In this document: positions 1 to 64,000 of the stretch, one piece after another
Layout: every line of letters starts with the position of its first letter
Position numbering within the stretch: position 1 is the stretch's first letter
Assembly (NCBI GenBank): GCA_017451425.1
Contig: JAFSPP010000011.1
Coordinates: 26,510-90,509, forward strand
Origin: Clostridia bacterium
Lineage (GTDB): Bacteria; Bacillota; Clostridia; Oscillospirales; Acutalibacteraceae
Direction: 5' to 3'
DNA length: 64,000 nt
Translations under genes and position numbers: made by a program
The notes under the pieces: model-generated
What the model was told of the DNA's origin: nothing
Databases searched by the model: none
The model's input: only the letters and a program-made list of their open reading frames with translations

Positions 1-239
1 AGGAAGGCAAAATGAAGGGAATACCTTCCGGTATAAGTTATACAAGAGAGGTGTTTCCCAAGAGAGTATTTGACAGTATAACTTGGGTTGATTTTGCCGG
101 TGAGAGATTTCCGATTCTCGCTGACTATAATTTATATCTCAGTAATCTGTATGGCGAAAATTATATGCAATTGCCGCCTGAAAATAATCGGGAAAAACAT
201 CTCTTGTACAAGTTGTCATTCCCGGAATCTTGTGATTAA
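1..239 (+). CDS. LicD-family (phosphocholine/phospho-alditol transferase) protein, C-terminal fragment; the 5' end lies outside the window
   Basis: The frame is open from the window edge to TAA at 237-239. The tail FPILADYNLYLSNLYGENYMQLPPENNREKH matches the LicD C-terminal Y-L-x3-Y-G-x-Y-M-x-L-P-P block as I recall it. Confidence 0.55.
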   Translation, partial: EGKMKGIPSGISYTREVFPKRVFDSITWVDFAGERFPILADYNLYLSNLYGENYMQLPPENNREKHLLYKLSFPESCD

Positions 240-251
240 TCAGGAATCATT

Positions 252-1508
252 ATGTCGGACAAAAAATTATCTTTTTCCCAAAACTCTGCCTATAACACAA
301 TTGGTATTTTAATCAACAATTTTTGTCTTTGGCTTACAACACTTGCTGTTGTACGGCTTAGTCCCGATTATGCAAATGCAGGTGTCTGGCAACTCTCTAT
401 AAGTGTCATAAATATTTTTTCGACTCTGGCAGCTTTTAATCTGATGCAATACTATGTTTCGGATGTTAACAATGAGCATCAGCTTGAAGATTATTTAGGC
501 ACTCAACTTATAACTTGCATCAGTGCGTCGCTGATATGCGTGGCATATTCAACCATCTGCGGATACAGAGGAGCACAGTTTTTCTGTATTTGCGCATACA
601 TGCTTGTTAGGGTGATAGAGGTTATTGCCGGATTCATGTTCGGAATCGATCAGCGTAATTACCGTATGGACTTTGTAGGAATATCATACGCGCTGCGCGG
701 CATACTTGAGTTGGTTCTGTTCTCGCTTGTGCTCTATACGACGAAGAACATTGTCTTTGCTGTTCTTTCTATGGCGATTGCAGCATTGACACTCCTTGTT
801 TTCTATGATATTCCAAATGCAAAACGCTTTGGAAAAATAAGCGTTTCTATTTCAGGGGAGAAGGTAAAATCGATAGTATTGAAATGTACTCGTTCAGTTC
901 TTGCTATTTCAATATTCATTGCCGTTTCAACAATACCGAGACAGTTCCTTGAAAAAATGTATAATTCCGAAGCGATAGGCTATTATTCAACAATTGCTGC
1001 GCCTATAGTTGTTATACAGGTGATAGTTATAAATGTATTTTTGCCTTTGCTTCGCGATGTTGCTGAGTACTATAAAAACGGCAATTTTGAAAAATTGAAA
1101 ACAATTGCTTTGAAAATAATTGCCACCCTCATAGGACTTGCGGTTTTGGGAAATCTAGGAGCGGTGGTCTTGGGAAAGCCGGTATATGGTCTGCTTTACG
1201 GACAGGGCATAAGGGATTATTGCTATCTCATTTATGCTGTTATAGGTTGTGTAATACTTTATGCTGCCTGCTGGGCCTGCTGGACTACACTCATTGCCAT
1301 CAGAAAGACCAATCTTATGATTTGGTTTTCCGCGATTTCACTTTTGACTGTAATTGTTTTCGGACGACCTATGATTAACCATTTCGGATTAAACGGTGTA
1401 AGTTTTGTTACCATAATTGCTTACGGCATTTATCTGGTCCTAAGTGTATTTTTTATTCTGTACAATGTGAAAAAACAAAAGGAAAGCTTCAATGGAACAG
1501 GAGACTAA
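252..1508 (+). CDS. Wzx-like polysaccharide/oligosaccharide flippase (MOP superfamily), polytopic membrane protein
   Basis: 418 aa and almost entirely hydrophobic helices (about 12 TM). The size and layout are typical of 'polysaccharide biosynthesis protein' flippases. Its 3' end overlaps the next gene by 17 nt. Confidence 0.5.
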   Translation: MSDKKLSFSQNSAYNTIGILINNFCLWLTTLAVVRLSPDYANAGVWQLSISVINIFSTLAAFNLMQYYVSDVNNEHQLEDYLGTQLITCISASLICVAYSTICGYRGAQFFCICAYMLVRVIEVIAGFMFGIDQRNYRMDFVGISYALRGILELVLFSLVLYTTKNIVFAVLSMAIAALTLLVFYDIPNAKRFGKISVSISGEKVKSIVLKCTRSVLAISIFIAVSTIPRQFLEKMYNSEAIGYYSTIAAPIVVIQVIVINVFLPLLRDVAEYYKNGNFEKLKTIALKIIATLIGLAVLGNLGAVVLGKPVYGLLYGQGIRDYCYLIYAVIGCVILYAACWACWTTLIAIRKTNLMIWFSAISLLTVIVFGRPMINHFGLNGVSFVTIIAYGIYLVLSVFFILYNVKKQKESFNGTGD

Positions 1509-3594
1509 GCGCAGACAACTTTACAGGGAAATAATGATTCTGCTTATCATCATGATGATAGGCACTCTTTTACGTCTGCCTATAGGTAATTTTTCTGATG
1601 CAGATGTAAAAATGCTTAATGATCCGGATTCTTATTATTACGCCCGCAAAGCTGTGGAATACTATAACCAACCTGTTTCGGATTGGTCACTTTTCTCAAG
1701 TCGTGCTGACGATCCGTTAATGACTGCAAATCATATTGACGATACTGAACCTACCCCTATGCTTATGCCGATTATTGCAGCGCTGATTTGTAAGATTTTC
1801 AGTTTTCTCTCAATTGATTATGTTATCTATTATGGCATGACTTTATTTTCCGTGCTGGCCGCGATTCCCGTGTTCCTTTTTATAAAGAGTCATTCAACAT
1901 CATTCGGTGGTTTCTTGGGCGCTGCACTTACAGTTCTGTCGTTTTCCTATTTTATTCACACAAAATACGGATACTTTGATACTGACGGCATGATTCTGGT
2001 TATCGCATTGTCATTTATGCTGTCGCATATTGAGTTTCTGATACAGCCGGATAAAAAACAAAAAATAACATTTGCAGTGCTTAGCATCATATTTCTCGTC
2101 CTGTTTTCCTTAACCTGGAATATGTACTTTGTGTATGCTGCAATTGCACTTATTTTGCTCGCGGTAATTACGGTATATAAGATTATCCGAAAAGAGAAAG
2201 AAAACTATTCGATTGTCGCGATATATTCTGTTTGTGTGTTGCTGATTTGTTTCGGCATAAGCAGGAAACATATTGTTTCAATGTTTTTCAGCATTGTATC
2301 AAAGCCTGAAACTGTCGGGTGGCCTTTACCGGGCAAGTTCATAAGTGAACTTTCAGTACCTTCATTGATTTCTGATGGCCCGAATACGGGATTTATCATC
2401 GCAAATACCGGAATACTAAATTTTTCCGGCGGTTATGCCTTGTTTTTTGCGCTTCTGATCTCTATTGCTCTATTTATTTATGAACTCGTGCAGAAATGTA
2501 TAAAACAAAATGCAACATGTGAATACAACTTTTCTCTGGCAATAACGTTGATTGTCTGGTTGATTATATCGTTTTTACTTACCTTGAGGGGAATAAGATA
2601 TGTTCAGCTCTTTGTGCTTCCGTTAAGCGTTTTTGTTGCCTACAGTTTTGCCGTTGTAATAAAGGAATTCGGCAAAAAGAGCCTGACCGGTTTAAAAAAA
2701 GACTTCCTTGTAATAATAATTGCTGCGCTAACTTTTGGTGGGTTGATACTTGTAAATCTTTATGTTGCTGTGGCCATCACTTTAGCAATTACGTTCGTTG
2801 GCCTTTTTGAGCGAAAAGTAGCCATTAAATACGGTGTATATATGCTGTTATTATCACTGTTCTCAGCCTTGATATGCAATTGCTATTATGTAACCATCAC
2901 TACTAAACGTTATGTAGACGATGATTTGTGCGAGGTAACGGAATATCTGGCTTACAATTCACCTGAAAACAGTATGGTTGTTTCCTGGTGGGATTACGGA
3001 TACTACTTTGAATATGCTGCGCAAAGGCAAGTGGCTGCTGATGGAGGTACTTTCAGTGGCGAAGCGTTTTATTGGCTGGCAAACATATTTGTGACAGATA
3101 ATCCGCAGCTTTCAAAAGGCATATGCAATATGTTGGCAGGGGGAAGTATTGATGCTTCTGAACTTTCCGGAGAATATGCCGGTTCTGCAGATGCCGGAGC
3201 GCAGATGCTTAAAGATATCCTGGTTATGAATAAATATGACGCGGCTGCATGTCTTAAAGAAAAGCACGGTTTGAATGAGGATGAAATAGATAAACTGATA
3301 AGTCGCTCGCATCCTTCTGAAACAAAACCGGTTTACATAGTGCTTTCAGATAAAATGATGTGTGATTCGTCCATCATTGCATATTACGGACTTTGGAATT
3401 TCAAAGATGATATAATACTGAGTTTTGATGATGACTTTGATTATAAAAAGGATACAAGTTACTATCCTGCGGAAATCAGGGATTCAATTATGCTGAAACT
3501 ATATTTCGGCGATTTGCCGGATGGATTTTCAGAAGTGTTTTCGAATGAAACTTTTAAGATTTTTGCTTTGGACACAAAACTTGCAGGTGAATGA
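1492..3594 (+). CDS. GT-C fold glycosyltransferase resembling STT3/AglB/PglB oligosaccharyltransferases
   Basis: 700 aa, with a many-TM N-terminal region and a soluble C-terminal domain of about 200 aa. A literal WWDYG motif lies at nt 2986-3000. The acidic loop motif NDPDSYYYAR (nt 1621-1641) follows TM1, where the STT3-family catalytic DxD/EL1 motif sits. Confidence 0.6.
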   Translation: MEQETKRRQLYREIMILLIIMMIGTLLRLPIGNFSDADVKMLNDPDSYYYARKAVEYYNQPVSDWSLFSSRADDPLMTANHIDDTEPTPMLMPIIAALICKIFSFLSIDYVIYYGMTLFSVLAAIPVFLFIKSHSTSFGGFLGAALTVLSFSYFIHTKYGYFDTDGMILVIALSFMLSHIEFLIQPDKKQKITFAVLSIIFLVLFSLTWNMYFVYAAIALILLAVITVYKIIRKEKENYSIVAIYSVCVLLICFGISRKHIVSMFFSIVSKPETVGWPLPGKFISELSVPSLISDGPNTGFIIANTGILNFSGGYALFFALLISIALFIYELVQKCIKQNATCEYNFSLAITLIVWLIISFLLTLRGIRYVQLFVLPLSVFVAYSFAVVIKEFGKKSLTGLKKDFLVIIIAALTFGGLILVNLYVAVAITLAITFVGLFERKVAIKYGVYMLLLSLFSALICNCYYVTITTKRYVDDDLCEVTEYLAYNSPENSMVVSWWDYGYYFEYAAQRQVAADGGTFSGEAFYWLANIFVTDNPQLSKGICNMLAGGSIDASELSGEYAGSADAGAQMLKDILVMNKYDAAACLKEKHGLNEDEIDKLISRSHPSETKPVYIVLSDKMMCDSSIIAYYGLWNFKDDIILSFDDDFDYKKDTSYYPAEIRDSIMLKLYFGDLPDGFSEVFSNETFKIFALDTKLAGE

Positions 3595-4871
3595 CAATAA
3601 TGAGTAAAACTGACGGTCTGATTCTAAACAGAATTTTTGCTATGCCCGATGAAAAACTTATCAGGTTTTGTTTTGCTGCCGTGATTATCTGGATAATCTC
3701 ACCTATAGCGGCTCTGCTCTCAAATCTGTTGGGAATTGACGGGTATAATTTTTGCGGTGTCTGGCTGACATTTTTGTATGTTTCCGGAGCCCTGGGCCTT
3801 ATTTTCGGCGGACTGTTTCTTTTCAAAATGTATTCGTTTTCAGACGCGGAACTCAGGGCTAAACTGATGCTGTCAGAACCACTTATATTAGTCGGAACGG
3901 TCTTTTTATGGGCTGTGTTCTGCACGCTGTTCGCAGGTGAAAAAACGATAGCCATTTACGGATATGAAAAGTTTCATGATAATCTGTTTGTCTATTTGTT
4001 TTATGGCGGTATGATTACTGCAGGAATTGCGGTAAAGAATTCTGAAAAGTATCTTTTGAAATCTGCAGAGGCTTTTTTATGTGTTGCCGCATCTTTGTCG
4101 TTTGTTTCGCTTGTAAATAACGGTGTTACTAATAAACTTTGCAGAAATTCCCTTACGGAAACCGATGGGCATGAGGCTGTGTTTTTTGATACTGAACATT
4201 TTGCCATGTACCTTGTTATGGCAATTATTGTTTGCGCATTTCTGGTTTTGCGGCTTTCAAAAACCGGTGGGCGGATTATTGTTTTATTTGCTCTTGGTCT
4301 GATGGTTGCCGCTTTGGCTTTTACTGGCAGTCTTGCAGGGCTCATTGCACTGGCTTTGGTTTCATTATTTACAATTCTGCGGTATAACAAACTGCCGGCA
4401 AGCAGTTTAAAAGTTCTGCTTTTGGAATTGTCAGTATGTCTTGTTGTATATATACTGATTGTGTCGGTATTTAAGGTCGTTCCCGCATTTCCCGAGAATA
4501 TGCTGGTGTTTTGGCGTAACACTCTTAAAAAGGTCGGAGAAAATGCAGTTGTAGGTATCGGACCGCAGAATACATTGGGATATGCTTATAATGTGTATCT
4601 GAAAATCTGCCTTTATCTCGGTGTGCCGGGATTATTGCTTTATCTTGCGGCCTTCATTACTGCGGCACGAGAACTTATTTCTCAAAATATGAAAATGCCG
4701 CTTTATGCTGTTGCGGCGGTTATGACGGCAATCGGATATGTGATTTTTGCCTTTTTCGGTTCAACAATGTTTTATACCGCACCATATTTCTATATTGTTA
4801 TTGGCATTATCTTCGGAAAATGCCTGGAACCATTAGGAAAAACGGTAAAAGTGAATTGTGACAAAAATTGA
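3591..4871 (+). CDS. Polytopic membrane protein, O-antigen ligase/polymerase-like (Wzy_C-like)
   Basis: 426 aa with about 10-12 TM helices. The late segment GIGPQNTLGYAYNVYLKICLYLGVPGLLLYL resembles the Wzy_C block (G-x-G...H-N-x-Y-L...E-x-G), but the His and Glu are replaced. An ATGA start/stop overlap links it to the upstream gene. Confidence 0.4.
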   Translation: MTIMSKTDGLILNRIFAMPDEKLIRFCFAAVIIWIISPIAALLSNLLGIDGYNFCGVWLTFLYVSGALGLIFGGLFLFKMYSFSDAELRAKLMLSEPLILVGTVFLWAVFCTLFAGEKTIAIYGYEKFHDNLFVYLFYGGMITAGIAVKNSEKYLLKSAEAFLCVAASLSFVSLVNNGVTNKLCRNSLTETDGHEAVFFDTEHFAMYLVMAIIVCAFLVLRLSKTGGRIIVLFALGLMVAALAFTGSLAGLIALALVSLFTILRYNKLPASSLKVLLLELSVCLVVYILIVSVFKVVPAFPENMLVFWRNTLKKVGENAVVGIGPQNTLGYAYNVYLKICLYLGVPGLLLYLAAFITAARELISQNMKMPLYAVAAVMTAIGYVIFAFFGSTMFYTAPYFYIVIGIIFGKCLEPLGKTVKVNCDKN

Positions 4872-4880
4872 AAAAAATAC

Positions 4881-4909
4881 TTGAAATCTTTTTATATATA
4901 TTGTATTAT
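4881..4909 (+). promoter_or_regulatory. Putative sigma-A promoter for the pilin gene
   Basis: TTGAAA (4881-4886), a 17-nt spacer, then TATTAT (4904-4909). It lies about 135 nt upstream of the pilin start. Confidence 0.4.
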
Positions 4910-5043
4910 TTTTTTGATGCCAAAGCACATTTTGGTGTTGTTTAAGGACTTTAGCTTGTGAGGCACAGCACGAGCACTTAAAATAAAGGCATTGTTTAAA
5001 TTTCGTTAAAACAATATTTTTATTTTGAAGGGAGTTTTTTCAA

Positions 5044-5424
5044 ATGAGAAAGCTTAACAAAAAGGGTTTCACACTCGTTGAAATCGTAATCGTAATCGTT
5101 ATCATCGCTATTCTTGCTGCTATGCTTGTTCCCGCTCTTACACAGTGGATCAAGAAGTCTAAGATTAAGACTTTCACATCTGCTTGCGCAACAATCAAGA
5201 CAGCTGTTTGGGCTCAGGCTGCTGAGTCTTATGGCACAGATGGTACCGTAAAGGTTGACTGGTCAACAGTTTCTGCTGACGTTGGTAAGGAAGTTACTAA
5301 TGGTACAGGCGGCGTTTATCAGGTAACATCTTTCAACTTCCAGAACGATAACATCACCGTTACAGATAAGGCCTTCCAGGGCGTATGGACCGGTGATACT
5401 TGGAACGTTACTGAGAAGAGCTAA
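5044..5424 (+). CDS. pilA: Type IV (major) pilin with a prepilin N-terminal cleavage/methylation signal
   Basis: The N-terminus MRKLNKKG|FTLVEIVIVIVIIAILAAMLVP has a class III signal peptide: Gly-1, Phe+1, Glu+5 and a hydrophobic helix. RBS GAAGGGAG lies upstream and a strong terminator lies downstream. Confidence 0.85.
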   Translation: MRKLNKKGFTLVEIVIVIVIIAILAAMLVPALTQWIKKSKIKTFTSACATIKTAVWAQAAESYGTDGTVKVDWSTVSADVGKEVTNGTGGVYQVTSFNFQNDNITVTDKAFQGVWTGDTWNVTEKS

Positions 5425-5458
5425 TTTAGCTTTAACGTTTTAACCTAAAAAACTTTTT

Positions 5459-5498
5459 GAGCCTCGTGCTATTGTGCCAACAGCGCGAGGCTCTTTTA
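5459..5498 (+). terminator. Rho-independent terminator after the pilin gene
   Basis: GAGCCTCG(TGC) at 5459-5469 pairs with (GCG)CGAGGCTC at 5483-5493, followed by TTTT. Confidence 0.6.
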
Positions 5499-5542
5499 AG
5501 TAAGAAGTGACTTTTGTCACAGTGCTGAAAAGGGGATAAACA

Positions 5543-6376
5543 ATGCCTGAAAAAGTCGCTGTAGGTCTGTTTTTGTTCCTGCTCTTTATGTTCGGAGCAT
5601 GCATAGGCAGTTTCTGTAATGTTGTTGCCATGCGCGTGCCGCTCAAAGAGAGCTTTACAAAAGGCAGGTCTCATTGTCCGAAGTGTAAGCATGATCTTAA
5701 TGCTTTGGACCTCATACCTTTTTTCAGTTGGATATTCTTACGCGGCAAGTGCCGTTATTGTAAAGAGAAGATCTCATTCCGGTATCCGTTTACGGAACTG
5801 GTGGGAGGTCTTGCCGCACTGTTTTCACTGTGGCAGCTGGGCGTTACTGTTAATGCTCTGGTTCTTTTTTATATTATTATGGTACTTGTAACCTTATCAA
5901 TGATTGATTTGGAGACCATGGAAATACCAGACGGTTTCCATATTGCAATCCTTGTGGCTGCAATTCTCAGCTATTGGTTTGGTCCGACATTTGGGATTAT
6001 GGATCCCGGTATTGTTTCCCGTGTAATAGGTTTCTTCGTTGTAAGTGTGCCTATGTATATTTTGGCAATGCTTACCGGAGGCTTCGGCGGGGGAGACATT
6101 AAACTTATGGCCGTTGCAGGCCTTCTGCTTGGCTGGAAAGCAACTCTCGTTGCATTTATGGTCGGTATATTTGCGGCAGCTTTTTACTGCATATATATTG
6201 TCATTTATGCTGCGGTTGCTGTTGCAAGAAAGAAAGCAGATTCTTTCAAGGATGGAATGCATTCTGCCATGAAAAGGCAGTTTGCGTTTGGACCTTATCT
6301 GAGTGTGGGTATTGTTGTTGCGTATCTGTACTCAGAACAACTTATTTCGTTTTATTGGGGAATGTTTCTGAAGTAA
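5543..6376 (+). CDS. pilD: Prepilin peptidase / N-methyltransferase (A24 family)
   Basis: Contains CPKC...CRYC zinc-knuckle-like cysteines, the segment LIPFFSWIFLRGKCRYCKEKISFRYPFTEL, and the two catalytic Asp contexts (DLETMEIPDG and GGGDIKLM). Confidence 0.9.
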   Translation: MPEKVAVGLFLFLLFMFGACIGSFCNVVAMRVPLKESFTKGRSHCPKCKHDLNALDLIPFFSWIFLRGKCRYCKEKISFRYPFTELVGGLAALFSLWQLGVTVNALVLFYIIMVLVTLSMIDLETMEIPDGFHIAILVAAILSYWFGPTFGIMDPGIVSRVIGFFVVSVPMYILAMLTGGFGGGDIKLMAVAGLLLGWKATLVAFMVGIFAAAFYCIYIVIYAAVAVARKKADSFKDGMHSAMKRQFAFGPYLSVGIVVAYLYSEQLISFYWGMFLK

Positions 6377-6524
6377 GCAAACGTTTCAGAACGCCCTGAT
6401 CGGCATTCCGTGCCCTGAAAACAGGGCTTTGTGGAATGTTTGCTTACCAAGCATTTCTTGGCAAAGTATTTTTTGCGCGTTTTTTTATTACGCGCGCGCA
6501 TATTTTAAGTAAAGGAGTGGTAAC

Positions 6525-7739
6525 GTGCCCGTATACAGTTACAATGCCGTAACTCTTGATGGCAAAAAGAAGAGCGGCACTCTCGAGGCAGACAACCCTC
6601 AGAAACTTGCGGAACGTCTCCGTGACATGGACCTCTACGTTTCGGATTTCAAGGTCAAGGGCGGATCAAAGACTCTGACTAAGTCTAAACTTAAAGCAAC
6701 AGACCTCTCCGATATGTGCCGTCAGATTGGTACGATGGTAGGTTCCGGTGTCGTAATCGCACGTGCGGTTGATATTATCCGCAGCCGTCAGGGTATCAAC
6801 CCGAAAATCAAGGAGATATACGACGGCCTTTATAATTCACTCAGACAGGGTATGTCTCTCTCTGAGGCGATGGCAGATCAGGGTAATACTTTCCCGAAGA
6901 TGCTCATCAACATGATTATTGCCGGTGAGTCTTCCGGTACCATGGACCAGACTCTTATGAGAATGGCTGAGCACTATGACAAGGAAGAGCGTCTGAACTC
7001 GCAGATTAAGAGTGCCACAACTTATCCGAAGATTTTGATTGTAATTATCGTTGCGGTAATTATCATCCTCTTCGCTGTTGTACTTCCTACATTCTTCGAA
7101 ACATACAAGGAAATGGATATGGAACTTCCGACTGTAACTAAGATTATGGTTGGTCTTTCCGATTTCATTACAAAGAAGTGGTATATTTACATTCCGGTTG
7201 TTGTTGCTATATTCTTCGGTTGGCGTATTGCCAATGCAAATCCGGATTTCGTTCTTTGGAAGGATACAACTAAGGTTCACCTTCCCAAGATAGGTCCTCT
7301 TATGAGAATTATCTACACAGCCCGTTTTGCAAGAACAATTGCTTCACTTTATGCTTCGGGTATTCCGCTTGTTGACTGTCTTACAATCGCTGCCGGTACA
7401 GTAGGCAATACCTACATTGAAAAACAGGTTGTTGAATGTATTAAGGATGTTAAAGGCGGTGCGGCAGTTTCGGAAGTCATACGTACTATTGACGGTTTTG
7501 ACTCAAAACTTTCTGCGACTATCCTCATCGGTGAGGAGACCGGTAAGCTGGATGAGATGCTTCTTTCTACAGCTGACCAGTTCGAGTACGAATCTGAGCA
7601 GGCCACAGGACGTCTTACAGCTCTGATTGAGCCGGTAATGCTCGTTGTAATGGCCGGTCTTGTCGGTTCAGTACTTATCGGCGTTATCGTACCCATGTAC
7701 GGTATGTATGAGGGTATCGACGCCAACGCCGGCGTTTAA
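6525..7739 (+). CDS. pilC: Type IV pilus platform protein (GspF/PilC family)
   Basis: 404 aa. It has the duplicated T2SS-F architecture (two cytoplasmic helical domains and 3 TM) and a typical C-terminal EPVMLVVMAGLVG segment. GTG start after AAAGGAG. Confidence 0.9.
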   Translation: MPVYSYNAVTLDGKKKSGTLEADNPQKLAERLRDMDLYVSDFKVKGGSKTLTKSKLKATDLSDMCRQIGTMVGSGVVIARAVDIIRSRQGINPKIKEIYDGLYNSLRQGMSLSEAMADQGNTFPKMLINMIIAGESSGTMDQTLMRMAEHYDKEERLNSQIKSATTYPKILIVIIVAVIIILFAVVLPTFFETYKEMDMELPTVTKIMVGLSDFITKKWYIYIPVVVAIFFGWRIANANPDFVLWKDTTKVHLPKIGPLMRIIYTARFARTIASLYASGIPLVDCLTIAAGTVGNTYIEKQVVECIKDVKGGAAVSEVIRTIDGFDSKLSATILIGEETGKLDEMLLSTADQFEYESEQATGRLTALIEPVMLVVMAGLVGSVLIGVIVPMYGMYEGIDANAGV

Positions 7740-7766
7740 TAATAAAGGAGGGAAAGAAAGAGTATT

Positions 7767-8660
7767 ATGATTACTTCCGTTTATGTTTCAAACGAAAAAA
7801 TACAGGTACTCACAGGCGAGAAGGATAAAAAGAATCGCCTGGATGTAAAAGCGGTTATGTACGCTACGCTTCCCGAAAAGGCCATGGCTAACGGTGTCAT
7901 TACCGACGAGCTTGGCGTGAAGGAAGCCGTTCAGAAGATCTGGGATAAGTACAATCTTCCGAAGAAGGACGTACATCTCGTTATTGACTCCGGCACAATC
8001 CTCAACAAGAAGGTTGCTTGCCCGGTAGTTCCGAAGGAGTCACTTCCGAATATCGTAAAAGATGAATTCAAAGATGTTGAAGGTTTTGCAAACTTCCTTT
8101 TCGACTACACTGTAATTGAAGACGGCCGCAATGGTGAGCCTCTGCTCTTCGCTAACGCTGTAGGTAAGGAACTTGTTTCTGCTTACGTTCGCGTTTTCAA
8201 CGGCCTTGGAATTTCAATCTCGAGAATCAACACAGGCATAAATGCTGAGATGGCTCTCATCGCAGCAAACCCTGCAACAGCTCATGACACACAGATCGTG
8301 GTCAACCTTGACCCGACAAGCCTTACATCAGTTCTTTACATCGATGGTAAGTACAGCTTCGCAAGCCGCAGCCGTCTCATCGAGGCCAGAGGTTCTGAGG
8401 CTTCACGTATGGAAATCGTTCGTGCACTTTCTTCACTCATTCAGTTCGCACGTTCCGAGAACTCCCAGAAGCCCGTTAAGGCAGTATACGTTTGCGGTAT
8501 GGTAGAGTCCGAAGCAGACCTTTGCCCGAAGATTTCGGCAATGCTCGGCTGCCCGGTATCAACTCTTCCCGCATGTGACAACATTACTTGCACTAAAGAC
8601 AGGAATAAGGCAGCTTTCCTTATGGCTGACTACACCTATGCTTTAGGCAATATGCTTTAA
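7767..8660 (+). CDS. pilM: PilM-like actin-fold pilus assembly protein
   Basis: 297 aa and soluble. The position directly after pilC and the overall pattern (N-terminal beta-strand start, ...LPxxxxxNGVIxD..., ...VxLVIDSG...) are typical of PilM. Confidence 0.65.
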   Translation: MITSVYVSNEKIQVLTGEKDKKNRLDVKAVMYATLPEKAMANGVITDELGVKEAVQKIWDKYNLPKKDVHLVIDSGTILNKKVACPVVPKESLPNIVKDEFKDVEGFANFLFDYTVIEDGRNGEPLLFANAVGKELVSAYVRVFNGLGISISRINTGINAEMALIAANPATAHDTQIVVNLDPTSLTSVLYIDGKYSFASRSRLIEARGSEASRMEIVRALSSLIQFARSENSQKPVKAVYVCGMVESEADLCPKISAMLGCPVSTLPACDNITCTKDRNKAAFLMADYTYALGNML

Positions 8661-8678
8661 GAAAGGAGCGTGTGATAT

Positions 8679-9398
8679 ATGGCTTTTAAGAAAAAAGATG
8701 CCAATCCGATGATGATTGACGGCAATACATCCGCTCCGGCTCCTGCTGCTCCTGCAGCAAAGGAGAAAAAGTCCAAGGTTAAATATCTTGAACCCAACGA
8801 AATGAACTTCTACGAGCAGTACAAGGTCGTAGTTGAAGGCAAGAAGAAGGACGTTGACCTCGCTAAGATTCTCAAGCCCCTGATTGCCGTACTCATAGTT
8901 GTTCTTGCAGTATTTGTTATCCTTGAAGCTATTCTTATCGGATTCAAGGCTAAGAATAAGTCACTTGATAAGTACATCAATGACCCGAACAACATCGCTT
9001 CCTACAACGAGGCGCTTGCTGTTAAGGAAGAGACAGAGACTGTTAATGCTGCCAAAGCAAACATGGAATCTCTTCTTACTGCAATTGATACATATCCGAA
9101 CGTCGGCAAGGACTTCTTTGCAAAAGTTGCTTCCGTAGCCACAAAGAACAATGTAACAATCACCAACTATTCATTCGCAAATGAGAACGGATGGCTGAAC
9201 CTGGCATGTAACGCAAGTGCTACCAAGGACATTTCTCAGTTCGTTCGTGATCTTGAAACACTCGGTCTCTTCGGTAATGTTAATTACACCGGATTCCAGA
9301 GTAATGGTGATGCCACAGGCGGCTATGGTTACTCAGTTGACTGCACTTGCCTTGGCGATCCTAACTATTCACAGGCCGCTGCAGGCACTGAAGGCTAA
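8679..9398 (+). CDS. PilN-like bitopic pilus assembly protein
   Basis: A short cytoplasmic N-terminus, one TM (ILKPLIAVLIVVLAVFVILEAILIGF), then a coiled-coil and a globular periplasm-side domain. It follows pilM. Assigned by synteny and topology only. Confidence 0.45.
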   Translation: MAFKKKDANPMMIDGNTSAPAPAAPAAKEKKSKVKYLEPNEMNFYEQYKVVVEGKKKDVDLAKILKPLIAVLIVVLAVFVILEAILIGFKAKNKSLDKYINDPNNIASYNEALAVKEETETVNAAKANMESLLTAIDTYPNVGKDFFAKVASVATKNNVTITNYSFANENGWLNLACNASATKDISQFVRDLETLGLFGNVNYTGFQSNGDATGGYGYSVDCTCLGDPNYSQAAAGTEG

Positions 9399-9415
9399 GA
9401 AAGGGGAGATTTAAA

Positions 9416-10003
9416 ATGACAGAAAAAGATAAGAAAACCTTAATTATTGCTGCTATTGCTCTCCTTATATTCGGTATCGCTTTCCTCGGTATCAGACCCG
9501 CAATAACAAATCTGAAAGAGGAAAGAGCAAAGAACGTAGAGCTTTCAGCACAGAAACAGACAATGCAGACAGAGATTAACTCTCTCCCTACATACAAGAC
9601 AAATCTTGAAACAGCGAAGACGAACTACAATGCAACGGCTTCCCGCGCATTTGCAGATCTTCCGAATGACAAGATTCACGACGTAGTTATTGACGAAATC
9701 GTTACTCCGCTCGGCCTTGATGTAAAAGCATTCCGCATTAACAGCATTGAACCTCTCGGTGTAAACAATTATGTTGTACCTTCAGCTGATGCAGGCGCTT
9801 CACCGGCTCTTGTTGCAGGCACAACAGACCTTGCTTATATTACTGTTGATGTAGTAGGCACACAGGAGCAGATAATTGCGCTTGTTGACAAACTTAATGC
9901 GACAGAGGGCACATACCTCTCAAACATTTCGTTCTCAACGGTTGCAGACAATGCTACGGTATCAGTTCCGTTCTATATGGTTCTTTCGGAGACATTTGAA
10001 TAA
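9416..10003 (+). CDS. PilO-like bitopic pilus assembly protein
   Basis: An N-terminal TM (LIIAAIALLIFGIAFLGI), a coiled-coil (NLKEERAKNVELSAQKQTMQTEINSL), then a C-terminal domain. Synteny is pilM-N-O. Confidence 0.5.
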   Translation: MTEKDKKTLIIAAIALLIFGIAFLGIRPAITNLKEERAKNVELSAQKQTMQTEINSLPTYKTNLETAKTNYNATASRAFADLPNDKIHDVVIDEIVTPLGLDVKAFRINSIEPLGVNNYVVPSADAGASPALVAGTTDLAYITVDVVGTQEQIIALVDKLNATEGTYLSNISFSTVADNATVSVPFYMVLSETFE

Positions 10004-10045
10004 TACGATTCTCTGAAGGATACTCCGATAAAACGAAAAGAGTTT

Positions 10046-10091
10046 GGCACAAGTTCCGGTTTTTTCCGGGGCTTGTGCCCTGTCTTTTTTT
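10046..10091 (+). terminator. Rho-independent terminator ending the pilD..pilO unit
   Basis: GGCACAAG (10046-10053) pairs with CTTGTGCC (10072-10079), with an inner CCGG/CCGG pairing, followed by a T-rich run (TGTCTTTTTTT). Confidence 0.6.
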
Positions 10092-10099
10092 ATAAGTCC

Positions 10100-10158
10100 A
10101 AAAAAAGTTAAAAAAATGTTAAAAAACTATTCACATTTTGATTTCTTTGATATATAAT
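10100..10158 (+). promoter_or_regulatory. Putative promoter with a phased A-tract (UP-like) element for the minor-pilin operon
   Basis: TTCACA (10130-10135), a 17-nt spacer, then TATAAT (10153-10158). Three A6-7 tracts start at 10100, 10110 and 10121, about one helical turn apart. Confidence 0.4.
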
Positions 10159-10269
10159 AGGTTCATAAAGCGTGGTAGTGTATCTACCCGCGGGACGCAC
10201 GAGAATTATTCATAATTGATTTTATGCATAATTTCAAATCCGGCTTCCAAATAAAGGAGGTAAACATTT

Positions 10270-11961
10270 ATGAGAGTATTGGGAAATAAAAAGGGTTCGG
10301 CACTGCTCTGGTGCATACTCCTGATTATTATTCTCACAATTCTTTTGGGTAGTGTACTTACGGCTACTTATGCCTATTACAACTACACCATGCGTACTGT
10401 TAAGAGACAGCAGGCCTATTTTACTGCTCGTTCTGCAGTGTCCATGCTTCTTGAGGAACTCACCTCTGAAGAGCAGGTAGCTACAAACGGCGAATATCTG
10501 GAGTCGTCCATTTCAGTGCTTCCTTCAAGAAAGGGCGCTGATCATGCCGTAACCGTAAGCGATTTCGGTTTCGGTGAAAAGATGGGTTCGGCTGAAGCTA
10601 CTCTTGTACGTAACGATGACGACGAAATTAATATTGAAGTAACGGCATATTATCCCGATAACATAAACGGTGAGAAGTATGTTATGAAGGCTACTGTTTG
10701 CCGCCAGCCGCTTTATTTCGGCGGTATTGCTGTTAAGCATCTTTCGCTTGACGGCAAGCTTACTCTTGGCGAAAACACAGACCTTTACTGGAACAATACG
10801 GATATTTTCAACACAGCCGGTAATGGTTCCTCTTTTAAGAATAATGGCGGCACTCTTTCCGTTAACGGTAACCTCGTTACAAAAGGAGATGCCACAATTA
10901 CGGCCGGTAATGTTGTTGCAGGCAGAAACTTCTATGGAACAGCCACATTCTCCGGTGATTCTCTTCATTCAAAGAAAATCTGGTCTCCGACAGAATATAT
11001 TATTTCTAACAAGACATTAAGAGTTGATGATGCTGAGAACACGGAGTACACGACAAACGCTATTAATACTCTCAAAAATATTACTAACTATACCATTAAA
11101 TATTGTAACAGCAGAGGCACAAGTGCTTTCGGTCCGAATCCCGTGCTTGCAGATATCTTAGGTGTTGATGTCGGCCAGCTTATGTCCGGTATTCCAATCA
11201 TCGGTAACATTATTTCTGATACAAATGATCAGTTTATGAAGGTTTCCGACTCAAATAACAGCGCTTTGTCCATCAGATACATTAAGCTTCTTTCAACATA
11301 CAAAGCAATTTCTGATGCGCTTGATAACGCTCCTTTGGTCCTGCAGCCAATGATTAATATTATTCGCGCCTTACCTACAACGCAGGCGGCAGCCAGTCTT
11401 ATGAGAGATTGCTACGATGCTCCTTGGATTGATTTCTCTTCATCTGATGAAGGCAACAGATCTGATGAGGTCGTACCTCTTACTTATCTCTTTGTTGACA
11501 GCAAACTCGGCGTCCGTGTTCAGTACGGCAGAGATCCGGGCAAAGCCAGTTTTATAGGTCAGATTACTGATAATATTTCTAATAATGTTGGCTCATTTAT
11601 CAACAGCGTTTTTGATATTCGCAATAAGCCCAGTTATCTTGTTGCTTATATGGAACCCAATTCTTATATCGAACTCGGCTATGGTTGCGGCAAGGGACAT
11701 GTTAACCCGAAGACAGGTGTTACAGAAAACAACAGCCGAAACAGAGGCACGCCACAGAACCTTGTTTTCCTTTATTCACTATATGGTGGAGATAACACAA
11801 CGGTTATCCTTCACGACGGCGTAACGGTTATAGGTGAGATTATCTGTGACAATCTTATTATCGAAGGCGATGCCAAGATAATTTACTCATCAATAAACGG
11901 CGGTCAGATAGCTAAACAGAAGATTGCTGAGTATTGGGCCGTATCAAATTATTCGGATTAA
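10270..11961 (+). CDS. PilX_N-domain pilus-associated protein, large (563 aa)
   Basis: The N-terminus KKGSALLWCILLIIILTILLGSVLT...RQQAYFTARSAV matches the PilX N-terminal pattern (GSAL, hydrophobic helix, QAFxAAEAG). It has no Glu+5 or canonical G|F cleavage site. The remainder is Asn/Gly/Thr-rich. Confidence 0.55.
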   Translation: MRVLGNKKGSALLWCILLIIILTILLGSVLTATYAYYNYTMRTVKRQQAYFTARSAVSMLLEELTSEEQVATNGEYLESSISVLPSRKGADHAVTVSDFGFGEKMGSAEATLVRNDDDEINIEVTAYYPDNINGEKYVMKATVCRQPLYFGGIAVKHLSLDGKLTLGENTDLYWNNTDIFNTAGNGSSFKNNGGTLSVNGNLVTKGDATITAGNVVAGRNFYGTATFSGDSLHSKKIWSPTEYIISNKTLRVDDAENTEYTTNAINTLKNITNYTIKYCNSRGTSAFGPNPVLADILGVDVGQLMSGIPIIGNIISDTNDQFMKVSDSNNSALSIRYIKLLSTYKAISDALDNAPLVLQPMINIIRALPTTQAAASLMRDCYDAPWIDFSSSDEGNRSDEVVPLTYLFVDSKLGVRVQYGRDPGKASFIGQITDNISNNVGSFINSVFDIRNKPSYLVAYMEPNSYIELGYGCGKGHVNPKTGVTENNSRNRGTPQNLVFLYSLYGGDNTTVILHDGVTVIGEIICDNLIIEGDAKIIYSSINGGQIAKQKIAEYWAVSNYSD

Positions 11962-11973
11962 GGGGGCTGCTTT

Positions 11974-12381
11974 ATGAAGAAACTTGATAATAAAGGTTTG
12001 ACTCTTGTTGAGCTTATACTCGCAGCAGTTATCCTTGCAATTTCCGGACTTATGCTTGCCACGACTTTCACATCTGCAATGAGAATTATGAGTCGTGCAA
12101 TACTTTACAAGAACGTCAGTGCAACAGCTGCAGAGACAGTTGAACTTGCCGAGGAACAGGAACCGGTCGAAAACTTTGTTTACGATGTTGACAGTTCCGA
12201 AAAGAACGGCACATTGACTATCACTTACAAGAAAGACAATGTTGATAGTACAACGACAATGAGCGGTCAGTACTATTTTGCAGAGGTCTCAAAAGATGAC
12301 GAGAGGGTCGGCCTGACTTACAAGGAGTTCCTTCCGAGTAACTTCAGTTACGACATTCCTGCGGCCCCTGTAGGGGATTAA
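11974..12381 (+). CDS. Minor type IV pilin / pseudopilin
   Basis: The N-terminus MKKLDNKG|LTLVELILAAVILAISGLMLA is a prepilin cleavage/methylation motif with Glu+5. Confidence 0.75.
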   Translation: MKKLDNKGLTLVELILAAVILAISGLMLATTFTSAMRIMSRAILYKNVSATAAETVELAEEQEPVENFVYDVDSSEKNGTLTITYKKDNVDSTTTMSGQYYFAEVSKDDERVGLTYKEFLPSNFSYDIPAAPVGD

Positions 12382-12405
12382 GTATACAGAAAGGACGAGT
12401 GACTT

Positions 12406-14928
12406 ATGAATATTTTTGAAATAAGAAAAAATAAACTCGGTATGACACTTGTGGAAATGGTTCTTTCCCTTGTAATCCTCGGTATACTTATGACTTCTAC
12501 TATGGGTATGGTAATATCGAGTAATCAGATTTTCATTTCAACAAGTAAAGCCGCAATTGACAAGCAGGTTGGTAACTACTCTTTCGATTTCATCGAAAAG
12601 GTTCTCCGTTACACAACACACATGTCAATCTACAATGAGGGCACTTCACCCAATGATTCCAATCTTCAGTCTCTCTCATTGAATAAGACTGATAATACCA
12701 ATGATTCCGGCATACTTATGTTTAAGCGCGCTGAGGATAACGATCCTTACTCTCTTTACGATAATGGTTTCTACGGCAATAGAACAATCCAGTATTCTGT
12801 TCATAAGGTCGGTAAAAAGAGCCAGCACGTAAAACTTAAAGTAACTGTCTTCAGAGAGGGCAGAGCGGTTTATTCGAGAGAATCCGTTGTCAAGTGCTTG
12901 AACCTTAACCTTGTTGCAATAGGTGACGGTGCAAATCCGATTGTTGATAAGTCATCTGCCGATGCAGTAAACCAGACAATCACATTCTCCGTTGATGAAA
13001 AGCTTCTTTCCGGCGGTAAGAATGCTTACTCACTTGAGTTCAAGGTTTCCGAGTTCATGGGTAAGTACAACAAGATTCAGAAAGCTTATGTTGCCGATAT
13101 AGGTAAGGCTTATACAAAGTATATCAGCGGTAACTATGATGCTGAGGAAAACCCCGGTATCCGCGGTACAACTGATGCTTACAACGGCAGAATTGAAGCC
13201 GAGACATACGCAGCCAGAATGAATGCCTATACAAAGATTGTATTCGGCGACGGAGCGACACCTACAAACTATGATCCCGATCGTATTGAAAACTGTGTAA
13301 ACCTTCGTGCTTACTATCAGCAGGAAATCAATGATCTCCTTAAATTTGATCTTAAATCTTCAAATGCCGCAGGTTTTACCAATGGTAACTTTACCAACAA
13401 TATTATCGGTACAACATCTTATAAGCTTCATAATGGTGATGCCTTCTACGGCGTAGTTGCGACCAAGGAAGAGATGTACTTTGGTTTCATGCTCAACCAT
13501 TATGACAAGAATAACGACGGCACTATTTCAAAGGCTGAATATCCTCAGTTTGAGGGCGACTCCTTCTTCAAGGGCACATCCATGGATTCTTATTTAAAGA
13601 ATACCAGCGGCAACCAGATGGTTATCATGTGCTACTTCAAGGACAATGTTGCCAATGATAACTACAAGGGCCTTGTAGCAAAGACAACCCAGGATGTTTA
13701 CTCCTTCAACGGATCTGTTTCGCACTCTGCTGCAGCGAATGGATCAGCAACTAAACCCGGAGCATCAACAATCCAAGATTACAGCGGAAATAACAGTGAT
13801 GTACCTTCCGGTACAAGTTATCTTAATACCTCCAAGGTATATATCTACTATTCAGATAACAATTACAGAGCCGGTGGCACAAATCTCAACTATGACCGTT
13901 CTGGTAATATTATTTCCGGATACACATATCCCGGCACGGCAATTGAAAATTATCTCAAGAATACACTCGGTGCAAAGAATGCTACTCCTTCTTTTAATGT
14001 AGCATCACATATTTCAGGTTCGGATCATAACGATACTAAGAATTGCTCTTATACCGCACCGACCGACCTTACAGAAGGCTGGTATTATTCCAAGGTTCCG
14101 TATTACAGTGCAGGTGCTGCTAATACTAAATATTGTTTCTGTCTCTTCTATCTCCAGGCTATTGATCAGACAGAAGAGGCTGACGGCCAGGAAATAGTAC
14201 TGAATCCGAATAAAATTGCCATCTTCAGAGGCGGTAAAATTAATTACTCGTTTGCCAACAGCTCGGGTGTATTAGAAACTATTTACTATAAACTGGGTTC
14301 ATTCACTTATGACCAGGCGCAGTTTACAGTAAGCCACGAAGCACAGGGCGGCAACACCACTTCCACTGACTTCCTTGAGTACACAGCACACCAGTATGTT
14401 GACTATGCACTCTACGGAACAGACTGGAACTCCTGGTTCAATGCGAACCCTTCAGGTCTTATTAACCAGCTTGCGAATGTTGTTACGAATTTCGTTAACA
14501 CAATTCGTGGTAAGGCCATAAATAAGAACATAACCAGCATAAGTACGGCAAATGCAGTTCAGTCGCTTGGTAACATCGGACAGCACAACATTTCTACTGC
14601 GATGGACAATCAGGCTGCATCTTATAACCTTGCTTGGTGTGTTTACAGCCCGAAGCGCGGCACATGGTACTATCTGCCCGCCAGATCAACAAGACTTTCA
14701 GGTCTTGCTTCTTCCTTCTCGTTCTCATCAAAGAAGGACGCACCGACACCGCTTGATGCTGACCTTGATGACGGTTCCTGGAGATCCTCCAGCGCAATGG
14801 TAAGTGATATCGAGATGCGTAAACTGTCAAGCAGCGGTCTCTTTGGACTTGTTGATACGACCTCTGATGTACTTTGGGTAGCACTTCCTACAGGTAACAC
14901 AATCGATCTTGATTCCGTTACCGGTTAA
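12406..14928 (+). CDS. Giant modular pilin-like protein (840 aa), candidate tip protein or adhesin
   Basis: The N-terminus ...RKNKLG|MTLVEMVLSLVILGILM has a prepilin-type signal with Glu+5, followed by about 800 aa of Asn/Ser/Thr/Tyr-rich extracellular sequence. This includes a canonical EF-hand-like loop DKNNDGTISKAE at nt 13504-13539. Confidence 0.7.
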   Translation: MNIFEIRKNKLGMTLVEMVLSLVILGILMTSTMGMVISSNQIFISTSKAAIDKQVGNYSFDFIEKVLRYTTHMSIYNEGTSPNDSNLQSLSLNKTDNTNDSGILMFKRAEDNDPYSLYDNGFYGNRTIQYSVHKVGKKSQHVKLKVTVFREGRAVYSRESVVKCLNLNLVAIGDGANPIVDKSSADAVNQTITFSVDEKLLSGGKNAYSLEFKVSEFMGKYNKIQKAYVADIGKAYTKYISGNYDAEENPGIRGTTDAYNGRIEAETYAARMNAYTKIVFGDGATPTNYDPDRIENCVNLRAYYQQEINDLLKFDLKSSNAAGFTNGNFTNNIIGTTSYKLHNGDAFYGVVATKEEMYFGFMLNHYDKNNDGTISKAEYPQFEGDSFFKGTSMDSYLKNTSGNQMVIMCYFKDNVANDNYKGLVAKTTQDVYSFNGSVSHSAAANGSATKPGASTIQDYSGNNSDVPSGTSYLNTSKVYIYYSDNNYRAGGTNLNYDRSGNIISGYTYPGTAIENYLKNTLGAKNATPSFNVASHISGSDHNDTKNCSYTAPTDLTEGWYYSKVPYYSAGAANTKYCFCLFYLQAIDQTEEADGQEIVLNPNKIAIFRGGKINYSFANSSGVLETIYYKLGSFTYDQAQFTVSHEAQGGNTTSTDFLEYTAHQYVDYALYGTDWNSWFNANPSGLINQLANVVTNFVNTIRGKAINKNITSISTANAVQSLGNIGQHNISTAMDNQAASYNLAWCVYSPKRGTWYYLPARSTRLSGLASSFSFSSKKDAPTPLDADLDDGSWRSSSAMVSDIEMRKLSSSGLFGLVDTTSDVLWVALPTGNTIDLDSVTG

Positions 14929-14964
14929 TTGCAGATTTCTGCAAATCCAATAAAACGAATAGCA

Positions 14965-14996
14965 GGGGCGGGCTTTTGTCCGCCTCTGTTTCTTTT
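14965..14996 (+). terminator. Probable Rho-independent terminator after the minor-pilin operon
   Basis: GGGGCGGGC (14965-14973) pairs with GTCCGCCTC (14978-14986) with two G-U pairs and a TTTT loop, followed by TGTTTCTTTT. Confidence 0.5.
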
Positions 14997-15084
14997 GTGG
15001 TTTGACAAATAGGTATTATGTAATAAAATAATTGTATACAAAATGGTTATAATCTTTGAAAGTTTTGCAAGGAGGTGAGCAGGG

Positions 15085-15831
15085 ATGAAGCTTAATTATG
15101 CAGGCAGAAGAGCGTTTGAAGTGTTTACGTTTATTCTGGACTGGATTCTTATTCTGGCCCTGCTCGTCAGCCTTTATAATATATTTATGCGTAAAGTGCG
15201 CCATGAACCTCTGCCAATGCTTTTCGGCAGGGGATATGCGGTAACGGTTTCGGGTTCCATGGAGCCGACAATTGCCATAGGCGACATTGTGTGGATTAAA
15301 CAGCAGCCTAAGTATGATGTGGGCGATATTATCGTGTTTGTGGATAAGGATTCGCCTAATCAGTCTCTGGTAACGCACAGGATTGTCGGTGTTACGGAGG
15401 AGGGCTATATCACCAAGGGCGATAATAACAATACGGCGGATTCCGGTGTTGTGGAGCCACATTACATTAAGGGTGCTGCGACGCATCTTATTCATTACTT
15501 CGGAGCTACGTTGCTGTTCATTCAAAAGCCGATTGGCATGTTCCTGATGCTGCTTTTAGCATTGCTGCTTATTGAGCTTCCGTACCGTATCAGGACGAGG
15601 TACAGGGAAGAGACCATGGCAGCGCTTGATAACATGGTCCACAGGGTCGAAATACAGGGCAAAGAGGTTATTGCGCCTGATCGTACCCTTGAGTTCAATG
15701 ACGGTTCTTATAGGGCGCCACAGAAGACGAAGAGGCAGATTGACTTCGAGCGCGAACTCGACTGGAGGCGCCGCAAGAAGCAGAAGCGGAAGATATTTGT
15801 GCCTGATGAGGGTCACTGGGATATTGACTAG
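15085..15831 (+). CDS. Signal peptidase I, SipW/archaeal-eukaryal (S26B) type, with a long charged C-terminal tail
   Basis: Has the catalytic Ser context VSGSMEPTIAIGDIVWIK, the segments THRIVGV and GYITKGDNN, and a second TM. About 85 extra C-terminal residues are rich in R/K/E (RRRKKQKRK). Confidence 0.75.
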   Translation: MKLNYAGRRAFEVFTFILDWILILALLVSLYNIFMRKVRHEPLPMLFGRGYAVTVSGSMEPTIAIGDIVWIKQQPKYDVGDIIVFVDKDSPNQSLVTHRIVGVTEEGYITKGDNNNTADSGVVEPHYIKGAATHLIHYFGATLLFIQKPIGMFLMLLLALLLIELPYRIRTRYREETMAALDNMVHRVEIQGKEVIAPDRTLEFNDGSYRAPQKTKRQIDFERELDWRRRKKQKRKIFVPDEGHWDID

Positions 15832-15874
15832 TTTTTGCTTTGGTTATTTTTAGAAAGTTGACTTGAATTTTTTG

Positions 15875-15903
15875 TTGACTTTGTCGGTTTATGGTGTTAA
15901 AAT
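15875..15903 (+). promoter_or_regulatory. Sigma-A promoter of the T-box operon
   Basis: TTGACT (15875-15880), a 17-nt spacer, then TAAAAT (15898-15903). A second copy of GTTGACTT lies 17 nt upstream (15857-15864). Confidence 0.55.
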
Positions 15904-15909
15904 TTTGGC

Positions 15910-16187
15910 ATAATAAATAAAGGCGATGACGAAGACGGTTTTGAGGACCTCTTTCAGAGAGCAGACGGTTGGTGCGAGTCTGCAGTGGGAATCAAGTTGA
16001 CCTATCACTTCAGCAGCTGAGCCCTTGAACACATTTGTTAGTAGGGGACTACGTGAAAGCTACGTCAGTGCGAAGGGGTTGATGGACCCTGAGGGGTAAC
16101 GGGCAATAGCCAATCGTTACAATTTGAGTGGTACCGCGGGTAACTTGTTTTATTCGTCTCAAAGCATTTGCTTTGAGGCGTTTTTTT
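15910..16187 (+). promoter_or_regulatory. T-box riboswitch leader (tRNA-sensing transcription attenuator), probable Ile (AUC) specifier
   Basis: GA/K-turn GCGAUGA (15923-15929). AG bulge AGAGAG (15956-15961). Distal loop GGUUGGUGCGA (15967-15977). Specifier context CCU-AUC-A-CUUC (codon at 16004-16006), closed by GAAG at 15931-15934. T-box sequence AAUUUGAGUGGUACCGCGGG (16121-16140). Terminator CGTCTCAAAGCA/TGCTTTGAGGCG plus T7 (16155-16187). The terminator's 5' arm CTCAAA can pair instead with the T-box TTTGAG. Confidence 0.85.
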
Positions 16188-16258
16188 ATTCCCCTCATCT
16201 GCCCCTTTGGGGCACCTTCTCCCCCGGGAGAAGGCATAACAGGAAAGGAATGGTTGTT

Positions 16259-18517
16259 ATGGAAACTAAACAGGAAATCGTTGAGGTAGTGCAGAGAATC
16301 AAGGAGATGAGAGATATCTCCGGCTTTTCTGTCGCTGACATGGCTGAGAAGACCGAACTTACCGAGGAACAGTACCTTGAGTATGAATCCGGTAAGGTGG
16401 ATCTGCCGTTTACGTTCGTGCATAAGTGTGCGCTGGCGTTCGGTATCGGTATTGCTGACTTGCTTGAAGGCCAGTCGGCAAGGCTTTCTTCATACACCGT
16501 GACGAGAAGGAACGGTGGCCTTGTAACGGCAAAAGAGGACGGCATTACCATTCAGAACCTGGCTTCAATGTTCAAGGACAGACTTGCCGACCCGTATTTC
16601 TGTATTTACGAGTATGACGAGTCCCTTCAGGACAAGCCCATAAAGCTTGTTGAGCATGCGGGCCATGAGTTCAACTTCGTTATTAAGGGATCACTGAAGG
16701 TTCAGGTCGGTGACCATGTCGAGACCCTTCACTCAGGTGACTCCATTTACTTTAAATCCTCAATACCTCACGGCGAGCTGGCGGTAGACGGCGCGCCCTG
16801 TAAATTCCTTTCCATAATTTTAAACTCCGACGTTACGGAGGAGCTGTACAAAGAACAGGCTATCCGCCGTGCGGCTCAGTCTGAAAAGCTCGTTGTTGAG
16901 AAGTTTGTTGAGTGCACTGAAGATGAGGAAGGCGCTCTTGTTGACATTAAGTTCCATGACGAGGATAAATTCAACTTCGCTTTCGACGTTGTCGATGAAA
17001 TCGCGAAGAACAAGCCCGAAAAGGTGGCTATGATTCACCTTGATAAGGACAAGAATGAGACTAAGTTCACCTTCAGGGATATGAAGGACCTGTCAAACCA
17101 GGCTGCGAACTACTTTACATCGCTCGGTATCCGCAAGGGCGACCGCGTAATGCTGGTATTAAAGCGCAGATATGAGTTCTGGGTTTCAATTCTTGCACTG
17201 CATAAAATAGGGGCAATTGCGATTCCTGCGACACACCTTCTGAAGGACCATGACTTTGAGTATAGGTTCAATGCTGCAGAAGTTAAGGCGATTATCTGCA
17301 CATGTGATGATGATACGCCTTCATCGGTTGATCGTGCTTGTGCGTCTTGTCCTTCGGTTGAGACGAAGATTATTGTGGGAGCTTCACGCTCGGGCTGGCA
17401 CGATTTTGATGCAGAGTTTAAGCTGTTCAGCCGCAGATATCTGCGTACGGCTGAGTCGCCCTGCGGTGATGATCCCATGCTTATGCTCTTCTCTTCGGGA
17501 ACATCGGGTTATCCGAAGATGGTACTTCATTCCTGCAAGTATCCTCTGGGACACTTCCATACCGCGAAGTACTGGCATTGTGTAAGAAACAACGGTGTAC
17601 ACCTTACAATTTCAGATACCGGCTGGGGCAAGGCTCTCTGGGGCAAGCTTTATGGCCAGTGGATGTATGAGGGTGCAGTATTCGTATATGACTTTGAGAG
17701 ATTCCATGCAGCAGACATTCTGCCGCTGTTTGCGCAGTATAAGATAACTACATTCTGCGCACCTCCGACCATGTACCGTATGCTTATCAAGGAGAACCTG
17801 ATGAACTACGATCTGTCCTCAATCGAGCATGCTACGGTTGCCGGTGAGGCACTGAACCCTGAGGTCTTCTATCAGTTCAAGAGGGCGACAGGTCTTGAAC
17901 TTATGGAGGGCTTCGGTCAGACCGAGACTACGCTTACGGTCGCGAACCTTGTCGGTATGACGCCGAAGCCGGGTTCAATGGGCAAACCCTGCCCGCTTTA
18001 CGACGTTGTTTTGCTTGATCCTTCGGGCAAAGAGGTCGGCGTAGGCGAAAACGGCGAAATCTGCGTGAAGACAAAGAACGGAGCACCCTGCGGACTCTTC
18101 CTCGGATACTACAAGGACGAGGAGGCCACAAAGGCCGCATGGCATAACGGTTACTACCATACAGGTGATATTGCCTGGAAGGATGAGGATGGATACTTCT
18201 GGTACGTCTCACGTGTTGACGATGTCATCAAGTCATCCGGTTACCGCATCGGCCCGTTCGAGATTGAAAACGTTATCATGGAGCTTCCTTATGTTCTTGA
18301 GTGCGGCGTAACTGCCGCTCCTGATGAGGTAAGGGGACAGGTAGTCAAGGCGTGTATCGTTCTGGTTCCCGGAACCGAAGGCACTGACGAACTGAAGAAG
18401 GAAATTCAGAATTACGTCAAGAAAAACACCGCTCCTTACAAATATCCGCGAATTGTCGAGTTCAGAACTGAACTTCCTAAAACTATTAGTGGAAAAATCA
18501 TAAGAAAAGAATTATAA
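16259..18517 (+). CDS. Fusion protein: XRE-type HTH + cupin domain + AMP-forming medium/branched-chain acyl-CoA synthetase (ACSM/MACS-like)
   Basis: Start chosen at ATG 16259, 9 nt after GGAAAGGA; the ORF-track start at 16124 lies inside the T-box. HTH: FSVADMAEKTELTEEQYLEYESGK. Cupin: HAGHEFNFVIKGSLKVQVGDHVETLHSGDSIYFKSSIPHG. Adenylate-forming motifs: FSSGTSGYPKMV, YHTGDIAWKDEDGYFWYVSRVDDVIKSSGYRIGPFEIE and ISGKIIRKEL. It is one uninterrupted frame. Confidence 0.8.
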   Translation: METKQEIVEVVQRIKEMRDISGFSVADMAEKTELTEEQYLEYESGKVDLPFTFVHKCALAFGIGIADLLEGQSARLSSYTVTRRNGGLVTAKEDGITIQNLASMFKDRLADPYFCIYEYDESLQDKPIKLVEHAGHEFNFVIKGSLKVQVGDHVETLHSGDSIYFKSSIPHGELAVDGAPCKFLSIILNSDVTEELYKEQAIRRAAQSEKLVVEKFVECTEDEEGALVDIKFHDEDKFNFAFDVVDEIAKNKPEKVAMIHLDKDKNETKFTFRDMKDLSNQAANYFTSLGIRKGDRVMLVLKRRYEFWVSILALHKIGAIAIPATHLLKDHDFEYRFNAAEVKAIICTCDDDTPSSVDRACASCPSVETKIIVGASRSGWHDFDAEFKLFSRRYLRTAESPCGDDPMLMLFSSGTSGYPKMVLHSCKYPLGHFHTAKYWHCVRNNGVHLTISDTGWGKALWGKLYGQWMYEGAVFVYDFERFHAADILPLFAQYKITTFCAPPTMYRMLIKENLMNYDLSSIEHATVAGEALNPEVFYQFKRATGLELMEGFGQTETTLTVANLVGMTPKPGSMGKPCPLYDVVLLDPSGKEVGVGENGEICVKTKNGAPCGLFLGYYKDEEATKAAWHNGYYHTGDIAWKDEDGYFWYVSRVDDVIKSSGYRIGPFEIENVIMELPYVLECGVTAAPDEVRGQVVKACIVLVPGTEGTDELKKEIQNYVKKNTAPYKYPRIVEFRTELPKTISGKIIRKEL

Positions 18518-18600
18518 TATTCAGTATTCTCTTGTTATTGTTCTTGTTTTTATTGATTTGTTTTGTTTTTAATTTGTTTTAATTTTAGTTACGTGTTGGG

Positions 18601-19281
18601 TTGTTTATGAGTAATTCTGTTAAACGAGTGACCTTGTTTGCCGGGCATTACGGCAGCGGAAAGACGAATTGTGCGATAAATTATGCTTTGCACCTGCGTT
18701 CTTCGGGGCTGCCTGTTGCCATTGCGGACCTGGATGTTGTAAACCCGTATTTCCGTACTGTGGACAGTATGGCTGAACTTGTTTCGGCAGGTATCAGGGT
18801 TGTGGCGTCTGATTACGCGGCTTCCAATGTCGATTTCCCTGCATTGCCGGGTGAGATGTATTCTCTGTTTGAAGACAAATCGTCTTACGCGGTAATTGAT
18901 CTGGGCGGAGACGACAGGGGAGCGCTGGCTCTGGGAAGGTACAGGGATCTGATACTTGAGGAGAATGATTTTAATAATTTCCTGGTGATTAACAAGTATC
19001 GTCCGCTGACTGCCACTCCTGCACTCTGTATGGAGGTCATGGAGGAGATTTCCTCCGCAGCGGGAATTCCGTTTACCGGAATAGTAAATAACTCTAATCT
19101 GGGCGCTGAGACGACCTGGGAGGACATTGAAAAGAGCATTCCTTATGCGAAAGCCGTGTCTTCCATGTCGGGACTGCCTATAGTGATGACGACTTATATG
19201 GATTCACTAACCGTTTTAGGTGCCCTTGATATACCCTTGTTCGGGTTATCGCTTCAGAAAAAAGTCTTCGAGGAGGATTGA
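18601..19281 (+). CDS. P-loop NTPase (MinD/ParA/CooC-like superfamily), function unknown
   Basis: Walker A AGHYGSGKTN near the N-terminus, and a DLGGD Walker-B-like segment. 226 aa. TTG or ATG (18607) start. It sits between the synthetase and the oxidoreductase genes. Confidence 0.45.
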   Translation: MFMSNSVKRVTLFAGHYGSGKTNCAINYALHLRSSGLPVAIADLDVVNPYFRTVDSMAELVSAGIRVVASDYAASNVDFPALPGEMYSLFEDKSSYAVIDLGGDDRGALALGRYRDLILEENDFNNFLVINKYRPLTATPALCMEVMEEISSAAGIPFTGIVNNSNLGAETTWEDIEKSIPYAKAVSSMSGLPIVMTTYMDSLTVLGALDIPLFGLSLQKKVFEED

Positions 19282-19284
19282 GAT

Positions 19285-19491
19285 ATGGGAAAAGTCAGCT
19301 TTAAGACGGATGTCTGCAAAGGCTGCGGCCTCTGTGTGGCCGCCTGTCCCAAGAACATTCTTGTATTGGATGAAAATAAACTTAACGCGAAGGGCCATCA
19401 TCCCGCGACCTGCGTGGATATGGACGCCTGTGTGGGCTGCGCTTCATGCGCAATTATGTGCCCTGACTGCGTTATTACGGTAGAGAGGTGA
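19285..19491 (+). CDS. 2-oxoacid:ferredoxin oxidoreductase delta subunit (2x[4Fe-4S] ferredoxin)
   Basis: 68 aa with two CxxCxxCxxxCP motifs (CKGCGLCVAACP and CVGCASCAIMCP). Confidence 0.8.
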   Translation: MGKVSFKTDVCKGCGLCVAACPKNILVLDENKLNAKGHHPATCVDMDACVGCASCAIMCPDCVITVER

Positions 19492-19498
19492 GTGTGCA

Positions 19499-20560
19499 AT
19501 GGGCGAAAAAGTATTGATGAAAGGTAACGAGGCAATTGCCGAGGCCGCTATTCGCGCAGGCTGCAGACATTACTTCGGATACCCGATTACACCTCAGACT
19601 GAGGTCGCGGCATATATGTCTAAAAGAATGCCGAAAATAGGGGGAACTTTCCTCCAGGCCGAGTCCGAAATCGCCGCCATCAACATGGTTATAGGCGTTG
19701 CGGCAACCGGCAAGAGAGTAATGACATCCTCATCTTCACCGGGAATATCCTTAAAGCAGGAGGGTATCTCATACCTTGCCGGCTGCGATCTTCCCGCACT
19801 GGTTGTAAATGTTGAGCGCGGCGGCCCCGGACTCGGCGGCATCCAGCCCTCACAGTCAGACTACTGGCAGGCCACAAAGGCCGGCGGCCACGGTGACTAC
19901 CACAATATCGTTTTAGCTCCCGCGTCTGTTCAGGAGATGGCTGCCCTTACAATCAAGGGCTTTGAGCTTGCTGACAAGTACAGCATGGTCACCATGATCC
20001 TTGCCGACGGCACAATGGGCCAGATGATGGAACCCGTTGAGATTGACGATATTGAGATAAAGACAGTTGAAAAGCCTTGGGCTCTTACCGGTACCGGTAT
20101 GGCTCGCTCGCACAACATTGTTAATTCACTTTATCTGAAGCCTGACCTTCTTGAGCAGAAGAATTTTGAAAGATATGAGAAATATGCGCAGATAGAGAAA
20201 TCTGAGGTCATGTATGAGGAATACATGATGGATGATGCCGATATCTGCCTTGTAGCTTTCGGTATTACCGCACGTGTTGCGAAGAATGCCATAGCTGAGG
20301 CTCGTGCCAAGGGCATTAAGGTAGGACTTCTTCGTCCGATTACCCTGTGGCCGTTCCCGTCACAGGCTCTGGCAGCACGCGCTTCGCAGTGCAAGGCTTT
20401 CATTTCGGTCGAGATGAATATGGGACAGATGATTGATGATGTTAAACTTGCAATTTCATGTTCACGTCCCGTTTACCTCTGCAACCGTGTAGGCGGTATG
20501 ATCCCGTCACCGGAAGAGGTACTCGACAAGATTATTTCTGTTTCGGGAGGTGCTGATTGA
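19499..20560 (+). CDS. 2-oxoacid:ferredoxin oxidoreductase alpha subunit (VorB/KorA type)
   Basis: 353 aa. The N-terminus LMKGNEAIAEAAIRAGCRHYFGYPITPQTE is the classic POR/VOR/KOR alpha-subunit opening. Confidence 0.85.
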   Translation: MGEKVLMKGNEAIAEAAIRAGCRHYFGYPITPQTEVAAYMSKRMPKIGGTFLQAESEIAAINMVIGVAATGKRVMTSSSSPGISLKQEGISYLAGCDLPALVVNVERGGPGLGGIQPSQSDYWQATKAGGHGDYHNIVLAPASVQEMAALTIKGFELADKYSMVTMILADGTMGQMMEPVEIDDIEIKTVEKPWALTGTGMARSHNIVNSLYLKPDLLEQKNFERYEKYAQIEKSEVMYEEYMMDDADICLVAFGITARVAKNAIAEARAKGIKVGLLRPITLWPFPSQALAARASQCKAFISVEMNMGQMIDDVKLAISCSRPVYLCNRVGGMIPSPEEVLDKIISVSGGAD

Positions 20561-21315
20561 TGGCAGTCGTATTTGATAAACCGCATGCTCTGACAGATGC
20601 CACAATGCACTACTGCCCGGGCTGTACACACGGTATAATTCACAGACTCATAGCCGAGGTTATTGATGAGCTCGGTATTGAGGGCGATACCATAGGTGTA
20701 GCATCCGTCGGATGCTCCGTTATGGCTTATGACTACTTTAATGTGGACTTCGTCCAGGCGGCTCACGGCAGGGCTCCGGCCGTTGCCACGGGCGTCAAGA
20801 GGTCGGATCCGTCTAAAGTAGTATTCACTTACCAGGGAGACGGAGACCTTGCCGCCATAGGCACGGCTGAGACCGTTCATTCCGCCGCGCGCCGTGAGAA
20901 TATCACCGTCATCTTCGTAAATAACGCTATTTACGGTATGACAGGCGGTCAGATGGCGCCGACAACCCTTCCGGGTATGGTTACGCAGACTTCTCCTTAC
21001 GGCCGAAATGTTGAGGCCGTAGGCTATCCCGTAAAGGTCTGCGAAATGCTTTCTGAGATTGACGGCGCCGCTTATCTTGAGCGTGTAGCGGTCAACAATG
21101 TCGCAAATGTCAGAAAGGCAAAGGCGGCTATTAAAAAGGCTTTTGAGTATCAGCTTTCCGGTAAGGGCTTCTCACTTGTTGAGATTGTTTCAACCTGCCC
21201 GACAAACTGGGGCGTTTCACCTGAGAAGGCGCTGTCATTTGTTGATACGGATATGATTCCTTACTATCCTCTCGGAGTTTACAAGGATATCTATGCAGAG
21301 GAGGATGCAGGATGA
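20557..21315 (+). CDS. 2-oxoacid:ferredoxin oxidoreductase beta subunit (TPP-binding)
   Basis: CPGCTHGI near the N-terminus and the TPP motif GDGDLAAIG...NNAIYGMTGGQ. Its start overlaps the alpha-subunit stop. Confidence 0.85.
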   Translation: MMAVVFDKPHALTDATMHYCPGCTHGIIHRLIAEVIDELGIEGDTIGVASVGCSVMAYDYFNVDFVQAAHGRAPAVATGVKRSDPSKVVFTYQGDGDLAAIGTAETVHSAARRENITVIFVNNAIYGMTGGQMAPTTLPGMVTQTSPYGRNVEAVGYPVKVCEMLSEIDGAAYLERVAVNNVANVRKAKAAIKKAFEYQLSGKGFSLVEIVSTCPTNWGVSPEKALSFVDTDMIPYYPLGVYKDIYAEEDAG

Positions 21316-21842
21316 GTACTTTGAATATTCTCTTCGCAGGCTTCGGCGGACAGGGCATACTGTTCTCCGGCAAATTCATGGCCTATGAGGGTCTTCTTGC
21401 GGACAAGCACGTCTCATGGCTCCCGTCCTACGGACCGGAGATGAGAGGCGGTACCGCAAACTGTTCCGTTATCATCTCTGATGAGGAGGTCGGTTCACCG
21501 ATTGTCGACAAGCCCGATGTGCTTGTTGTCATGAACCTCCCGTCACTTGATAAATACGAGGACGCAGTAGTCCCCGGCGGCAAGATCTTTGTCGACTGCT
21601 CTCTCATCGAGCGCAAGGTTGAGCGTACGGATGTATCTGTTTACTATGTACCCGCTACGGGCCTTGCTTCGGAGAAGAAGATTCCGACACTTGCCAACAT
21701 GATCATTACCGGAAAGATGCTGAAGGAACTCGGTTTCTCGCTTGATTCGGTTGACGCAGTACTCGGCAAGATCGTCTCTACACGTCACCAGGATCTCCTT
21801 TCGGTAAACAAGGACGCGATTCGCGCAGGTTATGAACTTTAA
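21312..21842 (+). CDS. 2-oxoacid:ferredoxin oxidoreductase gamma subunit
   Basis: 176 aa. [19 protein letters not shown]...[20 protein letters not shown] is the conserved gamma-subunit signature. It overlaps the beta-subunit stop. Confidence 0.85.
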
Positions 21843-21856
21843 TTGGGGGTTTTAAT

Positions 21857-22924
21857 ATGCTTGATATCAGAATTGAGAAAACTACATCACCCAAGGCTAA
21901 GCCGGCTGATGAGTCCAAACTCGGTTTCGGTCAGATCTTCTCTGACCACATGTTCATCATGGACTATTCCGAGGGTAAATGGCACGATGCCAGAATCGTA
22001 CCTTTCCAGAATCTTTCCTACAGCCCCGGAACAGCTGTTTTCCACTATGGATGTGAGATATTTGAAGGTCTTAAGGCTTACCGCACCGCACAGGGCAATG
22101 TACAGCTTTTCAGACCCATTGAGAACGTACGCAGAATGAACAATTCCGCTGAGCGTCTCTGCCTTCCTCAGATGGATGAGTCAGACATGCTTCAGGCTAT
22201 TGTTGAGTTCGTAAAGGTTGAGAAGGACTGGGTTCCTCACACCGAGGGCACATCTTTATACCTTCGTCCGTTCCTCCTCGGCGTTGACGAGACACTGGGC
22301 GTTCACACAATCCAGAAGGCACAGTTTATTATCATCGCTTCTCCTTCGGGCAGCTACTATCCCGAGGGTATCAACCCCGTCAAGATTATGATTGAGACCG
22401 AGGACGTCCGTGCTGTCCGCGGCGGTACAGGCTATGCCAAGTGCGGCGGTAACTACGCGGCTTCCACGAGAGCAGGCCACAAGGCTGAGCTCCAGGGTTA
22501 CTCACAGGTACTCTGGCTCGATGGTGTTGAGCAGAAGTATATTGAGGAAGTAGGCGCCATGAACGTAATGTTCAAGATTGACGGCACTGTCGTCACTCCC
22601 AAACTCCTCGGTTCCGTTCTTCCCGGTATCACGAGAAAGTCATGCATTGAGCTTCTCAGGGACAAGGGCATTCCGGTTGAGGAGAGAAAAATCTCCGCTG
22701 ACGAACTCTTTGACGCCCTTCGCGCAGGCAAGCTCGAAGAGGCCTGGGGCACAGGTACGGCAGCTGTTGTATCTCCCATAGGCGAGCTCTCATACAAGGG
22801 CGAGAAGTACACCGTAAATGATTTCAAAATCGGTGACACAACACAGTGGCTCTACGATACTCTTACGGGTATGCAGTGGGGCAAGATAGAGGACAACAAG
22901 GGCTGGATTGTACCCGTTGATTAA
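21857..22924 (+). CDS. ilvE: Branched-chain amino acid aminotransferase (fold type IV, long form)
   Basis: 355 aa. Contains FGQIFSDHMF, EGLKAYR, RPENNxxRM-like IENVRRMNNSAERL, YLRPF, GGTGYAKCGGNYAAS and EEVGAMNVMF. Confidence 0.9.
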   Translation: MLDIRIEKTTSPKAKPADESKLGFGQIFSDHMFIMDYSEGKWHDARIVPFQNLSYSPGTAVFHYGCEIFEGLKAYRTAQGNVQLFRPIENVRRMNNSAERLCLPQMDESDMLQAIVEFVKVEKDWVPHTEGTSLYLRPFLLGVDETLGVHTIQKAQFIIIASPSGSYYPEGINPVKIMIETEDVRAVRGGTGYAKCGGNYAASTRAGHKAELQGYSQVLWLDGVEQKYIEEVGAMNVMFKIDGTVVTPKLLGSVLPGITRKSCIELLRDKGIPVEERKISADELFDALRAGKLEEAWGTGTAAVVSPIGELSYKGEKYTVNDFKIGDTTQWLYDTLTGMQWGKIEDNKGWIVPVD

Positions 22925-22974
22925 TAGTCATAAAATTATTATCTTTTAATGGGTTTATTTGTCACTTTGTCTAA

Positions 22975-23003
22975 TTGAATATCCGACTGTTTTTTGGCAT
23001 AAT
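22975..23003 (+). promoter_or_regulatory. Putative promoter of the pur operon
   Basis: TTGAAT (22975-22980), a 17-nt spacer, then CATAAT (22998-23003), preceded by TGg (extended -10-like). Confidence 0.5.
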
Positions 23004-23010
23004 ATTAGTG

Positions 23011-23120
23011 TACTTTGTAACTGACGGATCAGTGGGGTTTACCACATGGGAGCAAAGTAAAGTAATATGTCGACCGTCTGGGCAGTCCCTCAGTACACGA
23101 GGGACTGCCTTGTTTATTTT
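23011..23120 (+). promoter_or_regulatory. ZTP (pfl-motif) riboswitch with an intrinsic-terminator expression platform
   Basis: P1 is ACTTTG/CAAAGT. Conserved ACUGACGG, P2 GUGG/CCAC and GGGAGC are present. After a linker comes CGACCGUCUGGGCA. The pseudoknot GACGG:CCGUC covaries relative to the consensus GGCGG:CCGCC. The terminator GGCAGTCCCTC/GAGGGACTGCC (23081-23109) plus a T-run shares GGCA with the aptamer's 3' end. Confidence 0.8.
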
Positions 23121-23134
23121 CTGGAGGTGCTTTT

Positions 23135-23623
23135 GTGAAGAAAGTTGCGGTCATCATGGGCAGCAGTTCTGACCTCGGCGTGGTGGAGAAGTGCATAAAT
23201 ACGCTTTCCGACTACGGCATAGAGACAGAGGTACACGTATACTCCGCACACAGGACACCGGACAAGGTTCAGGCGTTTTGCAGCAAGGCACGCGAGAACG
23301 GCTTCGGTGTAATCATTGCCGCTGCCGGAAAAGCAGCACACCTTGCAGGTGTATGTGCGTCATGGACGACGCTTCCGGTTATCGGCATACCCGTAAAGGC
23401 CTCGGAGCTTGACGGAATGGACGCTCTTCTTGCGACCGTTCAGATGCCTTCAGGCATTCCCGTAGCCACGGTCGCAATAAACGGTGCCGCAAATGCAGCT
23501 CTGCTCGCTGTACAGATCCTCGCCGTAGAGGATGCTGCGCTCGCAGAGAAGCTTCAGAGCGCCAGAAAAGTAGGCGCAGATACTGTGCTTGCCGCAGACA
23601 GGGAAATTGCAGGCAGATATTAA
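23135..23623 (+). CDS. purE: N5-carboxyaminoimidazole ribonucleotide mutase (class I-like PurE)
   Basis: VAVIMGSSSDL, SAHRTP and AGKAAHLAGV are class I-like signatures. GTG start after GGAGGTG. Confidence 0.9.
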   Translation: MKKVAVIMGSSSDLGVVEKCINTLSDYGIETEVHVYSAHRTPDKVQAFCSKARENGFGVIIAAAGKAAHLAGVCASWTTLPVIGIPVKASELDGMDALLATVQMPSGIPVATVAINGAANAALLAVQILAVEDAALAEKLQSARKVGADTVLAADREIAGRY

Positions 23624-23658
23624 TCTGCCTGTTTTGACTTTTTTGGAGGAAATTATTC

Positions 23659-25083
23659 ATGGGTGGATTTTTCGGAGCTGTATCTTCATCGGACGTACTG
23701 CTCGATGTATTTTTCGGTACAGACTATCACTCACATCTCGGCACACGCCGCGGCGGACTCGCGGCTTATGACCCCGGAAAGGGCCTTCAGCGCGAGATTC
23801 ACAATATTGAAAACTCTCCCTTCAGAACGAAGTTTGAAGATATCTTCGACGAGATGAAGGGTTCATCATGCATAGGCTGTATCAGCGACTATGACCCTCA
23901 GCCTCTGCTTATGCGCTCAAAGTTCGGCGCTTACGCTATCTGTATGGTCGGTGTCGTAAACAACAAGGACGCCTTAATCAAGCAGTATCTTGAGACCACG
24001 GGTGGACACTTCGGCGCCATGACGGGCGGTCTTGTAAACACGACTGAACTCGTGGCTGCCATCATAAACCTTCAGGACGACTTTATCTCGGGTATAAAAC
24101 TGGCTCAGGACATCATCGACGGCACAGCCTCAATCCTGATCCTCAAAGAGGGCGGGGAACTCATCGCCGCCCGCGACAAGTTCGGCAGACTTCCCGTACT
24201 TCTCGGCAAAAAGGATACCGGCTATGCCGTCTCATTTGAGTCTTTCGCCTTTGAGAAGGTCGGCTATGAGTCCTGCTATGAACTCGGCCCCGGAGAGATA
24301 GTCTCCGTGACAACTTCGGGTTATAAGGTTGAGCGTCCTGCATTGCCAAAGATGCGTATCTGCTCATTCCTCTGGTCATACTATGGCTATCCGAACTCCG
24401 TATATGAGGGAGTCAATGTTGAAATCATGCGTTACTTAAACGGCAAACGCATGGCTGAGAACGACATGGAGAACGGTGAACTGCCGGCTGTGGACTTTGT
24501 CTGCGGCGTGCCGGACTCGGGCACGCCGCACGCAATAGGCTATTCGCATAAGAGCGGCATTAACTTCGCGCGTGCATTTATCAAGTACACTCCGACCTGG
24601 CCGCGCAGCTTCATGCCGCAGAACCAGGATCAGCGCGACATAGTCGCGAAGATGAAGCAGATTCCGGTAAAGGAACTCATCAAGGGCAAGAACCTCATGT
24701 TTGTCGATGACTCTATAGTCCGCGGCACGCAGATGAGAGAGACGGTCGAGTTCCTCTACGAGAACGGTGCATCTTCGGTTCACATGCGCTCTGCGTGTCC
24801 GCCGATAATGTACGGCTGCAAATACTTAAACTTCTCACGGTCCACTTCCGAGATGGAACTTATAACAAGAAACACAATCATGGAGATTGAAGGTGAAGAG
24901 GGCTTCAAGCACCTTGCCGAGTATTCAGACGGTAATACCGAGCGCGGAAAGAAGATGCGCGAGGCCATCTGCTCAAAGCTTCATCTCTCATCACTGCAAT
25001 TCCAGACCTTGGATGGTCTTGTCGAATCAATAGGTATCCCTCGCGAAAATCTCTGCACTTACTGCTGGACAGGGGAGGAATAA
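23659..25083 (+). CDS. Amidophosphoribosyltransferase-like protein with a degenerate N-terminal glutaminase domain
   Basis: The PRTase half is intact: PRPP loop [14 protein letters not shown] and Fe-S ligand contexts RICSF, ACPP...YGC and CTYCWTGE. The N-terminus is MGGFFG rather than MCG(I/V)(F/V)G, and I cannot find the Ntn-glutaminase motifs (LQHRGQ, HxRYST, HNGN). A strong RBS (GGAGGA) fixes the start. Confidence 0.75.
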
Positions 25084-25084
25084 T

Positions 25085-26134
25085 ATGGAAAACTCAAGAT
25101 CTGACGCATACGCCTCCGCAGGCGTTGATATTACGGCCGGCTACAAGGCTGTTGAGCTTATGAAGGCACATGTCGCCAAGACAATGACTTCCGGCGCAAT
25201 CGGTGCCATAGGCGGCTTCGGCGGCCTCTTCGAGCTTAATATGACCGGTATAACGAAACCGGTACTCGTTTCAGGCACCGATGGCGTGGGAACAAAGCTT
25301 AAGATAGCTTTCCTCATGGACAAGCACGACACGGTCGGCATTGACTGCGTCGCCATGTGTGTAAACGACATAATCTGCTGCGGCGCGAAGCCCCTTCTTT
25401 TCCTGGACTACATCGCCTGTGGCAAGAATATTCCCGAACGCATAGCTTCAATAGTCTCCGGTGTTGCAGAGGGCTGCGTACAGTCCGGAGCCGCGCTTGT
25501 AGGCGGTGAGACCGCTGAAATGCCCGGCTTTTATCCTGAGGACGAGTACGACCTTGCCGGTTTCTCGGTAGGCTTGGTTGATAAGTCAAAGATTCTTGAC
25601 AACACAAAGATGGAAGAGGGCGATGTAATCATCGCGCTTCCCTCATCGGGCGTTCATTCAAACGGTTTCTCGCTTGTGCGCAAGGTGTTCGACATTGAGA
25701 ATATCTCTGCCGCTGACCTTCGGGCTCCTCTGGATGCCCTTGACGGCAAGTCTCTGGGCGAGACGCTTCTGAAACCCACAAAGATTTACGTAAAACCCAT
25801 GCTCGCACTCTTCGATGCCGTTACGGTCAAGGCTGTTTCGCATATCACCGGCGGCGGATTTTATGAGAACATACCGCGCAGCATTCCGGACGGATTCTGC
25901 GCCTCAATCAAAAAGTCCTCAGTCCGCGTCCTGCCGATATTCAGACTTTTGCAGGAGCGCGGAGGAATTCCTGAGCATGACATGTTCAACACATATAATA
26001 TGGGCGTCGGTATGACCGCTGTTGTCTCCGCCGCCGATGCCGACAAGGCACTGTCGGTACTTCACTCTTTCGGCGAGGACGCCTATGTCCTCGGTACGAT
26101 AGTTAAAGGTTCTGAGAAGATAGTTCTGGAGTGA
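25085..26134 (+). CDS. purM: Phosphoribosylformylglycinamidine cyclo-ligase (AIR synthetase)
   Basis: [44 protein letters not shown] and [11 protein letters not shown]. Confidence 0.9.
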
Positions 26135-26138
26135 TAAT

Positions 26139-26768
26139 ATGAAAGACAAGGTACGTATAGCCGTTCTCGTCTCAGGCGGCGGCACGAATCTTCAGGCGCT
26201 TATTGATGCGCAGATGGCCGGAAAAATCCCTCATGGTGAGATTGTTACCGTAATCTCAAACAAAGAGGGGGCTTTCGCTCTTGAGCGGGCCAGGAATGCA
26301 GGTATTGAGGCCGTCACCATTTTAAAAGCTGACTGCGGCTCAAAAGAGGAGTTCGAGGATGTCATAGGTGACTCGCTCGAATTTCGCAAAATAGACCTGA
26401 TAGTTCTGGCGGGATTCCTCGCTGTCCTCTCCGAGGACTTCGTAAAAAGATTCCCGAACAGAATAATCAATATACATCCCTCGCTCATACCGTCTTTCTG
26501 CGGCGACGGCATGTACGGACTCAAGGTGCACAACGCTGCGCTCGCGCGCGGAGTAAAGGTCACCGGAGCAACCGTACACTATGTCAACGAAATTACGGAC
26601 GGCGGCGAGATAATACTTCAAAAGGCAGTGGACATACTGCCGGGAGACACACCCGCAACTCTTCAGAAGAGAGTTATGGAGGAGGCTGAGTGGAAGCTGC
26701 TTCCGCAGGCCACGGAAATCGTATGTCAGAAAATTTTAAAGGAGATCTCAGCTGATGAATATTTATGA
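26139..26768 (+). CDS. purN: Phosphoribosylglycinamide formyltransferase
   Basis: IAVLVSGGGTNLQALID, IINIHPSLIPSFCG and GVKVTGATVHYV. Confidence 0.9.
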   Translation: MKDKVRIAVLVSGGGTNLQALIDAQMAGKIPHGEIVTVISNKEGAFALERARNAGIEAVTILKADCGSKEEFEDVIGDSLEFRKIDLIVLAGFLAVLSEDFVKRFPNRIINIHPSLIPSFCGDGMYGLKVHNAALARGVKVTGATVHYVNEITDGGEIILQKAVDILPGDTPATLQKRVMEEAEWKLLPQATEIVCQKILKEISADEYL

Positions 26769-27501
26769 GACCATGTCGATGGGCAGCAGAATTCACGGAA
26801 ATGAGTATGTCGGAAGAGGCATAGTCATAGGAAAGACAGCGGACGGCACGAAGGCTGCCATTGCCTACTTCATAATGGGCCGTTCCGAAAACAGCAGAAA
26901 CCGCATCTTCTCCAAAGAGGGAGACAATGTCACGATTTATCCCTTCGACGAATCAAAGGTTTCAGATCCTTCACTTATCATATACAACCCCGTAATGGTA
27001 CAGGGCAATTCAACAATCGTCACCAACGGTGACCAGACCTCTACCATCTATGAGAAACTCGGCTCAGAGAAGGCTGCCGGCAAATGCGGCTGCTACGCCT
27101 TTGAGAAGGCCCTGAAGACCAGGGAGTTTGAACCCGACGGTCCTAACTGGACACCGCGTATCTCCGGCATTGTTGATTTGAAGGACGGAGATTTCACATA
27201 CAAGATGAGTATATTAAAGTCGGCCGATGCAGAGGGCACAGCCTGCAATCGATTCACTTTCGATTATTCTCCGCTTCCCGGACTCGGCCACTTTATTCAT
27301 ACATACGTCTGTGACGGCAATCCCATTCCCACATTCCAGGGTGAGCCGGAGCGCGTAACAATTCCCGATGACATAGATAAGTTCTATGATGATATCTGGA
27401 ACAATTTAAACGCAAACAACAGGATTTCACTCTATGTCAGATACATTGACCTCGAGACAGGTAAGTATGACGACAGGATGATCAACAAGAACAAGAGGTA
27501 A
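26755..27501 (+). CDS. IMP cyclohydrolase, PurO-like (archaeal-type)
   Basis: 248 aa. YVGRGIVIGKTADG...YFIMGRSENSRNR resembles the PurO-type IMP cyclohydrolase family. It sits immediately upstream of an AICARFT-only gene, so purH is split. Confidence 0.65.
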   Translation: MNIYETMSMGSRIHGNEYVGRGIVIGKTADGTKAAIAYFIMGRSENSRNRIFSKEGDNVTIYPFDESKVSDPSLIIYNPVMVQGNSTIVTNGDQTSTIYEKLGSEKAAGKCGCYAFEKALKTREFEPDGPNWTPRISGIVDLKDGDFTYKMSILKSADAEGTACNRFTFDYSPLPGLGHFIHTYVCDGNPIPTFQGEPERVTIPDDIDKFYDDIWNNLNANNRISLYVRYIDLETGKYDDRMINKNKR

Positions 27502-27504
27502 GAC

Positions 27505-28680
27505 ATGAAAGAATTCGAACTCAAATACGGTTGCAATCCCAACCAGAAACCCGCAAAAATCTATATGAGAGACGGTTCTGATCTTCCGATAGATATTCTC
27601 TCCGGCAGACCCGGCTTCATCAATTTCCTTGATGCCTTCAACTCATGGCAGCTTGTTAAAGAGCTCAAAGAGGCTCTCGGACTTCCCGCAGTCACTTCAT
27701 TCAAGCATGTAAGCCCGACTTCGGCCGCCGTCGGAATACCGATGTCCGACACGCTTAAGAAGGCCTGCTTCGTCGAAGACGTGGAGCTGACACCCCTCGC
27801 CACCGCATATGCGCGTGCCCGCGGCACTGACCGCATGTGCTCGTTCGGCGACTGGGTGGCTCTCTCGGACGTCTGCGATGTTGCTACCGCAAACCTTATC
27901 AAGCGTGAGGTCTCCGACGGCGTCATAGCTCCGGGCTTCGAGCCTGAGGCCCTTGAAATCCTCAAGACCAAGAGGGGCGGTAACTACAACATAGTAAAAA
28001 TCGATCCTGATTATGTCCCTGAGGTTCAGGAGACAAAACAGGTCTTCGGTATAACTTTCGAGCAGGGAAGAAACAACTTCAGAATTGATGAGTCCCTTCT
28101 TGAAAACATTGTCACTGCGAATAAGGAACTTCCCGACAGCGCGAAGCGCGACCTTATAATCTCACTCATCACACTGAAGTATACTCAGTCCAACTCTGTC
28201 TGCTTCGCTGTTGACGGTCAGGCGATAGGCGTCGGCGCAGGTCAGCAGTCGCGCGTACACTGTGTGCGCCTTGCAGGCTCAAAGGCTGACACCTGGTTCC
28301 TCCGCCAGTGCGATAAGGTACTCTCGCTGCCGTTTAAAGAAGACATAGGCAGACCTGAGCGCGACAACGTCATCGACGGTTACATCAATCAAAACGAAGA
28401 GGACGTCTGCGCCGACGGTAACTGGCAGAAGTACTTCACTTCACAGCCTGCGCCTCTGACAGAGGCTGACAAGAGGGAATTCCTCTCAAAGCAGACAGGC
28501 GTAGCTTTAGGCTCAGATGCATTCTTCCCGTTCGCGGACAATATCGAACGCGCGAAGAAGAGCGGTGTTTCCTACATCGCAGAGCCCGGCGGTTCAATAA
28601 GAGACGACCTCGTAATCGCAAAGGCCGATGAATACGGCATGACGATGGCATTCACCGGAATGCGTCTCTTCCACCATTGA
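27505..28680 (+). CDS. purH: AICAR formyltransferase (PurH C-terminal-domain-only form)
   Basis: 391 aa. [50 protein letters not shown] and a C-terminal FTGMRLFHH. Confidence 0.85.
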
Positions 28681-28716
28681 TCAGATAATTACCCCAGATA
28701 AAGGAGAACTTTACCA

Positions 28717-29955
28717 ATGCTTTTTTTAGATGAACTCAAACAGTACGATGAAGCCGTATTCGAGGCTTGCAACAACGAACTTCTTCGCCAGAAGGGCAAT
28801 ATTGAGCTTATTGCCTCGGAAAACATTGTTTCCAAGGGCGTTCTGCTTGCCATGGGCACTGTGCTTACCAATAAATATTCCGAGGGCTATCCGGGCCACC
28901 GTTACTACGGCGGCTGCCAGTATGTCGACGTTGTTGAGGACCTTGCACGTGAGCGTGCAAAGGAACTCTTCGGTGCAGAACATGCTAATGTTCAGCCCCA
29001 CTCAGGCGTAAATGCAAACCTTGCAGTCATGTTTGCTCTTCTTGAGCCCGGCGACACGGTAATGGGCATGAACCTCGCCCACGGCGGACATCTCTCACAC
29101 GGCTCACCGGTAAACATCTCCGGCAAGTACTTCAATTTCGTATCCTACGGCATTGACGACGAGACTCAGTATATTGATTACGATGAGATGGAGAAGCTTG
29201 CTCTTCAGTGCCATCCGAAACTCATCATCTCAGGCGCGTCTGCCTATTCAAGAGTCATCGATTACAAGCGTATCCGTGAGATATGCGACAAGGTCGGCGC
29301 TTATATGATGGTCGACATTGCCCATATCGCAGGACTTATCGCAGCGGGCGAGCATCCTTCACCGGTGCCTTATGCAGATGCAGTCACGACCACGACTCAC
29401 AAGACCCTCCGCGGTCCCCGCGGCGGCCTTATCCTCTGCAAAGAGGCAATAGGCAAGAAAATAGACAGTGCTATCTTCCCCGGAACACAGGGCGGACCGC
29501 TCATGCACGTTATTGCCGCAAAGGCAGTTGCGTTCGGTGAGGCTTTAAAGCCCGAGTTCAAGACATATCAGCATCAAGTAATCCTTAATGCAAAGACCCT
29601 CTGTGACGACCTTATTGCCGAAGGCTACAAGATTGTCTCAGGCGGCACCGACAACCATCTCATGCTTTTAAACCTCACTCCGTTTAATGTTACGGGTAAG
29701 GAGCTTGAGGAAAAACTTGACCTTGTCCACATTACGGCAAACAAGAATGTTATCCCGAATGACCCTCAGCCCGCAAAGATCACAAGCGGTCTCAGACTCG
29801 GTACTCCCGCAGTAACCACGAGGGGATTCAAAGAGGAGGAAATGCATCTTATAGCCAAGTGGATCAAGGACATCACAGTTGATTTTGAAGGAAACAGAGC
29901 GCGTGTAAACGACGAAGTCAGCGCTCTTTGCGCAAAGTTCCCCATCTATGAATAA
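28717..29955 (+). CDS. glyA: Serine hydroxymethyltransferase
   Basis: [48 protein letters not shown] (PLP Lys) and [11 protein letters not shown]. Confidence 0.95.
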
Positions 29956-29970
29956 AATTTGAGGTGACTT

Positions 29971-31236
29971 ATGAAAATACTCGTAGTGGGCGGCGGCGGC
30001 CGCGAGCATGCAATCATCAAGAAGATTAAAGAGAATCCCGATGTTACTGAGATTTTTGCCCTACCGGGCAACGGCGGCATAGCAGCCGACGCGACATGTG
30101 TCGACATAGCCGCGACGGACATTGACAAGATTGTGGAATTCGCATTCTACAATCGTATCGATTTTGCCGTCGTCGCGCCTGACGACCCGCTGGTTCTCGG
30201 CTGCGTTGACGCGCTCGAGCACCACGGCATACCGTGCTTCGGCCCCGTGCAAAAGGCCGCAATAATCGAGGGCAGCAAGATCTTCTCAAAGAATCTTATG
30301 AAGAAATACGGCATCCCCACAGCGGAATATGCCGTCTTCACTGACAGGGAGGCAGCTCTCAAGTATGTTGAGACCTGCAAGATTCCCATTGTAATCAAGG
30401 CTGACGGCCTCGCGCTCGGCAAGGGTGTTATCATTGCCGAGACCAGAGAGCAGGCCGCTGATGCCGTCAATATGATGATGCTCGACATGAAGTTCGGAAA
30501 GAGCGGTTCACAGATTGTAATTGAGGAGTTCCTTGAGGGACCCGAGGTTACGGTGCTCTCTTTCACGGACGGCAAGACCCTTATCCCCATGATATCCTCA
30601 CAGGACCACAAGCGCGCCCTTGACGGCGACAAAGGTCTCAATACGGGCGGTATGGGTGTTGTGGCTCCGAACCCCTACTACACCAAGGAGATAGCCGATG
30701 AGTGCATGGAGAAAATCTTCCTTCCCACTATGGAAGCTATGAACGCAGAGGGCAGAACCTTCAAGGGCTGTCTCTACTTCGGCCTCATGCTTACGGCTGA
30801 CGGCCCGAAGGTCATAGAGTACAACTGCCGTTTCGGCGACCCCGAGACACAGGTAGTGCTTCCGCTTCTCAAAACCGACCTTCTCACAATCATGAGGGCC
30901 GTACGCTTCGGCAAACTCGCGAGTGTGGATGTAGAATTTGAGGACAAATCCGTATGCTGCGTGGTTATGGCTTCAAAGGGCTATCCCGAGCACTATGAGA
31001 AAGGTTATGAAATAACCTTCGACAACGGCACTGACGGTGTCTACATCGCCGGCGCAAAGCTTGAAAACGGAAAACTCCTCACAAACGGCGGACGCGTGCT
31101 CGTCGCGGTACGCACCGGCGACACACTGCAGGAGGCAATAGACAATGCCTATGCCGCAGTGAAGACTATTCATTTTGAAAATGCATATTATCGCACCGAC
31201 ATCGGTCAGCGTGCGCTGAAGGCAGGAAAAGAATAA
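29971..31236 (+). CDS. purD: Phosphoribosylamine-glycine ligase
   Basis: MKILVVGGGGREHA, PGNGG, KADGLALGKGV, EEFLEGPE, DHKRALDGDKGLNTGGMG, LYFGLMLT and EYNCRFGDPE. Confidence 0.95.
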   Translation: MKILVVGGGGREHAIIKKIKENPDVTEIFALPGNGGIAADATCVDIAATDIDKIVEFAFYNRIDFAVVAPDDPLVLGCVDALEHHGIPCFGPVQKAAIIEGSKIFSKNLMKKYGIPTAEYAVFTDREAALKYVETCKIPIVIKADGLALGKGVIIAETREQAADAVNMMMLDMKFGKSGSQIVIEEFLEGPEVTVLSFTDGKTLIPMISSQDHKRALDGDKGLNTGGMGVVAPNPYYTKEIADECMEKIFLPTMEAMNAEGRTFKGCLYFGLMLTADGPKVIEYNCRFGDPETQVVLPLLKTDLLTIMRAVRFGKLASVDVEFEDKSVCCVVMASKGYPEHYEKGYEITFDNGTDGVYIAGAKLENGKLLTNGGRVLVAVRTGDTLQEAIDNAYAAVKTIHFENAYYRTDIGQRALKAGKE

Positions 31237-34200
31237 TGGTATTTCGTGTATTCGTTGAAAAGAAGCCGCATCTCGCTCATGAGGCCGCTTCACTTAAATC
31301 CGAGATAAACAAGCTTCTCGGCATAAGCTCCGTCACATCCCTGCGTATCGTCAACAGATATGACCTTGAGGGACTTGATGAGGCTACATTTCAGCTTGCG
31401 GTAAAGACCATACTGTCCGAACCGCAGCTTGATGATGTCTGCTTTGAACTTGACGCAGGCACTTGTAAAATGTTTGCCGTCGAGTATCTTCCCGGACAGT
31501 TTGATCAGAGAGCGAACTCCGCGGCAGAGTGTATTCAGCTCGTTGCAAAAGGGGAGAGACCTCTCGTCCGTTCGGCGAAAGTATATCTTCTCGGAGGCGA
31601 TGTTTCCGATTCAGACCTCGAGGCAATCAAGAAATACGTTGTAAACCCCGTAGAGGCCCGTATAGCGTCCCTTGAGAAACCTGAGACACTCGTCATGCCC
31701 ATGGACCTTCCGACAACCGTTGAGACCCTCACGGGCTTCATAGGCTACTCAGATGAGCAGCTCTCTGCATTTGTTGCGGAAAAAGGTCTTGCAATGGACT
31801 TTGACGACATAAAGTTCTGCCAGGACTATTTCAAGAGCGAGCAGCGCGACCCGACTATCACCGAGATAAGGATGATAGACACCTACTGGTCCGACCACTG
31901 CCGTCACACCACTTTCCTGACAACGGTCGATTCCGTAAAATTTGATGACGCCTTCCTTCAGGAGGCGTATAACAGGTATATTGCCGCCCGTGTCGAACTC
32001 GGCAGGGAGAAGCCCGTAAACCTCATGGACATAGGCACTCTTGCCGCAAAGGTCTTAAAGGCACAGGGCAAACTTCAGAAACTCGACGAGTCTGAAGAGA
32101 TAAACGCATGTACCGTAAAGATGACAATAAAGCATGACGGTGAGGATGAGGACTGGCTCCTTCTGTTCAAGAATGAGACACATAACCATCCCACCGAGAT
32201 AGAGCCTTTCGGCGGCGCCGCGACCTGCATCGGCGGTGCCATTCGTGACCCGCTGTCGGGCCGCGCATACGTCTACGCCGCAATGCGCGTGACGGGCGCA
32301 GCAGACCCGACAAGACCGCTCTCCGAGACGATGCAGGGCAAGCTTCCCCAGAGGAAGCTTGTTACAACTGGAGCCAACGGTTATTCCTCATACGGCAACC
32401 AGATAGGTCTTGCGACCGGTCAGGTAGATGAACTCTACCATGACGGCTATGCCGCAAAGCGTATGGAAATCGGCGCAGTTGTAGCCGCGGCACCGGCTGA
32501 GAATGTCCGCCGCGAAGTACCCGCTCCCGGAGACATAGTAATCCTGCTCGGCGGCCGCACCGGACGTGACGGCTGCGGCGGTGCAACAGGCTCCTCCAAG
32601 TCGCACAACCTTCAGTCCCTTGACACCTGCGGTGCAGAAGTACAGAAGGGTAATGCCCCTGAGGAGAGAAAACTTCAGAGACTCTTTAGGAATCCGACAG
32701 CTTCAAAACTTATCAAGCGCTGCAACGACTTCGGTGCAGGCGGTGTGTCTGTTGCCATAGGCGAACTCGCCGACGGCCTTGAGATATCACTCGACGCCGT
32801 ACCGAAGAAGTATGAAGGCCTCGACGGCACGGAACTCGCCATTTCCGAATCTCAGGAGAGAATGGCTGTTGTCGTTGAACCCGGCGATGCCGATGAGTTC
32901 ATCAGACTCGCAAACTCCGAGAACCTTGAGGCGACTATTGTTGCAACTGTTACGGAGAAGCCCTACCTTACAATGAACTGGAAGGGCAATACCATAGTAA
33001 ATATCTCGCGTGAGTTCTTAAACTCAAACGGCGCAGAGAAACATATTGATATTCATACAGAGGCTCAGGAACCCTTCAGGAGACCTGTCGCAGGTTCCTT
33101 CTCAGACAACTACAGGAAACTTGTCGATGACCTCAATGTCTGCTCAAAGAGGGGACTTTCCGAGCGCTTTGACTCAACAATAGGCGCGGGTACCGTTTTA
33201 ATGCCTTTCGGAGGCAAGTACCAGCGCACTCCCATCCAGGCCATGGCAAACAAGGTCTCCGTGGAGCATGGCGACACGGACACCTGCTCACTTATGGCCT
33301 GGGGTTACAACCCTTATATTATGGAGAAGGACCAGTACCACGGAGCATATCTCTCCGTAGTTGAGTCCATCTCGAAACTCATAGCCACAGGCGCATCTTT
33401 CGAGGATGTTTACCTCACATTCCAGGAGTACTTTGAAAAGCCCGGCAAGACGCCGGAACGCTGGGGCAAGCCGCTGGCGGCATTGCTTGGCGCGTTCTCG
33501 GCCCAGATAGACTTCGGCTGCGCCGCTATTGGCGGCAAGGACTCCATGTCCGGCTCCTTTGAGGACCTCGATGTGCCGCCTACGCTCTGCTCGTTTGCGG
33601 TCACAACCGACAAGATCAGGAGAATAATCTCAAATGACTTCAAGGCCGCAGGCCACCGCGTGCTTGTCGCTTATCCCGATTATGACGAGTACGGTGTGCC
33701 GAAGGCTGAGAGTCTGAAGAAACTCTTTGTCGCAGTCTCTGACCTGATAGGCGAAGGCAGTGTAATCTCCGCTTATACACCCACTTACGGCGGTGTTGCA
33801 GAAGCGGTTTATAAGATGTGCATAGGCAACGGTCTCGGCTTTGACTTTGTCAGCGAGACAAGCCTCGACGAGCTCTTCGGCTATCGCTACGGTGCATTCC
33901 TGCTTGAACTCGATGTTAACGCGGGCATGGTGCTTGAGGCCTCTGACGGTTTCAACGCAAAACAGCTCGGTAACACTATCTTTGAGCAGAAACTCCGCTA
34001 CGGTTCTGAGGAACTTGAACTTTCAGAACTCGACTCACTCTATGAGAACAGGCTTGAGAAGGTATTTGCCTGCAATATAGAGACGGAGGAGAAGGAAATA
34101 CCCGTATTCTCATATGATGAGGAGAAGCGTTTCACATCTCTTCTGAAACTCGATCCGAAGGTGCTCATCCCCGTATTCCCGGGCACAAACTGTGAGATTG

Positions 34201-34949
34201 ATACGGCCAAGGCCTTTGAGGCCGCCGGTGCCGAGGTACAGATCTTCGTCATAAACAATCTCACCCCGAAGGGAATAGAGGAGTCCATTGCGCGCTTTGC
34301 CGACGCAATTGACACTTCGCAGATTATCTTCGTACCCGGCGGAGTCTCCGGCGGCGACGAGCCTGAGGGCTCCGCGAAACTAATTGCTTCCTTTTTCAGG
34401 AATCCCGAGATATCTGCCGCAGTAATGAACCTCCTTGAGAACAGGGACGGCCTCATGGGCGGTATCTGCAACGGTTTCCAGGCCCTTATAAAACTCGGCC
34501 TTGTACCTTACGGCAAGATAATCGAGACTGATGCTGACTGCCCGACACTCTCATACAACGTCATCGGCCGTCACCAGTCCAAACTCGTACGCACAAGGGT
34601 TTGCTCGAAAAACTCTCCCTGGCTTACAAAGGCTGAAGTCGGTCAGATTGTCACGGTTCCCATCTCACACGGTGAGGGACGTATAATCGCCTCAGACGAT
34701 CTTTTACTCGCTCTCGCCGAAAAGGGTCAGATTATGACTCAGTATGTCGACCTTGACGGTAAACCGACTTATGATGTCGCTTTCAACCCCAACGGCTCGG
34801 CGATGGCCGTCGAAGGCCTACTGTCGCCTGACGGCCGCGTCTTCGGCAAGATGGGACACTCCGAGCGTACCGGTACCGGTCTCTACAAGAACGTACCCGG
34901 CGACTTCGATCTCGGTTTGTTCACATCCGCGGTCGGGTATTTTAAGTAA
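31236..34949 (+). CDS. purL: Phosphoribosylformylglycinamidine synthase, single-chain (PurS-PurL-PurQ fused) form
   Basis: 1237 aa. [36 protein letters not shown] and SESQERM. C-terminal glutaminase with GICNGFQAL and a HGEG/HSERT-type triad context. Confidence 0.95.
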
Positions 34950-34965
34950 ATATAGACAAAAAGAG

Positions 34966-34996
34966 GAGCCCGCATCGCGCGGGCTCTGCTTTTTTG
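34966..34996 (+). terminator. Rho-independent terminator of the pur operon
   Basis: GAGCCCGC (34966-34973) pairs with GCGGGCTC (34979-34986), followed by TGCTTTTTTG. Confidence 0.7.
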
Positions 34997-35011
34997 TATA
35001 AAATTCAGGAA

Positions 35012-35075
35012 TTTTTGAATATTATGCAAAAATATGTTGACTTTATGCAGGTATGCGCTTATAATTATGCACATA
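35012..35075 (+). promoter_or_regulatory. arg operon promoter overlapped by three phased ARG-box-like (ArgR/AhrC) operator repeats
   Basis: TTGACT (35037-35042), a 17-nt spacer, then TATAAT (35060-35065). TTATGCA recurs at 35022, 35043 and 35065 (21- and 22-nt spacing). The first box, TTTGAATATTATGCAAAA, closely resembles the Firmicute ARG box (TGAATAxxxATGCA). Confidence 0.55.
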
Positions 35076-35098
35076 TTAAAGAAATGAGGCGCGAAACA

Positions 35099-36322
35099 AT
35101 GAATAAAAATTCAATCAAAAAAGTCGTACTTGCATACTCCGGAGGACTTGATACCTCCATCATCATTCCCTGGCTGAAAGAGAACTACAACAATTGTGAG
35201 GTGGTTGCGGTCTCCGGTAATGTCGGACAGGCTGACGAACTCGAAGGACTTGAGGAGAAGGCATTAAAGACAGGTGCTTCCAAACTCTATGTTCTCGACC
35301 TGACAGATGACTATGCCGACAACTACATCGTACCTTGCCTTAAAGCAGGCGCGGAGTATGAGGGTTATCTTCTCGGCACCAGCACGGCGAGACCCTGCAT
35401 TGCCAAAGGTCTTGTAGACATTGCAATAAAGGAGAACGCGGACGCTATAGTTCACGGCTGCACGGGTAAGGGCAACGACCAGGTAAGATTTGAACTTTCA
35501 GTTAAGCATTTCGCACCCAAGATGCCCATCATCGCTCCCTGGCGTGAGTGGGACATAAAGTCAAGGGAAGAGGAGATAGAGTACGCTGAGGCGCACAATA
35601 TTCCCCTTAAGATAAACAGAGAGACAAACTACTCGAAGGACAAGAACCTCTGGCATCTCTCTCACGAGGGACTCGATCTTGAAGACCCCTCATGCGAGCC
35701 TCAGTACGAGAAGGAAGGCTTCCTCGAGATGGGTGTTTCACCGCTCAAGGCTCCCGATGAGCCCACATACATTGAGCTCGGCTTTGAGAAGGGCGTTCCC
35801 ATATCAATAGACGGCGAGAAAATGAGCGTCAAGGAGATTATCCTGAAACTCAACGAGCTCGGCGGCAAGAACGGTATAGGCCTCTTCGATGTAGTTGAGA
35901 ACAGACTCGTAGGCATGAAGTCCAGGGGCGTATATGAGACTCCGGGCGGAACAATCCTCTACAAGGCACACGAGATGCTCGAGACAATTACACTCGACAA
36001 GATGACCTGCCACGAGAAAAAGAAGATTGCCGTAACATACGGTGAGCTCGTCTACAACGGCCAGTGGTTCACACCGCTGAGAGAGGCTCTCGCGGCTTTC
36101 GTTGACAAGACACAGGAGACAGTTACCGGTACGGTTAAGCTCAAACTCTACAAGGGCAATATAATCCTTGCGGGTCTTGAGAGTCCCTACACACTTTATT
36201 CAGAAGATATGGCCACATTCGGTGAGAGTGACTACGACCACGCAGACGCTTCAGGTTTCATCAACCTCTACGGTCTGCCGATAAAGGTCCAGGCTCTCGC
36301 AAAGGAACAGCAGAATGGTTAA
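35099..36322 (+). CDS. argG: Argininosuccinate synthase
   Basis: Start chosen at ATG 35099 (RBS GAGG 9 nt upstream). [39 protein letters not shown] and [18 protein letters not shown]. Confidence 0.9.
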
Positions 36323-37229
36323 AGTTTTTATAGACGGCAGCGCCGGTACTACCGGCCTTGTCGTGGAGGAGCGGCTTAAAAGCCGCGGGGGAATAGAACT
36401 CCTCAGTATTCCGGAGAACTTAAGGAAGGATGCCGCCGCGAAGGCAGAGGTCTTTGCCTCGGCGGACCTCGTCTTCCTCTGCCTTCCGGATGCGGCGGCA
36501 AAAGAGGCCGCTGCCCTGGTCCCCGGGAACACGACGATTATTGACACGTCGACGGCGCACCGCACCGACGACGTCTGGGTATACGGGTTCCCCGAACTTC
36601 CCGGGCAGCGCGAAAAGATAAGCGCATCAAAGCGTATCGCGAACCCCGGATGCCACGCGAGCGGCTTTATCGCCCTCGTCGCACCCCTCGTCAGGGCGGG
36701 GCTCATCTCAAATGACGCACAGCTTTCGAGTTTCTCGGTCACGGGCTACTCGGGCGGCGGCAAGAAGATGATAGCCGACTACGAGGACGGGGGCAGAAGC
36801 GAGCTGCTTGATTCTCCCATGCAGTATGCTCTTACACAGGAGCATAAGCACATCCCCGAGATGATGAAGGTCTGCGGACTTTCAAGTGCCCCGGTCTTCT
36901 GTCCGGTTGTCGGGGACTTCTACAGCGGTATGACAGTGACGGTACAGCTTTTCAAATCACAGATAAGCGGTACGGTCAGTGATATTGAAGATATTTACTC
37001 AAGCACCTACAAAAGCGGTGTGGTACATTTCGAAAAGTCGGACGAGAGCGGAATTTACGCCGGTTCTCACAGCGGACTTGACGACATGGCCGTGACGGTG
37101 AAGGGAAATGATGAGAGAATCCTTCTCATCTCATCCTTTGACAACCTCGGCAAGGGTGCCTGCGGCGCCGCAATCCAGAACATGAACCTGGCATTGGGTC
37201 TTGATGAGACGGAAGGTTTGATACTATGA
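36315..37229 (+). CDS. argC: N-acetyl-gamma-glutamyl-phosphate reductase (short, type 2 form)
   Basis: [12 protein letters not shown], the active-site context [10 protein letters not shown] and [16 protein letters not shown]. Confidence 0.9.
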
Positions 37230-38440
37230 AAGAAATAAACGGCGGAATATGCGCCGCAAAGGGCTTTAAGGCCGCGGGCGCGCACTGCGGAATCAGAAAG
37301 AATCCCGGAAAGAAGGATCTCTCGCTGATAGTCAGTGAGGTTCCCTGCACGGCAGCGGCAGTCTATACGACAAACCTTGTGAAAGGCGCGCCGATCATCG
37401 TCGATAAGGAGCACCTGAAAAACGGTGTGGCTCAGGCGATAATCTGCAACAGCGGTATAGCAAACACCTGCAACGCAAACGGCGTTGAAGTGGCAAATGC
37501 CATGGCGGATCTCGTTGAGAAGTACGCCGGAATAAAGGCGGACGATGTTGTTGTTGCCTCGACCGGTGTAATAGGCGAGCCCTTAAACCTTGAGCCCATA
37601 GAGGCCGGACTTCCCGGACTCGTAAAGGCTCTCTCGGAGGACGGAAGCCTTGATGCCTGCCACGGCATAATGACGACCGACACAGTGGAAAAGCAGGTCG
37701 CTGTCGAATTTGAAATCGGCGGAGTGCCGTGCCGTATAGGTGGCATTGCAAAGGGCAGCGGCATGATCCACCCGAATATGGCGACAATGCTCGTCTTCAT
37801 AACTTCAGACGTGAAGATAAGCTCCGCAATGCTGCAGAAAGCGCTCTCTGCCGACATAAAGAACACTTTCAACATGCTCAGTGTCGACGGCGACACCTCC
37901 ACCAATGACACGGTGGCGGTCCTTGCAAACGGTCTTGCGGGCAACGCGGAGATTACCGAAGACGGCGAGGACTTCGCAGAGTTCATGAAGGCACTGAACT
38001 CGGTCAATGTAGCTCTCTCCAGAAAGATTGCCGCAGACGGCGAAGGCGCCACGAAACTTCTGGAGTGCAAGGTTTCTGGCGCGGCTTCGGAGGAGATTGC
38101 AAAAGTCTCCGCAAAGAGCGTCATCACCTCAAGCCTCGTAAAATCGGCTTTCTTCGGTGAGGACGCAAACTGGGGCAGGGTCCTCTGCGCGCTCGGTTAC
38201 AGCGGCGCTGACCTCGACCCTGACACAATCGACCTCACATTCTCATCGGCTGCGGGCAGCGTTTTGGTCTGCAAGAACGGAGCAGGTGTGGAGTTCTCCG
38301 AGGAACTCGCGGCAAAGGTCCTGCACGAGGATGAGATTTTAATAGACGTCAGCGTGGGCGACGGACCCTTTACGGCTACGGCCTGGGGCTGCGACCTCAC
38401 CTATGAATATGTAAAGATTAACGGGGAGTACAGAACCTGA
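37226..38440 (+). CDS. argJ: Bifunctional ornithine acetyltransferase / N-acetylglutamate synthase
   Basis: AKGFKAAGAHCGI, the autoprocessing site GMIHPNMATMLVFITSD, DGDTSTNDT and EDANWGR. Confidence 0.9.
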   Translation: MKEINGGICAAKGFKAAGAHCGIRKNPGKKDLSLIVSEVPCTAAAVYTTNLVKGAPIIVDKEHLKNGVAQAIICNSGIANTCNANGVEVANAMADLVEKYAGIKADDVVVASTGVIGEPLNLEPIEAGLPGLVKALSEDGSLDACHGIMTTDTVEKQVAVEFEIGGVPCRIGGIAKGSGMIHPNMATMLVFITSDVKISSAMLQKALSADIKNTFNMLSVDGDTSTNDTVAVLANGLAGNAEITEDGEDFAEFMKALNSVNVALSRKIAADGEGATKLLECKVSGAASEEIAKVSAKSVITSSLVKSAFFGEDANWGRVLCALGYSGADLDPDTIDLTFSSAAGSVLVCKNGAGVEFSEELAAKVLHEDEILIDVSVGDGPFTATAWGCDLTYEYVKINGEYRT

Positions 38441-39309
38441 TGACTACTGATTTTTCAAACGCCGAGAGGGCAAGGGTCCTTGTAGAGGCACTACCTTACA
38501 TCGATAAATACAGGGGACAGTGTGTCGTTATCAAATACGGCGGCAACGCCATGATAAACGAGGAACTCCGTTCCCAGGTCATGGAGGACATAGTCCTGCT
38601 CCACATGATCGGAGTAAAAGTCGTTCTCGTGCACGGCGGAGGTCCCAAGATTTCCGAGATGATGGACAAACTCGGCAAGAAACCCGAGTTTGTGGACGGC
38701 CTCCGCGTCACCGACAAGGAGACCATGGAGATAGTCCAGATGGTCCTCTCGGGAAAGATCAACAAGACTCTCGTAAACTTACTCGAGTCAAAGGGCGGCA
38801 ACGCGGTCGGACTCTCCGGCCTTGACGGCAGACTGATCGAGTGCAGCATGAAGGACGAGAAGCTCGGCTTCGTCGGCGAGGTTGAAAAGATCAATATAGA
38901 ACCCGTGACTGACCTCCTTGAAAAGGGATATATTCCCGTCATCTCAACCATCGGCTGCGATGAGGAGGGCAATGTCTACAACATAAACGGAGACACCGCA
39001 GTCGCTTATATCGCAGGCGTTTTGGAGGCCAAGCGTCTCATAATGCTCACCGACATAGCCGGTGTCCTGAAGGACAAGAACGACCCCTCAACACTCATCC
39101 CGGAACTCACAATAGAGGAGGCCGGAAAACTCTTTGAGGAGAATGTCATTGCCGGCGGAATGATTCCGAAGGTGGACTGCTGTATCACCGCACTCTGCAA
39201 GGGTGTTCAGAAGGCCATCATAATGGACGGACGCGTTCCTCACTCACTCCTTATGGAACTTCTGACCGATGAGGGCGCAGGTACAATGTTTGTGAAAACA
39301 GAGAAATGA
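38440..39309 (+). CDS. argB: Acetylglutamate kinase
   Basis: VIKYGGNAM, VLVHGGGP, GLRVTD and NINGDTAV. Confidence 0.9.
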   Translation: MTTDFSNAERARVLVEALPYIDKYRGQCVVIKYGGNAMINEELRSQVMEDIVLLHMIGVKVVLVHGGGPKISEMMDKLGKKPEFVDGLRVTDKETMEIVQMVLSGKINKTLVNLLESKGGNAVGLSGLDGRLIECSMKDEKLGFVGEVEKINIEPVTDLLEKGYIPVISTIGCDEEGNVYNINGDTAVAYIAGVLEAKRLIMLTDIAGVLKDKNDPSTLIPELTIEEAGKLFEENVIAGGMIPKVDCCITALCKGVQKAIIMDGRVPHSLLMELLTDEGAGTMFVKTEK

Positions 39310-40478
39310 TTATGGGAAACATTAAAGAACTCGATAAACAATACATCGCCGGTACCTACAGCAGGTTCCCGATTGTTATAACACACGGCAAGGGATCATT
39401 GCTTTACGATGAGGACGGTAAGGAATACATCGACCTCGGTAGCGGTATAGCCGTAAACTCATTCGGCGCATGTGACGACGAGTGGAAGGCAGCCGTAACC
39501 GAACAGCTGCGGAAAATCCAGCATACCTCAAACCTCTATTACACGGAGCCCTGCGTGAAGGTGGCCGAAATGCTCTCGAAGATGAGCGGCATGAAGAAGG
39601 CCTTCTTCTGCAACTCGGGTGCTGAGGCAAACGAGGGTGCAATCAAGGCGGCAAGGCGTTATGCCGAAAAGAAAAAGGGCGCGAACTACTACAACATAAT
39701 CACTCTTGAAAACAGTTTCCACGGCAGAACGCTCACAACCCTTGCCGCTACGGGCCAGCCTGTGTTCCACGAGCATTTCGGCCCGCTCACTCCGGGCTTC
39801 GTGAATATGCCCGTAAACGACATAGAGACTCTTCTTGTCACTGTAAGTGAGAAGAAGACCGCAGCAATAATGATAGAATGTGTCCAGGGTGAGGGCGGTG
39901 TCAATCCGCTTGACCGTGACTTCGTAAATGAGATTGCCAAAATCTGCAAGGAGAAGGACATACTTCTCATAGTTGACGAGGTCCAGACAGGCCTCTGCAG
40001 AAGCGGTGAGTACTTCGCTTACCAGTCCTACGGCATAACACCCGACATAGTCACTGTTGCCAAGGGCCTCGGCGGAGGACTTCCGATAGGCGCAGTCCTT
40101 CTCGGCGAGAAGGTACAGGATGTACTTGAGCCCGGAGAGCACGGTTCCACCTTCGGCGGAAACCTCATCTCATGCGCGGGCGCAATCAGCGTCCTCAGCC
40201 GTATGGATGAGAACTTACTCGCTGATGTTAAGAAGAAGAGCGAGTACATAAAGAACAGACTTGAAGAAGCAGAGGGCGTGGAGTTCGTCGGAGGACTCGG
40301 TCTGATGCTCGGCATAAAGACGAAGAAACCCGCGAAAGATGTTGTGTCAAAGGCAATGGAGAACGGCGTTCTCTGCCTCACCGCAAAGGATAAGGTAAGG
40401 CTTCTGCCCGCGCTCAACATTCCGCAGGACCTGCTTGAGAAAGCAATGGACGTTCTGATTGATGCCTGCAAGGAGTAA
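39306..40478 (+). CDS. argD: Acetylornithine aminotransferase (class III PLP aminotransferase)
   Basis: FFCNSGAEANEGAIK, LLIVDEVQTGLCRSG, the PLP-Lys context DIVTVAKGLGGG and HGSTFGGN. Confidence 0.85.
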   Translation: MIMGNIKELDKQYIAGTYSRFPIVITHGKGSLLYDEDGKEYIDLGSGIAVNSFGACDDEWKAAVTEQLRKIQHTSNLYYTEPCVKVAEMLSKMSGMKKAFFCNSGAEANEGAIKAARRYAEKKKGANYYNIITLENSFHGRTLTTLAATGQPVFHEHFGPLTPGFVNMPVNDIETLLVTVSEKKTAAIMIECVQGEGGVNPLDRDFVNEIAKICKEKDILLIVDEVQTGLCRSGEYFAYQSYGITPDIVTVAKGLGGGLPIGAVLLGEKVQDVLEPGEHGSTFGGNLISCAGAISVLSRMDENLLADVKKKSEYIKNRLEEAEGVEFVGGLGLMLGIKTKKPAKDVVSKAMENGVLCLTAKDKVRLLPALNIPQDLLEKAMDVLIDACKE

Positions 40479-40481
40479 GAG

Positions 40482-41483
40482 ATGACTTTTAAAGACAGAG
40501 ATTTTTTAAAACTTCTCGATTTCACATCTGAAGAGATAGACGCTCTGCTGGACCTCGCCGCGAAGCTTAAGGCTGAGAAGAAGGCGGGAATTCCCCACAG
40601 ACTCTGTGAGGGTAAGAACATCGCTCTCATCTTTGAGAAGAACAGCACGCGCACGCGCTGCAGTTTTGAGGTAGCGGCAGCGGACCTCGGCATGCATCCG
40701 GTGTTCCTTGATCCTTCAGCCTCGCAGATTGGCAGGAAGGAGAGCATAGCCGATACCGCAAGAGTGCTTTCGAGAATGTTTGACGGTATTGAATACCGGG
40801 GATTTGAGCAGGAGAGAGTGGAGACACTCGCGAAGTTTGCTGATGTTCCCGTCTGGAACGGTCTTACAAACGAGTATCACCCCACACAGATCCTCGCGGA
40901 TTTCCTCGCGATAAAGGAGCATTTCGGAGAACTCAGGGGCAAGAAACTCGTCTATTTCGGCGATGCCCGCTACAACATGGGCAACTCACTCATGGTGGGC
41001 TGTGCCAAGATGGGCATGCATTTTGTGGCCTGTGCGCCTGCCGAGTATTTCCCGAATAAGGAACTGACAGAGGAGTGCAAAAAGATCGCCGCGCAGACAG
41101 GCGCGACGATAGAGTTTGAAACTGACCCGAATAAGGCGGCAGTCGCCGCAGACGTCTTCTACACTGACGTCTGGGTTTCGATGGGTGAGCCGGAAGGCGT
41201 ATGGGAGAAGCGTATAAATGACCTGCTCCCGTACCGCGTGACGGCAGAGCTCGTCGCGCTGGCGGGACCGCAGGTACGCTTCATGCACTGCCTTCCGGCC
41301 TTCCACGACCTTGAGACCGAGGTCGGCCTCAAAATTCACGAGAAGTTCGGCCTTGACTGCATGGAGGTTGAGGATGCGGTTTTTGAAGGACCGCAGTCAA
41401 TCGTCTTCGACGAGGCCGAAAACCGCATGCATACAATTAAGGCGGTCATGGCCGCAACACTTTCAGGCTGTATTGATAAATAA
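40482..41483 (+). CDS. argF: Ornithine carbamoyltransferase
   Basis: [15 protein letters not shown] (carbamoyl-P site), [16 protein letters not shown] and FMHCLPAF. Confidence 0.9.
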
Positions 41484-41491
41484 AAAAAAAG

Positions 41492-41519
41492 AACGGACCC
41501 GAAACCGGGTCCGTTTTAT
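41492..41519. terminator. Bidirectional Rho-independent terminator shared by argF (+) and padR (-)
   Basis: AACGGACCCG (41492-41501) pairs with CGGGTCCGTT (41506-41515). It is flanked by an A9 run upstream and a T-rich run downstream. Confidence 0.7.
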
Positions 41520-42062
41520 TTATTCGAATATTTTAATGCAGCGCTCAAGCCAGGCGACGTATGACTCCTCTCTGAGCACCGCTCCGTCGAGGACCATATA
41601 GTCGCCGAGTTCGCGCGTGCCTTTCTTCGGGGGAGTATCATTGAACACCCTGGTTTTAATTTCAGCCAGGAAGTCGCGCTTCTCCATATGCTGAACGCAC
41701 TGGCTTTTAAGGAGCTTTAAGAACTCTTCATCCGTAAGGCTCTCAGAGTAGAAGGTGCGAAGGCGGAAGATATCCTTGTGAGTTCGCTCTATTGCCACAT
41801 CATCTTTAAGCCAGTCAAGAAATTCCTTTCTTCCGGCAGGGGTGATGGTATAGAGTTTTTTCTCCATTTTCTCACCGCGGATATCAGTGTCAAAATCGAG
41901 CATACCTTCCTCGACAAGCTTTTTGAGCTCAGGGTAGATCTGGCTGTGCTCCGCATGCCAGAAGCTGGTGAGAGCTCTGTCTTCGAAGGCTTTCTTAATG
42001 TCGTATCCCGTCATGGGTTCTCTGTTGACGAGGCCTAAAATAGCGTATTTTAAGTTTCTCAT
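41520..42062 (-). CDS. PadR-family transcriptional regulator
   Basis: Start chosen at 42062 (RBS AAGGAGAG). The N-terminus MRNLKYAILGLVNREPMTGYDIKKAFE...FWHAEHSQIYPELKKLVEEGML is the canonical PadR winged-helix. Confidence 0.8.
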   Translation of the reverse strand: MRNLKYAILGLVNREPMTGYDIKKAFEDRALTSFWHAEHSQIYPELKKLVEEGMLDFDTDIRGEKMEKKLYTITPAGRKEFLDWLKDDVAIERTHKDIFRLRTFYSESLTDEEFLKLLKSQCVQHMEKRDFLAEIKTRVFNDTPPKKGTRELGDYMVLDGAVLREESYVAWLERCIKIFE

Positions 42063-42139
42063 GGCGCTCTCCTTTGTCTGTTCGCATAGATTATAACTTA
42101 AATATCCATCCGCCTCAACTGTCAAAACCGACAAAACGA

Positions 42140-42159
42140 ATATGTAAATATTTACATAT
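42140..42159. promoter_or_regulatory. Perfect 20-bp palindrome, putative PadR operator (ATGT-N8-ACAT)
   Basis: ATATGTAAAT|ATTTACATAT is exactly self-complementary. It contains ATGT (42142-42145), 8 nt, then ACAT (42154-42157), the dyad described for PadR-family operators. It lies in the divergent intergenic region. Confidence 0.6.
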
Positions 42160-42227
42160 TTGTCAATGGATTTTTGAATCACGGCAGGCTAATATAGTAT
42201 TGTGAGATTTTATATCGGAGGGATAAT

Positions 42228-42653
42228 ATGAGCGTTTTCAAGCATCCTGTTCATTTGCCCGAACCGTCTTTTACGGAACTTTACAAAGGTTTCGTTGAGT
42301 TTGATGCGGACATTGAACGCATGGAAATCAAACCCGGCAGCCACAGAGCTTTCAAAGTTACCGGAGGCTGTGTAACCGGAAAAGTAAATGCAGATATAGT
42401 ACCTGTTGTGTCAACTTTGTGGAAGTTTGTTGACGCATCAGGTGCTTTGCGTTTTGAGAGCAAGTTTGTGGCAAAACCGGGAAAACTTGTCACAATCTCG
42501 TGCGATGTATACGGCAGCAATAAAGATATGTTTCATATACTTTATGATACCGGCTGGCCGAAATATACATGGCTCGCTCATACGATTACATTTATAAAAG
42601 TTGACAGGGTTGAGGGTAACAGAGTTTCCTTCACCTGCCTGCAGGTTGACTGA
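42228..42653 (+). CDS. Small beta-rich protein, DUF3237-like (weak)
   Basis: 141 aa with RBS GGAGGG. The pattern VTGGCVTGKVNADIVPV...DASGALRFESKF...GKLVTISCDVYG loosely follows the DUF3237 layout and the neighbouring paralog. Confidence 0.35.
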   Translation: MSVFKHPVHLPEPSFTELYKGFVEFDADIERMEIKPGSHRAFKVTGGCVTGKVNADIVPVVSTLWKFVDASGALRFESKFVAKPGKLVTISCDVYGSNKDMFHILYDTGWPKYTWLAHTITFIKVDRVEGNRVSFTCLQVD

Positions 42654-42665
42654 GGAGGTGCGCAT

Positions 42666-43154
42666 ATGAAAACAAAGTTTCTTTATTACACTGAGTGCGC
42701 ATGCCCCATGGCCATTCATCCGGTCGGTCTCAAAGGCCTCGGTGTGCAGGTCGTAATCCCCATTGAGGACGGACCCGTTGAGGGCGATGTAATAAACGGC
42801 TGCATCAAGCCGCTCGGAGCTGACTGGAATACCATTCATCTGCTGGGAATTACATCGGACGTTCTCGCGAAATACCAGATACATACTGATGACGGTGCCG
42901 TAATCGATCTCTTCACAAACGGCAGGATGAAAGTGAAGTGGAAGGACGTTCCAAAAAACATAATCACCCTGAAACATCATCTTTCCGACTATCTCTATTT
43001 CAGGGAGTTCCTTTACTTCCATACCGATGACGAGCGTTACAAGTGGCTTGAAACCACACCGTGCTTCGCGATAATATCAATGAAATTTACGCTTAAGAAC
43101 AGAGTACCTTATTTCCTTATTTCTTACAAGGCTTATGCCATAGAGGAGGATTGA
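42666..43154 (+). CDS. DUF3237-family protein
   Basis: 162 aa with RBS GAGGAGG. PIEDGPVEGDVINGCIKPLGADWNTI...AKYQIHTDDGAVIDLFTNG matches the recalled DUF3237 signature (GG-x-f-x-G...G-x-v-x-p-GGADW...Y-x-l-x-TDDGa-I). Confidence 0.5.
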   Translation: MKTKFLYYTECACPMAIHPVGLKGLGVQVVIPIEDGPVEGDVINGCIKPLGADWNTIHLLGITSDVLAKYQIHTDDGAVIDLFTNGRMKVKWKDVPKNIITLKHHLSDYLYFREFLYFHTDDERYKWLETTPCFAIISMKFTLKNRVPYFLISYKAYAIEED

Positions 43155-43155
43155 C

Positions 43156-43923
43156 ATGGATTATAAGATCAGACCTTTTACCACAAAGAGCGAAGAGGGC
43201 AACACAATAAGAGGAATTATTGTATCGCCCAAGAACTTTACGGGAAAACTTCCCGCCATTGTCATGTCACATGAGTTCTGCGCGAACATGTGGACAACTT
43301 TCAGATACGCCAGAAAAGTCGTAAATGACGGCTATGTATGCTTCTGCTACGACTTTACCCGCTCCGGTTCCGGTATCTCCGGCGGCAGCTCAATCGGCAT
43401 GAGTGCCGTCCAGGAGTCCAGAGATGTAATCTCCGTTCTGCGCTATGCTCAGTCCTGCGACTTCGTCGACAAGGATGATATCACACTCTGGGGCTGTTCA
43501 CAGGGCGGTATGGCAACTGCACTTGCCGCTCCTGAAGTCGAAGACGAGATTAAGAGAATAATACTTTACTATCCGGCATTGTCCATCTGTGATGACGCCA
43601 GAAAAGGTTCAATGATAACCGCGCGTTTTGACCCTCAGAATCCGCCCGAGAAATTCTGGTGCGCAATCGTTCATGTAGCAAGCAATTACTGTACTGACGT
43701 AATTGACCTTGACCCGTATGAGCAGATCTGTAAGTTTAAAAAGCCGGTACTTTTAATCCACGGCACGAAGGACCATATCGTAAATGTATCCTATTCAAGA
43801 GAAGCTGCGGAGAAATACCCGTGCTGCGAGTATCACGAATTCCCGGCTGAGCATGTCTGGGTAGGCGGCGGTGCCAAGAAGGCAGTCGCATTCACACGTG
43901 ATTTTCTGAGAAATAATAAGTGA
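43156..43923 (+). CDS. Alpha/beta hydrolase, cinnamoyl/feruloyl-esterase-like
   Basis: Nucleophile elbow GCSQGG, the later HGTKDHIV segment and a C-terminal His context. The overall order resembles the Lactobacillus/Butyrivibrio cinnamoyl esterase family as I recall it. Paralog of 50188-50952. Confidence 0.6.
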   Translation: MDYKIRPFTTKSEEGNTIRGIIVSPKNFTGKLPAIVMSHEFCANMWTTFRYARKVVNDGYVCFCYDFTRSGSGISGGSSIGMSAVQESRDVISVLRYAQSCDFVDKDDITLWGCSQGGMATALAAPEVEDEIKRIILYYPALSICDDARKGSMITARFDPQNPPEKFWCAIVHVASNYCTDVIDLDPYEQICKFKKPVLLIHGTKDHIVNVSYSREAAEKYPCCEYHEFPAEHVWVGGGAKKAVAFTRDFLRNNK

Positions 43924-43930
43924 GGTAATT

Positions 43931-45544
43931 ATGGCAAAATTCGTAACGGCGGCTCAGGCTGCTGAACTTATTGAAGACTGCGCGACTCTCGCCGTCGCCG
44001 GAATGGGACTTTCCGGCTGGGCGGAGGAGATAGCCTGCGCCATCCGTGACCGGTATAAAGAGACCGGTCATCCGAAAGGTATCAACTTGAAGCAGGCCTC
44101 GGCTCTCGGCGACTGGGGTCACGGCAACAAGTTCGTGGGCTGGGATCGCGTAAAACGCGACGAGCCCGATACCGAGCACGGCGCGCGTGGTGCGACACGC
44201 CTCGGCGAGGCCGGACCCGGCCTCGTCACCAAATGGACCAGCGCGCATATCGGCTCGGCCTTCTCGCTCTGCGACCAGGCACGTGCCGAGCAGCTCGAGA
44301 GCTACTGCCTGCCGCAGGGAGTAATAGTCAACCTGTGGCGGGAGATAGCGGCAGGCCGTCCCGGTCTTATAACAAAGACCGGACTCGGCACATTTGTCGA
44401 CCCCCGCGTAGAGGGCGGCCGTATGAATGCGTCCGCAAAGGACGAAATAGTCAAGGTTGTTGAATTCGGAGGAGAGGAGTATCTCTACTATCCCGGATTT
44501 TCAATAGATGTTGCAATACTTCGCGGCACTATAGCCGATGAGAACGGTAATATCTCTTTCGCTCACGAGTCCGTAATCAATGAGGGACTTGCGGTTGCTG
44601 AAGCCACAAAGAACACAGGCGGTATCGTCATTGTTCAGGTCGAATACATCGCAAAGAAAGAGACATTGAATCCCAAGGAAGTAAAGATTCCGGGCGTACT
44701 TGTCGACTATGTCGTAAAAGCGAACGATCCCATGTCATGTTGGCAGGCAGAAGGCGACTACTGGCAGCCTTCCTACTCCGGCCAGATTAAAATTCCCCTC
44801 GGTGAGATCAAACCGATTCCTTTCGACGAGAGAAAAGTAATCTGCCGTCGCTGCGCCATGGAGCTTAAAGCCGGCAATCTCATAAACCTCGGAGTGGGAA
44901 TGCCTGCCGACATATCGAAAGTTGTCGCTGAAGAAGGACAGCTTGAGAAAGTCACAATGAGTACCGAGTCAGGTATGGTGGGCGGTGTGCCTTCGGCTCT
45001 GCCGAGCTTCGGAAGCGCATACAACCCGGAAGCCATAATGACTCCGAATGACATGTTTGACCTCATTTCCGGAGGCGGCCTTGACGTCACCTGCCTCGGA
45101 ATAGGAGAGGTCGATAGGGACGGAAACAACAATGTCTCCCGCATGGGCAAGCGTCTTACCGGCCCCGGCGGATTTATAGACATAACATCTTCAACGAAAA
45201 AGGTTATCTTTGCCGGAACATTCACCGGTCACGCTGAGTATGAAATAGGCGACGGCAGGATAAAGATCACAAAGGAAGGCGACATTAAGAAGTTTGTAAA
45301 TACTGTCGGACAGATTACTTTTGCCGGTCAGTACTCTCCTGATACCCAGGAGGTCTTCTATGTGACCGAGAGAGCCGTTTTCAAGCTCATAGACAAGAAG
45401 ATGACCCTTATAGAGATTGCGCCCGGTATAGACCTCGAGAAGGACATTCTGGCGCAGATGGATTTTGAACCTGCAATCGCTTCTGATTTAAAGGAGATGG
45501 ATCCTGCAATATTCCGTGAAACCTGGGGAGGACTCACATTATGA
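43931..45544 (+). CDS. Family I acyl-CoA:carboxylate CoA-transferase, fused alpha-beta (Pct/YdiF-like)
   Basis: 537 aa and collinear with propionate CoA-transferase-type enzymes: ...ETGHPKGI..., GLGTFVDPR, YYPGF..DVAILRGT.ADENGN, and the catalytic Glu context MSTESGMVGG. Confidence 0.8.
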   Translation: MAKFVTAAQAAELIEDCATLAVAGMGLSGWAEEIACAIRDRYKETGHPKGINLKQASALGDWGHGNKFVGWDRVKRDEPDTEHGARGATRLGEAGPGLVTKWTSAHIGSAFSLCDQARAEQLESYCLPQGVIVNLWREIAAGRPGLITKTGLGTFVDPRVEGGRMNASAKDEIVKVVEFGGEEYLYYPGFSIDVAILRGTIADENGNISFAHESVINEGLAVAEATKNTGGIVIVQVEYIAKKETLNPKEVKIPGVLVDYVVKANDPMSCWQAEGDYWQPSYSGQIKIPLGEIKPIPFDERKVICRRCAMELKAGNLINLGVGMPADISKVVAEEGQLEKVTMSTESGMVGGVPSALPSFGSAYNPEAIMTPNDMFDLISGGGLDVTCLGIGEVDRDGNNNVSRMGKRLTGPGGFIDITSSTKKVIFAGTFTGHAEYEIGDGRIKITKEGDIKKFVNTVGQITFAGQYSPDTQEVFYVTERAVFKLIDKKMTLIEIAPGIDLEKDILAQMDFEPAIASDLKEMDPAIFRETWGGLTL

Positions 45545-46683
45545 TACTTGATGAGAAACGCCTGCTTATGAGAAAGCTCTGCCGCGAGTTCGCCGAGAAC
45601 GAATTCACAGATGAACTTCTCGACAGGCTTGAGGAGACGGGCGAATTCGACTGGGACATCTTTCATAAGATGGGACAGTACGGTTTCTGCGGAGTGAAGA
45701 TTCCGAAGGAATACGGCGGACAGGGCGGAGACTCGCTCGACTATGTCATCATGGTTGAGGAGTTCGCAAAAGTCTCACCCGTGCTTTCGCTCTACGCAAA
45801 CACTTCAAACTCACTCGGCGGCGGACCTCTTATGATCTGCGGCAATGAGGAACAGAAGGCAAAATACCTGGGCGATGTAGCCTCGGGTAAAAAGATAATG
45901 ATATTCTGTCTCACGGAGCCGGGGGCCGGTTCCGACGCGGGCGGCACAATAACAACCGCGAAAGAGGACGGGGACTACTTCATCTTGAATGGCCGCAAGA
46001 CCTTTGCGTCCGGCGCACCTATAGCTGACTATGCCTGCGTTCTTGCAAAGACGGATACGTCTCTCAGGGGCTCAAAAGGCATTTCCATGTTTATTGTTGA
46101 TATGAAGCTTCCGGGTGTTAACTGCGGCAAGCCGGAACACAAGATGGGCATTGTCGGTTACCCGACATCCGACGTCATCTTCGAGGACGTCAGGGTCCAT
46201 AAGGACGATATGGTCGGCAAGCGCGACAAGGGCTTTGGCGCCGCCATGGCGACCCTCGATGGCGGCCGTCTCGGTATAGCCGCCCAGTCTCTCGGTATAG
46301 CCGAGGGCGCATATGCCGAAGCGCTCAAGTATGCGAAAGAGCGCAAACAGTTCGGACAGCCGATTGCAAACTTCCAGGCAATCAGTTTCATGCTCGCTGA
46401 CATGGCGACCGAGATTGAGGCCGCGAGAGAGCTTATCTATTCAACTGCGATAAAGAAGGACGCGGGAGATCCGGAGGCATCAAAGCTCTGCGCTATGTCC
46501 AAACTCTTCGCATCAGAGATGTGTAACAGAGTGGCATACAAGGCCGTTCAGATTCACGGCGGCTACGGCTACATCAAAGAGTACAAAGTCGAGCGTTTCT
46601 ACAGAGACGCTCGTATAACCTCGCTTTACGAGGGCACATCGCAGATACAACAGCTCGTAATCGCAAATACGATTTTAAGATAG
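45541..46683 (+). CDS. Acyl-CoA dehydrogenase family enoyl-CoA reductase (Bcd/CarC-like)
   Basis: 380 aa. FCLTEPGAGSDAG, the GR KTFASG-type motif, QIHGGYGY and the catalytic Glu in LYEGTSQIQ. An ATGA overlap links it to the transferase gene. Confidence 0.9.
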   Translation: MILDEKRLLMRKLCREFAENEFTDELLDRLEETGEFDWDIFHKMGQYGFCGVKIPKEYGGQGGDSLDYVIMVEEFAKVSPVLSLYANTSNSLGGGPLMICGNEEQKAKYLGDVASGKKIMIFCLTEPGAGSDAGGTITTAKEDGDYFILNGRKTFASGAPIADYACVLAKTDTSLRGSKGISMFIVDMKLPGVNCGKPEHKMGIVGYPTSDVIFEDVRVHKDDMVGKRDKGFGAAMATLDGGRLGIAAQSLGIAEGAYAEALKYAKERKQFGQPIANFQAISFMLADMATEIEAARELIYSTAIKKDAGDPEASKLCAMSKLFASEMCNRVAYKAVQIHGGYGYIKEYKVERFYRDARITSLYEGTSQIQQLVIANTILR

Positions 46684-46693
46684 GAGGGCACAT

Positions 46694-47494
46694 ATGAAAT
46701 ACATAGTTTGCGTAAAACAGGTGCCCGACACTCAGGGCAAGGTTGCGGTAAAAGAGGATGGTACAATGGACCGTTCCAAGATGGCAGCCATTATAAATCC
46801 GGATGACCTCAATGCCGTTGAGGCAGCGCTTACGCTGAAGGACAGCAATCCCGATGCAAAGGTCGTCGTAGTCACAATGGGACCTCCGCCGGCTGCGGGT
46901 ATGCTCCATGAGCTCCTCGCCATGGGTGCTGATGAGGCCGTTCTGGTATCCGGCCGTGAATTCGGCGGCTCGGACACATTCGCCACATCACAGATTTTAG
47001 CCGGCGCCATATCGCATATCGGCATTGAAGCAGATGATGTCATCTTCTGCGGCCGCCAGGCGATAGACGGCGATACGGCGCAGGTAGGACCGCAGATTGC
47101 CGAGAAACTCGGCATACCGCAGATCTCCTACGCCGCCGACATTGAACAAAACGGCAATACGCTTAAAGTAAAAAGAGTCCTTGAGGACGGCTATATGACC
47201 ATAGAGGCTGACACACCCTGTCTTATAACCTGCATCAAGGAACTCAATAAACCGAGATATATGACGGTTTCCGGCATTCTGGAATTTGATAAGAAGCCGT
47301 ACTCTGTCTTTGACTATGAAACACTCAAGGATGAGCCCCTCATAGAAGCTGACACAATCGGTCTTAAGGGCTCACCGACAAACGTATACAAGTCATTCTC
47401 ACCGCCGCAGAAGGCTCCGGGCAGAATGATTGCCGCCAATGAGAGCGGCGTGAAAGAGCTGGCGCAGGAACTTGCCGCCAAGCATATCATATAA
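46694..47494 (+). CDS. etfB: Electron transfer flavoprotein beta subunit
   Basis: MKYIVCVKQVPD, INPDDLNAVEAAL, GRQAIDGDTAQVGPQIAEKLGIPQ. Confidence 0.9.
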   Translation: MKYIVCVKQVPDTQGKVAVKEDGTMDRSKMAAIINPDDLNAVEAALTLKDSNPDAKVVVVTMGPPPAAGMLHELLAMGADEAVLVSGREFGGSDTFATSQILAGAISHIGIEADDVIFCGRQAIDGDTAQVGPQIAEKLGIPQISYAADIEQNGNTLKVKRVLEDGYMTIEADTPCLITCIKELNKPRYMTVSGILEFDKKPYSVFDYETLKDEPLIEADTIGLKGSPTNVYKSFSPPQKAPGRMIAANESGVKELAQELAAKHII

Positions 47495-47507
47495 GGAGGA
47501 AAAAGAG

Positions 47508-48602
47508 ATGTATGACTGCACTGACATAAAGTCCTTCTCAGGCGTTATGGTCTTCTGTGAGGCCCGTGAAGGCAAAATCAATACCACATCCTTCGAACTC
47601 CTTTCTGAAGGAAGAAAACTTGCCGATGACCTCGGTACGGAACTTTCCGGACTGCTTATAGGCAAAGACGTGAAAGGCCTCGCCGGACAGATCGGCGGAT
47701 ACGGTGCCGACAAAGTATATGTTGTCGAGTCACCGCTTCTTGAAACTTATACCACTGACGCTTATACTAAAGTCATAAGCGATGTTGTTCACGAGAAAAA
47801 GCCCGAGATACTTCTCATAGGCGCCACGAACATAGGCCGTGATCTCGGCCCGCGCTGCGCCGCAAGGCTGCACACCGGCCTCACAGCCGATGCCACGCAC
47901 CTCGACATTGACACGGGCAAGTATCTGGACTTCCTTCGTGAATCCTCGACAATCGATGTCGATTCGATGAAATGGGATATGGAGGACAAGGGCCTTAAAA
48001 TGACCCGTCCCGCTTTCGGCGGTCACCTTATGGCGACAATTATCTGCCCGCGTTTCCGCCCGCAGATGTCAACCGTCAGACCCGGTGTTTTGAAATGCGC
48101 CGAGTTTGATCAGGCAAAGGCTGATTCCGTGGTCATCGAGGAACTGAAGACCGACCTTTCGGATGCCGACCTTAAGACACGTGTTCTTGAGGTTGTCAAA
48201 GAGACAAAGGAGATAGTCGATCTCCTCGGCGCCGAAGTCATAGTCTCAGTCGGACAGGGTATTGCAAAGGATCCCGAAAAAGGTATCGCTCTCGCATCGG
48301 AACTCGCCGAGGTACTCGGCGGAGGAGTCGTCGGCGCATCCCGCGCCGCAGTTGACGCCGGTTTCATCTCGGGCGACCATCAGGTCGGCCAGACGGGCAA
48401 GACCGTCAGGCCGCATATATAAGTCGCCCTCGGTATCTCCGGCGCCATCCAGCATAAGGCGGGCATGCAGGACTCCGAGTATATTATCGCCGTCAACAAT
48501 TCGGAGACGGCCCCGATATTTGAAGTCGCGGACTACGGTATCTGCGGAGACCTCTATACCGTTGTTCCCATGCTTATTAATGCGGTGAAAGAAGTGAAAT
48601 AG
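47508..48602 (+). pseudogene. etfA: Electron transfer flavoprotein alpha subunit interrupted by an in-frame TAA (48420-48422)
   Basis: RBS AGGAGG precedes ATG 47508. The frame reads ...[79 protein letters not shown] in a single reading frame. The stop sits where conserved EtfA has Tyr ([15 protein letters not shown]). The next gene's ATG abuts the downstream TAG. Confidence 0.8.
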
Positions 48603-50159
48603 ATGATTACACTCCGTAACATTACAATCGATCAGGCTCTCCGTGAGGCTGTCGAAAAGTACCCGGACAACAAGGCTATTGTCTACGGTGATGAATGCTA
48701 CACCTACCGGGAATTTGATGAAGCCGTCACAAGAATGGCATCCGGTCTTATCGACTGTGGTGCCAAAAAAGGCGACAGGGTAGGTGTCTGGTGCGATACA
48801 TCGCCCAAGGCCATTATTGCCATGTTCGCCTGTTTCAGGGCCGGCTTTGTGCTGACAATGTTCAACACCTCACTGCTTCATCAGGAGATGATGGAGCTTA
48901 TGAATGCGATCGATATCAAGCAGCTGATTATCGGTGAGGGTTACAAGAACGTGGATTTCATAAAGGAGTCCGAACTCTTTTATGACAATGTTCCCGCACT
49001 GCAGAATATTCTCTACATCGGCAACGACATGACGAGAAGAGAGTATAAGAATATTGCCAGGTACAGGGGTACGGCTGACAATCTTGTTTCGGAGTTTTCA
49101 GAGAAGGTCACTCCCGAAGATGAAGCCTGTATTCTCTTCACCAGCGGCACGACTCATACTGCAAAGCCTGTTGTGACAACCAATTACAGCAGGGTAAACA
49201 GCGCACTCTTGCAGGGAGAGGACATTAAAACCACCGAAAACGATGTTTTCTGTATTACGATGCCGATCTTCCACTGCTTCAGCCTTAATGTCAACATTAT
49301 GGCACCTCTTTTTAACGGCGCATGTATCTGTATCCCGAAATCAAGGCATACGGGTGACGTAATTGAAGCGGTAGTAAAGCATAAATGTACCGTCATGAGC
49401 TCTGTACCTTCTTTCTACCACGCCCTGATAGTGAAACAGGATCTTTCAAAATTCGATATATCAAGCCTCCGTGTAGGCTTTATAGGAGGCAGCGCCTGTC
49501 CTCCCGGACTTTTCAAAGAGATTGAGGAAGCCCTGGGCTTCACGCTTCTCTCGAGTTTCGGCCAGACTGAGGCCACTGCAGGCATAACCGTTGCGGGCCT
49601 CGATGATTCCCTTGAGGAACGCGCAACGACACTGGGTCATTTCATGGATTATATTCAGTACAAATTCACCGATGAAGGTGAGATATGCATCAAGGGATAC
49701 AACGTAATGAAGGGCTATTTCAACGATCCTGAGGCTACGGCAAGAGTTATCGACAGCGAGGGATGGCTTCATACCGGAGATACCGGTTATCTCAATGAGA
49801 ACGGAAATCTCGTCTATACCGGCAGGTGCAAGGAGATCATCATCCGCGGCGGCGAAAACATCAGCCCGATGGAGATTGAGAAGGTCATGGCCGATGACGG
49901 AAGAATTAGAGCCGTCAAGGCAATTGGCGTACCCGACAGCCACTATGGTGAGGAGGTTGCTCTCTGTGTTGTAAAGGAGGAGGGTGCTTCAATCACCGAA
50001 AATGATATCCGTGCCATCTACAGAATGAAACTCGCGGATTTCAAGAATCCCAAGTACATCTATTTCTTCAACGAGCTTCCCGAAAATGAATTCGGAAAGG
50101 TAAACATAGAGGAACTCAGAAAAGAAACGGCATATAAGCTCGGCGATTACCGCGAATAG
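48603..50159 (+). CDS. AMP-forming acyl-CoA ligase (ANL superfamily)
   Basis: FTSGTTHTAKPV, FGQTEAT, HTGDTGYLNENGNLVYTGRCKEIIIRGGENISPMEIE and a C-terminal GKV. Confidence 0.85.
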   Translation: MITLRNITIDQALREAVEKYPDNKAIVYGDECYTYREFDEAVTRMASGLIDCGAKKGDRVGVWCDTSPKAIIAMFACFRAGFVLTMFNTSLLHQEMMELMNAIDIKQLIIGEGYKNVDFIKESELFYDNVPALQNILYIGNDMTRREYKNIARYRGTADNLVSEFSEKVTPEDEACILFTSGTTHTAKPVVTTNYSRVNSALLQGEDIKTTENDVFCITMPIFHCFSLNVNIMAPLFNGACICIPKSRHTGDVIEAVVKHKCTVMSSVPSFYHALIVKQDLSKFDISSLRVGFIGGSACPPGLFKEIEEALGFTLLSSFGQTEATAGITVAGLDDSLEERATTLGHFMDYIQYKFTDEGEICIKGYNVMKGYFNDPEATARVIDSEGWLHTGDTGYLNENGNLVYTGRCKEIIIRGGENISPMEIEKVMADDGRIRAVKAIGVPDSHYGEEVALCVVKEEGASITENDIRAIYRMKLADFKNPKYIYFFNELPENEFGKVNIEELRKETAYKLGDYRE

Positions 50160-50187
50160 GCCGGAACTGACAGAGGAGATTGGTACC

Positions 50188-50952
50188 ATGGCAATTAAAA
50201 TCCGACCTTTTAAGATTAAAAGCAGCGGTGTCCGCCTGTGCGGATACAGCTTAGTGCCGAAAGACGCTGACGGGAAGCTTCCTGCTGTAATCGTAAGTCA
50301 CGGTTTCGGCAGCAATATGCTCATCTCATACTCATATGCCAGGGTCTTCGTTGATATGGGCTATGCGGCCTTCTGTTACGATTTCCCGAATTCGGGAAGT
50401 AGTATCTTCTCCGGAGGCTCAGGCACCCGGATGAGCGTCATAGACAACAAGGAAGACCTGAAGAATGTTCTTGAGTATGTCCGCTCACTTGATTTTGTTG
50501 ACACAGACCGCATAATACTTGCCGGCTGTTCACAGGGCGGAATGGTCACTGCGCTGACGGCACCCGAGGTTGAAGACAGGATTGAGAGAATCGTTCTTTA
50601 TTACCCCGCTCTCTGTATACCTGACGATGCCCGCGCGGGCAATGTAATCGGTACGAAGATAGATCCGGATAACATACCGGATACCTTCCGCGCAATCGTT
50701 TTCAAGGTCGGAAAGAAGTATCCGCTTGATTCGATGACGCTTGACCCTTACAGGGAAATCTGCGGTTTTAAGAAACCGGTATTCATAGTCCACGGCAAGG
50801 AAGATAAGATAGTGAACATCGATTATTCCAGACGGGCCGCGGAACTTTATCCGGACTGCAGGCTTGTTGAGGTGCACGGTGATCACGGATTCATTTTGCG
50901 GGGCGGACGTGCATCAAAAAAGGCAACGAGAAAGTATCTTTCGGAAATTTAA
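50188..50952 (+). CDS. Alpha/beta hydrolase, cinnamoyl/feruloyl-esterase-like (paralog of 43156-43923)
   Basis: Same length class and collinear with its paralog: KIRPF, LPAVIVSHGF, CYDFPNSGSS, AGCSQGGMVTALTAPEVEDRIERIVLYYPAL and FIVHGKEDKIVN. The DNA around the GCSQGG codons is near-identical to the paralog. Confidence 0.6.
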   Translation: MAIKIRPFKIKSSGVRLCGYSLVPKDADGKLPAVIVSHGFGSNMLISYSYARVFVDMGYAAFCYDFPNSGSSIFSGGSGTRMSVIDNKEDLKNVLEYVRSLDFVDTDRIILAGCSQGGMVTALTAPEVEDRIERIVLYYPALCIPDDARAGNVIGTKIDPDNIPDTFRAIVFKVGKKYPLDSMTLDPYREICGFKKPVFIVHGKEDKIVNIDYSRRAAELYPDCRLVEVHGDHGFILRGGRASKKATRKYLSEI

Positions 50953-50969
50953 GGGAGGAGAGAGCTTTT

Positions 50970-52205
50970 ATGAGCAAAATAAAACAGGAAAAAATCCGCC
51001 GGCTGACACTCGCCGGAGAGAACAAGCAGCCTGACTGCGTGCCCATTACCAGTCAGATAGAGACTTTTGCCTACGGCTATGCGGGTACGACAATAGCCGA
51101 GGTTAAAAAGAATCCGATAAAGGGTGTTCAGGCTTATAAAAAGTGCTACGAGGACTTCTATTTTGACGCTTTCTTCGAGCCCATTTTCGTCCATCCGTTT
51201 GCATTTTTCGACGGACTGGGTGCTGATTCATATTTTGCATCCGATGACGGTGTAACTGCTCAGCACAAGGAAATAGCTCCCATGGAGGGCACGGAAGAGG
51301 AGTACAAAGCACTTATCAAGGACCCGACAAAGTTCTTCCTCGATGTCATAAATCCGAGAAAGTTCCCGAACTTAAACGGTGCCGAATCCGGCCAGAGAAA
51401 AGCCGTTGTCGATGCAATGAAGGGCGCAGGAAGCTTTCTTGTAGGTATGGGCGGAGGCAATATGGCACTCCCGATACTTACCGACACCCCGGGTTTCATG
51501 GGCGGTTTTATAGAGATGCCGTATGACAATATCTTTGACTTCCTTCGCGGATTCAAAGGCTCATCCATTGATATGCGCCGTCATCCGGACCTCCTTGTTG
51601 AGGCGACAGAGGCTATCTTTGAGACATACACAACTGAGTGTGAGAAAATCTACTCATTCCTGAATGCTCTCTCATCGCCGCCGAGACTCGTAAAGAACGC
51701 ATACAATGTATTTGTTAAAGCGGGCGAGCCCGAGTGCTCCTCATTCCCGTGGTTCTTCAATCCCACACATGCGCCTTCTTTCATGAACCAGCAGCAGTAT
51801 GAGAAATTCTACTGGCCGACATATAAGAAAACCCTTGAACTCGTAACCAAGTGGGGCGGACGCACATGTACGCTTCTCGAGGGCGAGTGGGGTCCCGAAA
51901 AGCTTGAACTCTTCAAGGATCTCAAGAAGGATTCTGTAATCCTCTATGTCGAAAATGACGATATATGCGCCGCAAAGAAGCAGGTGGGCGACTACCAGGC
52001 CATAATGGGCGGTATGCCGATATCACTTCTCAAATCCGGCACGAAGAAAGAATGCCTCGATCATACAATGAAGGTCTACGATGAATGTGCTCCGGGCGGA
52101 GGATTCATTTTCACGACCGATAAATCGCTGCTCTCGACAGATGACTGCAATCCCGAAAACCTTAAGGCCGTAAATGCTTTTGCGCATGCATACGGCAGAT
52201 ATTAA
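50970..52205 (+). CDS. Uroporphyrinogen-decarboxylase-fold (URO-D/MtaA-like) family protein
   Basis: 411 aa. N-terminal ...AGENKQPDCVPI... and C-terminal GGGFIFTTDKSLLSTDDCNPENLKAVNAFAHAYGRY resemble URO-D-like methyltransferase/decarboxylase family ends. Assigned from memory of the family pattern. Confidence 0.45.
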   Translation: MSKIKQEKIRRLTLAGENKQPDCVPITSQIETFAYGYAGTTIAEVKKNPIKGVQAYKKCYEDFYFDAFFEPIFVHPFAFFDGLGADSYFASDDGVTAQHKEIAPMEGTEEEYKALIKDPTKFFLDVINPRKFPNLNGAESGQRKAVVDAMKGAGSFLVGMGGGNMALPILTDTPGFMGGFIEMPYDNIFDFLRGFKGSSIDMRRHPDLLVEATEAIFETYTTECEKIYSFLNALSSPPRLVKNAYNVFVKAGEPECSSFPWFFNPTHAPSFMNQQQYEKFYWPTYKKTLELVTKWGGRTCTLLEGEWGPEKLELFKDLKKDSVILYVENDDICAAKKQVGDYQAIMGGMPISLLKSGTKKECLDHTMKVYDECAPGGGFIFTTDKSLLSTDDCNPENLKAVNAFAHAYGRY

Positions 52206-52220
52206 GAGGAGGTATGAACG

Positions 52221-52391
52221 ATGGAGAGAAAATTTTCCGAAATAATCGCCGATCAACTTCAGGGTACCCTGAAAAAGTTTATACCTGTCTTCTGGATACC
52301 GGGAATAGGCAACAGACTTCTTGACAGACTGATGAATTCATATGCCATAAGCCTTCTCTGGAAAGGCTGGGTAATGCTGTCCCTCATGTGA
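52221..52391 (+). CDS. Hypothetical small protein (56 aa), not in the supplied ORF track
   Basis: ATG 52221 lies 8 nt after AAGAGGAGG. It reads MERKFSEIIADQLQGTLKKFIPVFWIPGIGNRLLDRLMNSYAISLLWKGWVMLSLM. The stop is 3 nt before the MFS start, consistent with translational coupling. Confidence 0.3.
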   Translation: MERKFSEIIADQLQGTLKKFIPVFWIPGIGNRLLDRLMNSYAISLLWKGWVMLSLM

Positions 52392-52394
52392 TAT

Positions 52395-53606
52395 ATGAAG
52401 AAGAGATACAGAGTACTCGTAAGCGACAGCTTTCAGCTGATATTCCTGGGCCTTGTCTATGCCTGGAGTATCTTCAAGAAACCGCTGGCTGCCGTTTACG
52501 GGTGGAATGATTCGCAGCTTACATGGACTTTTTCGATTTCGATGTTCATGTTCTGTATAGGCGGTTTCGCAGGTGCGCAGATATCAAAACGCGTACCTCA
52601 TATGGTTATAACATGGATATGTGCCGTACTGATGGGCGGCAGTTTTGTGCTTATGAGCACTATGACCGCTCTGTGGCAGATATATGTCCTCTACGGCGTC
52701 ATAATAGGCTTTTCAGTAGGCGCGGTATACAACTGTATACTTGCCACGGGAAACCGCTGGTTTCCCGACAAGGGCGGCCTTATTGCCGGACTGCTCCTCA
52801 TGTTCTTCGGAGCAGGAAGCCTTGTTTTAAGCCCGCTCTCAAGCTGGCTTATGGAGTCCTTCGGAATAAAACATGCCTTTATGATTATCGGCATTGTTTT
52901 CCTTCTCGTTTTCATCATGGGCGGCTTCTTTGTTGTCGCGCCGAATGAAAAGGAGAGCGAGGAGCTGAAATCGCTCCTCGCAAAGAAAGAGGCCGCGGCA
53001 AAAACTATGCCGCCCGATTTTGAGACAAAAGAGATGCTGAAAGCACCAAGCTTCTGGCTTTATATGCTCTGGTGCATTATGGTCTCCTCAATCGGCCTCG
53101 CACTGCTCGGCCAGATTGCCACAATCTCCGGCTTTGTCGGCCTGACAACCGCGAAGGCGGCCCTGATGGTCAGTCTTTTCGCTGTCTTCAACGGTCTCGG
53201 AAGACTGTTCTTCGGAGGCTTCTATGACAGACGCGGCAGACTTATCACAATGACAATCTTCGGCATATTCTTCATTCTCGGAGGAATAGCGCTTTTCATC
53301 GGTGTTACCCGCGGCGCGGCAGTGCCGGTTATTGTTTCCTTCGTCCTTTTCGGCCTTGCGTATGGCGGTGTCACACCCACCAACGCAAACTTTGCCCGAT
53401 CATACTTCGGAAATAAGAACTACGCCACCAATTTCAGCATCATTAACTTCAACCTGCTTGTTACGGTTTTTCTGGGTCAGTTTGTAGGTTCAACACTTTT
53501 TGTCAAAACAGGAAACTATACTGCGACTGCTATCGCAATATTGATCCTTTCAGTGATTTCTCTCATTCTCCAGTTTTTTATAAAACCGACCGCAAAACCG
53601 GAATAA
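52395..53606 (+). CDS. MFS transporter, oxalate/formate antiporter (OFA)-like family
   Basis: 403 aa with 12 predicted TM helices. The N-terminal LGLVYAWSIFKKPLAAVYGWNDSQLTWTFSISMF is typical of OFA-family MFS carboxylate transporters. Confidence 0.75.
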   Translation: MKKRYRVLVSDSFQLIFLGLVYAWSIFKKPLAAVYGWNDSQLTWTFSISMFMFCIGGFAGAQISKRVPHMVITWICAVLMGGSFVLMSTMTALWQIYVLYGVIIGFSVGAVYNCILATGNRWFPDKGGLIAGLLLMFFGAGSLVLSPLSSWLMESFGIKHAFMIIGIVFLLVFIMGGFFVVAPNEKESEELKSLLAKKEAAAKTMPPDFETKEMLKAPSFWLYMLWCIMVSSIGLALLGQIATISGFVGLTTAKAALMVSLFAVFNGLGRLFFGGFYDRRGRLITMTIFGIFFILGGIALFIGVTRGAAVPVIVSFVLFGLAYGGVTPTNANFARSYFGNKNYATNFSIINFNLLVTVFLGQFVGSTLFVKTGNYTATAIAILILSVISLILQFFIKPTAKPE

Positions 53607-53607
53607 G

Positions 53608-53636
53608 AAAAGGGCTCCCCGCGGAGCCCTTTTGTT
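53608..53636. terminator. Bidirectional terminator between the MFS gene (+) and the GtrA-like gene (-)
   Basis: AAAGGGCTCC (53609-53618) pairs with GGAGCCCTTT (53623-53632), with A-rich sequence on the 5' side and T-rich on the 3' side. Confidence 0.6.
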
Positions 53637-54238
53637 TATTCTGATGTATGTACCGGCTGTTTTTCCTTGAGCAGTACGAATTTCTCTATGGGGAAGAGGA
53701 CAAGCATCTGTACAAGGCCTGCGGCAAGTCCCGCAATGGTCCTCGCGAGTTTTACGAGCACGGGAATGCCTATGTTTGAGAGCCAGCCGAATACGGCGGC
53801 CTGAAGCCATGTGGAGAAGAGGATAAGGGCTACGAGAAGGAAAATATAGATGACAAAGCAGTAGGTCGGAGCGTCCGACTTGAATGTCGTCTTTTTATTC
53901 TGGATGTAGCCGTAGATGTTGGCTATGGCGTTTGAGAGGAAGAAGGGGAGAACATATCCCCATGTTACAACACCGGAAACAACGTATTTTGCGTATTCTG
54001 CAGCGCCTGATTCCTTGCTCACGTCAAAGAGGGAGTCCGGCACGAAAATATGCTGAAGGAAACCCGGGAGCGTCGCCGTTACATTGTCGAAAATGAGCGG
54101 CAGAAGATTTGCCAGAACGAGCTGGATTATCGTTACACCGAGTGAGACTACAAGGAATTTGACAATCTGCCAGAGAGTCTTTATGCCTCCGCCTTTGGCC
54201 TCGGCCTTTTCATCGATGTTTGTAATGAAATTTGCCAT
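53636..54238 (-). CDS. GtrA-like small polytopic membrane protein (candidate lipid-linked sugar translocase)
   Basis: 200 aa with 4 TM helices. Segments IVKFLVVSLGVTIIQLVLANLL, NAIANIYGYIQNKKTTFKS and LFPIEKFVLLK follow the GtrA family pattern. Confidence 0.45.
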   Translation of the reverse strand: MANFITNIDEKAEAKGGGIKTLWQIVKFLVVSLGVTIIQLVLANLLPLIFDNVTATLPGFLQHIFVPDSLFDVSKESGAAEYAKYVVSGVVTWGYVLPFFLSNAIANIYGYIQNKKTTFKSDAPTYCFVIYIFLLVALILFSTWLQAAVFGWLSNIGIPVLVKLARTIAGLAAGLVQMLVLFPIEKFVLLKEKQPVHTSE

Positions 54239-54291
54239 GGTATACCTCCGAGTAATATGTATGATTTCATTTTACTAAAATTCCGGTTGCC

Positions 54292-54320
54292 TTGCAACGA
54301 ATATTAAACTGTGATAAAAT
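54292..54320 (+). promoter_or_regulatory. Putative promoter
   Basis: TTGCAA (54292-54297), a 17-nt spacer, then TAAAAT (54315-54320) with TGa immediately upstream (extended -10). Confidence 0.4.
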
Positions 54321-54359
54321 ATCTGCGTTGTTTTTTCAGCATGGAATCGAGGTAGCAAA

Positions 54360-55067
54360 ATGAGCAGAACAACGAAAGTGAAAATATCAATCACCCTCAA
54401 GTTCATCACGTTCATCTGTGTGCTTTCCGCATTTCTGATGTATCCTGAGGGCATTCCGAGTCTTCTGATGTTCTTCACGGGACAGAGCAATTTCCTTATC
54501 GGCATTCTTCAGCTTGTCCTCGGAATTCTGCTTATCCGCAGTTTCAAGTCGGGAAAGTACGAGCTTGATACCATTCCGTATATATTGCAGCTTATCTGTA
54601 CTGTTGCGATTACCGTTACCGGAATTATCTTCTGCGGAGTGCTTGCTCCCGTATTTCTCGCTTCCGGCGCACCGCTTTCGTTCATTCTCTCGCCCTATCA
54701 GATGCTCCTGCACGTAGTGGTGCCCTTGCTCTCGATAGTGGATTTTCTATGCTTTACGAGACCGCTGAATTTTACATACAAGTTCCGCGACTTTGTATGG
54801 CCGATATCCTATCCGCTCTTTTATCTGGCATTTCAGGTTATCTGCTATGTCAGGGGAATTGAGTTTTATCCCGGAGTCACTTATCCTTACTTCTTCATGA
54901 ACTGGGGTTCTCCCGCAGGAGTCTGGGGCTTTTCAAAAGAGATGCCGTACTTCATGGGCGGCGGTTACTGGATAATCATCATCCTGCTTCTCGTACTCGG
55001 AATTTCATTCCTTTATCTGAGGATTGTAAATAAACACATTGTAAAATGTCGTGATAATTTAATTTAA
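54360..55067 (+). CDS. Integral membrane protein of unknown function (possibly Pr6Pr-family)
   Basis: 235 aa with about 6 TM helices and an FFTGQSNFLIG segment. The family call is tentative. Confidence 0.35.
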   Translation: MSRTTKVKISITLKFITFICVLSAFLMYPEGIPSLLMFFTGQSNFLIGILQLVLGILLIRSFKSGKYELDTIPYILQLICTVAITVTGIIFCGVLAPVFLASGAPLSFILSPYQMLLHVVVPLLSIVDFLCFTRPLNFTYKFRDFVWPISYPLFYLAFQVICYVRGIEFYPGVTYPYFFMNWGSPAGVWGFSKEMPYFMGGGYWIIIILLLVLGISFLYLRIVNKHIVKCRDNLI

Positions 55068-55079
55068 GGAGTCTTATAA

Positions 55080-55616
55080 ATGAACACGTATGAAATCACC
55101 ATCTGCGGCCTTACACGCCATCTTCCCCTCTGTGAGGTAAACGAGCATCTCGACATAGCCGGTTTTGTTATCTTCGGCGATGTTGAAATGACAGTTAAGT
55201 GCGCTGAGGAGCTGCTTAAAAAGGCGCCTGAGTTTGATTACATAATCACGGCCGAGGCGAAGGGTATACCGCTCGGTTTTGAAATGGCGCGCCAGGCAGG
55301 CAAGCCCTATATTGTCGCCAGAAAGGCCACAAAGCTCTATATGCTCGAGCCCTTCGGTGTTGAGGTAAAATCCATCACTACAGAACGCGTGCAGCATCTC
55401 TATCTCGACAAGAGTGAGGCTGATCAGCTCAAAGGCAAACGCGTAATCGTCGTTGATGATGTAATATCAACCGGTGAGTCACTTAAGGCCGTTGAGACCC
55501 TCTGTGAAGAAGCAGGCGCAAATGTAGTCGGAAGAATGGCTATCCTTGCCGAGGGCGATGCAGCGAAACGCGACGACCTCATCTTCCTTGAGGAGCTTCC
55601 GCTGTTTTTCAAATAA
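55080..55616 (+). CDS. Type I phosphoribosyltransferase (Apt/Xpt-like purine PRTase family)
   Basis: PRPP-binding loop KRVIVVDDVISTGESL. 178 aa. Confidence 0.65.
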   Translation: MNTYEITICGLTRHLPLCEVNEHLDIAGFVIFGDVEMTVKCAEELLKKAPEFDYIITAEAKGIPLGFEMARQAGKPYIVARKATKLYMLEPFGVEVKSITTERVQHLYLDKSEADQLKGKRVIVVDDVISTGESLKAVETLCEEAGANVVGRMAILAEGDAAKRDDLIFLEELPLFFK

Positions 55617-55626
55617 TATAAAAATG

Positions 55627-55660
55627 AAGAGCGCTTCACTTACGAAGCGCTCTTTTTTAT
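55627..55660. terminator. Bidirectional terminator overlapping the last codons of yfhO
   Basis: AAGAGCGCTTC (55627-55637) pairs with GAAGCGCTCTT (55644-55654), followed by TTTTTAT. Confidence 0.6.
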
Positions 55661-58246
55661 TTTCTTCGGCAGTATTGAAACTGCGAGGAGGACGGCGAGG
55701 GAGGCGACTGAGACCGCGGCGCCGGCTGCGAGGCCCTGAGGCCTGTAGTGCAGGCTGACCGTATGGTCGCCCTGCGTCAGTTTTATGCCGAGCAGCGCAC
55801 CGTCTATGCTTACGATATCGCCGTCCGGAACCTTTTTGCCGTCAACTGTGACGGTCCAGGATTTGTCGTAATTGATTGAGGTGAAGAGGAGGGAGTCGGA
55901 CTTCACACTGACCTTGCCCTCAACCTTTGTGTCAGTCATATTTATGACCGTCATTCCTTGAGAAGCAAGTTTCTCATAGCCCTCTTTGAAAACGTCTTCG
56001 TTGAGGCCGTAGGTGTATACATCGACATAGCCTGATGTGCCTTCTTCAATCGGAATGTCAATATAGAGCAGTTCGCCCGCCTTGTGTACGCCGAGGTCGA
56101 AGATGTAAGGCTCATCGATTGTCTGTGACTTCAGCCAGGTGCTGTCCTCGTTCCTCATGGTAACGGTTTTTACATTTTCCGATTTTACGAAGATATAGAG
56201 GTTCTGTTCCTTCTCGGGAATCAGCTCGAGAGTGAAGGATGCGCCCTGGTCGTCATTGGTCTTGTAGAAGACGAGATTGCCTGTTGAAAGGTCGGAGAAT
56301 TCATCGATATTGTAGTAAATACAGTCGACAATCGGAACGGGCTCAAACACGCCCTCGAGACCTGTCGCGTCCTTCCAGAAATTGCTCTGGTTTATGAAGG
56401 GATCGGTGTTTCCGCTGCCCCATTCGGAGACTGCGGAAGGTACTGCAAAGCCTATGGGCAGGCAGTATTTATTCTCATAAGCCGTGAACTTGTCAACCGT
56501 GCGAATCTCTTTGTAGAAGCGGTCTGAAAGGTCAATTGCGGGTGTGTTGTTCACCAGGTATTTCAGCGAGAACATCGCGTTGTAGACCGGAGTCTGGGGA
56601 TTATAAGTATAGCTGTTGATGTAGTTTCCGAACATGCCGAGATTCTGCTGAAGATTTGCGGATTTCTCGTAGGCCATTGAGGAGAAGACCGAGAGACCAT
56701 TGTATCCGTACCAGGAATCATCCATACGGGCTCGTAGAGAGGTGAGCTCCATACGGTAGAAGTTGTTCTCTTCCCTCTTGTCGAGATCGGATTTCAGTTT
56801 GCGGAAATCGGTGTAGTCACCGGCATAGTTTGTCTTGGGCTGGTCAATGTCGTAATTGTCGGTATTTGCAATGGCAATTTCCGCGAACATGACGCAGAAT
56901 ACGAGAGCCGCCATGGCTCCTGCGGAGAAGCGCGAATTGCGCATGAGATAAAGAACTACGGTATATACGATTACGAAGACGAGACTGATTATAACCGTAT
57001 CGGTTCCCACGTTCTTTGAACCGATTTTCTCAACGACAATGATGAAGAGAGCAAAACCGACTCCGACATTGAGGATCTCGCGTCCGGAGAGTTCCTTGAT
57101 TTTGAAAATGGCCCTTGCGGCTATGGTTATAAGAAGGAATGAATAGCAGTAGGACCAGCGGTACGGCAGGTCGTTCGGGAAGTGGAACGCATGCCAGATG
57201 TTGTTGAGCCAGTTTATGTCAAATGAGAGCGCGAGTATAAGGAGCAATACAAATTTTGAGACCTTTTCGCGCAGCGGAATTGAACGGATATACAGAAACA
57301 GGATTGCCAGCATGACCGTTGCAATACCGCAGTAGATATTCGGCAGGACATCGTCGCCGCTGCTGCGGATTGTCGGTTCAAGAGCGGCAAAGTGCTGGCT
57401 CAGGAAGTCAAAAGCATTGAAGTAGAGCTTAAACTCCTTCGGAAAACTGTCGGATGTGGCCGAGCAGGTCTTCAGACAGTAGAATGTCGGAAGCAGTGAT
57501 ACTGCTGCGAGGCCGCCCGAGATAAGTGAGAAACCGATGAGTCTGCCGAAGTTTTTGAGAGTGCTGAGCGAGGCCTTCTGCGTGGCTGCTATGAACATAA
57601 TCGAATAGAGGATTATGAAGATGCATACCATGTATGCCATATAGTATGAGGCGAACATCAGAAGGGCCAGTGAAATGACGTAGAACAGGCCTTTCTCGCC
57701 TGTGAGAATCTTCTCCAGTCCGAGGATGATAATGGGGAGAAGGACCATTCCGTCAAGCCACATGAAGTTCCAGTAATAAGCTACGAAATAGCCTGAAAAA
57801 GCATAGAGAATACCCAGCCCGGCAGTCAGGAAATCCGATTTGCCGAACTGAGGAGATTTTTTCAGATAATATGTCATTGCTCCTGCGGACAGGGCTGCCT
57901 TGAGTGAGATTATGAAAGCAATACACTCTGTTGTGTTCTTATGTCCGAACAGGAGTATGAGATAAGAGAGGGGACTTGCCAGATAATTTGCGTAATTGCC
58001 GAGGAAACTGCCTCCGCCGCCGGATGTCCAGGAGTAGAGAAGACTCTGTCCGTGGACCACTCTGTCATAGAGTTCGGCGAGTAACGGACCGTACTGATGA
58101 TACATGTCCATTCGCAGGATGGTAATGTCGCCGAAAGGCACCATGTCGTAGCAGAATGCTATGAGAAGCATTATGCCCAGCGAGGTGCCGAAAGAGAGCA
58201 GTATAAATCGCCAATCAAAGGCAAATTTTTTAAGTTTTTCCTTCAA
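55640..58246 (-). CDS. yfhO: YfhO-family GT-C membrane glycosyltransferase
   Basis: 868 aa. The N-terminal FGDITILRMDMYHQYGPLLAELYDRV...LLYSWTSGGGGSFLGNYANYLASPLSYL is the characteristic YfhO opening. There are many TM helices plus a C-terminal extracytoplasmic domain and a final TM. Confidence 0.8.
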   Translation of the reverse strand: MKEKLKKFAFDWRFILLSFGTSLGIMLLIAFCYDMVPFGDITILRMDMYHQYGPLLAELYDRVVHGQSLLYSWTSGGGGSFLGNYANYLASPLSYLILLFGHKNTTECIAFIISLKAALSAGAMTYYLKKSPQFGKSDFLTAGLGILYAFSGYFVAYYWNFMWLDGMVLLPIIILGLEKILTGEKGLFYVISLALLMFASYYMAYMVCIFIILYSIMFIAATQKASLSTLKNFGRLIGFSLISGGLAAVSLLPTFYCLKTCSATSDSFPKEFKLYFNAFDFLSQHFAALEPTIRSSGDDVLPNIYCGIATVMLAILFLYIRSIPLREKVSKFVLLLILALSFDINWLNNIWHAFHFPNDLPYRWSYCYSFLLITIAARAIFKIKELSGREILNVGVGFALFIIVVEKIGSKNVGTDTVIISLVFVIVYTVVLYLMRNSRFSAGAMAALVFCVMFAEIAIANTDNYDIDQPKTNYAGDYTDFRKLKSDLDKREENNFYRMELTSLRARMDDSWYGYNGLSVFSSMAYEKSANLQQNLGMFGNYINSYTYNPQTPVYNAMFSLKYLVNNTPAIDLSDRFYKEIRTVDKFTAYENKYCLPIGFAVPSAVSEWGSGNTDPFINQSNFWKDATGLEGVFEPVPIVDCIYYNIDEFSDLSTGNLVFYKTNDDQGASFTLELIPEKEQNLYIFVKSENVKTVTMRNEDSTWLKSQTIDEPYIFDLGVHKAGELLYIDIPIEEGTSGYVDVYTYGLNEDVFKEGYEKLASQGMTVINMTDTKVEGKVSVKSDSLLFTSINYDKSWTVTVDGKKVPDGDIVSIDGALLGIKLTQGDHTVSLHYRPQGLAAGAAVSVASLAVLLAVSILPKKIKKSAS

Positions 58247-58300
58247 ATCACATACCTGCCTTTAAGTCTTGCGAAAGAAAGTATAACAAATTTTTATATA

Positions 58301-58329
58301 TTGTACAATAAATTTAAAAGTTGTATAAT
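58301..58329 (+). promoter_or_regulatory. Putative promoter of the asp23-nusB... operon
   Basis: TTGTAC (58301-58306), a 17-nt spacer, then TATAAT (58324-58329). Confidence 0.45.
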
Positions 58330-58370
58330 TGGTAAGTACGATTGCATAAATATTCAAGGAGGACAAAATT

Positions 58371-58751
58371 GTGGCAGAAAACAACTACAAAGGCGGTCTT
58401 GTTATTTCTGAGGACGTCATAGCATCTATTGCCATCAATGCCGCAAAGGACGTGGACGGTGTCGCGGGCCTCGGTGTGAGACCGAAGGACCTCTACACAT
58501 CTTTCAAGGTCAATGCCGACAATATCAGACATGTAAAAGTCGATATAACGGACAATGACATCAAGCTCCACATCTATCTCATCCTGTCCGCTTCCGCTAA
58601 AATCCAGGAAGTGGCAGATGCTGTACAGAAAGCGGTCAAGGCCGCAGTACAGAATATGACCGGACGTGTGGTAACCAAGGTGGATGTCACCATTTCCGGC
58701 ATTGAATCAAACAGCGGAGTTGACACTTCGGCCGAACCTTCAGAACTTTAA
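58371..58751 (+). CDS. Asp23/Gls24-family envelope stress protein
   Basis: GGLVISEDVIASIAINAAKDVDGVAG and VDVTISGI. GTG start after AGGAGG. Confidence 0.85.
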   Translation: MAENNYKGGLVISEDVIASIAINAAKDVDGVAGLGVRPKDLYTSFKVNADNIRHVKVDITDNDIKLHIYLILSASAKIQEVADAVQKAVKAAVQNMTGRVVTKVDVTISGIESNSGVDTSAEPSEL

Positions 58752-58763
58752 ACGGCTTATCAA

Positions 58764-58797
58764 ACCCTTCGCGGTCATGCCGTGGAGGGTATTTTTT
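58764..58797 (+). terminator. Possible intra-operon terminator/attenuator between asp23 and nusB
   Basis: An 11-bp stem (58764-58774 / 58780-58790, two wobble pairs) with a 5-nt loop, followed by ATTTTTT. Confidence 0.45.
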
Positions 58798-58808
58798 GAG
58801 GTGTATCT

Positions 58809-59213
58809 ATGACAAGAAGTCAGGAGAGAGAGCAGGCTTTCACTCTGGTATTCGAAAAAGGTTTCAACACGGATCTCTCCATTGATGAAATCTACGATAT
58901 GGCAGTCGAGTCCGAATTCATGAAGCCCTCTGCTTTTACCGAGAGGCTCGCTAAACTCACTGCTGAGAATACGGACGCAATAGATGAGAAGATTAAGGAA
59001 TTCTCCGTGGGCTGGACCCTTGACAGAATTACAAAGGTCTCGCTCTCAATTCTCAGAATTGCGGTCTGTGAAATGCTCTATATGGACGATGTCCCTGTCG
59101 GAGTCTCTATAAATGAGGCCGTTGAACTGGCAAAGAACTATGCAACCAACGAGGACGGACAGTTCATAAACGGTGTCCTCGGCAGCATTGCGAGGGACCT
59201 GGAGAAGAAATGA
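58809..59213 (+). CDS. nusB: Transcription antitermination factor NusB
   Basis: SQEREQAFTLVFE, ILRIAVCEMLYMDDVPVGVSINEAVELAK and FINGVLG. Confidence 0.85.
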   Translation: MTRSQEREQAFTLVFEKGFNTDLSIDEIYDMAVESEFMKPSAFTERLAKLTAENTDAIDEKIKEFSVGWTLDRITKVSLSILRIAVCEMLYMDDVPVGVSINEAVELAKNYATNEDGQFINGVLGSIARDLEKK

Positions 59214-60169
59214 GCCTGTTTCTCGGAATTGACACGAGCAACTACACAACTTCCGTTGCTCTTTATGACGCGACTGAAAAAAAGGTAATACAATCACGCA
59301 GACTTCTGCCTGTGAAGGAAGGGGAGCGCGGCATACGTCAGTCCGACGCCGTCTTTCATCATACGCAGCAGCTGCGCGAGCTTCTTCCGAAACTGCTCGC
59401 TGAAAACGGCAGCGTTTCAGCTGTGGCTGTTTCGGTCTCTCCCAGGCGCGCAGAGGGCTCGTATATGCCCTGCTTTACCGTCGGACATACCGTTGCCGCC
59501 TCTGTCGCTGCGGCGCTCTCGGTGCCGCTCTATGAGGTCTCACACCAGGAGGGACATATTGCCGCGGCTCTTTTCGGCGCCGGCAGGACCGATCTGCTTG
59601 GCCGGGACTGCTTTGCGTTCCATGTCTCAGGAGGCACCACCGAGTCCCTTCGTGTCAGACAGGAGGGAGACAATCCCGTATCCGCGACACTCATCGGTTC
59701 TTCAACCGATCTTAAAGCCGGACAGGCCATAGACCGCGTAGGTCTTATGCTCGGTCTAAGATTTCCCTGCGGACCGGAACTTGAAAAGCTTGCGCGTGAG
59801 TCCGCGAAAACCAAAAAGGACTTTCCTGAACTTAAAGTCTCAATGAACGGAGCGGACTGCAGTCTGTCCGGAATAGAGAATAAGTGCAGGGACATGCAAA
59901 ACAGAGGAGAACCCGCATGTGACATTGCCATGTTCTGTCTCTGCAGCATTGAGAAAGCCGTAGAAGGCATGCTGAAGGCACTGCCCGATGAGAAACTGCC
60001 TGTAGTATTCTCGGGAGGCGTCATGTCCGACATGATCCTTCAGGAACAGCTGGGACAATTCTGTCTGAGCACGGGCAGGGAAGCAGTGTTTACAAAACCA
60101 GAATTCTCAAGCGATAACGCGGCCGGTGTCGCGATACTCGCTTCGATTTACGGAGAAAGCAATGATTAA
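59210..60169 (+). CDS. Divergent Kae1/TsaD-like (M22 'glycoprotease' family, ASKHA fold) protein
   Basis: LGIDTSNYTTSVAL (TsaD has GIETSCDETS), SHQEGHIAAA (TsaD has HMEGH), FHVSGGTTE, GGVMSDMILQEQL and SSDNAAGVA. Confidence 0.6.
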   Translation: MSLFLGIDTSNYTTSVALYDATEKKVIQSRRLLPVKEGERGIRQSDAVFHHTQQLRELLPKLLAENGSVSAVAVSVSPRRAEGSYMPCFTVGHTVAASVAAALSVPLYEVSHQEGHIAAALFGAGRTDLLGRDCFAFHVSGGTTESLRVRQEGDNPVSATLIGSSTDLKAGQAIDRVGLMLGLRFPCGPELEKLARESAKTKKDFPELKVSMNGADCSLSGIENKCRDMQNRGEPACDIAMFCLCSIEKAVEGMLKALPDEKLPVVFSGGVMSDMILQEQLGQFCLSTGREAVFTKPEFSSDNAAGVAILASIYGESND

Positions 60170-61358
60170 TGTGACACCGGAGGTATACTCCGTTGCACAA
60201 CTCAACAACTATATCAAAGCCCTCTTTGAGCAGGACATACCTCTGACCTGCGTCGCTGTTGAGGGCGAGATTTCCAATTTCAAGAATCATACTTCCGGTC
60301 ACTGGTACATGACACTGAAGGATGACACATCCGCCATCCGCGCCGTGATGTTCAGGGGCCAGAATGCACACATAAAATTCATACCGGAAAACGGTATGAA
60401 GATACTTGCCGTCGGACGCGTGTCGGTTTACGAGCGCGACGGCACATATCAGATCTATATCAATGACATGATGCCCGAGGGCGCCGGAGCGCTGAGTATA
60501 GCCTTTGAACAGCTCCGCGTAAAACTTGAGAAAGAGGGACTCTTTTCTGATGAGCACAAGAAGCCCATTCCGAAGTACCCAAAAGCCGTCGGTGTCGTAA
60601 CCGCAGAGACAGGTGCGGCTTTCCAGGATATCTGCAAGGTCCTGAAAAGACGCTGGCCGGCAGTGAAAGTGGTTTTATCCCCGGCCCTGGTCCAGGGTTC
60701 GGACGCGCCGCCTTCAATTGTCAGCGCCATTGAGGCGCTTGACAGGTCGGGTCTCTGTGATGTCATGATTGTGGGACGCGGCGGCGGTTCCGTTGAAGAC
60801 CTCTGGTGCTTCAATGATGAGAGCGTCGCACGTGCGATTTACGCCTGTAAGACACCTGTTATTTCCGGTGTGGGCCATGAGCCCGACATAACCATTGCGG
60901 ACTATGTAGCTGACAGACGCGCTCCCACACCTTCCGCTGCGGCTGAACTTGCCGTGCCGGACGGCACTGCAGAACTTGAACGTCTCCGCAGCCTGTCCGC
61001 GCGTATGGGTCAGCTTGTCGGGAATAAGGTTCAAACATACAGACTCAGTCTGAACGCCCTTACATCGCGCAATGTCATGCAGAGTCCTCTTGCACTCGTG
61101 AATGAGCGCAGACTTCTGGTTGACTCATATACCGACCGCATTTCGGCTTCGGCCGGGAGAAAGGTGGCGGATGAGAGAAATCGATTCCTTGTCCTCACCG
61201 GCAAACTTGACGCATTCTCACCGCTCAAGGTGCTCTCCAGAGGTTACAGCATAACAGAGGGCCCCGGCGGTGTGGTTAAATCGGTATCCGATGTCTCCGC
61301 GGGAGACAGACTTACTATAAAACTGAGCGACGGCGCCATAGGCGCGGAGGTAGTTTAA
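60162..61358 (+). CDS. xseA: Exodeoxyribonuclease VII large subunit
   Basis: Start chosen at ATG 60162 (RBS GGAGAAAG). YSVAQLNNYIKALFE, GEISNFKNHTSGHWYMTLKD, VGVVTAETGAAFQDI, RGGGSVEDLWCFNDE and GHEPD. Confidence 0.9.
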   Translation: MINVTPEVYSVAQLNNYIKALFEQDIPLTCVAVEGEISNFKNHTSGHWYMTLKDDTSAIRAVMFRGQNAHIKFIPENGMKILAVGRVSVYERDGTYQIYINDMMPEGAGALSIAFEQLRVKLEKEGLFSDEHKKPIPKYPKAVGVVTAETGAAFQDICKVLKRRWPAVKVVLSPALVQGSDAPPSIVSAIEALDRSGLCDVMIVGRGGGSVEDLWCFNDESVARAIYACKTPVISGVGHEPDITIADYVADRRAPTPSAAAELAVPDGTAELERLRSLSARMGQLVGNKVQTYRLSLNALTSRNVMQSPLALVNERRLLVDSYTDRISASAGRKVADERNRFLVLTGKLDAFSPLKVLSRGYSITEGPGGVVKSVSDVSAGDRLTIKLSDGAIGAEVV

Positions 61359-61549
61359 TGGAAGAACTCAGCTATGAACAGCAGATGAAAAGGCTTGAGG
61401 AGATTGTCGCAAAACTCGAGGACGGATCTCTCGGACTCGATGAATCACTCAAGCTGTTTGAAGAAGGTACCAAACTTGCTGCTGAGTGCAACAAGGTTTT
61501 GAATAATGCCGAGCAGAAGATAATCAAGCTCTCGGGGGAAGAGGAATAA
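61358..61549 (+). CDS. xseB: Exodeoxyribonuclease VII small subunit
   Basis: 63 aa. LEEIVAKLEDGSLGLDESLKLFEEGTKL is the typical XseB helix-turn-helix hairpin. Confidence 0.9.
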   Translation: MEELSYEQQMKRLEEIVAKLEDGSLGLDESLKLFEEGTKLAAECNKVLNNAEQKIIKLSGEEE

Positions 61550-61551
61550 TA

Positions 61552-62451
61552 ATGGGAAGCGAATTACTTTCGGCACCAGCATTTAAGCACTATACCTCAC
61601 TTGTTAACCTTGTAAACGCCACTCTCGGTGACTACCTCAGCATCAACAACATGCCTTACCAGGTGGTTGCCGACGCAATGCAGTACAGCGTGGAAATCGG
61701 CGGAAAACGCGTCAGACCGCTCCTTGTACTGGAGTTCTGCCGTATCTGCGGCGGAAATATCTCGGACGCACTGCCTTTTGCCTGTGCTCTTGAACTCATT
61801 CATACATATTCACTGGTTCACGACGACCTGCCGGCTATGGACAATGACTCCTTCCGCCGCGGCAAGGAATCAACCTGGAAGAAATACGGGGAGGCTTACG
61901 GCATCCTTACGGGTGACGCTCTTTTAACCTATGCTTTCCAGATTGCTTCCGATGCAGGTGTGTCTGACCATACAACCACCATCGCCACCAGATGTCTTGC
62001 AAACTATGCAGGCATCTTCGGAATGATAGGCGGCCAGACTCTTGACCTTCAGAACGAGATGTCCGAGGATATCACGCTTGAAGATCTCAAAGAGACCCAC
62101 AGACTTAAAACCGGCGCTCTTATCAGATGCGCCTGTGAACTCGGCTGTGCGGCGGCAGACGCTTCTTCCGAACAGTTTGAAGCCTCCAAGAAGTACGCGG
62201 AAAACCTCGGCCTCGCTTTCCAGATCACCGATGACATACTTGATGTCACCGGAAATCCCGAGGTCCTCGGCAAGGAAGTGGGACAGGATGCCGCAAACGG
62301 CAAGGTCACTTATGTCACCCTGCTCGGAGTGGAAGAAGCCGAAAAGCTCGCCGCCGAGTATACTCAGAATGCTCTTGACGCCCTTGATGCCTTCGACGAT
62401 GTCGAATACCTGAGAGAGGCGACAAAATATCTTCTCAACAGAGAGAATTAG
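61552..62451 (+). CDS. ispA: (2E,6E)-farnesyl diphosphate synthase / polyprenyl synthetase
   Basis: First Asp-rich motif LVHDDLPAMDNDSFRRG, second FQITDDILD. Confidence 0.9.
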   Translation: MGSELLSAPAFKHYTSLVNLVNATLGDYLSINNMPYQVVADAMQYSVEIGGKRVRPLLVLEFCRICGGNISDALPFACALELIHTYSLVHDDLPAMDNDSFRRGKESTWKKYGEAYGILTGDALLTYAFQIASDAGVSDHTTTIATRCLANYAGIFGMIGGQTLDLQNEMSEDITLEDLKETHRLKTGALIRCACELGCAAADASSEQFEASKKYAENLGLAFQITDDILDVTGNPEVLGKEVGQDAANGKVTYVTLLGVEEAEKLAAEYTQNALDALDAFDDVEYLREATKYLLNREN

Positions 62452-62460
62452 GAGAGTCCA

Positions 62461-64000
62461 ATGGTTATCAGATATCTGGATAAGGTCTCAGATGACAAAA
62501 AGGAACTGAAAAAACTTTCGTACAGGGAACTCAATGTTCTGGCTGACGAAATCCGCCGTACGCTGGTGGACACCGTCTCAAAGACGGGCGGACACCTCGC
62601 GTCCAATCTCGGTGTGGTAGAACTGACTATTGCAATGCACAGGTGTTTTGATACACCTAAAGACAATTTTGTATTTGATGTAGGCCATCAGGTGTATACT
62701 CATAAGCTCCTGACAGGCCGTTATAAGGAGTTTTCAACCCTTCGCCAGGACGGAGGCCTCTCAGGCTTCCCGAGCCCGGAGGAGTCTCCCCACGACACTT
62801 TTGCCGCGGGTCATTCCGGAGCGTCCGTCTCGGCAGCGTACGGACTTGTCGAGGCAAAGAACCTCAAAGGCGACGACTCGTATACCGTAGTCGTAATAGG
62901 AGATGGTTCTTTCACCGGCGGCCTGGTCTATGAAGGACTGAACAATGCAGGCCGTAAAAAGGGAAAACTCATCGTTATCTTAAATGACAATGAGATGTCG
63001 ATATCTTCACCGGTAGGTTCCCTTGCAAAGTACCTTACGACATTCAGAACAAACAAGGTCTATTACAAGGTGCGCAACACTGCTATAGATGTCCTGGAAG
63101 TCATCCCCGGCGGTGCGGGAATATCTTCGAGACTCGCGATGGCCAAGAAGATTGTCAAGGACTACATCTACCAGAACAACAATTTCTTCGAAGATCTCGG
63201 ATTCCAGTATATGGGTCCGGTCGACGGACATAACATAAAGGCACTCTGCCGTGCTCTTGAAGGTGCAAAGGAATTTGATGATAAGCCGGTTCTGCTTCAC
63301 GTCCGTACTGTCAAGGGCATGGGATATCAGCCCGCAGAACTTGATCCTTCGCAGTTCCACGGTATATCGAGGTTCAATGTCCTTACGGGCGAGCCTCTCT
63401 CGGTGCCCGGCAAGAAGAACTATTCCGATACCTTCGGTGAACTCCTTTGCGAACTTGCTGCAGAGGACAGGAGAATCTGCGCAATAACCGCTGCAATGGC
63501 TCTCGGTACCGGTCTTGAAGACTTTGCCAAGAGATTCCCGGACAGGTTCTTCGATGTCGGCATTGCCGAAGAGCATGCCGCCACATTCTCGGGCGGTCTG
63601 GCCAAAGGCGGAATGATTCCGGTATTTGCCGTATATTCCACATTCCTGCAGCGAGCCTATGACGAACTGGTCCACGATGTTTCAATGCAGAGCCAGAAGG
63701 TTATTCTGGCAGTTGACCGCGCGGGCTTCGTAGGCGAGGACGGCAGGAGCCATCAGGGCCTGCTCGATGTCGCATTCCTGAAAACCATTCCCGGCTCAAT
63801 GATATACAGTCCGAGCTCCTATGATGAACTCTCGCTTCATCTTCGCAGGGCCGTTGAAAGCGGCGGAAAGGTCGTCGCGGTTCGTTACCCGCGCGGCTAC
63901 GAGGGATATCTGCCTGAAAACTATGTTGCTTCTGATGAGAATGTATCTTTCTTCGGAAAAGAGGGCTCATCTGTGGCAATAGTCACATACGGCAGCCTGT
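62461..64000 (+). CDS. dxs: 1-deoxy-D-xylulose-5-phosphate synthase, 3'-truncated by the window edge
   Basis: ATG 62461 follows GGAGAG. GGHLASNLGVVELTIAMH, FDVGHQVYTHKLLTGR, the TPP motif IGDGSFTGGLVYEGLNNAG, MSISSPVG and IAEEHA. The frame stays open to the end of the window and is absent from the ORF track because it has no stop. Confidence 0.9.
   Translation, partial: MVIRYLDKVSDDKKELKKLSYRELNVLADEIRRTLVDTVSKTGGHLASNLGVVELTIAMHRCFDTPKDNFVFDVGHQVYTHKLLTGRYKEFSTLRQDGGLSGFPSPEESPHDTFAAGHSGASVSAAYGLVEAKNLKGDDSYTVVVIGDGSFTGGLVYEGLNNAGRKKGKLIVILNDNEMSISSPVGSLAKYLTTFRTNKVYYKVRNTAIDVLEVIPGGAGISSRLAMAKKIVKDYIYQNNNFFEDLGFQYMGPVDGHNIKALCRALEGAKEFDDKPVLLHVRTVKGMGYQPAELDPSQFHGISRFNVLTGEPLSVPGKKNYSDTFGELLCELAAEDRRICAITAAMALGTGLEDFAKRFPDRFFDVGIAEEHAATFSGGLAKGGMIPVFAVYSTFLQRAYDELVHDVSMQSQKVILAVDRAGFVGEDGRSHQGLLDVAFLKTIPGSMIYSPSSYDELSLHLRRAVESGGKVVAVRYPRGYEGYLPENYVASDENVSFFGKEGSSVAIVTYGSL

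Follow-up and report, generated by a model that had tools for sequence, protein, structure and literature searches.

The closest described relatives of the enzyme considered here are Macs of M. acetivorans, which takes 2-methylbutyrate as a substrate (PMC10455477), and MbcS of S. aureus, which activates branched short acids (PMC10026030). Transcription factors of the XRE-cupin type, such as PuuR and the P. aeruginosa proteins ErfA, PsdR and PauR, combine an N-terminal helix-turn-helix (HTH) with a C-terminal cupin in about 180 residues, and their genes adjoin metabolic genes; those of Pseudomonas bind palindromes as dimers and repress adjacent genes (PMC7901475). A DNA-binding-type fold and an enzyme are joined in one polypeptide in BirA, PutA and NadR, where the folds are winged HTH and RHH, unlike the XRE-type HTH described below. 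BirA makes an acyl-adenylate that serves as its corepressor. In P. aeruginosa the acyl-CoA ligase FadD1 has been reported as a noncanonical transcription regulator (PMC12754631). The non-haem-iron enzymes HppE, Psf4, HEPD and MPnS of phosphonate metabolism are characterized by an HTH-like helical domain, a cupin with a 2-His-1-Glu metal triad, and oxidative chemistry in a setting of phosphonate biosynthesis genes. We know of no DNA binding by a helical domain of the HppE type. A functional analogy only, with folds unrelated to the cupin module, is offered by the first enzymes of branched-chain amino acid synthesis (ACT subunits of acetohydroxyacid synthase, threonine deaminase, the regulatory domain of LeuA), in which a small ligand-binding module on or beside the committing enzyme is combined with tRNA-dependent transcriptional attenuation.

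The gene analyzed here joins an XRE-HTH and cupin module to a Macs-type acyl-CoA synthetase. In the literature searched, no published description of this fusion or of the corresponding gene pair was found; a paper on T. denticola TrtA proved a false lead.

The fusion gene and its operon

The fusion gene occupies positions 16259-18517 of the window, by which we mean the whole 64,000-nucleotide stretch of DNA analyzed; this gene and all features located below lie on the forward strand (+). The uninterrupted HTH-cupin-synthetase frame noticed in the preliminary description is borne out by an open frame of 752 codons plus a stop and by four Pfam domains above their cut-offs: HTH_19 (residues 12-71, 33.8 bits, cut-off 30.2), Cupin_2 (residues 133-186, 45.2 bits, cut-off 27.2), AMP-binding (residues 246-618, 220.3 bits, cut-off 29.9) and AMP-binding_C (residues 668-746, 74.5 bits, cut-off 24.5). 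A start at 16259 is favored over an in-frame ATG three codons upstream (16250) because of its spacing from the AGGAAAGGA ribosome-binding site, and a longer TTG-started ORF from 16124 was rejected as the gene since it would cross the T-box terminator (16155-16180). The full-length AF2 model of the 752-residue fusion has a pLDDT of 79.6.

The ANL (AMP-forming acyl-CoA synthetase) part spans residues 241-752 (16979-18514) and matches 3ETC (M. acetivorans Macs) along its whole length (E 1.3e-194, about 53% identity, match beginning at query residue 226). The core motifs, all of which had been said to be present, are read from the translation and align to those of 3ETC, the catalytic Lys included: A3 FSSGTSGYPK, A5 GFGQTET (identical in 3ETC), A7 YHTGD, A8 RVDDVIKSSGYRIGPFEIE and A10 PKTISGK. 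Gly457 of the acyl pocket lies within DTGWGK, and the same Gly is found in the 3ETC counterpart DSGWGK (D-x-G-W-G-K in both); Gly553 stands at the position of a Trp in Acs. The enlarged acyl pocket, together with the full-length homology to a characterized Macs, places the synthetase in the Macs type. The best NCBIfam model is MbcS (NF047394), which matches from fusion residue 242 with 445.9 bits, below its equivalog cut-off of 850; judged by this model, the synthetase is a relative of MbcS and no equivalog. Neither the Macs match nor the MbcS match covers the N-terminal module.

Transcription probably begins at a sigma-A type promoter (15875-15903) with the -35 hexamer TTGACT (15875-15880), a 17-nt spacer, an extended TG and the -10 hexamer TAAAAT (15898-15903), the sole promoter-like site within 15750-16300. 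The layout TTGACA-17-TGnTAtAAT recurs in 97 of 110 related leaders, and also in close relatives. The T-box mentioned in the preliminary description is real: positions 15917-16164 match Rfam RF00230 (91.2 bits, E 1.6e-20, just below the gathering score of 93), and the leader has a specifier loop with the codon AUC (Ile) at 16004-16006, the T-box sequence TTTGAGTGGTACCGCG at 16123-16138 and an intrinsic terminator made of an 11-bp stem and then a T run (16155-16190). The listed Ile-type leaders share this specifier register (codon, one base, CTTC stem), which does not vary in close relatives.

Behind promoter, T-box and fusion gene, the operon continues with a MinD-like P-loop protein, VorDABC and a branched-chain aminotransferase, and the order from the fusion gene onwards recurs in most loci. 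The MinD/NUBPL-like P-loop NTPase (18601-19281), encoded between the synthetase and VorD, gives weak Pfam matches to CbiA and ParA (NUBPL) in the window, with CbiA passing its cut-off in one ortholog (locus L001, 35.3 bits); almost every locus long enough to reach this position has the gene, and its product may help to mature the Fe-S enzyme. The 2-oxoisovalerate-type 2-oxoacid:ferredoxin oxidoreductase (19285-21842; Pfam POR_N, PFOR_II, TPP_enzyme_C and POR) is encoded as delta (19285-19491), alpha (19499-20560), beta (20557-21315) and gamma (21312-21842) subunits and passes the NCBIfam VorB model (542 bits, cut-off 399). The aminotransferase (21857-22924) is a class IV enzyme of the IlvE type II kind (NCBIfam NF009897, 461 bits, cut-off 307).

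This gene content fits isoleucine synthesis via reductive carboxylation, with pathway steps deduced from protein families. Uncharged tRNA-Ile would allow readthrough of the leader; the synthetase would convert 2-methylbutyrate to 2-methylbutyryl-CoA, the oxidoreductase would reductively carboxylate this to 3-methyl-2-oxopentanoate, and the aminotransferase would yield isoleucine. The T-box, its specifier and the Vor and aminotransferase families thus support the earlier proposal of a tRNA-sensing operon that turns a branched-chain acid into the matching kind of amino acid. A 2-methylbutyrate:CoA ligase activity is inferred from the Ile T-box, from the Vor and aminotransferase context and from a Gly/Ala difference in the acyl pocket between the Ile and Val paralogs (see below). 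As judged from the operon, the product of the fusion would feed amino-acid and not lipid synthesis. Branched-chain volatile fatty acids have long been known as a requirement of cellulolytic Clostridia of the rumen and gut, and the locus represents a complete, testable gene set for this need: a dedicated acid-activating enzyme per amino acid, each with its own T-box, then Vor and an aminotransferase.

Conservation, paralogs and the two-gene relatives

The fusion is natural and strongly conserved, and it joins a widespread two-gene module. As to whether it is kept or split in relatives, a check suggested in the preliminary description, more than 120 protein clusters with 66-86% identity share all four domains at full length; a species-representative genome collection contains at least 597 confirmed matching stretches, of which the best 80 are all essentially full-length fusions. 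By source, the carriers are gut and rumen Clostridia.

A T-box motif lies upstream of 121 of 129 fusion genes. Many genomes encode a second fused paralog with its own GUA/GUC (Val) T-box leader, so that specifiers read ATC in Ile-type genes and GTA or GTC in Val-type paralogs, and position 457 of the acyl pocket is Gly in the Ile type and Ala in the Val type. Identity between the two types amounts to 74% in the ANL parts, 48% in the HTH, 47% in the linker and 56% in the cupin. Paralog-discriminating residues are most concentrated in the HTH and the linker before the barrel, with the strongest changes in helices 4 and 5 of the former and throughout the latter's side of the border counted as linker; this distribution fits pathway-specific recognition of a ligand or an interface by the N-terminal module. 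An epimerase role for the module, acting on the stereochemistry of 2-methylbutyrate, was considered and dropped: the module is also present in the Val-type paralog, which has an achiral substrate.

With the N-terminal 195 residues as query, a word-indexed search gave just truncated copies of the same fusion. An exhaustive HMMER search recovered at least 7729 clusters of stand-alone HTH-cupin homologs at E <= 1e-10, in a family that spans several phyla. These proteins of about 184 residues are encoded before a Macs-type ANL gene: in 69 of 71 metagenome loci, and in three of three further look-ups, it is the next gene downstream and has the same orientation, with a median gap of 19 nt. The divergence of the HTH-cupin proteins and that of their synthetase partners are correlated (r = 0.85). 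None of 74 stand-alone loci has a T-box, and Vor or aminotransferase genes occur nearby in just 4 of the stand-alone loci examined. The fusion can serve here as a Rosetta stone, tying the "XRE family regulators" of this very large and unstudied group to one specific enzyme partner.

The N-terminal module and the proposed operator

The earlier assignment of an XRE-type HTH and a cupin to the N-terminal ~190 residues stands on Pfam, family alignments, AF2 and Foldseek, and the two-domain order and size are those of XRE-cupin factors. The AF2 model of the module (pLDDT 90) consists of five helices and a barrel. The HTH covers residues 8-72 (16280-16474), its five helices lying over residues 11-70 with pLDDT 89-98, and the cupin barrel covers residues 113-190 (16595-16828) and contains the string HAGHEFNFVIKGSLKVQVGDHVETLHSGDSIYFKSSIPHG as originally described. 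H133, E137 and H171 of the cupin are invariant in the alignments of fused and stand-alone members.

The HTH is unusual in its charge, which is negative (-1 to -11) in all 206 family members examined; the mean is -5.9 in Ile-type and -5.8 in Val-type fusions, against +2 in E. coli PuuR. At the usual XRE contact positions, S-Q-R-R in helix 2 and the beginning of helix 3, hydrophobic or acidic residues stand instead (V/P/E/A and E-E-E/Q), and the exposed positions of helix 3 (LTEEQYLEYESG) vary among orthologs. Because the domain is acidic and the usual contact residues are replaced, sequence-specific DNA binding by this HTH is doubtful, charge and contact residues serving as proxies for DNA binding. 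XRE-cupin factors differ from the fused module in these two respects and in that the latter is covalently attached to an enzyme.

Structural comparison does not separate an enzyme from a regulator. The family profile finds HppE as its best full-length PDB match (E 1.5e-11, positions 9-183), with H133, E137 and H171 aligned to the HppE metal triad (HaGnE...PH), and Foldseek places HppE and Psf4 on top (6e-14, about 20% identity to HppE); the V. cholerae HTH_3 regulator 1Y9Q follows at 2e-13, effectively a tie, and as a discriminator the structure search therefore failed. The triad is equally non-discriminating, since the repressor PuuR, which matches the module along its whole length but weakly, keeps the same H..E..PH residues, as do XRE-cupin factors more broadly (H..G.E...PH).

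The preliminary description had proposed the duplicated GTTGACTT at the promoter as a candidate binding site. The word does occur at both 15857 and 15874, yet the downstream copy (15874-15881) lies inside the promoter and supplies the -35 hexamer, and the upstream copy (15857-15864) is specific to the window, being missing in relatives with 85-86% identical protein (loci L168, L170 and L171); the pair fails as a conserved site. A single TTGAC is found in 94 of 110 related promoters, and the window holds 3 copies of GTTGACTT against 2.2 expected by chance. No conserved operator-like element was detected in 110 fused-gene promoters, which share just the -35, the extended -10 and an A-rich upstream element, and position-wise information content, computed from a -35-anchored alignment of the 97 promoters whose spacer is 17 nt, revealed no conserved palindromes beyond these promoter elements. 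An imperfect A/T palindrome over the -10 (15888-15917) was set aside, as it is not conserved in relatives. The upstream regions of 77 stand-alone genes yielded no shared motif; k-mer enrichment gave just A/T-rich words and TAATATTG, presumably the Bacteroidota -7 promoter motif. The palindromic operator that XRE-cupin factors use at their own or an adjacent promoter is thus missing from the conserved elements of both sets, although lineage-specific operators are possible: since helix 3 varies, operators could differ by lineage and would then escape a conservation test. Operators could also sit at other genes.

Possible roles of the module

We give about an even chance to the reading in which the N-terminal module senses a ligand and serves as a control or partner module for the attached synthetase or, in the split form, for the co-translated one. 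It would probably be a dimerizing, effector-binding domain that makes control of the committing, ATP-consuming step fast and pathway-specific; transcriptional control would be supplied by the T-box, and the module would probably be no classical repressor at the promoter of its own operon. The notion of a second, metabolite-sensing layer on top of the T-box, put forward in the preliminary description, is a reasonable idea in this setting, and by analogy with the first enzymes of branched-chain amino acid synthesis we hypothesize that the cupin may bind an end product. More tentatively, and with somewhat less than an even chance of being right, we extend this to the whole subfamily: its acidic HTH-cupins would be not transcription factors but obligate regulatory subunits or domains of Macs-type synthetases, and the fused modules of gut and rumen carriers would have diverged between paralogs to sense metabolites of the Ile or Val route, so that end-product-type feedback would act alongside the T-box on the ATP-consuming entry step of amino-acid synthesis by reductive carboxylation. 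This would amount to a previously unrecognized control module built on a repressor fold. If the module controls an enzyme rather than DNA, thousands of transcriptional-regulator annotations are misleading, and acyl-CoA synthetases have a new mode of control besides lysine acetylation.

Several features count against control of the enzyme. Conservation of the HTH fold is good and its prediction confident; by sequence and by fold the module belongs to the XRE-cupin family, whose characterized members (PuuR and the Pseudomonas set of PMC7901475) bind DNA and act as local repressors of neighboring genes; and few paralog-discriminating residues fall within the cupin barrel. A regulator gene followed by its target is also exactly the layout of known XRE-cupin repressors.

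The model of the preliminary description is a bifunctional enzyme-repressor resembling BirA or PutA, whose HTH would bind an operator in front of its own operon or of further branched-chain amino acid genes; the cupin, or the acyl-adenylate or acyl-CoA made by the enzyme, would set DNA affinity, and autoregulation would be added to the T-box. The domain architecture fits such a protein, HTH_19 and Cupin_2 exceeding their Pfam cut-offs, and the weak whole-length similarity to PuuR, the 1Y9Q match, the position of the stand-alone homologs immediately 5' of a synthetase gene and the repression of adjacent genes by Pseudomonas XRE-cupins (PMC7901475) all point the same way. We nevertheless consider this reading rather unlikely: it is opposed by the lack of a conserved operator in the 110 fused-gene promoters and of any seen in the 77 stand-alone upstream regions, by the reduction of the GTTGACTT pair to a -35 hexamer and a non-conserved copy, and by an HTH that is acidic in 206 of 206 members and without the usual phosphate and base contacts. 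The promoters of the fused genes are, moreover, close to consensus, and every gene already has a T-box of its own to gate it. Should DNA binding prove true, the protein would be a new BirA-like enzyme-repressor working with a riboswitch-like leader.

A structural or oligomerization appendage without sensing, or a docking domain that places the synthetase beside the oxidoreductase, appears improbable. The concentration of paralog-specific changes in HTH helices 4-5 and the linker favors it, as this is what would be expected from insulating two co-expressed dimers against cross-pairing, and the correlated divergence of the two partners agrees with it. Against this reading stand the invariant metal/ligand residues of the cupin across a family that spans several phyla, and the split pairs, which are without Vor genes at all but 4 loci examined.

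That the module is a second catalytic domain, a metal-dependent cupin enzyme like HppE, HEPD or MPnS with the acid, adenylate, CoA ester or 2-oxoacid as candidate substrates, is a long shot. The case is made by the profile and fold matches to HppE and Psf4, by the aligned and invariant triad in fused and stand-alone members, and by the helical domain of HppE, which has the same T-x-E-x-hydrophobic-x-x-aromatic-E-x-G helix and a similar acidic "recognition" helix. Identity to HppE is, however, only about 20%, the three-step pathway of activation, reductive carboxylation and transamination needs no extra chemistry, and PuuR keeps the same residues. The hosts are strict anaerobes, and phosphonate or oxygenase genes are absent from the operons. 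The module is fused to an ANL enzyme or encoded beside one: its neighbors are Vor, the aminotransferase and the P-loop protein where it is fused, and an ANL gene alone where it is split off.

The existence of split versions with a gap of just ~19 nt could suggest that two neighboring genes were wrongly joined during sequencing or assembly. Such an artefact deserves practically no credence and was rejected: the same unbroken architecture recurs in over 120 independent clusters and at the best 80 of at least 597 loci of the species-representative genome scan, coming from many studies, and a linker region of about 50 residues is present in all of these fusions.

The fusion gene and its operon

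At positions 16259-18517 (+), the frame is open over 752 codons and encodes four Pfam domains, HTH_19 (residues 12-71), Cupin_2 (133-186), AMP-binding (246-618) and AMP-binding_C (668-746), with the ANL core motifs complete (A3 FSSGTSGYPK, A5 GFGQTET, A7 YHTGD, A8 and A10 PKTISGK). The single frame joining a helix-turn-helix (HTH) and a cupin to a synthetase, as read in the preliminary description, is thus borne out. A minor alternative is to start at the in-frame ATG at 16250; a longer, TTG-started ORF from 16124 was rejected, as it would cross the terminator of the T-box leader. The synthetase part is 53% identical (E 1.3e-194) to M. acetivorans Macs (3ETC), for which 2-methylbutyrate is a reported substrate (PMC10455477). 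Its best NCBIfam model is S. aureus MbcS, at a score below the model cut-off.

The sole upstream promoter is of sigma-A type (TTGACT at 15875, 17-nt spacer, TG, TAAAAT to 15903; +). The T-box leader that comes next spans 15917-16164 (91.2 bits, E 1.6e-20); its specifier is AUC (Ile; 16004-16006), its T-box sequence occupies 16123-16138 and its terminator 16155-16180. Further genes in the same orientation trail the fusion gene closely and encode a MinD/NUBPL-like P-loop protein (18601-19281), a four-subunit VorB-type 2-oxoacid:ferredoxin oxidoreductase (Vor, 19285-21842) and a branched-chain aminotransferase (BCAT, 21857-22924). From the known families, we take the steps to be acid to acyl-CoA, reductive carboxylation of acyl-CoA to 2-oxoacid, and 2-oxoacid to amino acid, and uncharged tRNA-Ile would switch the operon on. 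The fusion gene thus heads a T-box(Ile) operon that is predicted to make isoleucine from 2-methylbutyrate.

The P-loop NTPase (~220 aa), whose gene separates that of the synthetase from VorD in almost all loci (e.g., 3268-3927 and 5295-5951 in the related loci L001 and L168), has no good match among curated families and might serve the oxidoreductase in maturation or Fe-S delivery. Directly 3' of the BCAT gene, a ZMP/ZTP riboswitch (23007-23090; 61.2 bits, above the gathering score) begins the next unit and precedes purine-synthesis-like genes (glutamine amidotransferase-like, 23659-25083; AIR-synthase-related, 25085-26134). On the 5' side, 12406-15831 encodes an 840-aa protein whose N-terminus carries a methylation motif like that of type IV pilins and then a 248-aa protein weakly similar to S24/S26 signal peptidases; the pair also precedes the operon in the related locus L170, and L168 has a 254-aa gene at the same position. 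A second, distant ANL-like sequence (49308-50117) is 29% identical to the C-terminal half of the synthetase.

Conservation of the fusion and its two-gene counterpart

More than 120 protein clusters with 66-86% identity share the length and the four domains of the fusion; where the source names them, they are called only 'AMP-binding protein' or 'acetyl-CoA synthetase'. In a one-genome-per-species scan, at least 597 confirmed stretches matched the query patterns, and its best 80 loci all encode essentially the entire fusion, in Lachnospiraceae, Acutalibacteraceae, Oscillospiraceae, Ruminococcus and the isolate Erysipelotrichaceae bacterium NK3D112. The fusion, whose conservation the preliminary description proposed to check, is therefore real and kept, and the probability of an artefact is negligible. 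The order fusion, P-loop protein, VorD, VorA, VorB, VorC, BCAT recurs in most loci long enough to show it. Lachnospiraceae operons end in a third ANL gene (~550 aa, 48-50% identical) without the HTH-cupin module (L001 8296-9954; L002 12772-14496; L003 14422-16062), possibly a third acid-activating enzyme, e.g., for isovalerate/Leu.

An exhaustive HMMER search with residues 1-200 of the fusion returned 2227 relatives, among them other ~760-aa fusions (39-46% identity) and many ~184-aa stand-alone proteins (30-43%), which have the helix-3 pattern and invariant H133, G135, E137, G160, D161 and H171 of the fusion. A profile search found at least 7729 stand-alone proteins at E <= 1e-10, named by their sources as XRE family regulator or cupin protein and hosted by Clostridia, Bacteroidota, Deltaproteobacteria and Armatimonadia. 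The next same-strand gene encodes a ~550-aa ANL protein in all three look-ups and in 69 of the 71 metagenome loci with room downstream, at a median gap of 19 nt from stop codon to ATG and with 45-60% identity to the window ANL. The ORF is a conserved fusion of this two-gene module. The divergences of the split partners are correlated pairwise (r = 0.85), the HTH-cupin protein evolving somewhat faster (mean identity 55% versus 65% for the synthetase). No T-box was found upstream of 74 stand-alone genes, and Vor or BCAT genes lie near split pairs in four loci only. XRE-cupin regulators, ANL enzymes, T-boxes and enzyme-repressor fusions are already known; no description of the fusion or of an obligate HTH-cupin/synthetase pairing was found in the searchable literature.

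Divergence of the Ile-type and Val-type paralogs

Many of the best 80 loci carry a tandem pair of fused genes, and 47 such pairs were compared. A T-box sequence lies 80-370 nt 5' of the ATG in 121 of 129 full-length fusion genes, each of these with its own near-consensus promoter. The specifier is of Ile type (...ATC-N-CTTC) in the ortholog of the window gene and, in the same register, of Val type (...GTA-G-CTTC or GTC) in the second copy; the window holds the Ile type only. In the tandem loci (L011-L079, e.g., L014 6983-9247 and 9656-11947), Ile precedes Val, with a separate promoter and T-box each. Vor and BCAT there stand behind the Val-type leader only, so their induction would not be expected from Ile limitation alone. 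The second paralog of the NK3D112 locus (L020 9598-11886) has a divergent T-box, GGTGGTACCACG, whose specifier region fits neither pattern.

The ANL parts of the two types are 74% identical, and among the few residues that discriminate them is G457A in D-T-G-W-G/A-K, which we take, from acetyl-CoA synthetase, to be an acyl-pocket position; Macs has Gly here. The extra pocket methyl of Ala versus Gly would fit isobutyrate (C4) versus 2-methylbutyrate (C5), and thus lends independent support to the substrate assignment.

Since the duplication, far more change has accumulated in the N-terminal module than in the ANL part. Between the Ile and Val copies of one locus versus orthologs of one type, identity is 74% versus 74-76% for the ANL part, 48% versus 60-67% for the HTH, 47% versus 68-72% for the linker before the barrel and 56% versus 69% for the cupin. 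Discriminating residues are densest in this linker (0.125-0.15 per site), against 0.03-0.11 in the HTH and 0.002-0.03 in the ANL N-terminal domain; they include H55Y and K56R (helix 4), L68I and L69I (helix 5), and E93A, I96M, I98Y, K108R and Y113L. This divergence and placement suggest that what the module recognises is not the same in the two pathways, whether it is a ligand, the surface of a partner or the interface of its own dimer.

Role of the N-terminal module

We favor a ligand-sensing control or partner domain acting on the synthetase, a reading to which, pathway assignment included, we give about half of our weight. A BirA-like enzyme-repressor, as first proposed, is the main rival but less likely, since its candidate operator fails and the HTH is unusual in its negative charge. 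The proposed site was a pair of GTTGACTT octamers (15857 and 15874); the downstream copy is the -35 of the promoter, and relatives whose proteins are 85-86% identical lack the upstream copy and retain the -35, -10 and leader. The octamer occurs three times in the window versus 2.2 expected, and 94 of 110 related promoters have one TTGAC only. When 97 promoters with a 17-nt spacer (61 Ile-type, 36 Val-type) were aligned on the -35, only an A-rich stretch further upstream carried information besides the -35 and the TG-extended -10. No motif was common to the regions 5' of 77 stand-alone genes. All 128 fused and all 78 stand-alone members have an HTH (residues 8-72) of negative net charge (mean -5.9 in the Ile type, -5.8 in the Val type, -4.3 stand-alone), in contrast to +2 in E. 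coli PuuR. Helix 2 starts with S/T, V/P/A, E/A, E/T/Q, unlike S-Q-R-R of PuuR, and helix 3 with E/V, E, E/Q; in helix 3, orthologs differ at the exposed positions 36, 40 and 41 and agree at the buried Y39, Y42 and E43. Charge and contact residues are proxies for DNA binding, and operators that differ between lineages, or targets at other genomic sites, are possible.

The best full-length PDB match of the family profile is the fosfomycin epoxidase HppE (E 1.5e-11), with H133, E137 and H171 aligned on its metal ligands. The AF2 model of residues 1-200 is confident (pLDDT 90), and its match to HppE (6e-14) is no better than that to 1Y9Q, an HTH_3 regulator of V. cholerae (2e-13); as PuuR has the same H..E..PH residues, fold and triad cannot decide between enzyme and regulator. 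The HppE analogy shows that an HTH-cupin does not have to bind DNA: the helical domain of HppE, which is not known to do so, helps build the active site of a neighboring subunit. A purely structural or docking domain is improbable. A second catalytic domain is slightly more so, as the three steps already complete the pathway and its hosts live anaerobically.

In the 401-aa relative P0355, the module is C-terminal and the N-terminal P-loop half looks cytidylate-kinase-like by eye, which would make it a further case of the module fused to an enzyme. The split-pair locus L083 (8371-12615) carries a second ANL gene and, on the opposite strand, a SIR2-family deacylase gene, which is notable given that lysine acylation is a common means of controlling ANL enzymes.

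Follow-up and report, generated by a model that had tools for sequence, protein, structure and literature searches.

A PurF homologue without the catalytic cysteine in a clostridial purine operon: a probable ammonia-fed first enzyme of purine synthesis

The gene located at positions 23659–25083 of the forward strand in the analysed window (a stretch of 64,000 nucleotides from contig JAFSPP010000011.1 of a ruminant-gut Clostridia bacterium of the family Acutalibacteraceae, assembly GCA_017451425.1) encodes a homologue of PurF in which glycine stands at the position of the catalytic N-terminal cysteine. It is proposed here, with a probability of about 70%, that this Cys-less PurF is a working first enzyme of purine synthesis, which makes 5-phosphoribosylamine from PRPP with free ammonia, not glutamine, as the nitrogen source. 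Its formation of phosphoribosylamine would be indicated by three features, namely the position of the gene in the operon, its status as the sole copy, and the intact phosphoribosyltransferase (PRTase) site. An earlier sequence-only reading of this DNA had suggested that the enzyme may use ammonia only, and the loss of the glutaminase residues beside an intact PRTase half agrees with that suggestion, the use of ammonia itself being a prediction.

In purine synthesis, the step that is both committed and regulated is catalysed by PurF, an enzyme presented in textbooks as dependent on glutamine. Full-text searches of the literature found no description of the Cys-less clade or of a natural ammonia-dependent PurF beyond a remark on the protein Mlab_0150, which is considered at the end of this article. 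What is added here is an analysis of the Cys1 position, a conservation profile of the N-terminal domain, and a cross-tabulation with the losses of other glutaminases.

The gene, its start codon and its operon

The product of the open reading frame is 474 amino acids long, begins with MGGFFGAV, and matches the curated PurF model TIGR01134 with 163.8 bits against a cut-off of 350, the match being limited to profile positions 82–396. A Shine–Dalgarno sequence, GGAGGA (23645–23650, forward strand, as are all features described here), can be read 8 nt before the ATG. Upstream of the ATG, the frame contains the codons TTC TTA AAA AGG TGG TTT CTT, preceded by a TGA at 23635–23637, that is, 24 nt upstream. 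None of these seven sense codons is a start codon, so no upstream start is able to supply a cysteine, and an upstream start or a Cys-bearing propeptide is ruled out. The earliest cysteine of the product is residue 71. The start at MGGFFGAV, which the sequence-only reading had fixed from the ribosome binding site, is thus confirmed by the in-frame stop and the lack of an alternative.

Independent sequences support this start. One DNA contig, assembled from a different sample within the same study, spans 23003–24452 with one difference, at 23883, and a contig that comes from work on goat gut in a different year spans 23066–24092 with 36 differences from the window, with no change in the first codons of the gene among the differences listed. 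Moreover, contigs from two RNA-seq libraries cover 23510–23798 and 23545–23751, as well as much of the remaining gene, which suggests that the gene is transcribed, with the reservation that an RNA library can contain DNA. The agreeing independent contigs, together with 80 orthologous loci, rule out a sequencing or assembly error. It could be argued that the missing cysteine is an artefact of a miscalled start codon or of faulty sequence, as archaeal purF models were once without the cysteine through mis-called starts (PMC3261824). The chance of this is practically nil, and the explanation is already refuted: besides the in-frame stop, the start is identical in two independent assemblies, MGGFFG opens at least 67 of the 80 species-level orthologues found in genome contigs, and the remaining glutaminase residues are also lost. 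In other words, neither an upstream in-frame start between the TGA and the ATG nor an independent assembly restores a cysteine.

The gene fills the purF slot of a pur operon controlled by a ZMP/ZTP riboswitch. The aptamer lies ahead of the operon at 23007–23090 (Rfam RF01750, 61.2 bits, gathering score 39) and is followed by purE, the first gene (23135–23623; TIGR01162, 192.5 bits, over the cut-off), and by the Cys-less PurF gene. Downstream are purM (25085–26134; TIGR00878, 436 bits), purN (26139–26768; TIGR00639, 202 bits), a weak match to a PurO-like IMP cyclohydrolase (26755–27501; NF003167, 65 bits, below the cut-off), the AICAR formyltransferase gene purH (27505–28680; NF005492, 686 bits), and glyA for serine hydroxymethyltransferase (28717–29955; NF000586, 630 bits). 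The order ends with purD, whose product consumes phosphoribosylamine (29971–31236; TIGR00877, 524 bits), and with the gene of a large PurL carrying an intact fused glutaminase domain with the motif GICNGFQ (31236–34949; TIGR01857, 1831 bits). Contig C39 carries purC together with purB, and the remaining purine pathway is present beside the Cys-less PurF gene.

Glutaminase domain, phosphoribosyltransferase half and clade

The protein was aligned with the PurF proteins of B. subtilis (1ao0) and E. coli (NC_000913), four canonical PurFs of relatives, and 36 diverse full-length representatives of its own family, and positions of the glutaminase site are given in mature E. coli numbering. The N-terminal domain (approximately residues 1–230; 23659–24348) retains the Ntn fold and is strongly conserved without its glutaminase residues. 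The model PF13537 (GATase_7) scores 24.6 bits on it, just under the 25-bit cut-off, and the predicted structure of the domain aligns with 1xff with a TM score of 0.75. Class II (Ntn) enzymes are defined by an N-terminal residue with a nucleophilic side chain; here, that residue is Gly2 (codon 23662–23664), aligned on the nucleophile Cys1. Furthermore, Arg26 is replaced by Leu27, Arg73 by Ser76, Tyr74 by Asp77, Asn101 by Val97, and Asp127 by Thr128. Among the equivalents of R26, R73, N101, G102, and D127, only Gly102 survives, as Gly98. E. coli residues 75–79 are absent, which amounts to a five-residue deletion of the glutamine loop, and its remnant, [10 protein letters not shown] (23875–23904), carries the R73-to-Ser and Y74-to-Asp replacements.

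The significance of these positions is known from published work, according to which the glutamine loop comprises residues 73–84, Arg73 forms a salt bridge with the glutamine carboxylate, Thr76 and Gly102 make backbone contacts, and one wall of the ammonia channel is built by Tyr74 and Ile335 (PMC7953260). The tunnel is completed by reorientation of loop 73–79 (PMC8674909). With the nucleophile, the oxyanion Asn, and the glutamine-binding Arg and Asp gone, and with the glutamine loop shortened, the domain is predicted from the alignment to be unable to hydrolyse glutamine. Both the absence of the catalytic cysteine and that of the other Ntn-glutaminase signatures, as asserted in the sequence-only reading, are borne out by this alignment.

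Two candidate sites within the domain were considered and rejected. Cys74, aligned to His71 of E. coli PurF, is the only candidate for a relocated nucleophile, and this position is Cys in 5 and Val in 21 of the 36 representatives; hence, no catalytic residue is present in a shifted place. A twin-histidine ammonium site in the motif DYHSH is likewise unsupported, as H26 corresponds to the canonical H25 and H24 is less than 80% conserved in the wider clade.

The closest match in the PDB is B. subtilis PurF (1ao0, E 1.8e-42; 1gph similar, E about 2e-42), the next solved relatives are the Arabidopsis and E. coli enzymes, and the nearest reviewed UniProt entry is no closer than about 28% identity. 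An AlphaFold2 model built with 39 family members (pLDDT 93.7, pTM 0.91) superposes over its full length on 1ao0 with a TM score of 0.83–0.86 and an rmsd of 3.2 Å at 28% identity, and it predicts with confidence a two-domain PurF fold, an Ntn sandwich joined to a type I PRTase. The type I PRTase motif, a hydrophobic stretch with two acidic and then small residues, is present as [12 protein letters not shown] (residues 346–357), and the PRPP-binding loop is [10 protein letters not shown] (residues 349–358; 24703–24732), with a clade-specific Gln358 where E. coli has Thr374. The match to PF00156 is weak, at 14.7 bits. A weak score with that model is expected for PurF-type domains.

The catalytic residues of this half are kept. 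With E. coli numbers in brackets, they include K309 (K326), R316 (R332), R326 (R342), and K333 (K349) of the flexible loop, D350, D351 and S352 (the latter two D367 and S368), and R355, G356 and T357 (R371–T373) of the PRPP loop, as well as Y241 (Y258), R258 (R275), and L401 (L415). The equivalents of K326, R332, R342, K349, D367, S368, R371, G372, T373, Y258, R275, and L415 are at least 81% conserved in the clade. Additionally, Cys235 (24361–24363; 100% in the clade), Cys387 (24817–24819), and the pair Cys466 and Cys469 in CTYC (25054–25065) align with the cluster ligands of canonical [4Fe-4S]-type relatives and, being 94–100% conserved, are the putative ligands of an Fe-S cluster. The earlier description of the PRTase half, the PRPP loop, and the Bacillus-type Fe-S cysteine contexts as intact is therefore supported by both alignment and clade conservation.

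The protein belongs to a large family. A word-indexed search returned 8000 candidates, all with E ≤1e-10, and identity was 68–99% among the 120 matches listed. The MGGFFG start is invariant in 12 sampled family members, and the pattern [DE]DS[IL]VRGTQ, which describes the PRPP loop with Gln, was found at no fewer than 600 loci. The species-level loci belong mostly to metagenome-assembled genomes of Acutalibacteraceae, Oscillospiraceae, and Ruminococcus from ruminant and human guts, and cultured organisms with the gene include Evtepia gabavorous KLE1738 and a Lawsonibacter strain. Many deeper branches emerged from an exhaustive profile-free search of representatives at 50% identity. In a maximum-likelihood tree, all 36 Cys-less representatives fall on one side of a branch with an SH-aLRT of 100, and the sister of the clade, represented by one sequence (P0250), retains Cys1, Arg26, and His71, although the loop deletion is already there. 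As judged from this tree, the Cys-less PurF represents a deep, monophyletic, and uncharacterised PurF branch.

Within the clade, the five-residue deletion is found in 36 of 36 representatives and the Arg73 position is Ser in 33, and the residues at the positions of Asn101 and Asp127 are free to vary. The Cys1 position is occupied by Gly (13), Ser (13), Thr (3), Ala (2), Lys (1), and a few other states, Asp among them, or gaps. As this position is freely variable, no N-terminal nucleophile would be needed anywhere in the clade.

The N-terminal domain does not appear to be decaying. Among 70 species-level orthologues, its mean column conservation is 0.75 versus 0.80 for the C-terminal domain, with peaks of 0.82–0.87 at residues 11–60 and 71–90, near the 0.88–0.91 of the PRPP-loop region, so that its conservation falls only slightly short of that of the catalytic domain. 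Residues conserved specifically in the clade (D22, Y23, H48, F59, S76, and N127) map to the glutamine-pocket region of canonical PurF, and clade-specific changes in the flexible loop (N327 to Tyr, T333 to Ser, and M336 to Pro) face the former pocket.

PurF and other glutaminases in the genome and the order

The genome (1.48 Mb, 66 contigs) is 94.9% complete, and absences from it are accordingly given as "not found". The Cys-less PurF locus is the sole TIGR01134 match in it, and a canonical purF was not found by this search. The gene is thus the only PurF homologue found in the genome, and not only in the operon as had been observed earlier, while the earlier alternative of a second, canonical purF elsewhere becomes less likely.

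A survey of 201 genomes of the same order, each at least 95% complete, found a canonical purF in 126, the Cys-less type alone in 60, a fragmentary canonical gene and nothing else in 1, and no PurF in 14. Among the 60 is a genome closed into a single contig, in which the sole PurF homologue is 62% identical to the protein described here, and purD lies 3.3 kb downstream of it on the same strand. PurD needs phosphoribosylamine, and the Cys-less PurF is therefore its simplest source in that genome. Some genomes contain both types, sometimes in tandem (four such cases were recorded), which implies that the two forms are not simply equivalent or interchangeable.

The other glutaminases of the genome are few. 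Class I glutaminase matches are confined to HisH in the his cluster, CobQ, and the fused domain of PurL, the last being the only match to a PurQ-type domain, with the cysteine of GICNGFQ kept, and PF13522, a class II glutaminase model, has no match in the genome. A stand-alone partner glutaminase was sought without success, as none of these is spare. GlmS, CarA, PyrG, and an Amt transporter were not found in the genome. A NagB-like deaminase gene is present; the carB cluster consists of pyrR, a permease gene, pyrC, carB, pyrK, and pyrD, without carA; and the GuaA gene has 337 codons and encodes the synthetase only, without a glutaminase domain. Glutamine has not been abandoned: the genome encodes a glutamine synthetase, and the glutaminases of PurL, HisH, and CobQ are retained. 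The ammonia-dependent lifestyle envisaged in the sequence-only reading thus gains support, with a reservation: CarA, the GuaA glutaminase, GlmS, and Amt were not found in the genome, but the glutaminase cysteine of PurL and glutamine synthetase are kept.

Comparable patterns were observed in related genomes. Within the same genus, seven genomes with the Cys-less type only are all without GlmS, CarA, and the GuaA glutaminase, three with canonical PurF have all of them, and one shows a mixed pattern. Across the order, 42 of the 60 Cys-less-only genomes, these 42 representing eleven GTDB families, yielded no GuaA glutaminase, compared with 28 of the 141 others, and GlmS was not found in 32 of 60 compared with 40 of 141. 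These co-occurrence counts describe a tendency and not a formal test, as related genomes are non-independent, so that the support is overstated, and the assemblies are incomplete. A strict linkage between the Cys-less PurF and the loss of GlmS was rejected, as a closed genome (G209) has both GlmS and a GuaA glutaminase domain. The combined loss of CarA, GlmS, and the GuaA glutaminase nevertheless suggests a coordinated nitrogen economy.

Interpretation and comparison with known systems

According to the account of Mei and Zalkin (1989) given in PMC3261824, E. coli PurF with Cys1 replaced loses the use of glutamine and still accepts ammonia. Given this behaviour, the likeliest reaction of the Cys-less PurF is PRPP + NH3 → phosphoribosylamine + PPi. 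Ammonia may reach C1 of PRPP directly, or through what used to be the glutamine pocket and along the interdomain channel. The deletion of five residues from the loop that normally closes the tunnel may leave the old pocket open, in which case ammonia would enter the channel and the flexible loop would still close over PRPP. The N-terminal domain would be retained because it still forms the lid of the PRTase site and the channel, the Fe-S site, and the oligomer contacts. In effect, the Cys-less PurF may be part of a wider genome shift to ammonia-fed amination.

Conservation of the first 90 residues equals that of the PRPP loop, which a mere scaffold would not obviously require, and this counts against a role limited to scaffolding.

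The N-terminal domain may do something beyond that role, such as ammonium capture, gating, or providing an effector site. A bolder and rather doubtful extension is that the disarmed glutaminase domain is a purpose-built module for the entry and gating of ammonia or ammonium, and that the clade marks a lineage-wide switch from glutamine to ammonia. Such a module would consist of the trimmed glutamine loop and the conserved D22, Y23, H48, S76, and D77, opposite the co-changed flexible loop, and would feed the retained interdomain channel. The switch would concern gut and rumen Clostridia with ammonia-fed purines, GMP, carbamoyl phosphate, and amino sugars.

The main rival to an ammonia-fed PurF, itself improbable, is that the remodelled N-terminal domain is a site for another nitrogen donor, an amide or amine, or for an allosteric effector, and is not simply fed by free ammonia. 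It draws on the PRPP-loop-like conservation of residues 11–60 and 71–90 in the 70 orthologues, on the conserved clade-specific polar residues D22, Y23, H48, S76, and N127 in the glutamine-pocket region, and on the changes N327 to Tyr, T333 to Ser, and T374 to Gln in the two loops opposite, the flexible loop and the PRPP loop. However, a conserved nucleophile is missing, with G, S, T, A, K, or D at the Cys1 position and mostly Val at that of Cys74, the N101 and D127 positions are unconstrained, the sequence names no candidate ligand, and ammonia is the donor suggested by the loss of glutaminase parts elsewhere in the genome. Lower still stands the view of the protein as a relic, either catalytically dead or regulatory, with phosphoribosylamine arising by another route or purines by salvage, or with a role as a regulatory subunit where a canonical PurF exists. 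The tandem pairs with canonical purF would fit such a role, and Brown et al. (2011) judged the paralogue Mlab_0150, with Ser for Cys, not to be a true PurF (PMC3261824). A relic is difficult to reconcile with strong purifying selection on the PRPP-binding and flexible-loop residues and the Fe-S ligands, with its occurrence as the sole PurF homologue in 60 of 201 high-quality genomes of the order, where the pathway is otherwise complete and PurD depends on phosphoribosylamine, or with its place within a riboswitch-controlled biosynthetic operon.

The least probable of these alternatives, already raised in the sequence-only reading, is that a separate glutaminase subunit supplies the ammonia, as PurQ does to PurL or HisH to HisF. 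Split amidotransferases are common, and a partner could in principle dock onto the interdomain architecture that is still there. Nevertheless, all genes of the operon are identified as pur or glyA, the glutaminase inventory of the genome given above leaves no partner to assign, and the Ntn domain still fills the place where a partner would deliver ammonia.

If the ammonia-fed PurF proposed here is real, automatic annotation (EC 2.4.2.14) and metabolic models are mistaken about the nitrogen donor in about 30% of the sampled high-quality genomes of this order of gut and rumen bacteria. Their purine supply would depend directly on ambient ammonia, and glutamine-analogue inhibitors would not touch the carriers of the Cys-less PurF.

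The closest known system is B. subtilis PurF of the [4Fe-4S] type (1AO0, 1GPH; TIGR01134; EC 2.4.2.14), with which the Cys-less PurF shares the two-domain Ntn and type I PRTase fold, the PRPP loop, the flexible loop, the four cluster cysteines, and the purF position in the pur operon. It differs from this enzyme in having Gly for Cys1 and no propeptide, replacements at the equivalents of R26, R73, Y74, N101, and D127, a glutamine loop shorter by five residues, Gln for Thr374, and a profile score of 164 bits against the cut-off of 350. Judged by sequence and model, the protein falls outside the glutamine-dependent family in nucleophile, glutamine site, and curated score, and inside it in fold, PRTase, and Fe-S features. 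In its loss of glutamine activity and its proposed ammonia-dependent synthesis of phosphoribosylamine, it resembles the E. coli Cys1 mutants, as far as they are described in PMC3261824. Those mutants are laboratory point changes with an otherwise intact glutamine site, whereas the Cys-less PurF is a natural and ancient lineage in which the whole site is remodelled and yet conserved.

Another natural PurF homologue without the catalytic cysteine is Mlab_0150 of Methanocorpusculum labreanum, which has Ser instead; it was described as a recent duplicate beside a canonical purF and dismissed as probably not a true PurF (PMC3261824). By contrast, the Cys-less PurF is a sole copy placed in the operon, and it comes from a deep clade that branches apart from canonical PurF.

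Ammonia-dependent counterparts of glutamine amidotransferases are known in other pathways, such as AsnA versus AsnB, NH3-type NadE, and the large subunit CarB alone. The Cys-less PurF would resemble them in performing the same reaction with free ammonia in place of glutamine-derived ammonia. Unlike these enzymes, which have no glutaminase domain or are unrelated proteins, it keeps a full-length and conserved glutaminase domain that appears to have been disarmed.

Purine genes in the operon of the Cys-less PurF

The large PurL encoded in the same operon as the Cys-less PurF (window positions 31236-34949) carries a fused class I glutaminase, which is intact, with a GICNGFQ motif and a His-x-Glu downstream of it. 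Since this glutaminase is kept, the purine pathway would pair an ammonia-fed step 1 with a glutamine-fed step 4. The gene lying between purN and the AICAR formyltransferase gene (window 26755-27501) encodes a product with a weak match to archaeal-type PurO IMP cyclohydrolase, whose score of 65 bits is below the cut-off of 150.

Other glutaminase- and ammonia-related genes in the genome

The pyrimidine cluster of the source genome is located about 20 kb past the end of the window (contig C48, 110839-118786), in the order pyrR, permease, pyrC, carB, pyrK and pyrD, and its CarB has 1061 amino acids. carA is absent from this cluster, and the whole genome gave no CarA match by tblastn with the E. 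coli CarA query or with TIGR01368. The gene content, carB with no CarA found in the genome, suggests an ammonia-dependent carbamoyl-phosphate synthetase.

The GMP synthase GuaA is represented by its synthetase part only (337 codons; contig C22, 98-1108, minus strand), its N-terminal glutaminase domain being missing, and searches of this genome did not find a GuaA-type glutaminase encoded as a subunit of its own. Among the order's 60 genomes whose only PurF is the Cys-less type, 42 likewise gave no GuaA glutaminase. The assembly, which is 94.9% complete, gave no match for GlmS, PyrG or an Amt ammonium transporter. A NagB-like homologue of glucosamine-6-phosphate deaminase is present (contig C47, 9143-9787) and could serve as a source of GlcN6P from ammonia.

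Relatives of the Cys-less clade and its diagnostic motif

In some relatives, the Cys-less gene and a canonical purF that encodes a propeptide form a tandem pair (loci L005, on contig C101 of genome G015, L065, L071 and L082); therefore, both PurF forms share one operon in some lineages. The sister to the entire Cys-less clade is a single sequence of the representative library, P0250, which retains Cys1, Arg26 and His71 (E. coli PurF numbering). The five-residue deletion of the glutamine loop is already there, with Ser at the position of Arg73, and P0250 may represent an intermediate form.

The PRPP-loop motif [DE]DS[IL]VRGTQ (window 24703-24732; loci L012-L091) offers an easy way to recognise the clade, matching at least 600 loci in a collection with one genome per species; its Gln stands at the position of Thr374 in canonical PurF.

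Follow-up and report, generated by a model that had tools for sequence, protein, structure and literature searches.

A candidate PadR-controlled operon for hydroxycinnamate release and reduction in an uncultured gut Clostridia bacterium

Within the analysed window, a stretch of 64,000 clostridial nucleotides, positions 41490-53633 hold a divergent padR gene, a palindrome and 12 co-directional genes between two strong terminators. Intergenic gaps in the 12-gene string, which lies wholly on the plus strand, range from -4 to 28 bases. The left border is a bidirectional intrinsic terminator (41490-41517; 12-bp stem with 7 GC pairs, T-runs on both strands), which separates argF from the 3' end of padR. 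The right border is a plus-strand intrinsic terminator (53608-53633; 11-bp stem with 6 GC pairs, T-run) directly 3' of the transporter gene. By its sequence, the locus is a single terminator-bracketed transcription unit. All genes listed in the original prediction were found in place, and the string is co-directional as described there. Samples from horse, buffalo and human include at least seven related species in which the core gene set has been kept despite rearrangements. A four-gene block of CoA-transferase, acyl-CoA dehydrogenase (ACAD), EtfB and EtfA also occurs in a Faecalibacterium MAG at 75-78% identity, and ACAD-Etf modules that are 75-82% identical are found in unrelated settings where esterases and PadR are missing.

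The padR gene (41520-42062, minus strand) encodes 180 aa with an N-terminal winged helix followed by a Vir_act_alpha_C-type C-terminal domain (Pfam PadR 59 bits, Vir_act_alpha_C 48 bits). A 220-aa reading frame reaching 42182 was rejected, as it would cover the palindrome and related contigs call the 180-aa form. Among solved structures the best match is PadR of Bacillus subtilis (5x11, 136 bits; the next reaches only 60 bits), a phenolic-acid sensor with which it shares 42% identity over its full length (residues 1-177). Tyr20, His38, Tyr42, Arg164, Lys127 and Thr93 are all retained, and the DNA-contact and carboxylate-clamp residues are kept in 7 of 7 orthologues. The carboxylate clamp (Arg164/Lys127/Thr93) is that of B. 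subtilis PadR, whereas the ring-end residue is Asp here and His there. Three substitutions were noted (His154 to Asp, Ser134 to Ile, Gln32 to Ser); the first two are invariant within the clade and alter the ring end of the pocket. In B. subtilis, His154 contacts the phenolic OH of the effector and has been described as absolutely conserved among PadR orthologues and essential for p-coumarate binding.

The ATGT-N8-ACAT palindrome originally noted at 42140-42159 is in fact longer, a perfect 22-mer, AATATGTAAATATTTACATATT, read from the sequence at 42139-42160 and regarded as the putative PadR operator. The bare motif alone is not significant (one found, 0.83 expected); the palindrome is significant because of where it lies, because all 22 bp are palindromic and because six related loci (L002, L008, L011, L014, L015 and L017) conserve it, while in L007 the box occurs at a different position. 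It is identical at 15 of 16 core positions to ATGTAAATAGTTACAT, the padC operator present in the crystal structure of B. subtilis PadR (PMC5728393). The palindrome also overlaps a promoter-like TTGACA-16-CATATT for padR on the minus strand (42166-42139). PadR likely represses the operon and its own gene and responds to phenolic acids; the regulator type first proposed is upheld by the closest solved relative and by the conserved operator and clamp.

Two esterase-like hydrolases are encoded. The first (43156-43923, 255 aa, GCSQGG nucleophile, Pfam BD-FAE above cutoff) has as its top PDB match the cinnamoyl esterase LJ0536 (3pf8; E 2.9e-21, 31% identity), followed by chlorogenic acid esterase 10bv/8skm, Est1E 2wtm and ferulic acid esterase 7z2u. 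Its N-terminus, read by eye, has no hydrophobic signal-like stretch, and the protein is predicted to act inside the cell as a serine esterase of the cinnamoyl/chlorogenate kind. The second (50188-50952, 254 aa) is its paralogue at 49% identity. Both best match cinnamoyl, chlorogenate and feruloyl esterases, which agrees with the feruloyl-type activity predicted for them, and in the PDB comparison no clustering with peptidases or lipases was found.

The CoA-transferase (43931-45544, Pfam CoA_trans) is a fused alpha-beta family I enzyme of the YdiF/Pct/FadX type, with 364 bits to YdiF (PDB 2ahu) and 423 bits to NCBIfam FadX. The AMP-forming acyl-CoA ligase (48603-50159, 518 aa, Pfam AMP-binding 249 bits) gives no specific signal, its PDB matches being oxalate-CoA ligase (201 bits) and 4-coumarate:CoA ligase (181 bits); across species in which the ACAD shares 85-90% identity, the ligase shares only 45-50%. 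The ACAD itself (45541-46683), with the catalytic Glu conserved in YEGTSQ, is a predicted enoyl-CoA reductase of a CarC-related clade. As the original comparison with the caffeate operon of Acetobacterium woodii implied, CarC is nearer than Bcd: CarC (6fah_C) scores 483 bits at 58.7% identity and Bcd 5ol2 378 bits at 49.7%. A housekeeping Bcd was rejected on this identity against the 47-50% shared with Bcd of C. difficile and A. fermentans, and on the neighbourhood, in which no thl, hbd or crt gene lies near the ACAD gene. In a sequence-similarity network, AcdA of C. sporogenes, an aryl-acrylate reductase, adjoins CarC. A survey of the genus Acetobacterium treated homologues below 53% identity as no sign of caffeate reduction; the 59% identity seen here does not fix substrate specificity.

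EtfB (46694-47494, 266 aa) is of the bifurcating sequence type, scoring 258 bits against CarD (50% identity) and 135-210 bits against other bifurcating Etfs in the PDB, versus at most 100 bits against non-bifurcating ones. The etfA gene (47508-48602) has a premature stop, an in-frame TAA at 48420-48422, which had escaped the original prediction. The product here has 304 aa and has lost the FAD-binding end, while the intact allele encodes 364 aa; the window reads CAT..TAA where four near-identical contigs read CGT..TAC, without a stop. With EtfA truncated in this way, this strain probably cannot carry out the reduction, barring an error in the base call. The intact allele aligns with CarE at 353 bits and 55% identity from CarE residue 64 onwards, and lacks the ferredoxin domain (two [4Fe-4S]) that A. 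woodii CarE has. Bcd-EtfAB bifurcates although it has no such domain (Table 1 of the source). Of the electron-bifurcating ACAD-Etf first proposed, the bifurcating sequence type of the Etf therefore stands, whereas bifurcation itself is not established because EtfA is without the CarE ferredoxin domain and has an Acr-type score. In NCBIfam, intact EtfA reaches 652.6 bits for AcrA, above the cutoff of 600, and EtfB 468.8 bits for AcrB (cutoff 475), for which CarD scores only 323.

The URO-D-fold protein (50970-52205, 411 aa) matches CdmB (PDB 9rui, E 4e-18), a methyltransferase I (MT I) whose TIM barrel is UroD-like. Its model (pLDDT 91.5) fits best to UroD structures and also to MtaA-like ones, and homologues at 36% identity occur in operons of TetR, MT I, B12-binding protein and Pterin_bind. 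Of the methyltransferase or decarboxylase fold first suggested, the former is borne out: homology places the protein in the methyltransferase-I (substrate:corrinoid) family, known from O-demethylase and Cdm systems. This predicted membership fits methoxylated substrates such as ferulate. However, the corrinoid partner genes are absent alongside; no corrinoid protein, MT II or activator was found in the cluster of any species, nor in about 50 kb of scanned window genes. A 56-aa protein with a conserved C-terminal W[IV]M.SLM (52221-52391) is always encoded 3' of the MT-I-like gene. Every species with the cluster has it, at 41-79% identity, and L010 has a longer version of 69 aa; distant MT I genes have no such neighbour. 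The protein is clade-restricted, with only about five real representative clusters among 1.84 billion proteins.

Both proteins first described as DUF3237-like are of that kind, one by score and one by fold. DUFb (42666-43154, 162 aa), a DUF3237/UPF0311 barrel, reaches 67 bits in Pfam and matches 4pux, 3c5o and 3g7g in the PDB. DUFa (42228-42653, 141 aa) is a divergent DUF3237-fold beta-barrel below the Pfam threshold (19.5 bits, cutoff 24); the top 16 Foldseek matches of its AlphaFold model (pLDDT 60.6) are all DUF3237 structures, PhnH included. A word-indexed search of a 5.8-billion-protein database gave only 15 DUFa homologues, all at least 62% identical, and the protein is clade-restricted. 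By analogy with PhcF, PhcG and PinX, DUFb might be an enzyme that decarboxylates its substrate or opens a ring without a cofactor. The characterised bacterial DUF3237 enzymes PhcF and PhcG decarboxylate DCA-CC, which goes by the same chemical name as 8-5' benzofuran diferulic acid, a precedent that suggests diferulate processing. One related locus, L008, lacks both genes and keeps all others of the cluster; the DUF3237 genes are therefore accessory. The last gene (52395-53606, 403 aa, Pfam MFS_1 114 bits) encodes an MFS monocarboxylate transporter. Its MFS assignment holds, but the OFA type comes second (159 bits) to the SfMCT L-lactate type (259 bits, cutoff 320). It is a candidate hydroxycinnamate importer or substrate/product antiporter.

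Taken as a whole, we favour with moderate confidence a PadR-switched catabolic or electron-sink operon that would free hydroxycinnamates such as ferulate from esters and hydrogenate their side chain. The A. woodii Car system combines a ligase, a CoA-transferase and an ACAD-Etf, exactly the set found here, and its CarC, CarD and CarE are the best solved relatives of ACAD, EtfB and EtfA (59, 50 and 55% identity); CarA of that system accepts caffeate, 4-coumarate and ferulate. The core of the original prediction, with PadR, esterases, CoA loop and ACAD-Etf acting on hydroxycinnamates, passed all computational tests run, several of them potentially refuting, and is supported by homology and gene context throughout.

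The same chemistry might instead serve detoxification rather than energy conservation, as an expanded phenolic-acid stress response replacing PadC in which Etf hands NADH electrons to ACAD and ferredoxin is not reduced. This is a serious possibility, if an unlikely one. The regulator and operator are of the padC stress-response kind, CarE's ferredoxin domain is missing from EtfA, and the nearest named family of EtfA is Acr, whose C. propionicum member is not known to bifurcate. However, both Etf subunits are far closer to every solved bifurcating Etf than to non-bifurcating ones, Bcd-EtfAB manages bifurcation without that domain, and a CoA loop that saves energy points to high flux. It is rather improbable that the operon primarily handles lignin- or lignan-type dimers or other methoxylated phenylpropanoids (diferulates, sinapate esters) in place of monomeric caffeate or ferulate, with monomer reduction as a side activity: every bacterial DUF3237 enzyme with functional evidence that we found acts on such dimers, the ring end of the PadR pocket is changed throughout the clade and the hosts live on diferulate-rich grass cell walls, but L008 does without the DUF3237 pair and neither an MCT-like transporter nor a CarC-like pocket is known to accept dimers. 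Highly doubtful is a short aliphatic enoate (acrylate, crotonate or a related ester-released acid) as reductase substrate with a merely regulatory phenolic link, a variant of the Pct and acryloyl-CoA reductase (AcrABC) system of Anaerotignum/Clostridium propionicum, which the AcrA and AcrB scores, the YdiF/Pct/FadX-like CoA-transferase and the lactate-type transporter would suit, but for which ACAD lies far under the AcrC cutoff (406 bits against 640) and no nearer than CarC itself (428), lactoyl-CoA dehydratase genes are absent in and near the cluster in every species, and the esterase pair, PadR with its padC-type operator, the O-demethylase-family protein and the DUF3237 proteins would have no role.

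Under the favoured hydroxycinnamate reading, PadR would sit on the 22-bp palindrome when no inducer is present and block both divergent promoters, and a hydroxycinnamate-like aryl-propenoate in its interdomain pocket would allow expression of the operon. Small hydroxycinnamate esters or free acids would enter through the MCT-like transporter, and the two cytoplasmic hydrolases would release the free acid. The ligase would prime the CoA loop by forming the first acyl-CoA; the CarC-clade ACAD would then reduce the 2,3-double bond with NADH electrons delivered via EtfBA, and the CoA-transferase would take CoA off the saturated product and load it onto a further substrate molecule as phenylpropionate leaves the cell. 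More speculatively, the MT-I-like protein and its 56-aa partner might demethylate methoxy groups of the ferulate or sinapate type with a corrinoid partner encoded elsewhere, and the DUF3237 pair might act like PhcF/PhcG on the 8-5' benzofuran diferulate of grass cell walls, opening its ring by decarboxylation. The earlier observation is thus confirmed and its core interpretation supported: as judged from its genes, the locus probably encodes a variant of the car-type pathway, carried by an uncultured Acutalibacteraceae-like Clostridia bacterium of herbivore and human guts.

The locus spans positions 41490-53633 of the window and is delimited by a bidirectional terminator at 41490-41517 and a strong terminator at 53608-53633, directly 3' of its last gene. 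Between them lie padR (41520-42062, minus strand, 180 aa), a 165-bp intergenic region containing a perfect 22-bp palindrome (42139-42160, AATATGTAAATATTTACATATT), and twelve plus-strand genes with spacings of -4 to 28 bases. These twelve encode two DUF3237-type proteins, here DUFa (42228-42653) and DUFb (42666-43154), two paralogous hydrolases (43156-43923 and 50188-50952), a CoA-transferase, an acyl-CoA dehydrogenase (ACAD, 45541-46683), EtfB (46694-47494), EtfA (47508-48602), an AMP-forming-type ligase (48603-50159), a URO-D-fold protein (50970-52205), a 56-aa protein and an MFS transporter, exactly the gene content listed in the original prediction. The upstream neighbours are housekeeping pur and arg genes, while the downstream ones encode a GtrA-like protein, a phosphoribosyltransferase and YfhO. 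An Rfam scan detected no riboswitch or other RNA family inside the cluster. Elsewhere in the window, a ZMP/ZTP riboswitch (Rfam RF01750, 61 bits) at 23007-23090 (+) lies just upstream of purE and heads the pur gene run, and a 797-aa ORF at 16124-18517 (+) has an unusual architecture in which HTH_19, Cupin_2 and a complete AMP-binding ligase are fused.

Identical or near-identical copies of the locus were found in metagenomes and in two MAGs, GCA_016287255.1 and GCA_016287955.1. Relatives with a URO-D-fold protein 63-84% identical to that of the window occur in MAGs labelled Acutalibacteraceae, Ruminococcaceae UBA1785, 'Candidatus Limimonas egerieequi' and Clostridia, and their sources include horse faeces (one) and water-buffalo abomasum (one). 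A tblastn survey of 90 loci identified a core set that is present in all species with enough contig to be counted: padR, the CoA-transferase, ACAD, EtfB, EtfA, the ligase, the URO-D-fold protein, the 56-aa protein, the MFS transporter and at least one hydrolase. The number of hydrolases per relative ranges from one to two. Of the related loci in other contigs, L007 has the URO-D-fold gene and the small ORF placed upstream of padR, and L008 is devoid of the DUF3237 pair. The retention of the core set through such rearrangement argues for a functional unit. L007 also carries, at 3108-6131 and thus 4-7 kb upstream of its URO-D-fold gene, a Hydrolase_4 gene and a divergent gene for a 703-aa protein with Oxidored_FMN plus Pyr_redox_2 domains, the domain pair reported for the cinnamate reductase FldZ.

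The best solved match of the regulator is the phenolic-acid sensor PadR of Bacillus subtilis (PDB 5x11 and its effector complexes), with 136 bits over the full length and 42% identity, whereas the next solved PadR-family protein scores 60 bits; the two-domain architecture (Pfam PadR plus Vir_act_alpha_C) is also present. The DNA-contact residues Tyr20, His38 and Tyr42 are kept in seven orthologues, and comparison with B. subtilis PadR shows that the carboxylate-binding residues Arg164, Lys127 and Thr93 are kept as well. The hydrophobic residues Phe33, Leu131, Val157, Leu158 and Ala161 are likewise retained in the window protein, with His at position 158 in one orthologue. In contrast, His154, Ser134 and Gln32 of the B. 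subtilis protein are replaced by Asp, Ile and Ser, respectively, and all three replacements are invariant across the seven orthologues. In B. subtilis PadR, His154 hydrogen-bonds the phenolic hydroxyl, and the literature describes both His154 and Arg164 as absolutely conserved among orthologues. Since all seven sequences have Asp at position 154, the window PadR is not a strict orthologue of the B. subtilis protein, and the ring end of its effector may be different.

The padC operator crystallised with B. subtilis PadR is AACATGTAAATAGTTACATGAT (PMC5728393), and the core of the window palindrome, ATGTAAATATTTACAT, is the same as that of padC, ATGTAAATAGTTACAT, in 15 of 16 positions, with one difference. 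The same box occurs in the padR-operon intergenic region of six related loci (L002, L008, L011, L014, L015 and L017). The ATGT-N8-ACAT motif from which the operator had originally been proposed is not significant by itself (one found in the window, 0.83 expected), while the full 22-bp palindrome is conserved; because the bare motif arises about once by chance in the window, the evidence rests on the full palindrome, its position, its identity to the padC operator and its conservation. In both systems padR is divergent from its target, which is the decarboxylase gene padC in B. subtilis and an 11-kb reductive operon here. From these sequence comparisons we conclude that the palindrome is a putative padC-type operator for a PadR that would sense a carboxylate of hydroxycinnamate size with altered recognition of the ring end.

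Two related loci depart from this arrangement of boxes. In L008, a second PadR-type box (ATGTAATAGTTTACAT, 3829-3852) is located between the hydrolase and CoA-transferase genes, and its position before the latter suggests an internal regulated promoter. In L007, no exact box is present between padR and the operon; three PadR boxes are found at 11488-11580, past the terminator of the small ORF and on the 3' side of padR. The first of them, together with the flanking sequence TTGTCAATGG, is almost identical to the window operator region, which suggests a local rearrangement.

The reductase module was compared with solved structures, among which the Car complex of Acetobacterium woodii (caffeate reduction) and the butyryl-CoA dehydrogenase complex of Clostridium difficile (Bcd-Etf) are the two best-matching complexes. 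The best solved relative of ACAD is CarC (483 bits, against 378 bits for C. difficile Bcd-Etf), at an identity of about 59% that does not fix substrate specificity. The intact form of EtfA scores 353 bits against CarE (55% identity) and 309 bits against Bcd-Etf. EtfB reaches 258 (CarD, 50% identity), 210 (C. difficile Bcd-Etf), 180, 142 and 135 bits on bifurcating Etfs versus 100 bits or less on non-bifurcating ones, and for EtfA the solved bifurcating Etfs likewise score far above the non-bifurcating ones. EtfA aligns from its own residue 6 to CarE from residue 64 onward, so the ferredoxin domain of CarE, with its two [4Fe-4S] clusters, is absent; EtfA also carries an insert of ~21 aa relative to CarE.

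Comparison with the NCBIfam equivalog models for acryloyl-CoA reductase (Acr) gave a mixed assignment. Only AcrA exceeds its cutoff, and only with the intact allele (652.6 versus 600). EtfB falls just under the AcrB cutoff (468.8 versus 475; CarD scores 323 on this model), and ACAD is far under the AcrC cutoff (406.5 versus 640), with CarC itself at 428. This indicates an Acr-like Etf and an ACAD that is neither AcrC nor demonstrably CarC. Of the car-like core that had been proposed for the locus, the enzyme types ligase, CoA-transferase and ACAD plus EtfBA are all present; the Etf has no CarE ferredoxin domain and scores as Acr-type.

The AcrABC system of Clostridium (Anaerotignum) propionicum with its Pct shares with the locus an Etf at or near the equivalog cutoffs and a Pct-like CoA-transferase; it differs in that ACAD here is well below the AcrC cutoff, lactoyl-CoA dehydratase is missing, and the neighbouring genes are typical of aromatic-compound metabolism. 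A housekeeping butyryl-CoA dehydrogenase, which the original prediction had named as an outcome that would refute it, was rejected, since ACAD is less identical to Bcd (49.7%) than to CarC (58.7%) and no thl, hbd or crt genes lie nearby. The fld-type reductive pathway for aromatic amino acids was dismissed as the cluster contains neither a phenyllactate dehydratase nor a family III transferase.

The reductase appears in other genomic settings too. Gut Clostridia commonly carry ACAD-EtfBA modules with 75-82% identity, which indicates that the reductase is portable and that its aromatic reading rests on the companion genes in the window locus. Two modules in this identity range, L091 (5315-12080) and L093 (3143-8809), are found with other activation genes: one is accompanied by a ligase, a 4HBT thioesterase, an MFS transporter and a PucR-type regulator, and the other, from a Faecalibacterium MAG, by a TetR regulator and the same Pct-like CoA-transferase. 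In the similarity network of a recent preprint, CarC has the aryl-acrylate reductase AcdA of Clostridium sporogenes as its neighbour, and the authors propose cinnamate reduction by carC homologues of gut bacteria.

In the window itself, etfA is interrupted by an in-frame TAA at 48420-48422, with the frame continuing to 48602, a feature absent from the original reading of the locus. Four contigs that are otherwise ~99.7% identical have CGT...TAC...CAC where the window has CAT...TAA...CAT, and they encode an intact EtfA of 364 aa (the related locus L001 carries such an allele). A truncated product of 304 aa is not on record in other assemblies. The stop is thus either strain-specific or a base-calling error, and as read the nonsense codon probably disables the reductase in the window.

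CoA activation would be provided by two enzymes. The CoA-transferase, which scores 364 bits on YdiF and 423 bits on the FadX model, is a fused YdiF/Pct-like enzyme of family I, and the ligase shows no specific PDB signal, with oxalate-CoA ligase at 201 bits and 4-coumarate:CoA ligase at 181 bits; both types are found in the operon, as candidate counterparts of CarA and CarB, respectively, by enzyme type. Of all genes in the cluster the ligase changes fastest, with 45-50% identity between species as compared to 85-90% for ACAD. Within the species, a patch of clustered SNPs was noted in the ligase gene at 8430-8534 of L001. This suggests replacement or recombination.

The two hydrolases are 49% identical to each other, and neither N-terminus has a hydrophobic, signal-like stretch. 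For hydrolase 1, the best solved match is the cinnamoyl esterase LJ0536 of Lactobacillus johnsonii (E 2.9e-21, 31% identity), followed by chlorogenic acid esterases, Est1E of Butyrivibrio and further cinnamoyl and ferulic acid esterases. The GCSQGG, HGTKD and AEH motifs align with the Ser-Asp-His triad of LJ0536. Clustering with unrelated peptidases or lipases, a concern attached to the initial assignment, was not observed, as these occur only far down the list of PDB matches. The hydrolases share size, alpha/beta fold family and aligned triad with LJ0536 and Est1E, their best PDB matches, and differ from them in sequence (only ~31% identity) and in being two paralogues within a reductase operon.

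The 411-aa URO-D-fold protein, which has no Pfam match of its own, resembles A. dehalogenans CdmB (E 4e-18), the methyltransferase-I (MT I) component of a corrinoid system with a UroD-like TIM barrel, and its structural model (pLDDT 91.5) matches UroD and an MtaA-like methyltransferase, which confirms the URO-D fold. Homologues with 36% identity, from an Oscillospiraceae isolate and a Eubacteriaceae genome, belong to canonical operons that contain a TetR regulator, MT I, a B12-binding corrinoid protein and a methyl-THF methyltransferase (MT II) of the Pterin_bind family. In contrast, no corrinoid protein, MT II or activating enzyme adjoins the URO-D-fold gene in any cluster-bearing species, and neither a corrinoid protein nor an MT II was detected among the scanned genes of the window. 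The locus thus shares an MT I homologue with three-component corrinoid O-demethylases and the chloromethane system CdmBCA, but has a clade-specific 56-aa protein in place of the adjoining partners.

This small protein always follows the URO-D-fold gene in the clade and has a conserved W[IV]M.SLM end. An exhaustive HMMER search returned only about five real representative clusters; two long matches (P0227 and P0231) were discarded as translated repeats. The same pairing is seen at the distant locus L010, where a 45% homologue of the URO-D-fold protein has a 69-aa partner. Divergent from this pair, a cobalamin riboswitch at 9523-9741 (-) heads an ECF/DUF4430 uptake operon. It is the only cobalamin riboswitch found, and hints, weakly, at a link between this branch of proteins and B12. 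Within the MT I family the URO-D-fold protein forms a branch of its own, and the most economical guess is that it would carry out O-demethylation with partners encoded elsewhere.

Of the DUF3237 pair, DUFb is a clear family member (67 bits), while DUFa is an orphan with 15 homologues found and belongs to DUF3237 by fold only. Neither BLASTP nor shallow hhalign detected any similarity between the two, so a fold search was needed, and the DUFa model matches only DUF3237 structures. Precedents for the family are the stereospecific decarboxylases PhcF and PhcG of Sphingobium sp. SYK-6, which act on DCA-CC, and the related decarboxylase PinX of Novosphingobium, which opens a furan ring. The chemical name of DCA-CC is that of 8-5' benzofuran diferulic acid, a compound found in grass cell walls. 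The shared name and the forage-living hosts suggest, by analogy, that the DUF3237 pair may act on 8-5' diferulate. The likeness to PhcF, PhcG and PinX is one of DUF3237 barrel and family precedent. PhcF and PhcG form a pair in which each enzyme is specific for one enantiomer, and the locus has two DUF3237-fold genes side by side; the precedents work in aerobic lignin-dimer catabolism, and DUFa and DUFb are mutually dissimilar in sequence. The lack of the pair in L008 is a caveat on the diferulate reading.

The best-supported model for the locus is a six-step scheme of hydroxycinnamate release and reduction. The operon would be repressed by PadR and induced by a hydroxycinnamate-type acid; the substrate would enter via the MFS transporter, its esters would be hydrolysed by the two candidate esterases, a CoA loop would be primed by the ligase and kept running by the CoA-transferase, and the side chain would be reduced by the ACAD-EtfBA complex. 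Demethylation and opening of diferulate may be accessory steps. The complex may be a bifurcating one, and the role of the operon could be either that of an electron sink or detoxification. A more novel joint reading, which we consider improbable, is that the operon is the first anaerobic route for ferulate and dehydrodiferulate cross-links of grass cell walls. According to it, the DUF3237 pair would open and decarboxylate both enantiomers of the 8-5' benzofuran diferulate, the orphan MT-I-type protein and its 56-aa partner would perform O-demethylation or another new reaction without an adjacent corrinoid protein or MT II, and the ring-end pocket of PadR would have been retuned by the change of His154 to Asp.

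Systems for car-type reduction of aryl-propenoates are already known, and the carA2-carB2-carC-carD-carE operon of A. woodii has the ligase priming, the CoA-transferase loop and the EtfBA-linked enoyl-CoA reductase of ACAD type that are proposed here. What is new is the control by PadR, two built-in esterases, an Acr-type Etf without a ferredoxin domain, an orphan MT I with a small partner, the DUF3237 pair and the host lineage, which is not an Acetobacterium; the transporter is a further addition to the A. woodii set. We found no published cluster of the same composition in the literature.

Ester cleavage, hydrogenation and demethylation of dietary hydroxycinnamates by gut microbes have been known for a long time. 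Most of the established genes come from the acetogen A. woodii, from C. sporogenes and from lactobacilli, along with a few flavin reductases. The self-contained, regulator-linked operon described here belongs to uncultured Acutalibacteraceae-like bacteria that live in horses, ruminants and humans. It offers directly testable candidates for these activities within a gut lineage that is dominant yet little studied. Its operator is nearly identical to that of padC, which makes EMSA and reporter experiments straightforward, and its MT-I-like protein, paired with the 56-aa protein, forms a separate branch of the O-demethylase family that has yet to be studied. Should the DUF3237 pair turn out to act on 8-5' diferulate, the locus would also bear on ferulate cross-links, which have been associated with ruminal forage digestibility (PMC11884732).

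Follow-up and report, generated by a model that had tools for sequence, protein, structure and literature searches.

Ordinary nonsense-mutation pseudogenes and strain-level loss-of-function alleles are already known, and they are the closest described kind to the etfA gene analyzed here. The likeness lies in a single substitution that cuts short, by a premature stop, an etfA that is otherwise intact and recently selected, in sister strains that all carry the intact allele, and in an operon that is patchy in the genus and family. The differences are that this etfA carries no second lesion and no decay, and that its TAA is known from the assembly alone.

For the encoded protein, two described systems are close. 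The first is the Clostridium propionicum-type acryloyl-CoA reductase, in which AcrA is the large ETF subunit. EtfA of the present locus, read through its stop, scores 644.9 bits against the AcrA model NF042970 (cut-off, 600) and is full length on both sides. EtfB falls just below its own cut-off (468.8 bits against 475 for NF042971), and the neighboring acyl-CoA dehydrogenase, at 406.5 bits, is well short of the 640 set for AcrC (NF042972), which leaves EtfA as the only one of the three AcrABC subunits above its equivalog cut-off. With its dehydrogenase scoring so low against AcrC, the complex is unlikely to be a true acryloyl-CoA reductase; the interruption of etfA is a further difference from the C. 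propionicum-type system. The second is the caffeyl-CoA reductase-Etf complex of Acetobacterium woodii, whose CarE subunit (PDB 6FAH chain A) is the best solved-structure match of EtfA (E value, 1.6e-103) and has Tyr at the codon aligned to the TAA. The Car system also shares the operon logic of CoA-transferase, ligase, ACAD, EtfB, and EtfA. However, the EtfA alignment begins at CarE residue 64, and the extra N-terminal segment of CarE (approximately 60 residues) is missing here. An enoyl-CoA reductase of the Acr/Car type, working with an ETF, would fit these family matches.

The operon and its interrupted etfA

The window, which is the whole 64,000-nucleotide stretch of DNA analyzed, lies within a contig (C48) of a 1.48-Mb, 66-contig genome with an estimated completeness of 94.9%. 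A divergent PadR regulator is followed by a co-directional series of genes for a DUF3237 protein, an alpha/beta hydrolase, a CoA-transferase, an acyl-CoA dehydrogenase, EtfB, EtfA, an AMP-forming ligase, a second hydrolase, a 411-aa protein without an assigned family, and an MFS transporter. The accessory locus looks like one for hydroxycinnamate- or acrylate-type reduction. The two alpha/beta hydrolases (43156-43923 and 50188-50952) are paralogues that flank the CoA/redox core, and both faintly or weakly match families of acetyl-xylan and feruloyl esterases (AXE1 and BD-FAE). The features that bear on etfA are as follows.

45541..46683, + strand: acyl-CoA dehydrogenase / enoyl-CoA reductase, likely ETF client
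46694..47494, + strand: etfB, intact, with a TAA stop; protein identical in five other public contigs
47508..48419, + strand: 5' part of etfA, 304 codons, with the ETF domain at the N terminus and the greater part of the FAD-binding ETF_alpha domain
48414..48416, + strand: etfA codon 303, CAT (His); CGT (Arg) in some strains
48420..48422, + strand: premature TAA at codon 305; TAC (Tyr) in all conspecific strains; C to A at 48422
48423..48599, + strand: 3' part of etfA, 59 codons in frame, conserved FAD-binding segment and C-terminal helix
48600..48602, + strand: native etfA stop TAG; the ligase ATG follows without a gap
48603..50159, + strand: AMP-forming acyl-CoA ligase, its ATG abutting the etfA stop

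Single-frame translation of etfA (47508-48602), whose ATG at 47508 is preceded by a GGAGG ribosome-binding site approximately 9 nt upstream, gives 304 residues ending in ...GQTGKTVRPHI, the TAA at codon 305, a further 59 residues, and then the TAG. The letters around the premature stop (approximately 48411-48455) read ...CCG CAT ATA TAA GTC GCC CTC GGT ATC TCC GGC GCC ATC CAG CAT.... When the stop is written as X, the resulting protein of 364 residues matches PF01012 at residues 13-211 (E value, 9.3e-47), PF00766 (ETF_alpha) at residues 239-321 (profile positions 2-81 of 81; E value, 4.5e-27), a match that spans position 305, and the NCBIfam model NF042970 at residues 5-362 (profile positions 2-359 of 360). 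The 304-aa open frame by itself would lack the last quarter of PF00766. Because both the Pfam and the NCBIfam profiles align across the TAA, this is clearly one real gene cut by one stop and not a pair of ORFs juxtaposed by chance. The two-domain composition of the EtfA/FixB family (PF01012 plus PF00766) is present once the TAA is read as X, but the TAA precedes the FAD-binding segment and no uninterrupted frame runs through it. As written, etfA is a pseudogene of the EtfA/FixB family, and it is the sole etfA detected in the genome, which holds a single EtfA match.

The premature stop aligns with the Tyr of the motif P-x-I/L-Y-V/I-A-x-G-I-S-G-A-I-Q-H, and the same Tyr is present in the structures 6FAH and 5OL2. 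The codon aligned to the stop is TAT or TAC in all 11 orthologues from related species, which comprise eight congeners and two genomes of other families in the order, one of them with two copies; every homologue that reaches the site has Tyr. As the orthologues are all TAT or TAC and etfA contains no indel, a single third-position change from TAC to TAA suffices to account for the disruption. These results bear out much of an earlier sequence-only reading of this DNA, which had located the in-frame TAA, the TAG, and the next ATG at the positions listed above, placed the stop on a conserved Tyr, explained it by one TAY-to-TAA change, and described the segment 3' of it as intact and conserved.

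Translation of the interrupted gene would end at codon 304, and the product would be 60 residues short at its C terminus (Tyr305 and the 59 that follow it); with them would go the C-terminal helix and the G-I-S-G-A-I-Q-H stretch of the domain that binds FAD. The Gln-His of S-G-A-I-Q-H and nearby residues contact FAD in ETF structures. With a product ending at residue 304 and the FAD-contacting residues lying beyond it, alpha-FAD should not bind, and the truncated EtfA is predicted to be inactive. The EtfAB-dependent acyl-CoA dehydrogenase/enoyl-CoA reductase of the accessory operon would then be disabled. The abutting ligase gene may be translationally coupled to etfA, and a premature stop 180 nt upstream could lower its translation.

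Strain distribution of the premature stop

Five public conspecific contigs encode an EtfB identical to that of the window; assemblies of the species include GCA_016287255.1, GCA_016287955.1, and the ENA assembly ERZ28653690. The four that reach the site (L015 to L018) have a full-length etfA, called with 364 or 351 residues, and TAC at codon 305; the conspecific contig alignments contain only substitutions and no indels inside etfA. The 90% protein cluster of EtfA has 15 members, among which Tyr is found in 13 of the 13 reaching the site; no member stops at residue 304. The cluster contains RPRIY as well as RPHIY variants, and His303, which also occurs in intact genes (RPHIY), is by this comparison an ordinary natural polymorphism unlinked to the defect.

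The nearest strain protein (P0042) differs from the read-through EtfA of the window only by A269V and Y305*. Its contig (L020), which belongs to an ENA assembly of another ruminant sample, is 99.7% identical to the window over 9.1 kb and has the local haplotype of the window, including His303 and 48455T, yet it carries TAC at the site. The comparison with sister strains that the sequence-only reading had proposed thus returned TAC throughout, in L015 to L018 and in L020. Logan contigs from four sequencing runs were also compared with the window. Those of runs X1, X2, and X3 (two studies), approximately 99% identical to it, represent other strains with C at 48422 (TAC), together with G at 48415 and C at 48455, and in run X6 a contig gap (48408-48456) extends across the stop site.

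Altogether, a stop at this site was seen in none of the 11 orthologues from related species, the 5 conspecific contigs, and the 13 cluster members. An exact look-up of the 304-aa product, with ATG and TTG starts, in a collection of 15 billion proteins found it absent. A 61-nt query, in which all 31-mers include the TAA, matched no indexed public run, a weak negative in that only three words were sampled. Sequence flanking the stop occurs in 20 indexed runs, the best with 0.91 of the sampled words. The public runs in which near-identical sequence occurs are gut metagenomes of goats, cattle, and other animals, and the near-identical proteins carry only the name of "Clostridia bacterium" MAG proteins. 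Because the TAA allele is absent from all public collections searched and the nearest strain has TAC, the C-to-A change at 48422 is, on these comparisons, a singleton on the terminal branch of one MAG.

The strain of the window is a distinct one: comparison with L015 to L019 gives 43 SNPs in 6.8 kb that are specific to its lineage and arranged in patches; 33 of them are synonymous, and most are common to L020. This pattern is the mark of real, selected, and possibly recombined strain divergence. The 59 codons 3' of the stop differ from those of L015 to L019 by one synonymous change (48455), with no indel and no decay, and the operon was under strong purifying selection until very recently. Since the older SNPs are mostly synonymous and no decay follows the stop, the TAA is either very recent or artefactual. 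When L020 is added to the comparison, four window-only changes remain in 9.1 kb; three alter a protein, and two are G:C-to-T:A transversions.

43979, G to T: CoA-transferase G17C
48313, C to T: EtfA A269V
48422, C to A: EtfA Y305*
49679, C to T: synonymous

The SNP patches that the window has in common with L020 (43855-43890, 44407-44422, 46236-46314, 48284-48455, and 49256-49334) are short and mostly synonymous. Their arrangement suggests within-species recombination tracts and a divergence that would not be clock-like. The junction of etfA and the ligase gene (48600-48603) is itself polymorphic: the stop abuts the ATG in the window, L015, and L018, and one extra base is found in L016, L017, and L020.

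Mutation or assembly error

The best explanation of the TAA, which we hold with somewhat better than even confidence, is a real and very recent strain-level nonsense mutation in etfA, a C-to-A change at 48422 that would have converted Tyr305 (TAC) to TAA in the lineage or subpopulation behind this MAG. The competing explanation is that the A at 48422 is a sequencing, assembly, or consensus error in a low-coverage or error-bearing metagenome stretch, the true codon being TAC and etfA intact; this is a substantial possibility, which we place short of an even chance. A short-read assembler works only with k-mers that occur in the reads, and the A must therefore have been among them. The independent assembly L020 confirms the remainder of the local haplotype, and as the haplotype of the window is mostly shared with L020, the assembly reflects a real haplotype and not noise. 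Internal stops were found in none of 54 other domain matches of the genome (38 ABC_tran and 16 Radical_SAM), which indicates that the assembly is not riddled with errors. This sample of domain matches replaced a genome-wide scan for interrupted genes by codon-usage coding potential and Shine-Dalgarno sites, which was noisy (antisense frames scored well) and whose filter either dropped etfA itself or gave 407 candidates. A DNA search located the operon in 8 of 17 congeneric species, and a protein search in 5 of 150 genera sampled from the family; for an operon so accessory and patchy, a strain-level loss is biologically plausible. From these lines of evidence we infer that the A at 48422 is present in the DNA of the cells.

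Several observations point the other way. In the public data reached, no other assembly has the TAA, and etfA is otherwise free of decay. A singleton allele, the lack of decay after the stop, and past purifying selection all weigh against a real mutation, the latter two being equally expected for an error. The three protein changes and two G:C-to-T:A transversions of the window-only set are also compatible with sequencing or library artefacts, but about half of the terminal changes of L020 itself are likewise non-synonymous, and the pattern does not point specifically to error. The position of the stop favors an error as well, for it lies between two stretches of 30 to 31 nt (48378-48407 and 48424-48454) that are exactly shared with the etfA of other organisms. 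The Logan contigs of X1, X2, and X6 break or branch at these shared stretches, which marks a hard spot for de Bruijn assemblers.

The other organisms whose etfA genes are identical over these two stretches occur in the same metagenomes. A chimeric path through such a gene between the shared 30-mers was considered as the cause of the stop and rejected, because the homologous gene would need to carry the same in-frame stop, and His303 and 48455T are confirmed in L020.

Whether mutation or error, the event is ordinary, and the evidence of unusual biology is nil. The sequence-only reading had left three options for the stop, namely, error, recent inactivation, and read-through; the first two remain, whereas conserved or programmed read-through does not survive the finding that the TAA is private even relative to a 99.7% identical strain.

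The TAA has little importance beyond annotation. If the nonsense mutation is real, the strain has just lost its only detected ETF, together with the enoyl-CoA reductase branch of the accessory locus: it would have no functional EtfAB, the ETF-dependent dehydrogenase/reductase would be inactive, and there could be polarity on the ligase. It would constitute one small case in which a strain within a rumen population of Clostridia has lost a metabolic capacity. If the A is an error, the genome, which is the one representative of its species in the GTDB-based set searched, would wrongly seem to be without a functional EtfA, and the pathway would be absent from metabolic reconstructions built on it. 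Either way, functional inference on the operon should use the intact allele of L015 to L018 and L020.

Stop-codon usage and tRNA genes

Of the 753 ORFs of the genome that are 300 codons or longer, 432 (57%) end in TAA, as does the adjacent etfB (47492-47494). The sequence-only reading had taken TAA to be a normal terminator and reassignment to be unlikely, and the genome-wide usage agrees. A change of the genetic code, by which TAA would specify an amino acid in this organism, has the in-frame TAA itself as its one point in favor; against it stand the termination of most long ORFs by TAA, the lack of internal stops in the 54 domain matches, and the TAC of close relatives at the site. Stop-codon usage effectively refutes it, and we give it practically no credence.

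It is also very improbable that etfA is still functional through read-through of the TAA, by a near-cognate tRNA (Tyr, Gln, or Lys) or a suppressor tRNA, or through assembly of the two pieces. The 59 downstream codons, perfectly kept in frame, would fit this explanation, but their preservation is fully explained by recency. The stop is conserved in no relative, which argues against a programmed mechanism under selection, and in a genome that relies mainly on TAA for termination, efficient suppression would do harm throughout. Bacteria read through UAA spontaneously at a rate of roughly 1e-4 to 1e-3. It is also implausible that the C-terminal piece is translated on its own: the ATG at 48465, where the frame first offers a start 3' of the stop, has a weak AAGG upstream and would yield a peptide of 45 residues without G-I-S-G-A-I-Q-H. 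In a related explanation, which we find scarcely credible, the TAA allele is real and tolerated, with low-level near-cognate read-through, as by third-position mispairing of tRNA-Tyr, restoring the native Tyr; the strain would then have a leaky, down-tuned ETF instead of a null, a natural hypomorph of an electron-bifurcating-type reductase in a rumen bacterium.

Suppressor tRNA genes, a search for which the sequence-only reading had suggested, did not materialize: ARAGORN recovered 33 tRNAs and one tmRNA, with no UUA anticodon among them, in a set that is incomplete and in which a suppressor is to that extent formally possible. Reassignment, suppression, and programmed read-through are each very unlikely because TAA is the main terminator, no suppressor tRNA turned up, and no orthologue shares the stop. 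The tRNA set of the MAG contains no tRNA for Asp, Glu, Cys, Phe, or Ile. It includes a tRNA-Pro whose anticodon, AGG, is uncommon in bacteria, and the tmRNA encodes the tag DEKPVLKAA.
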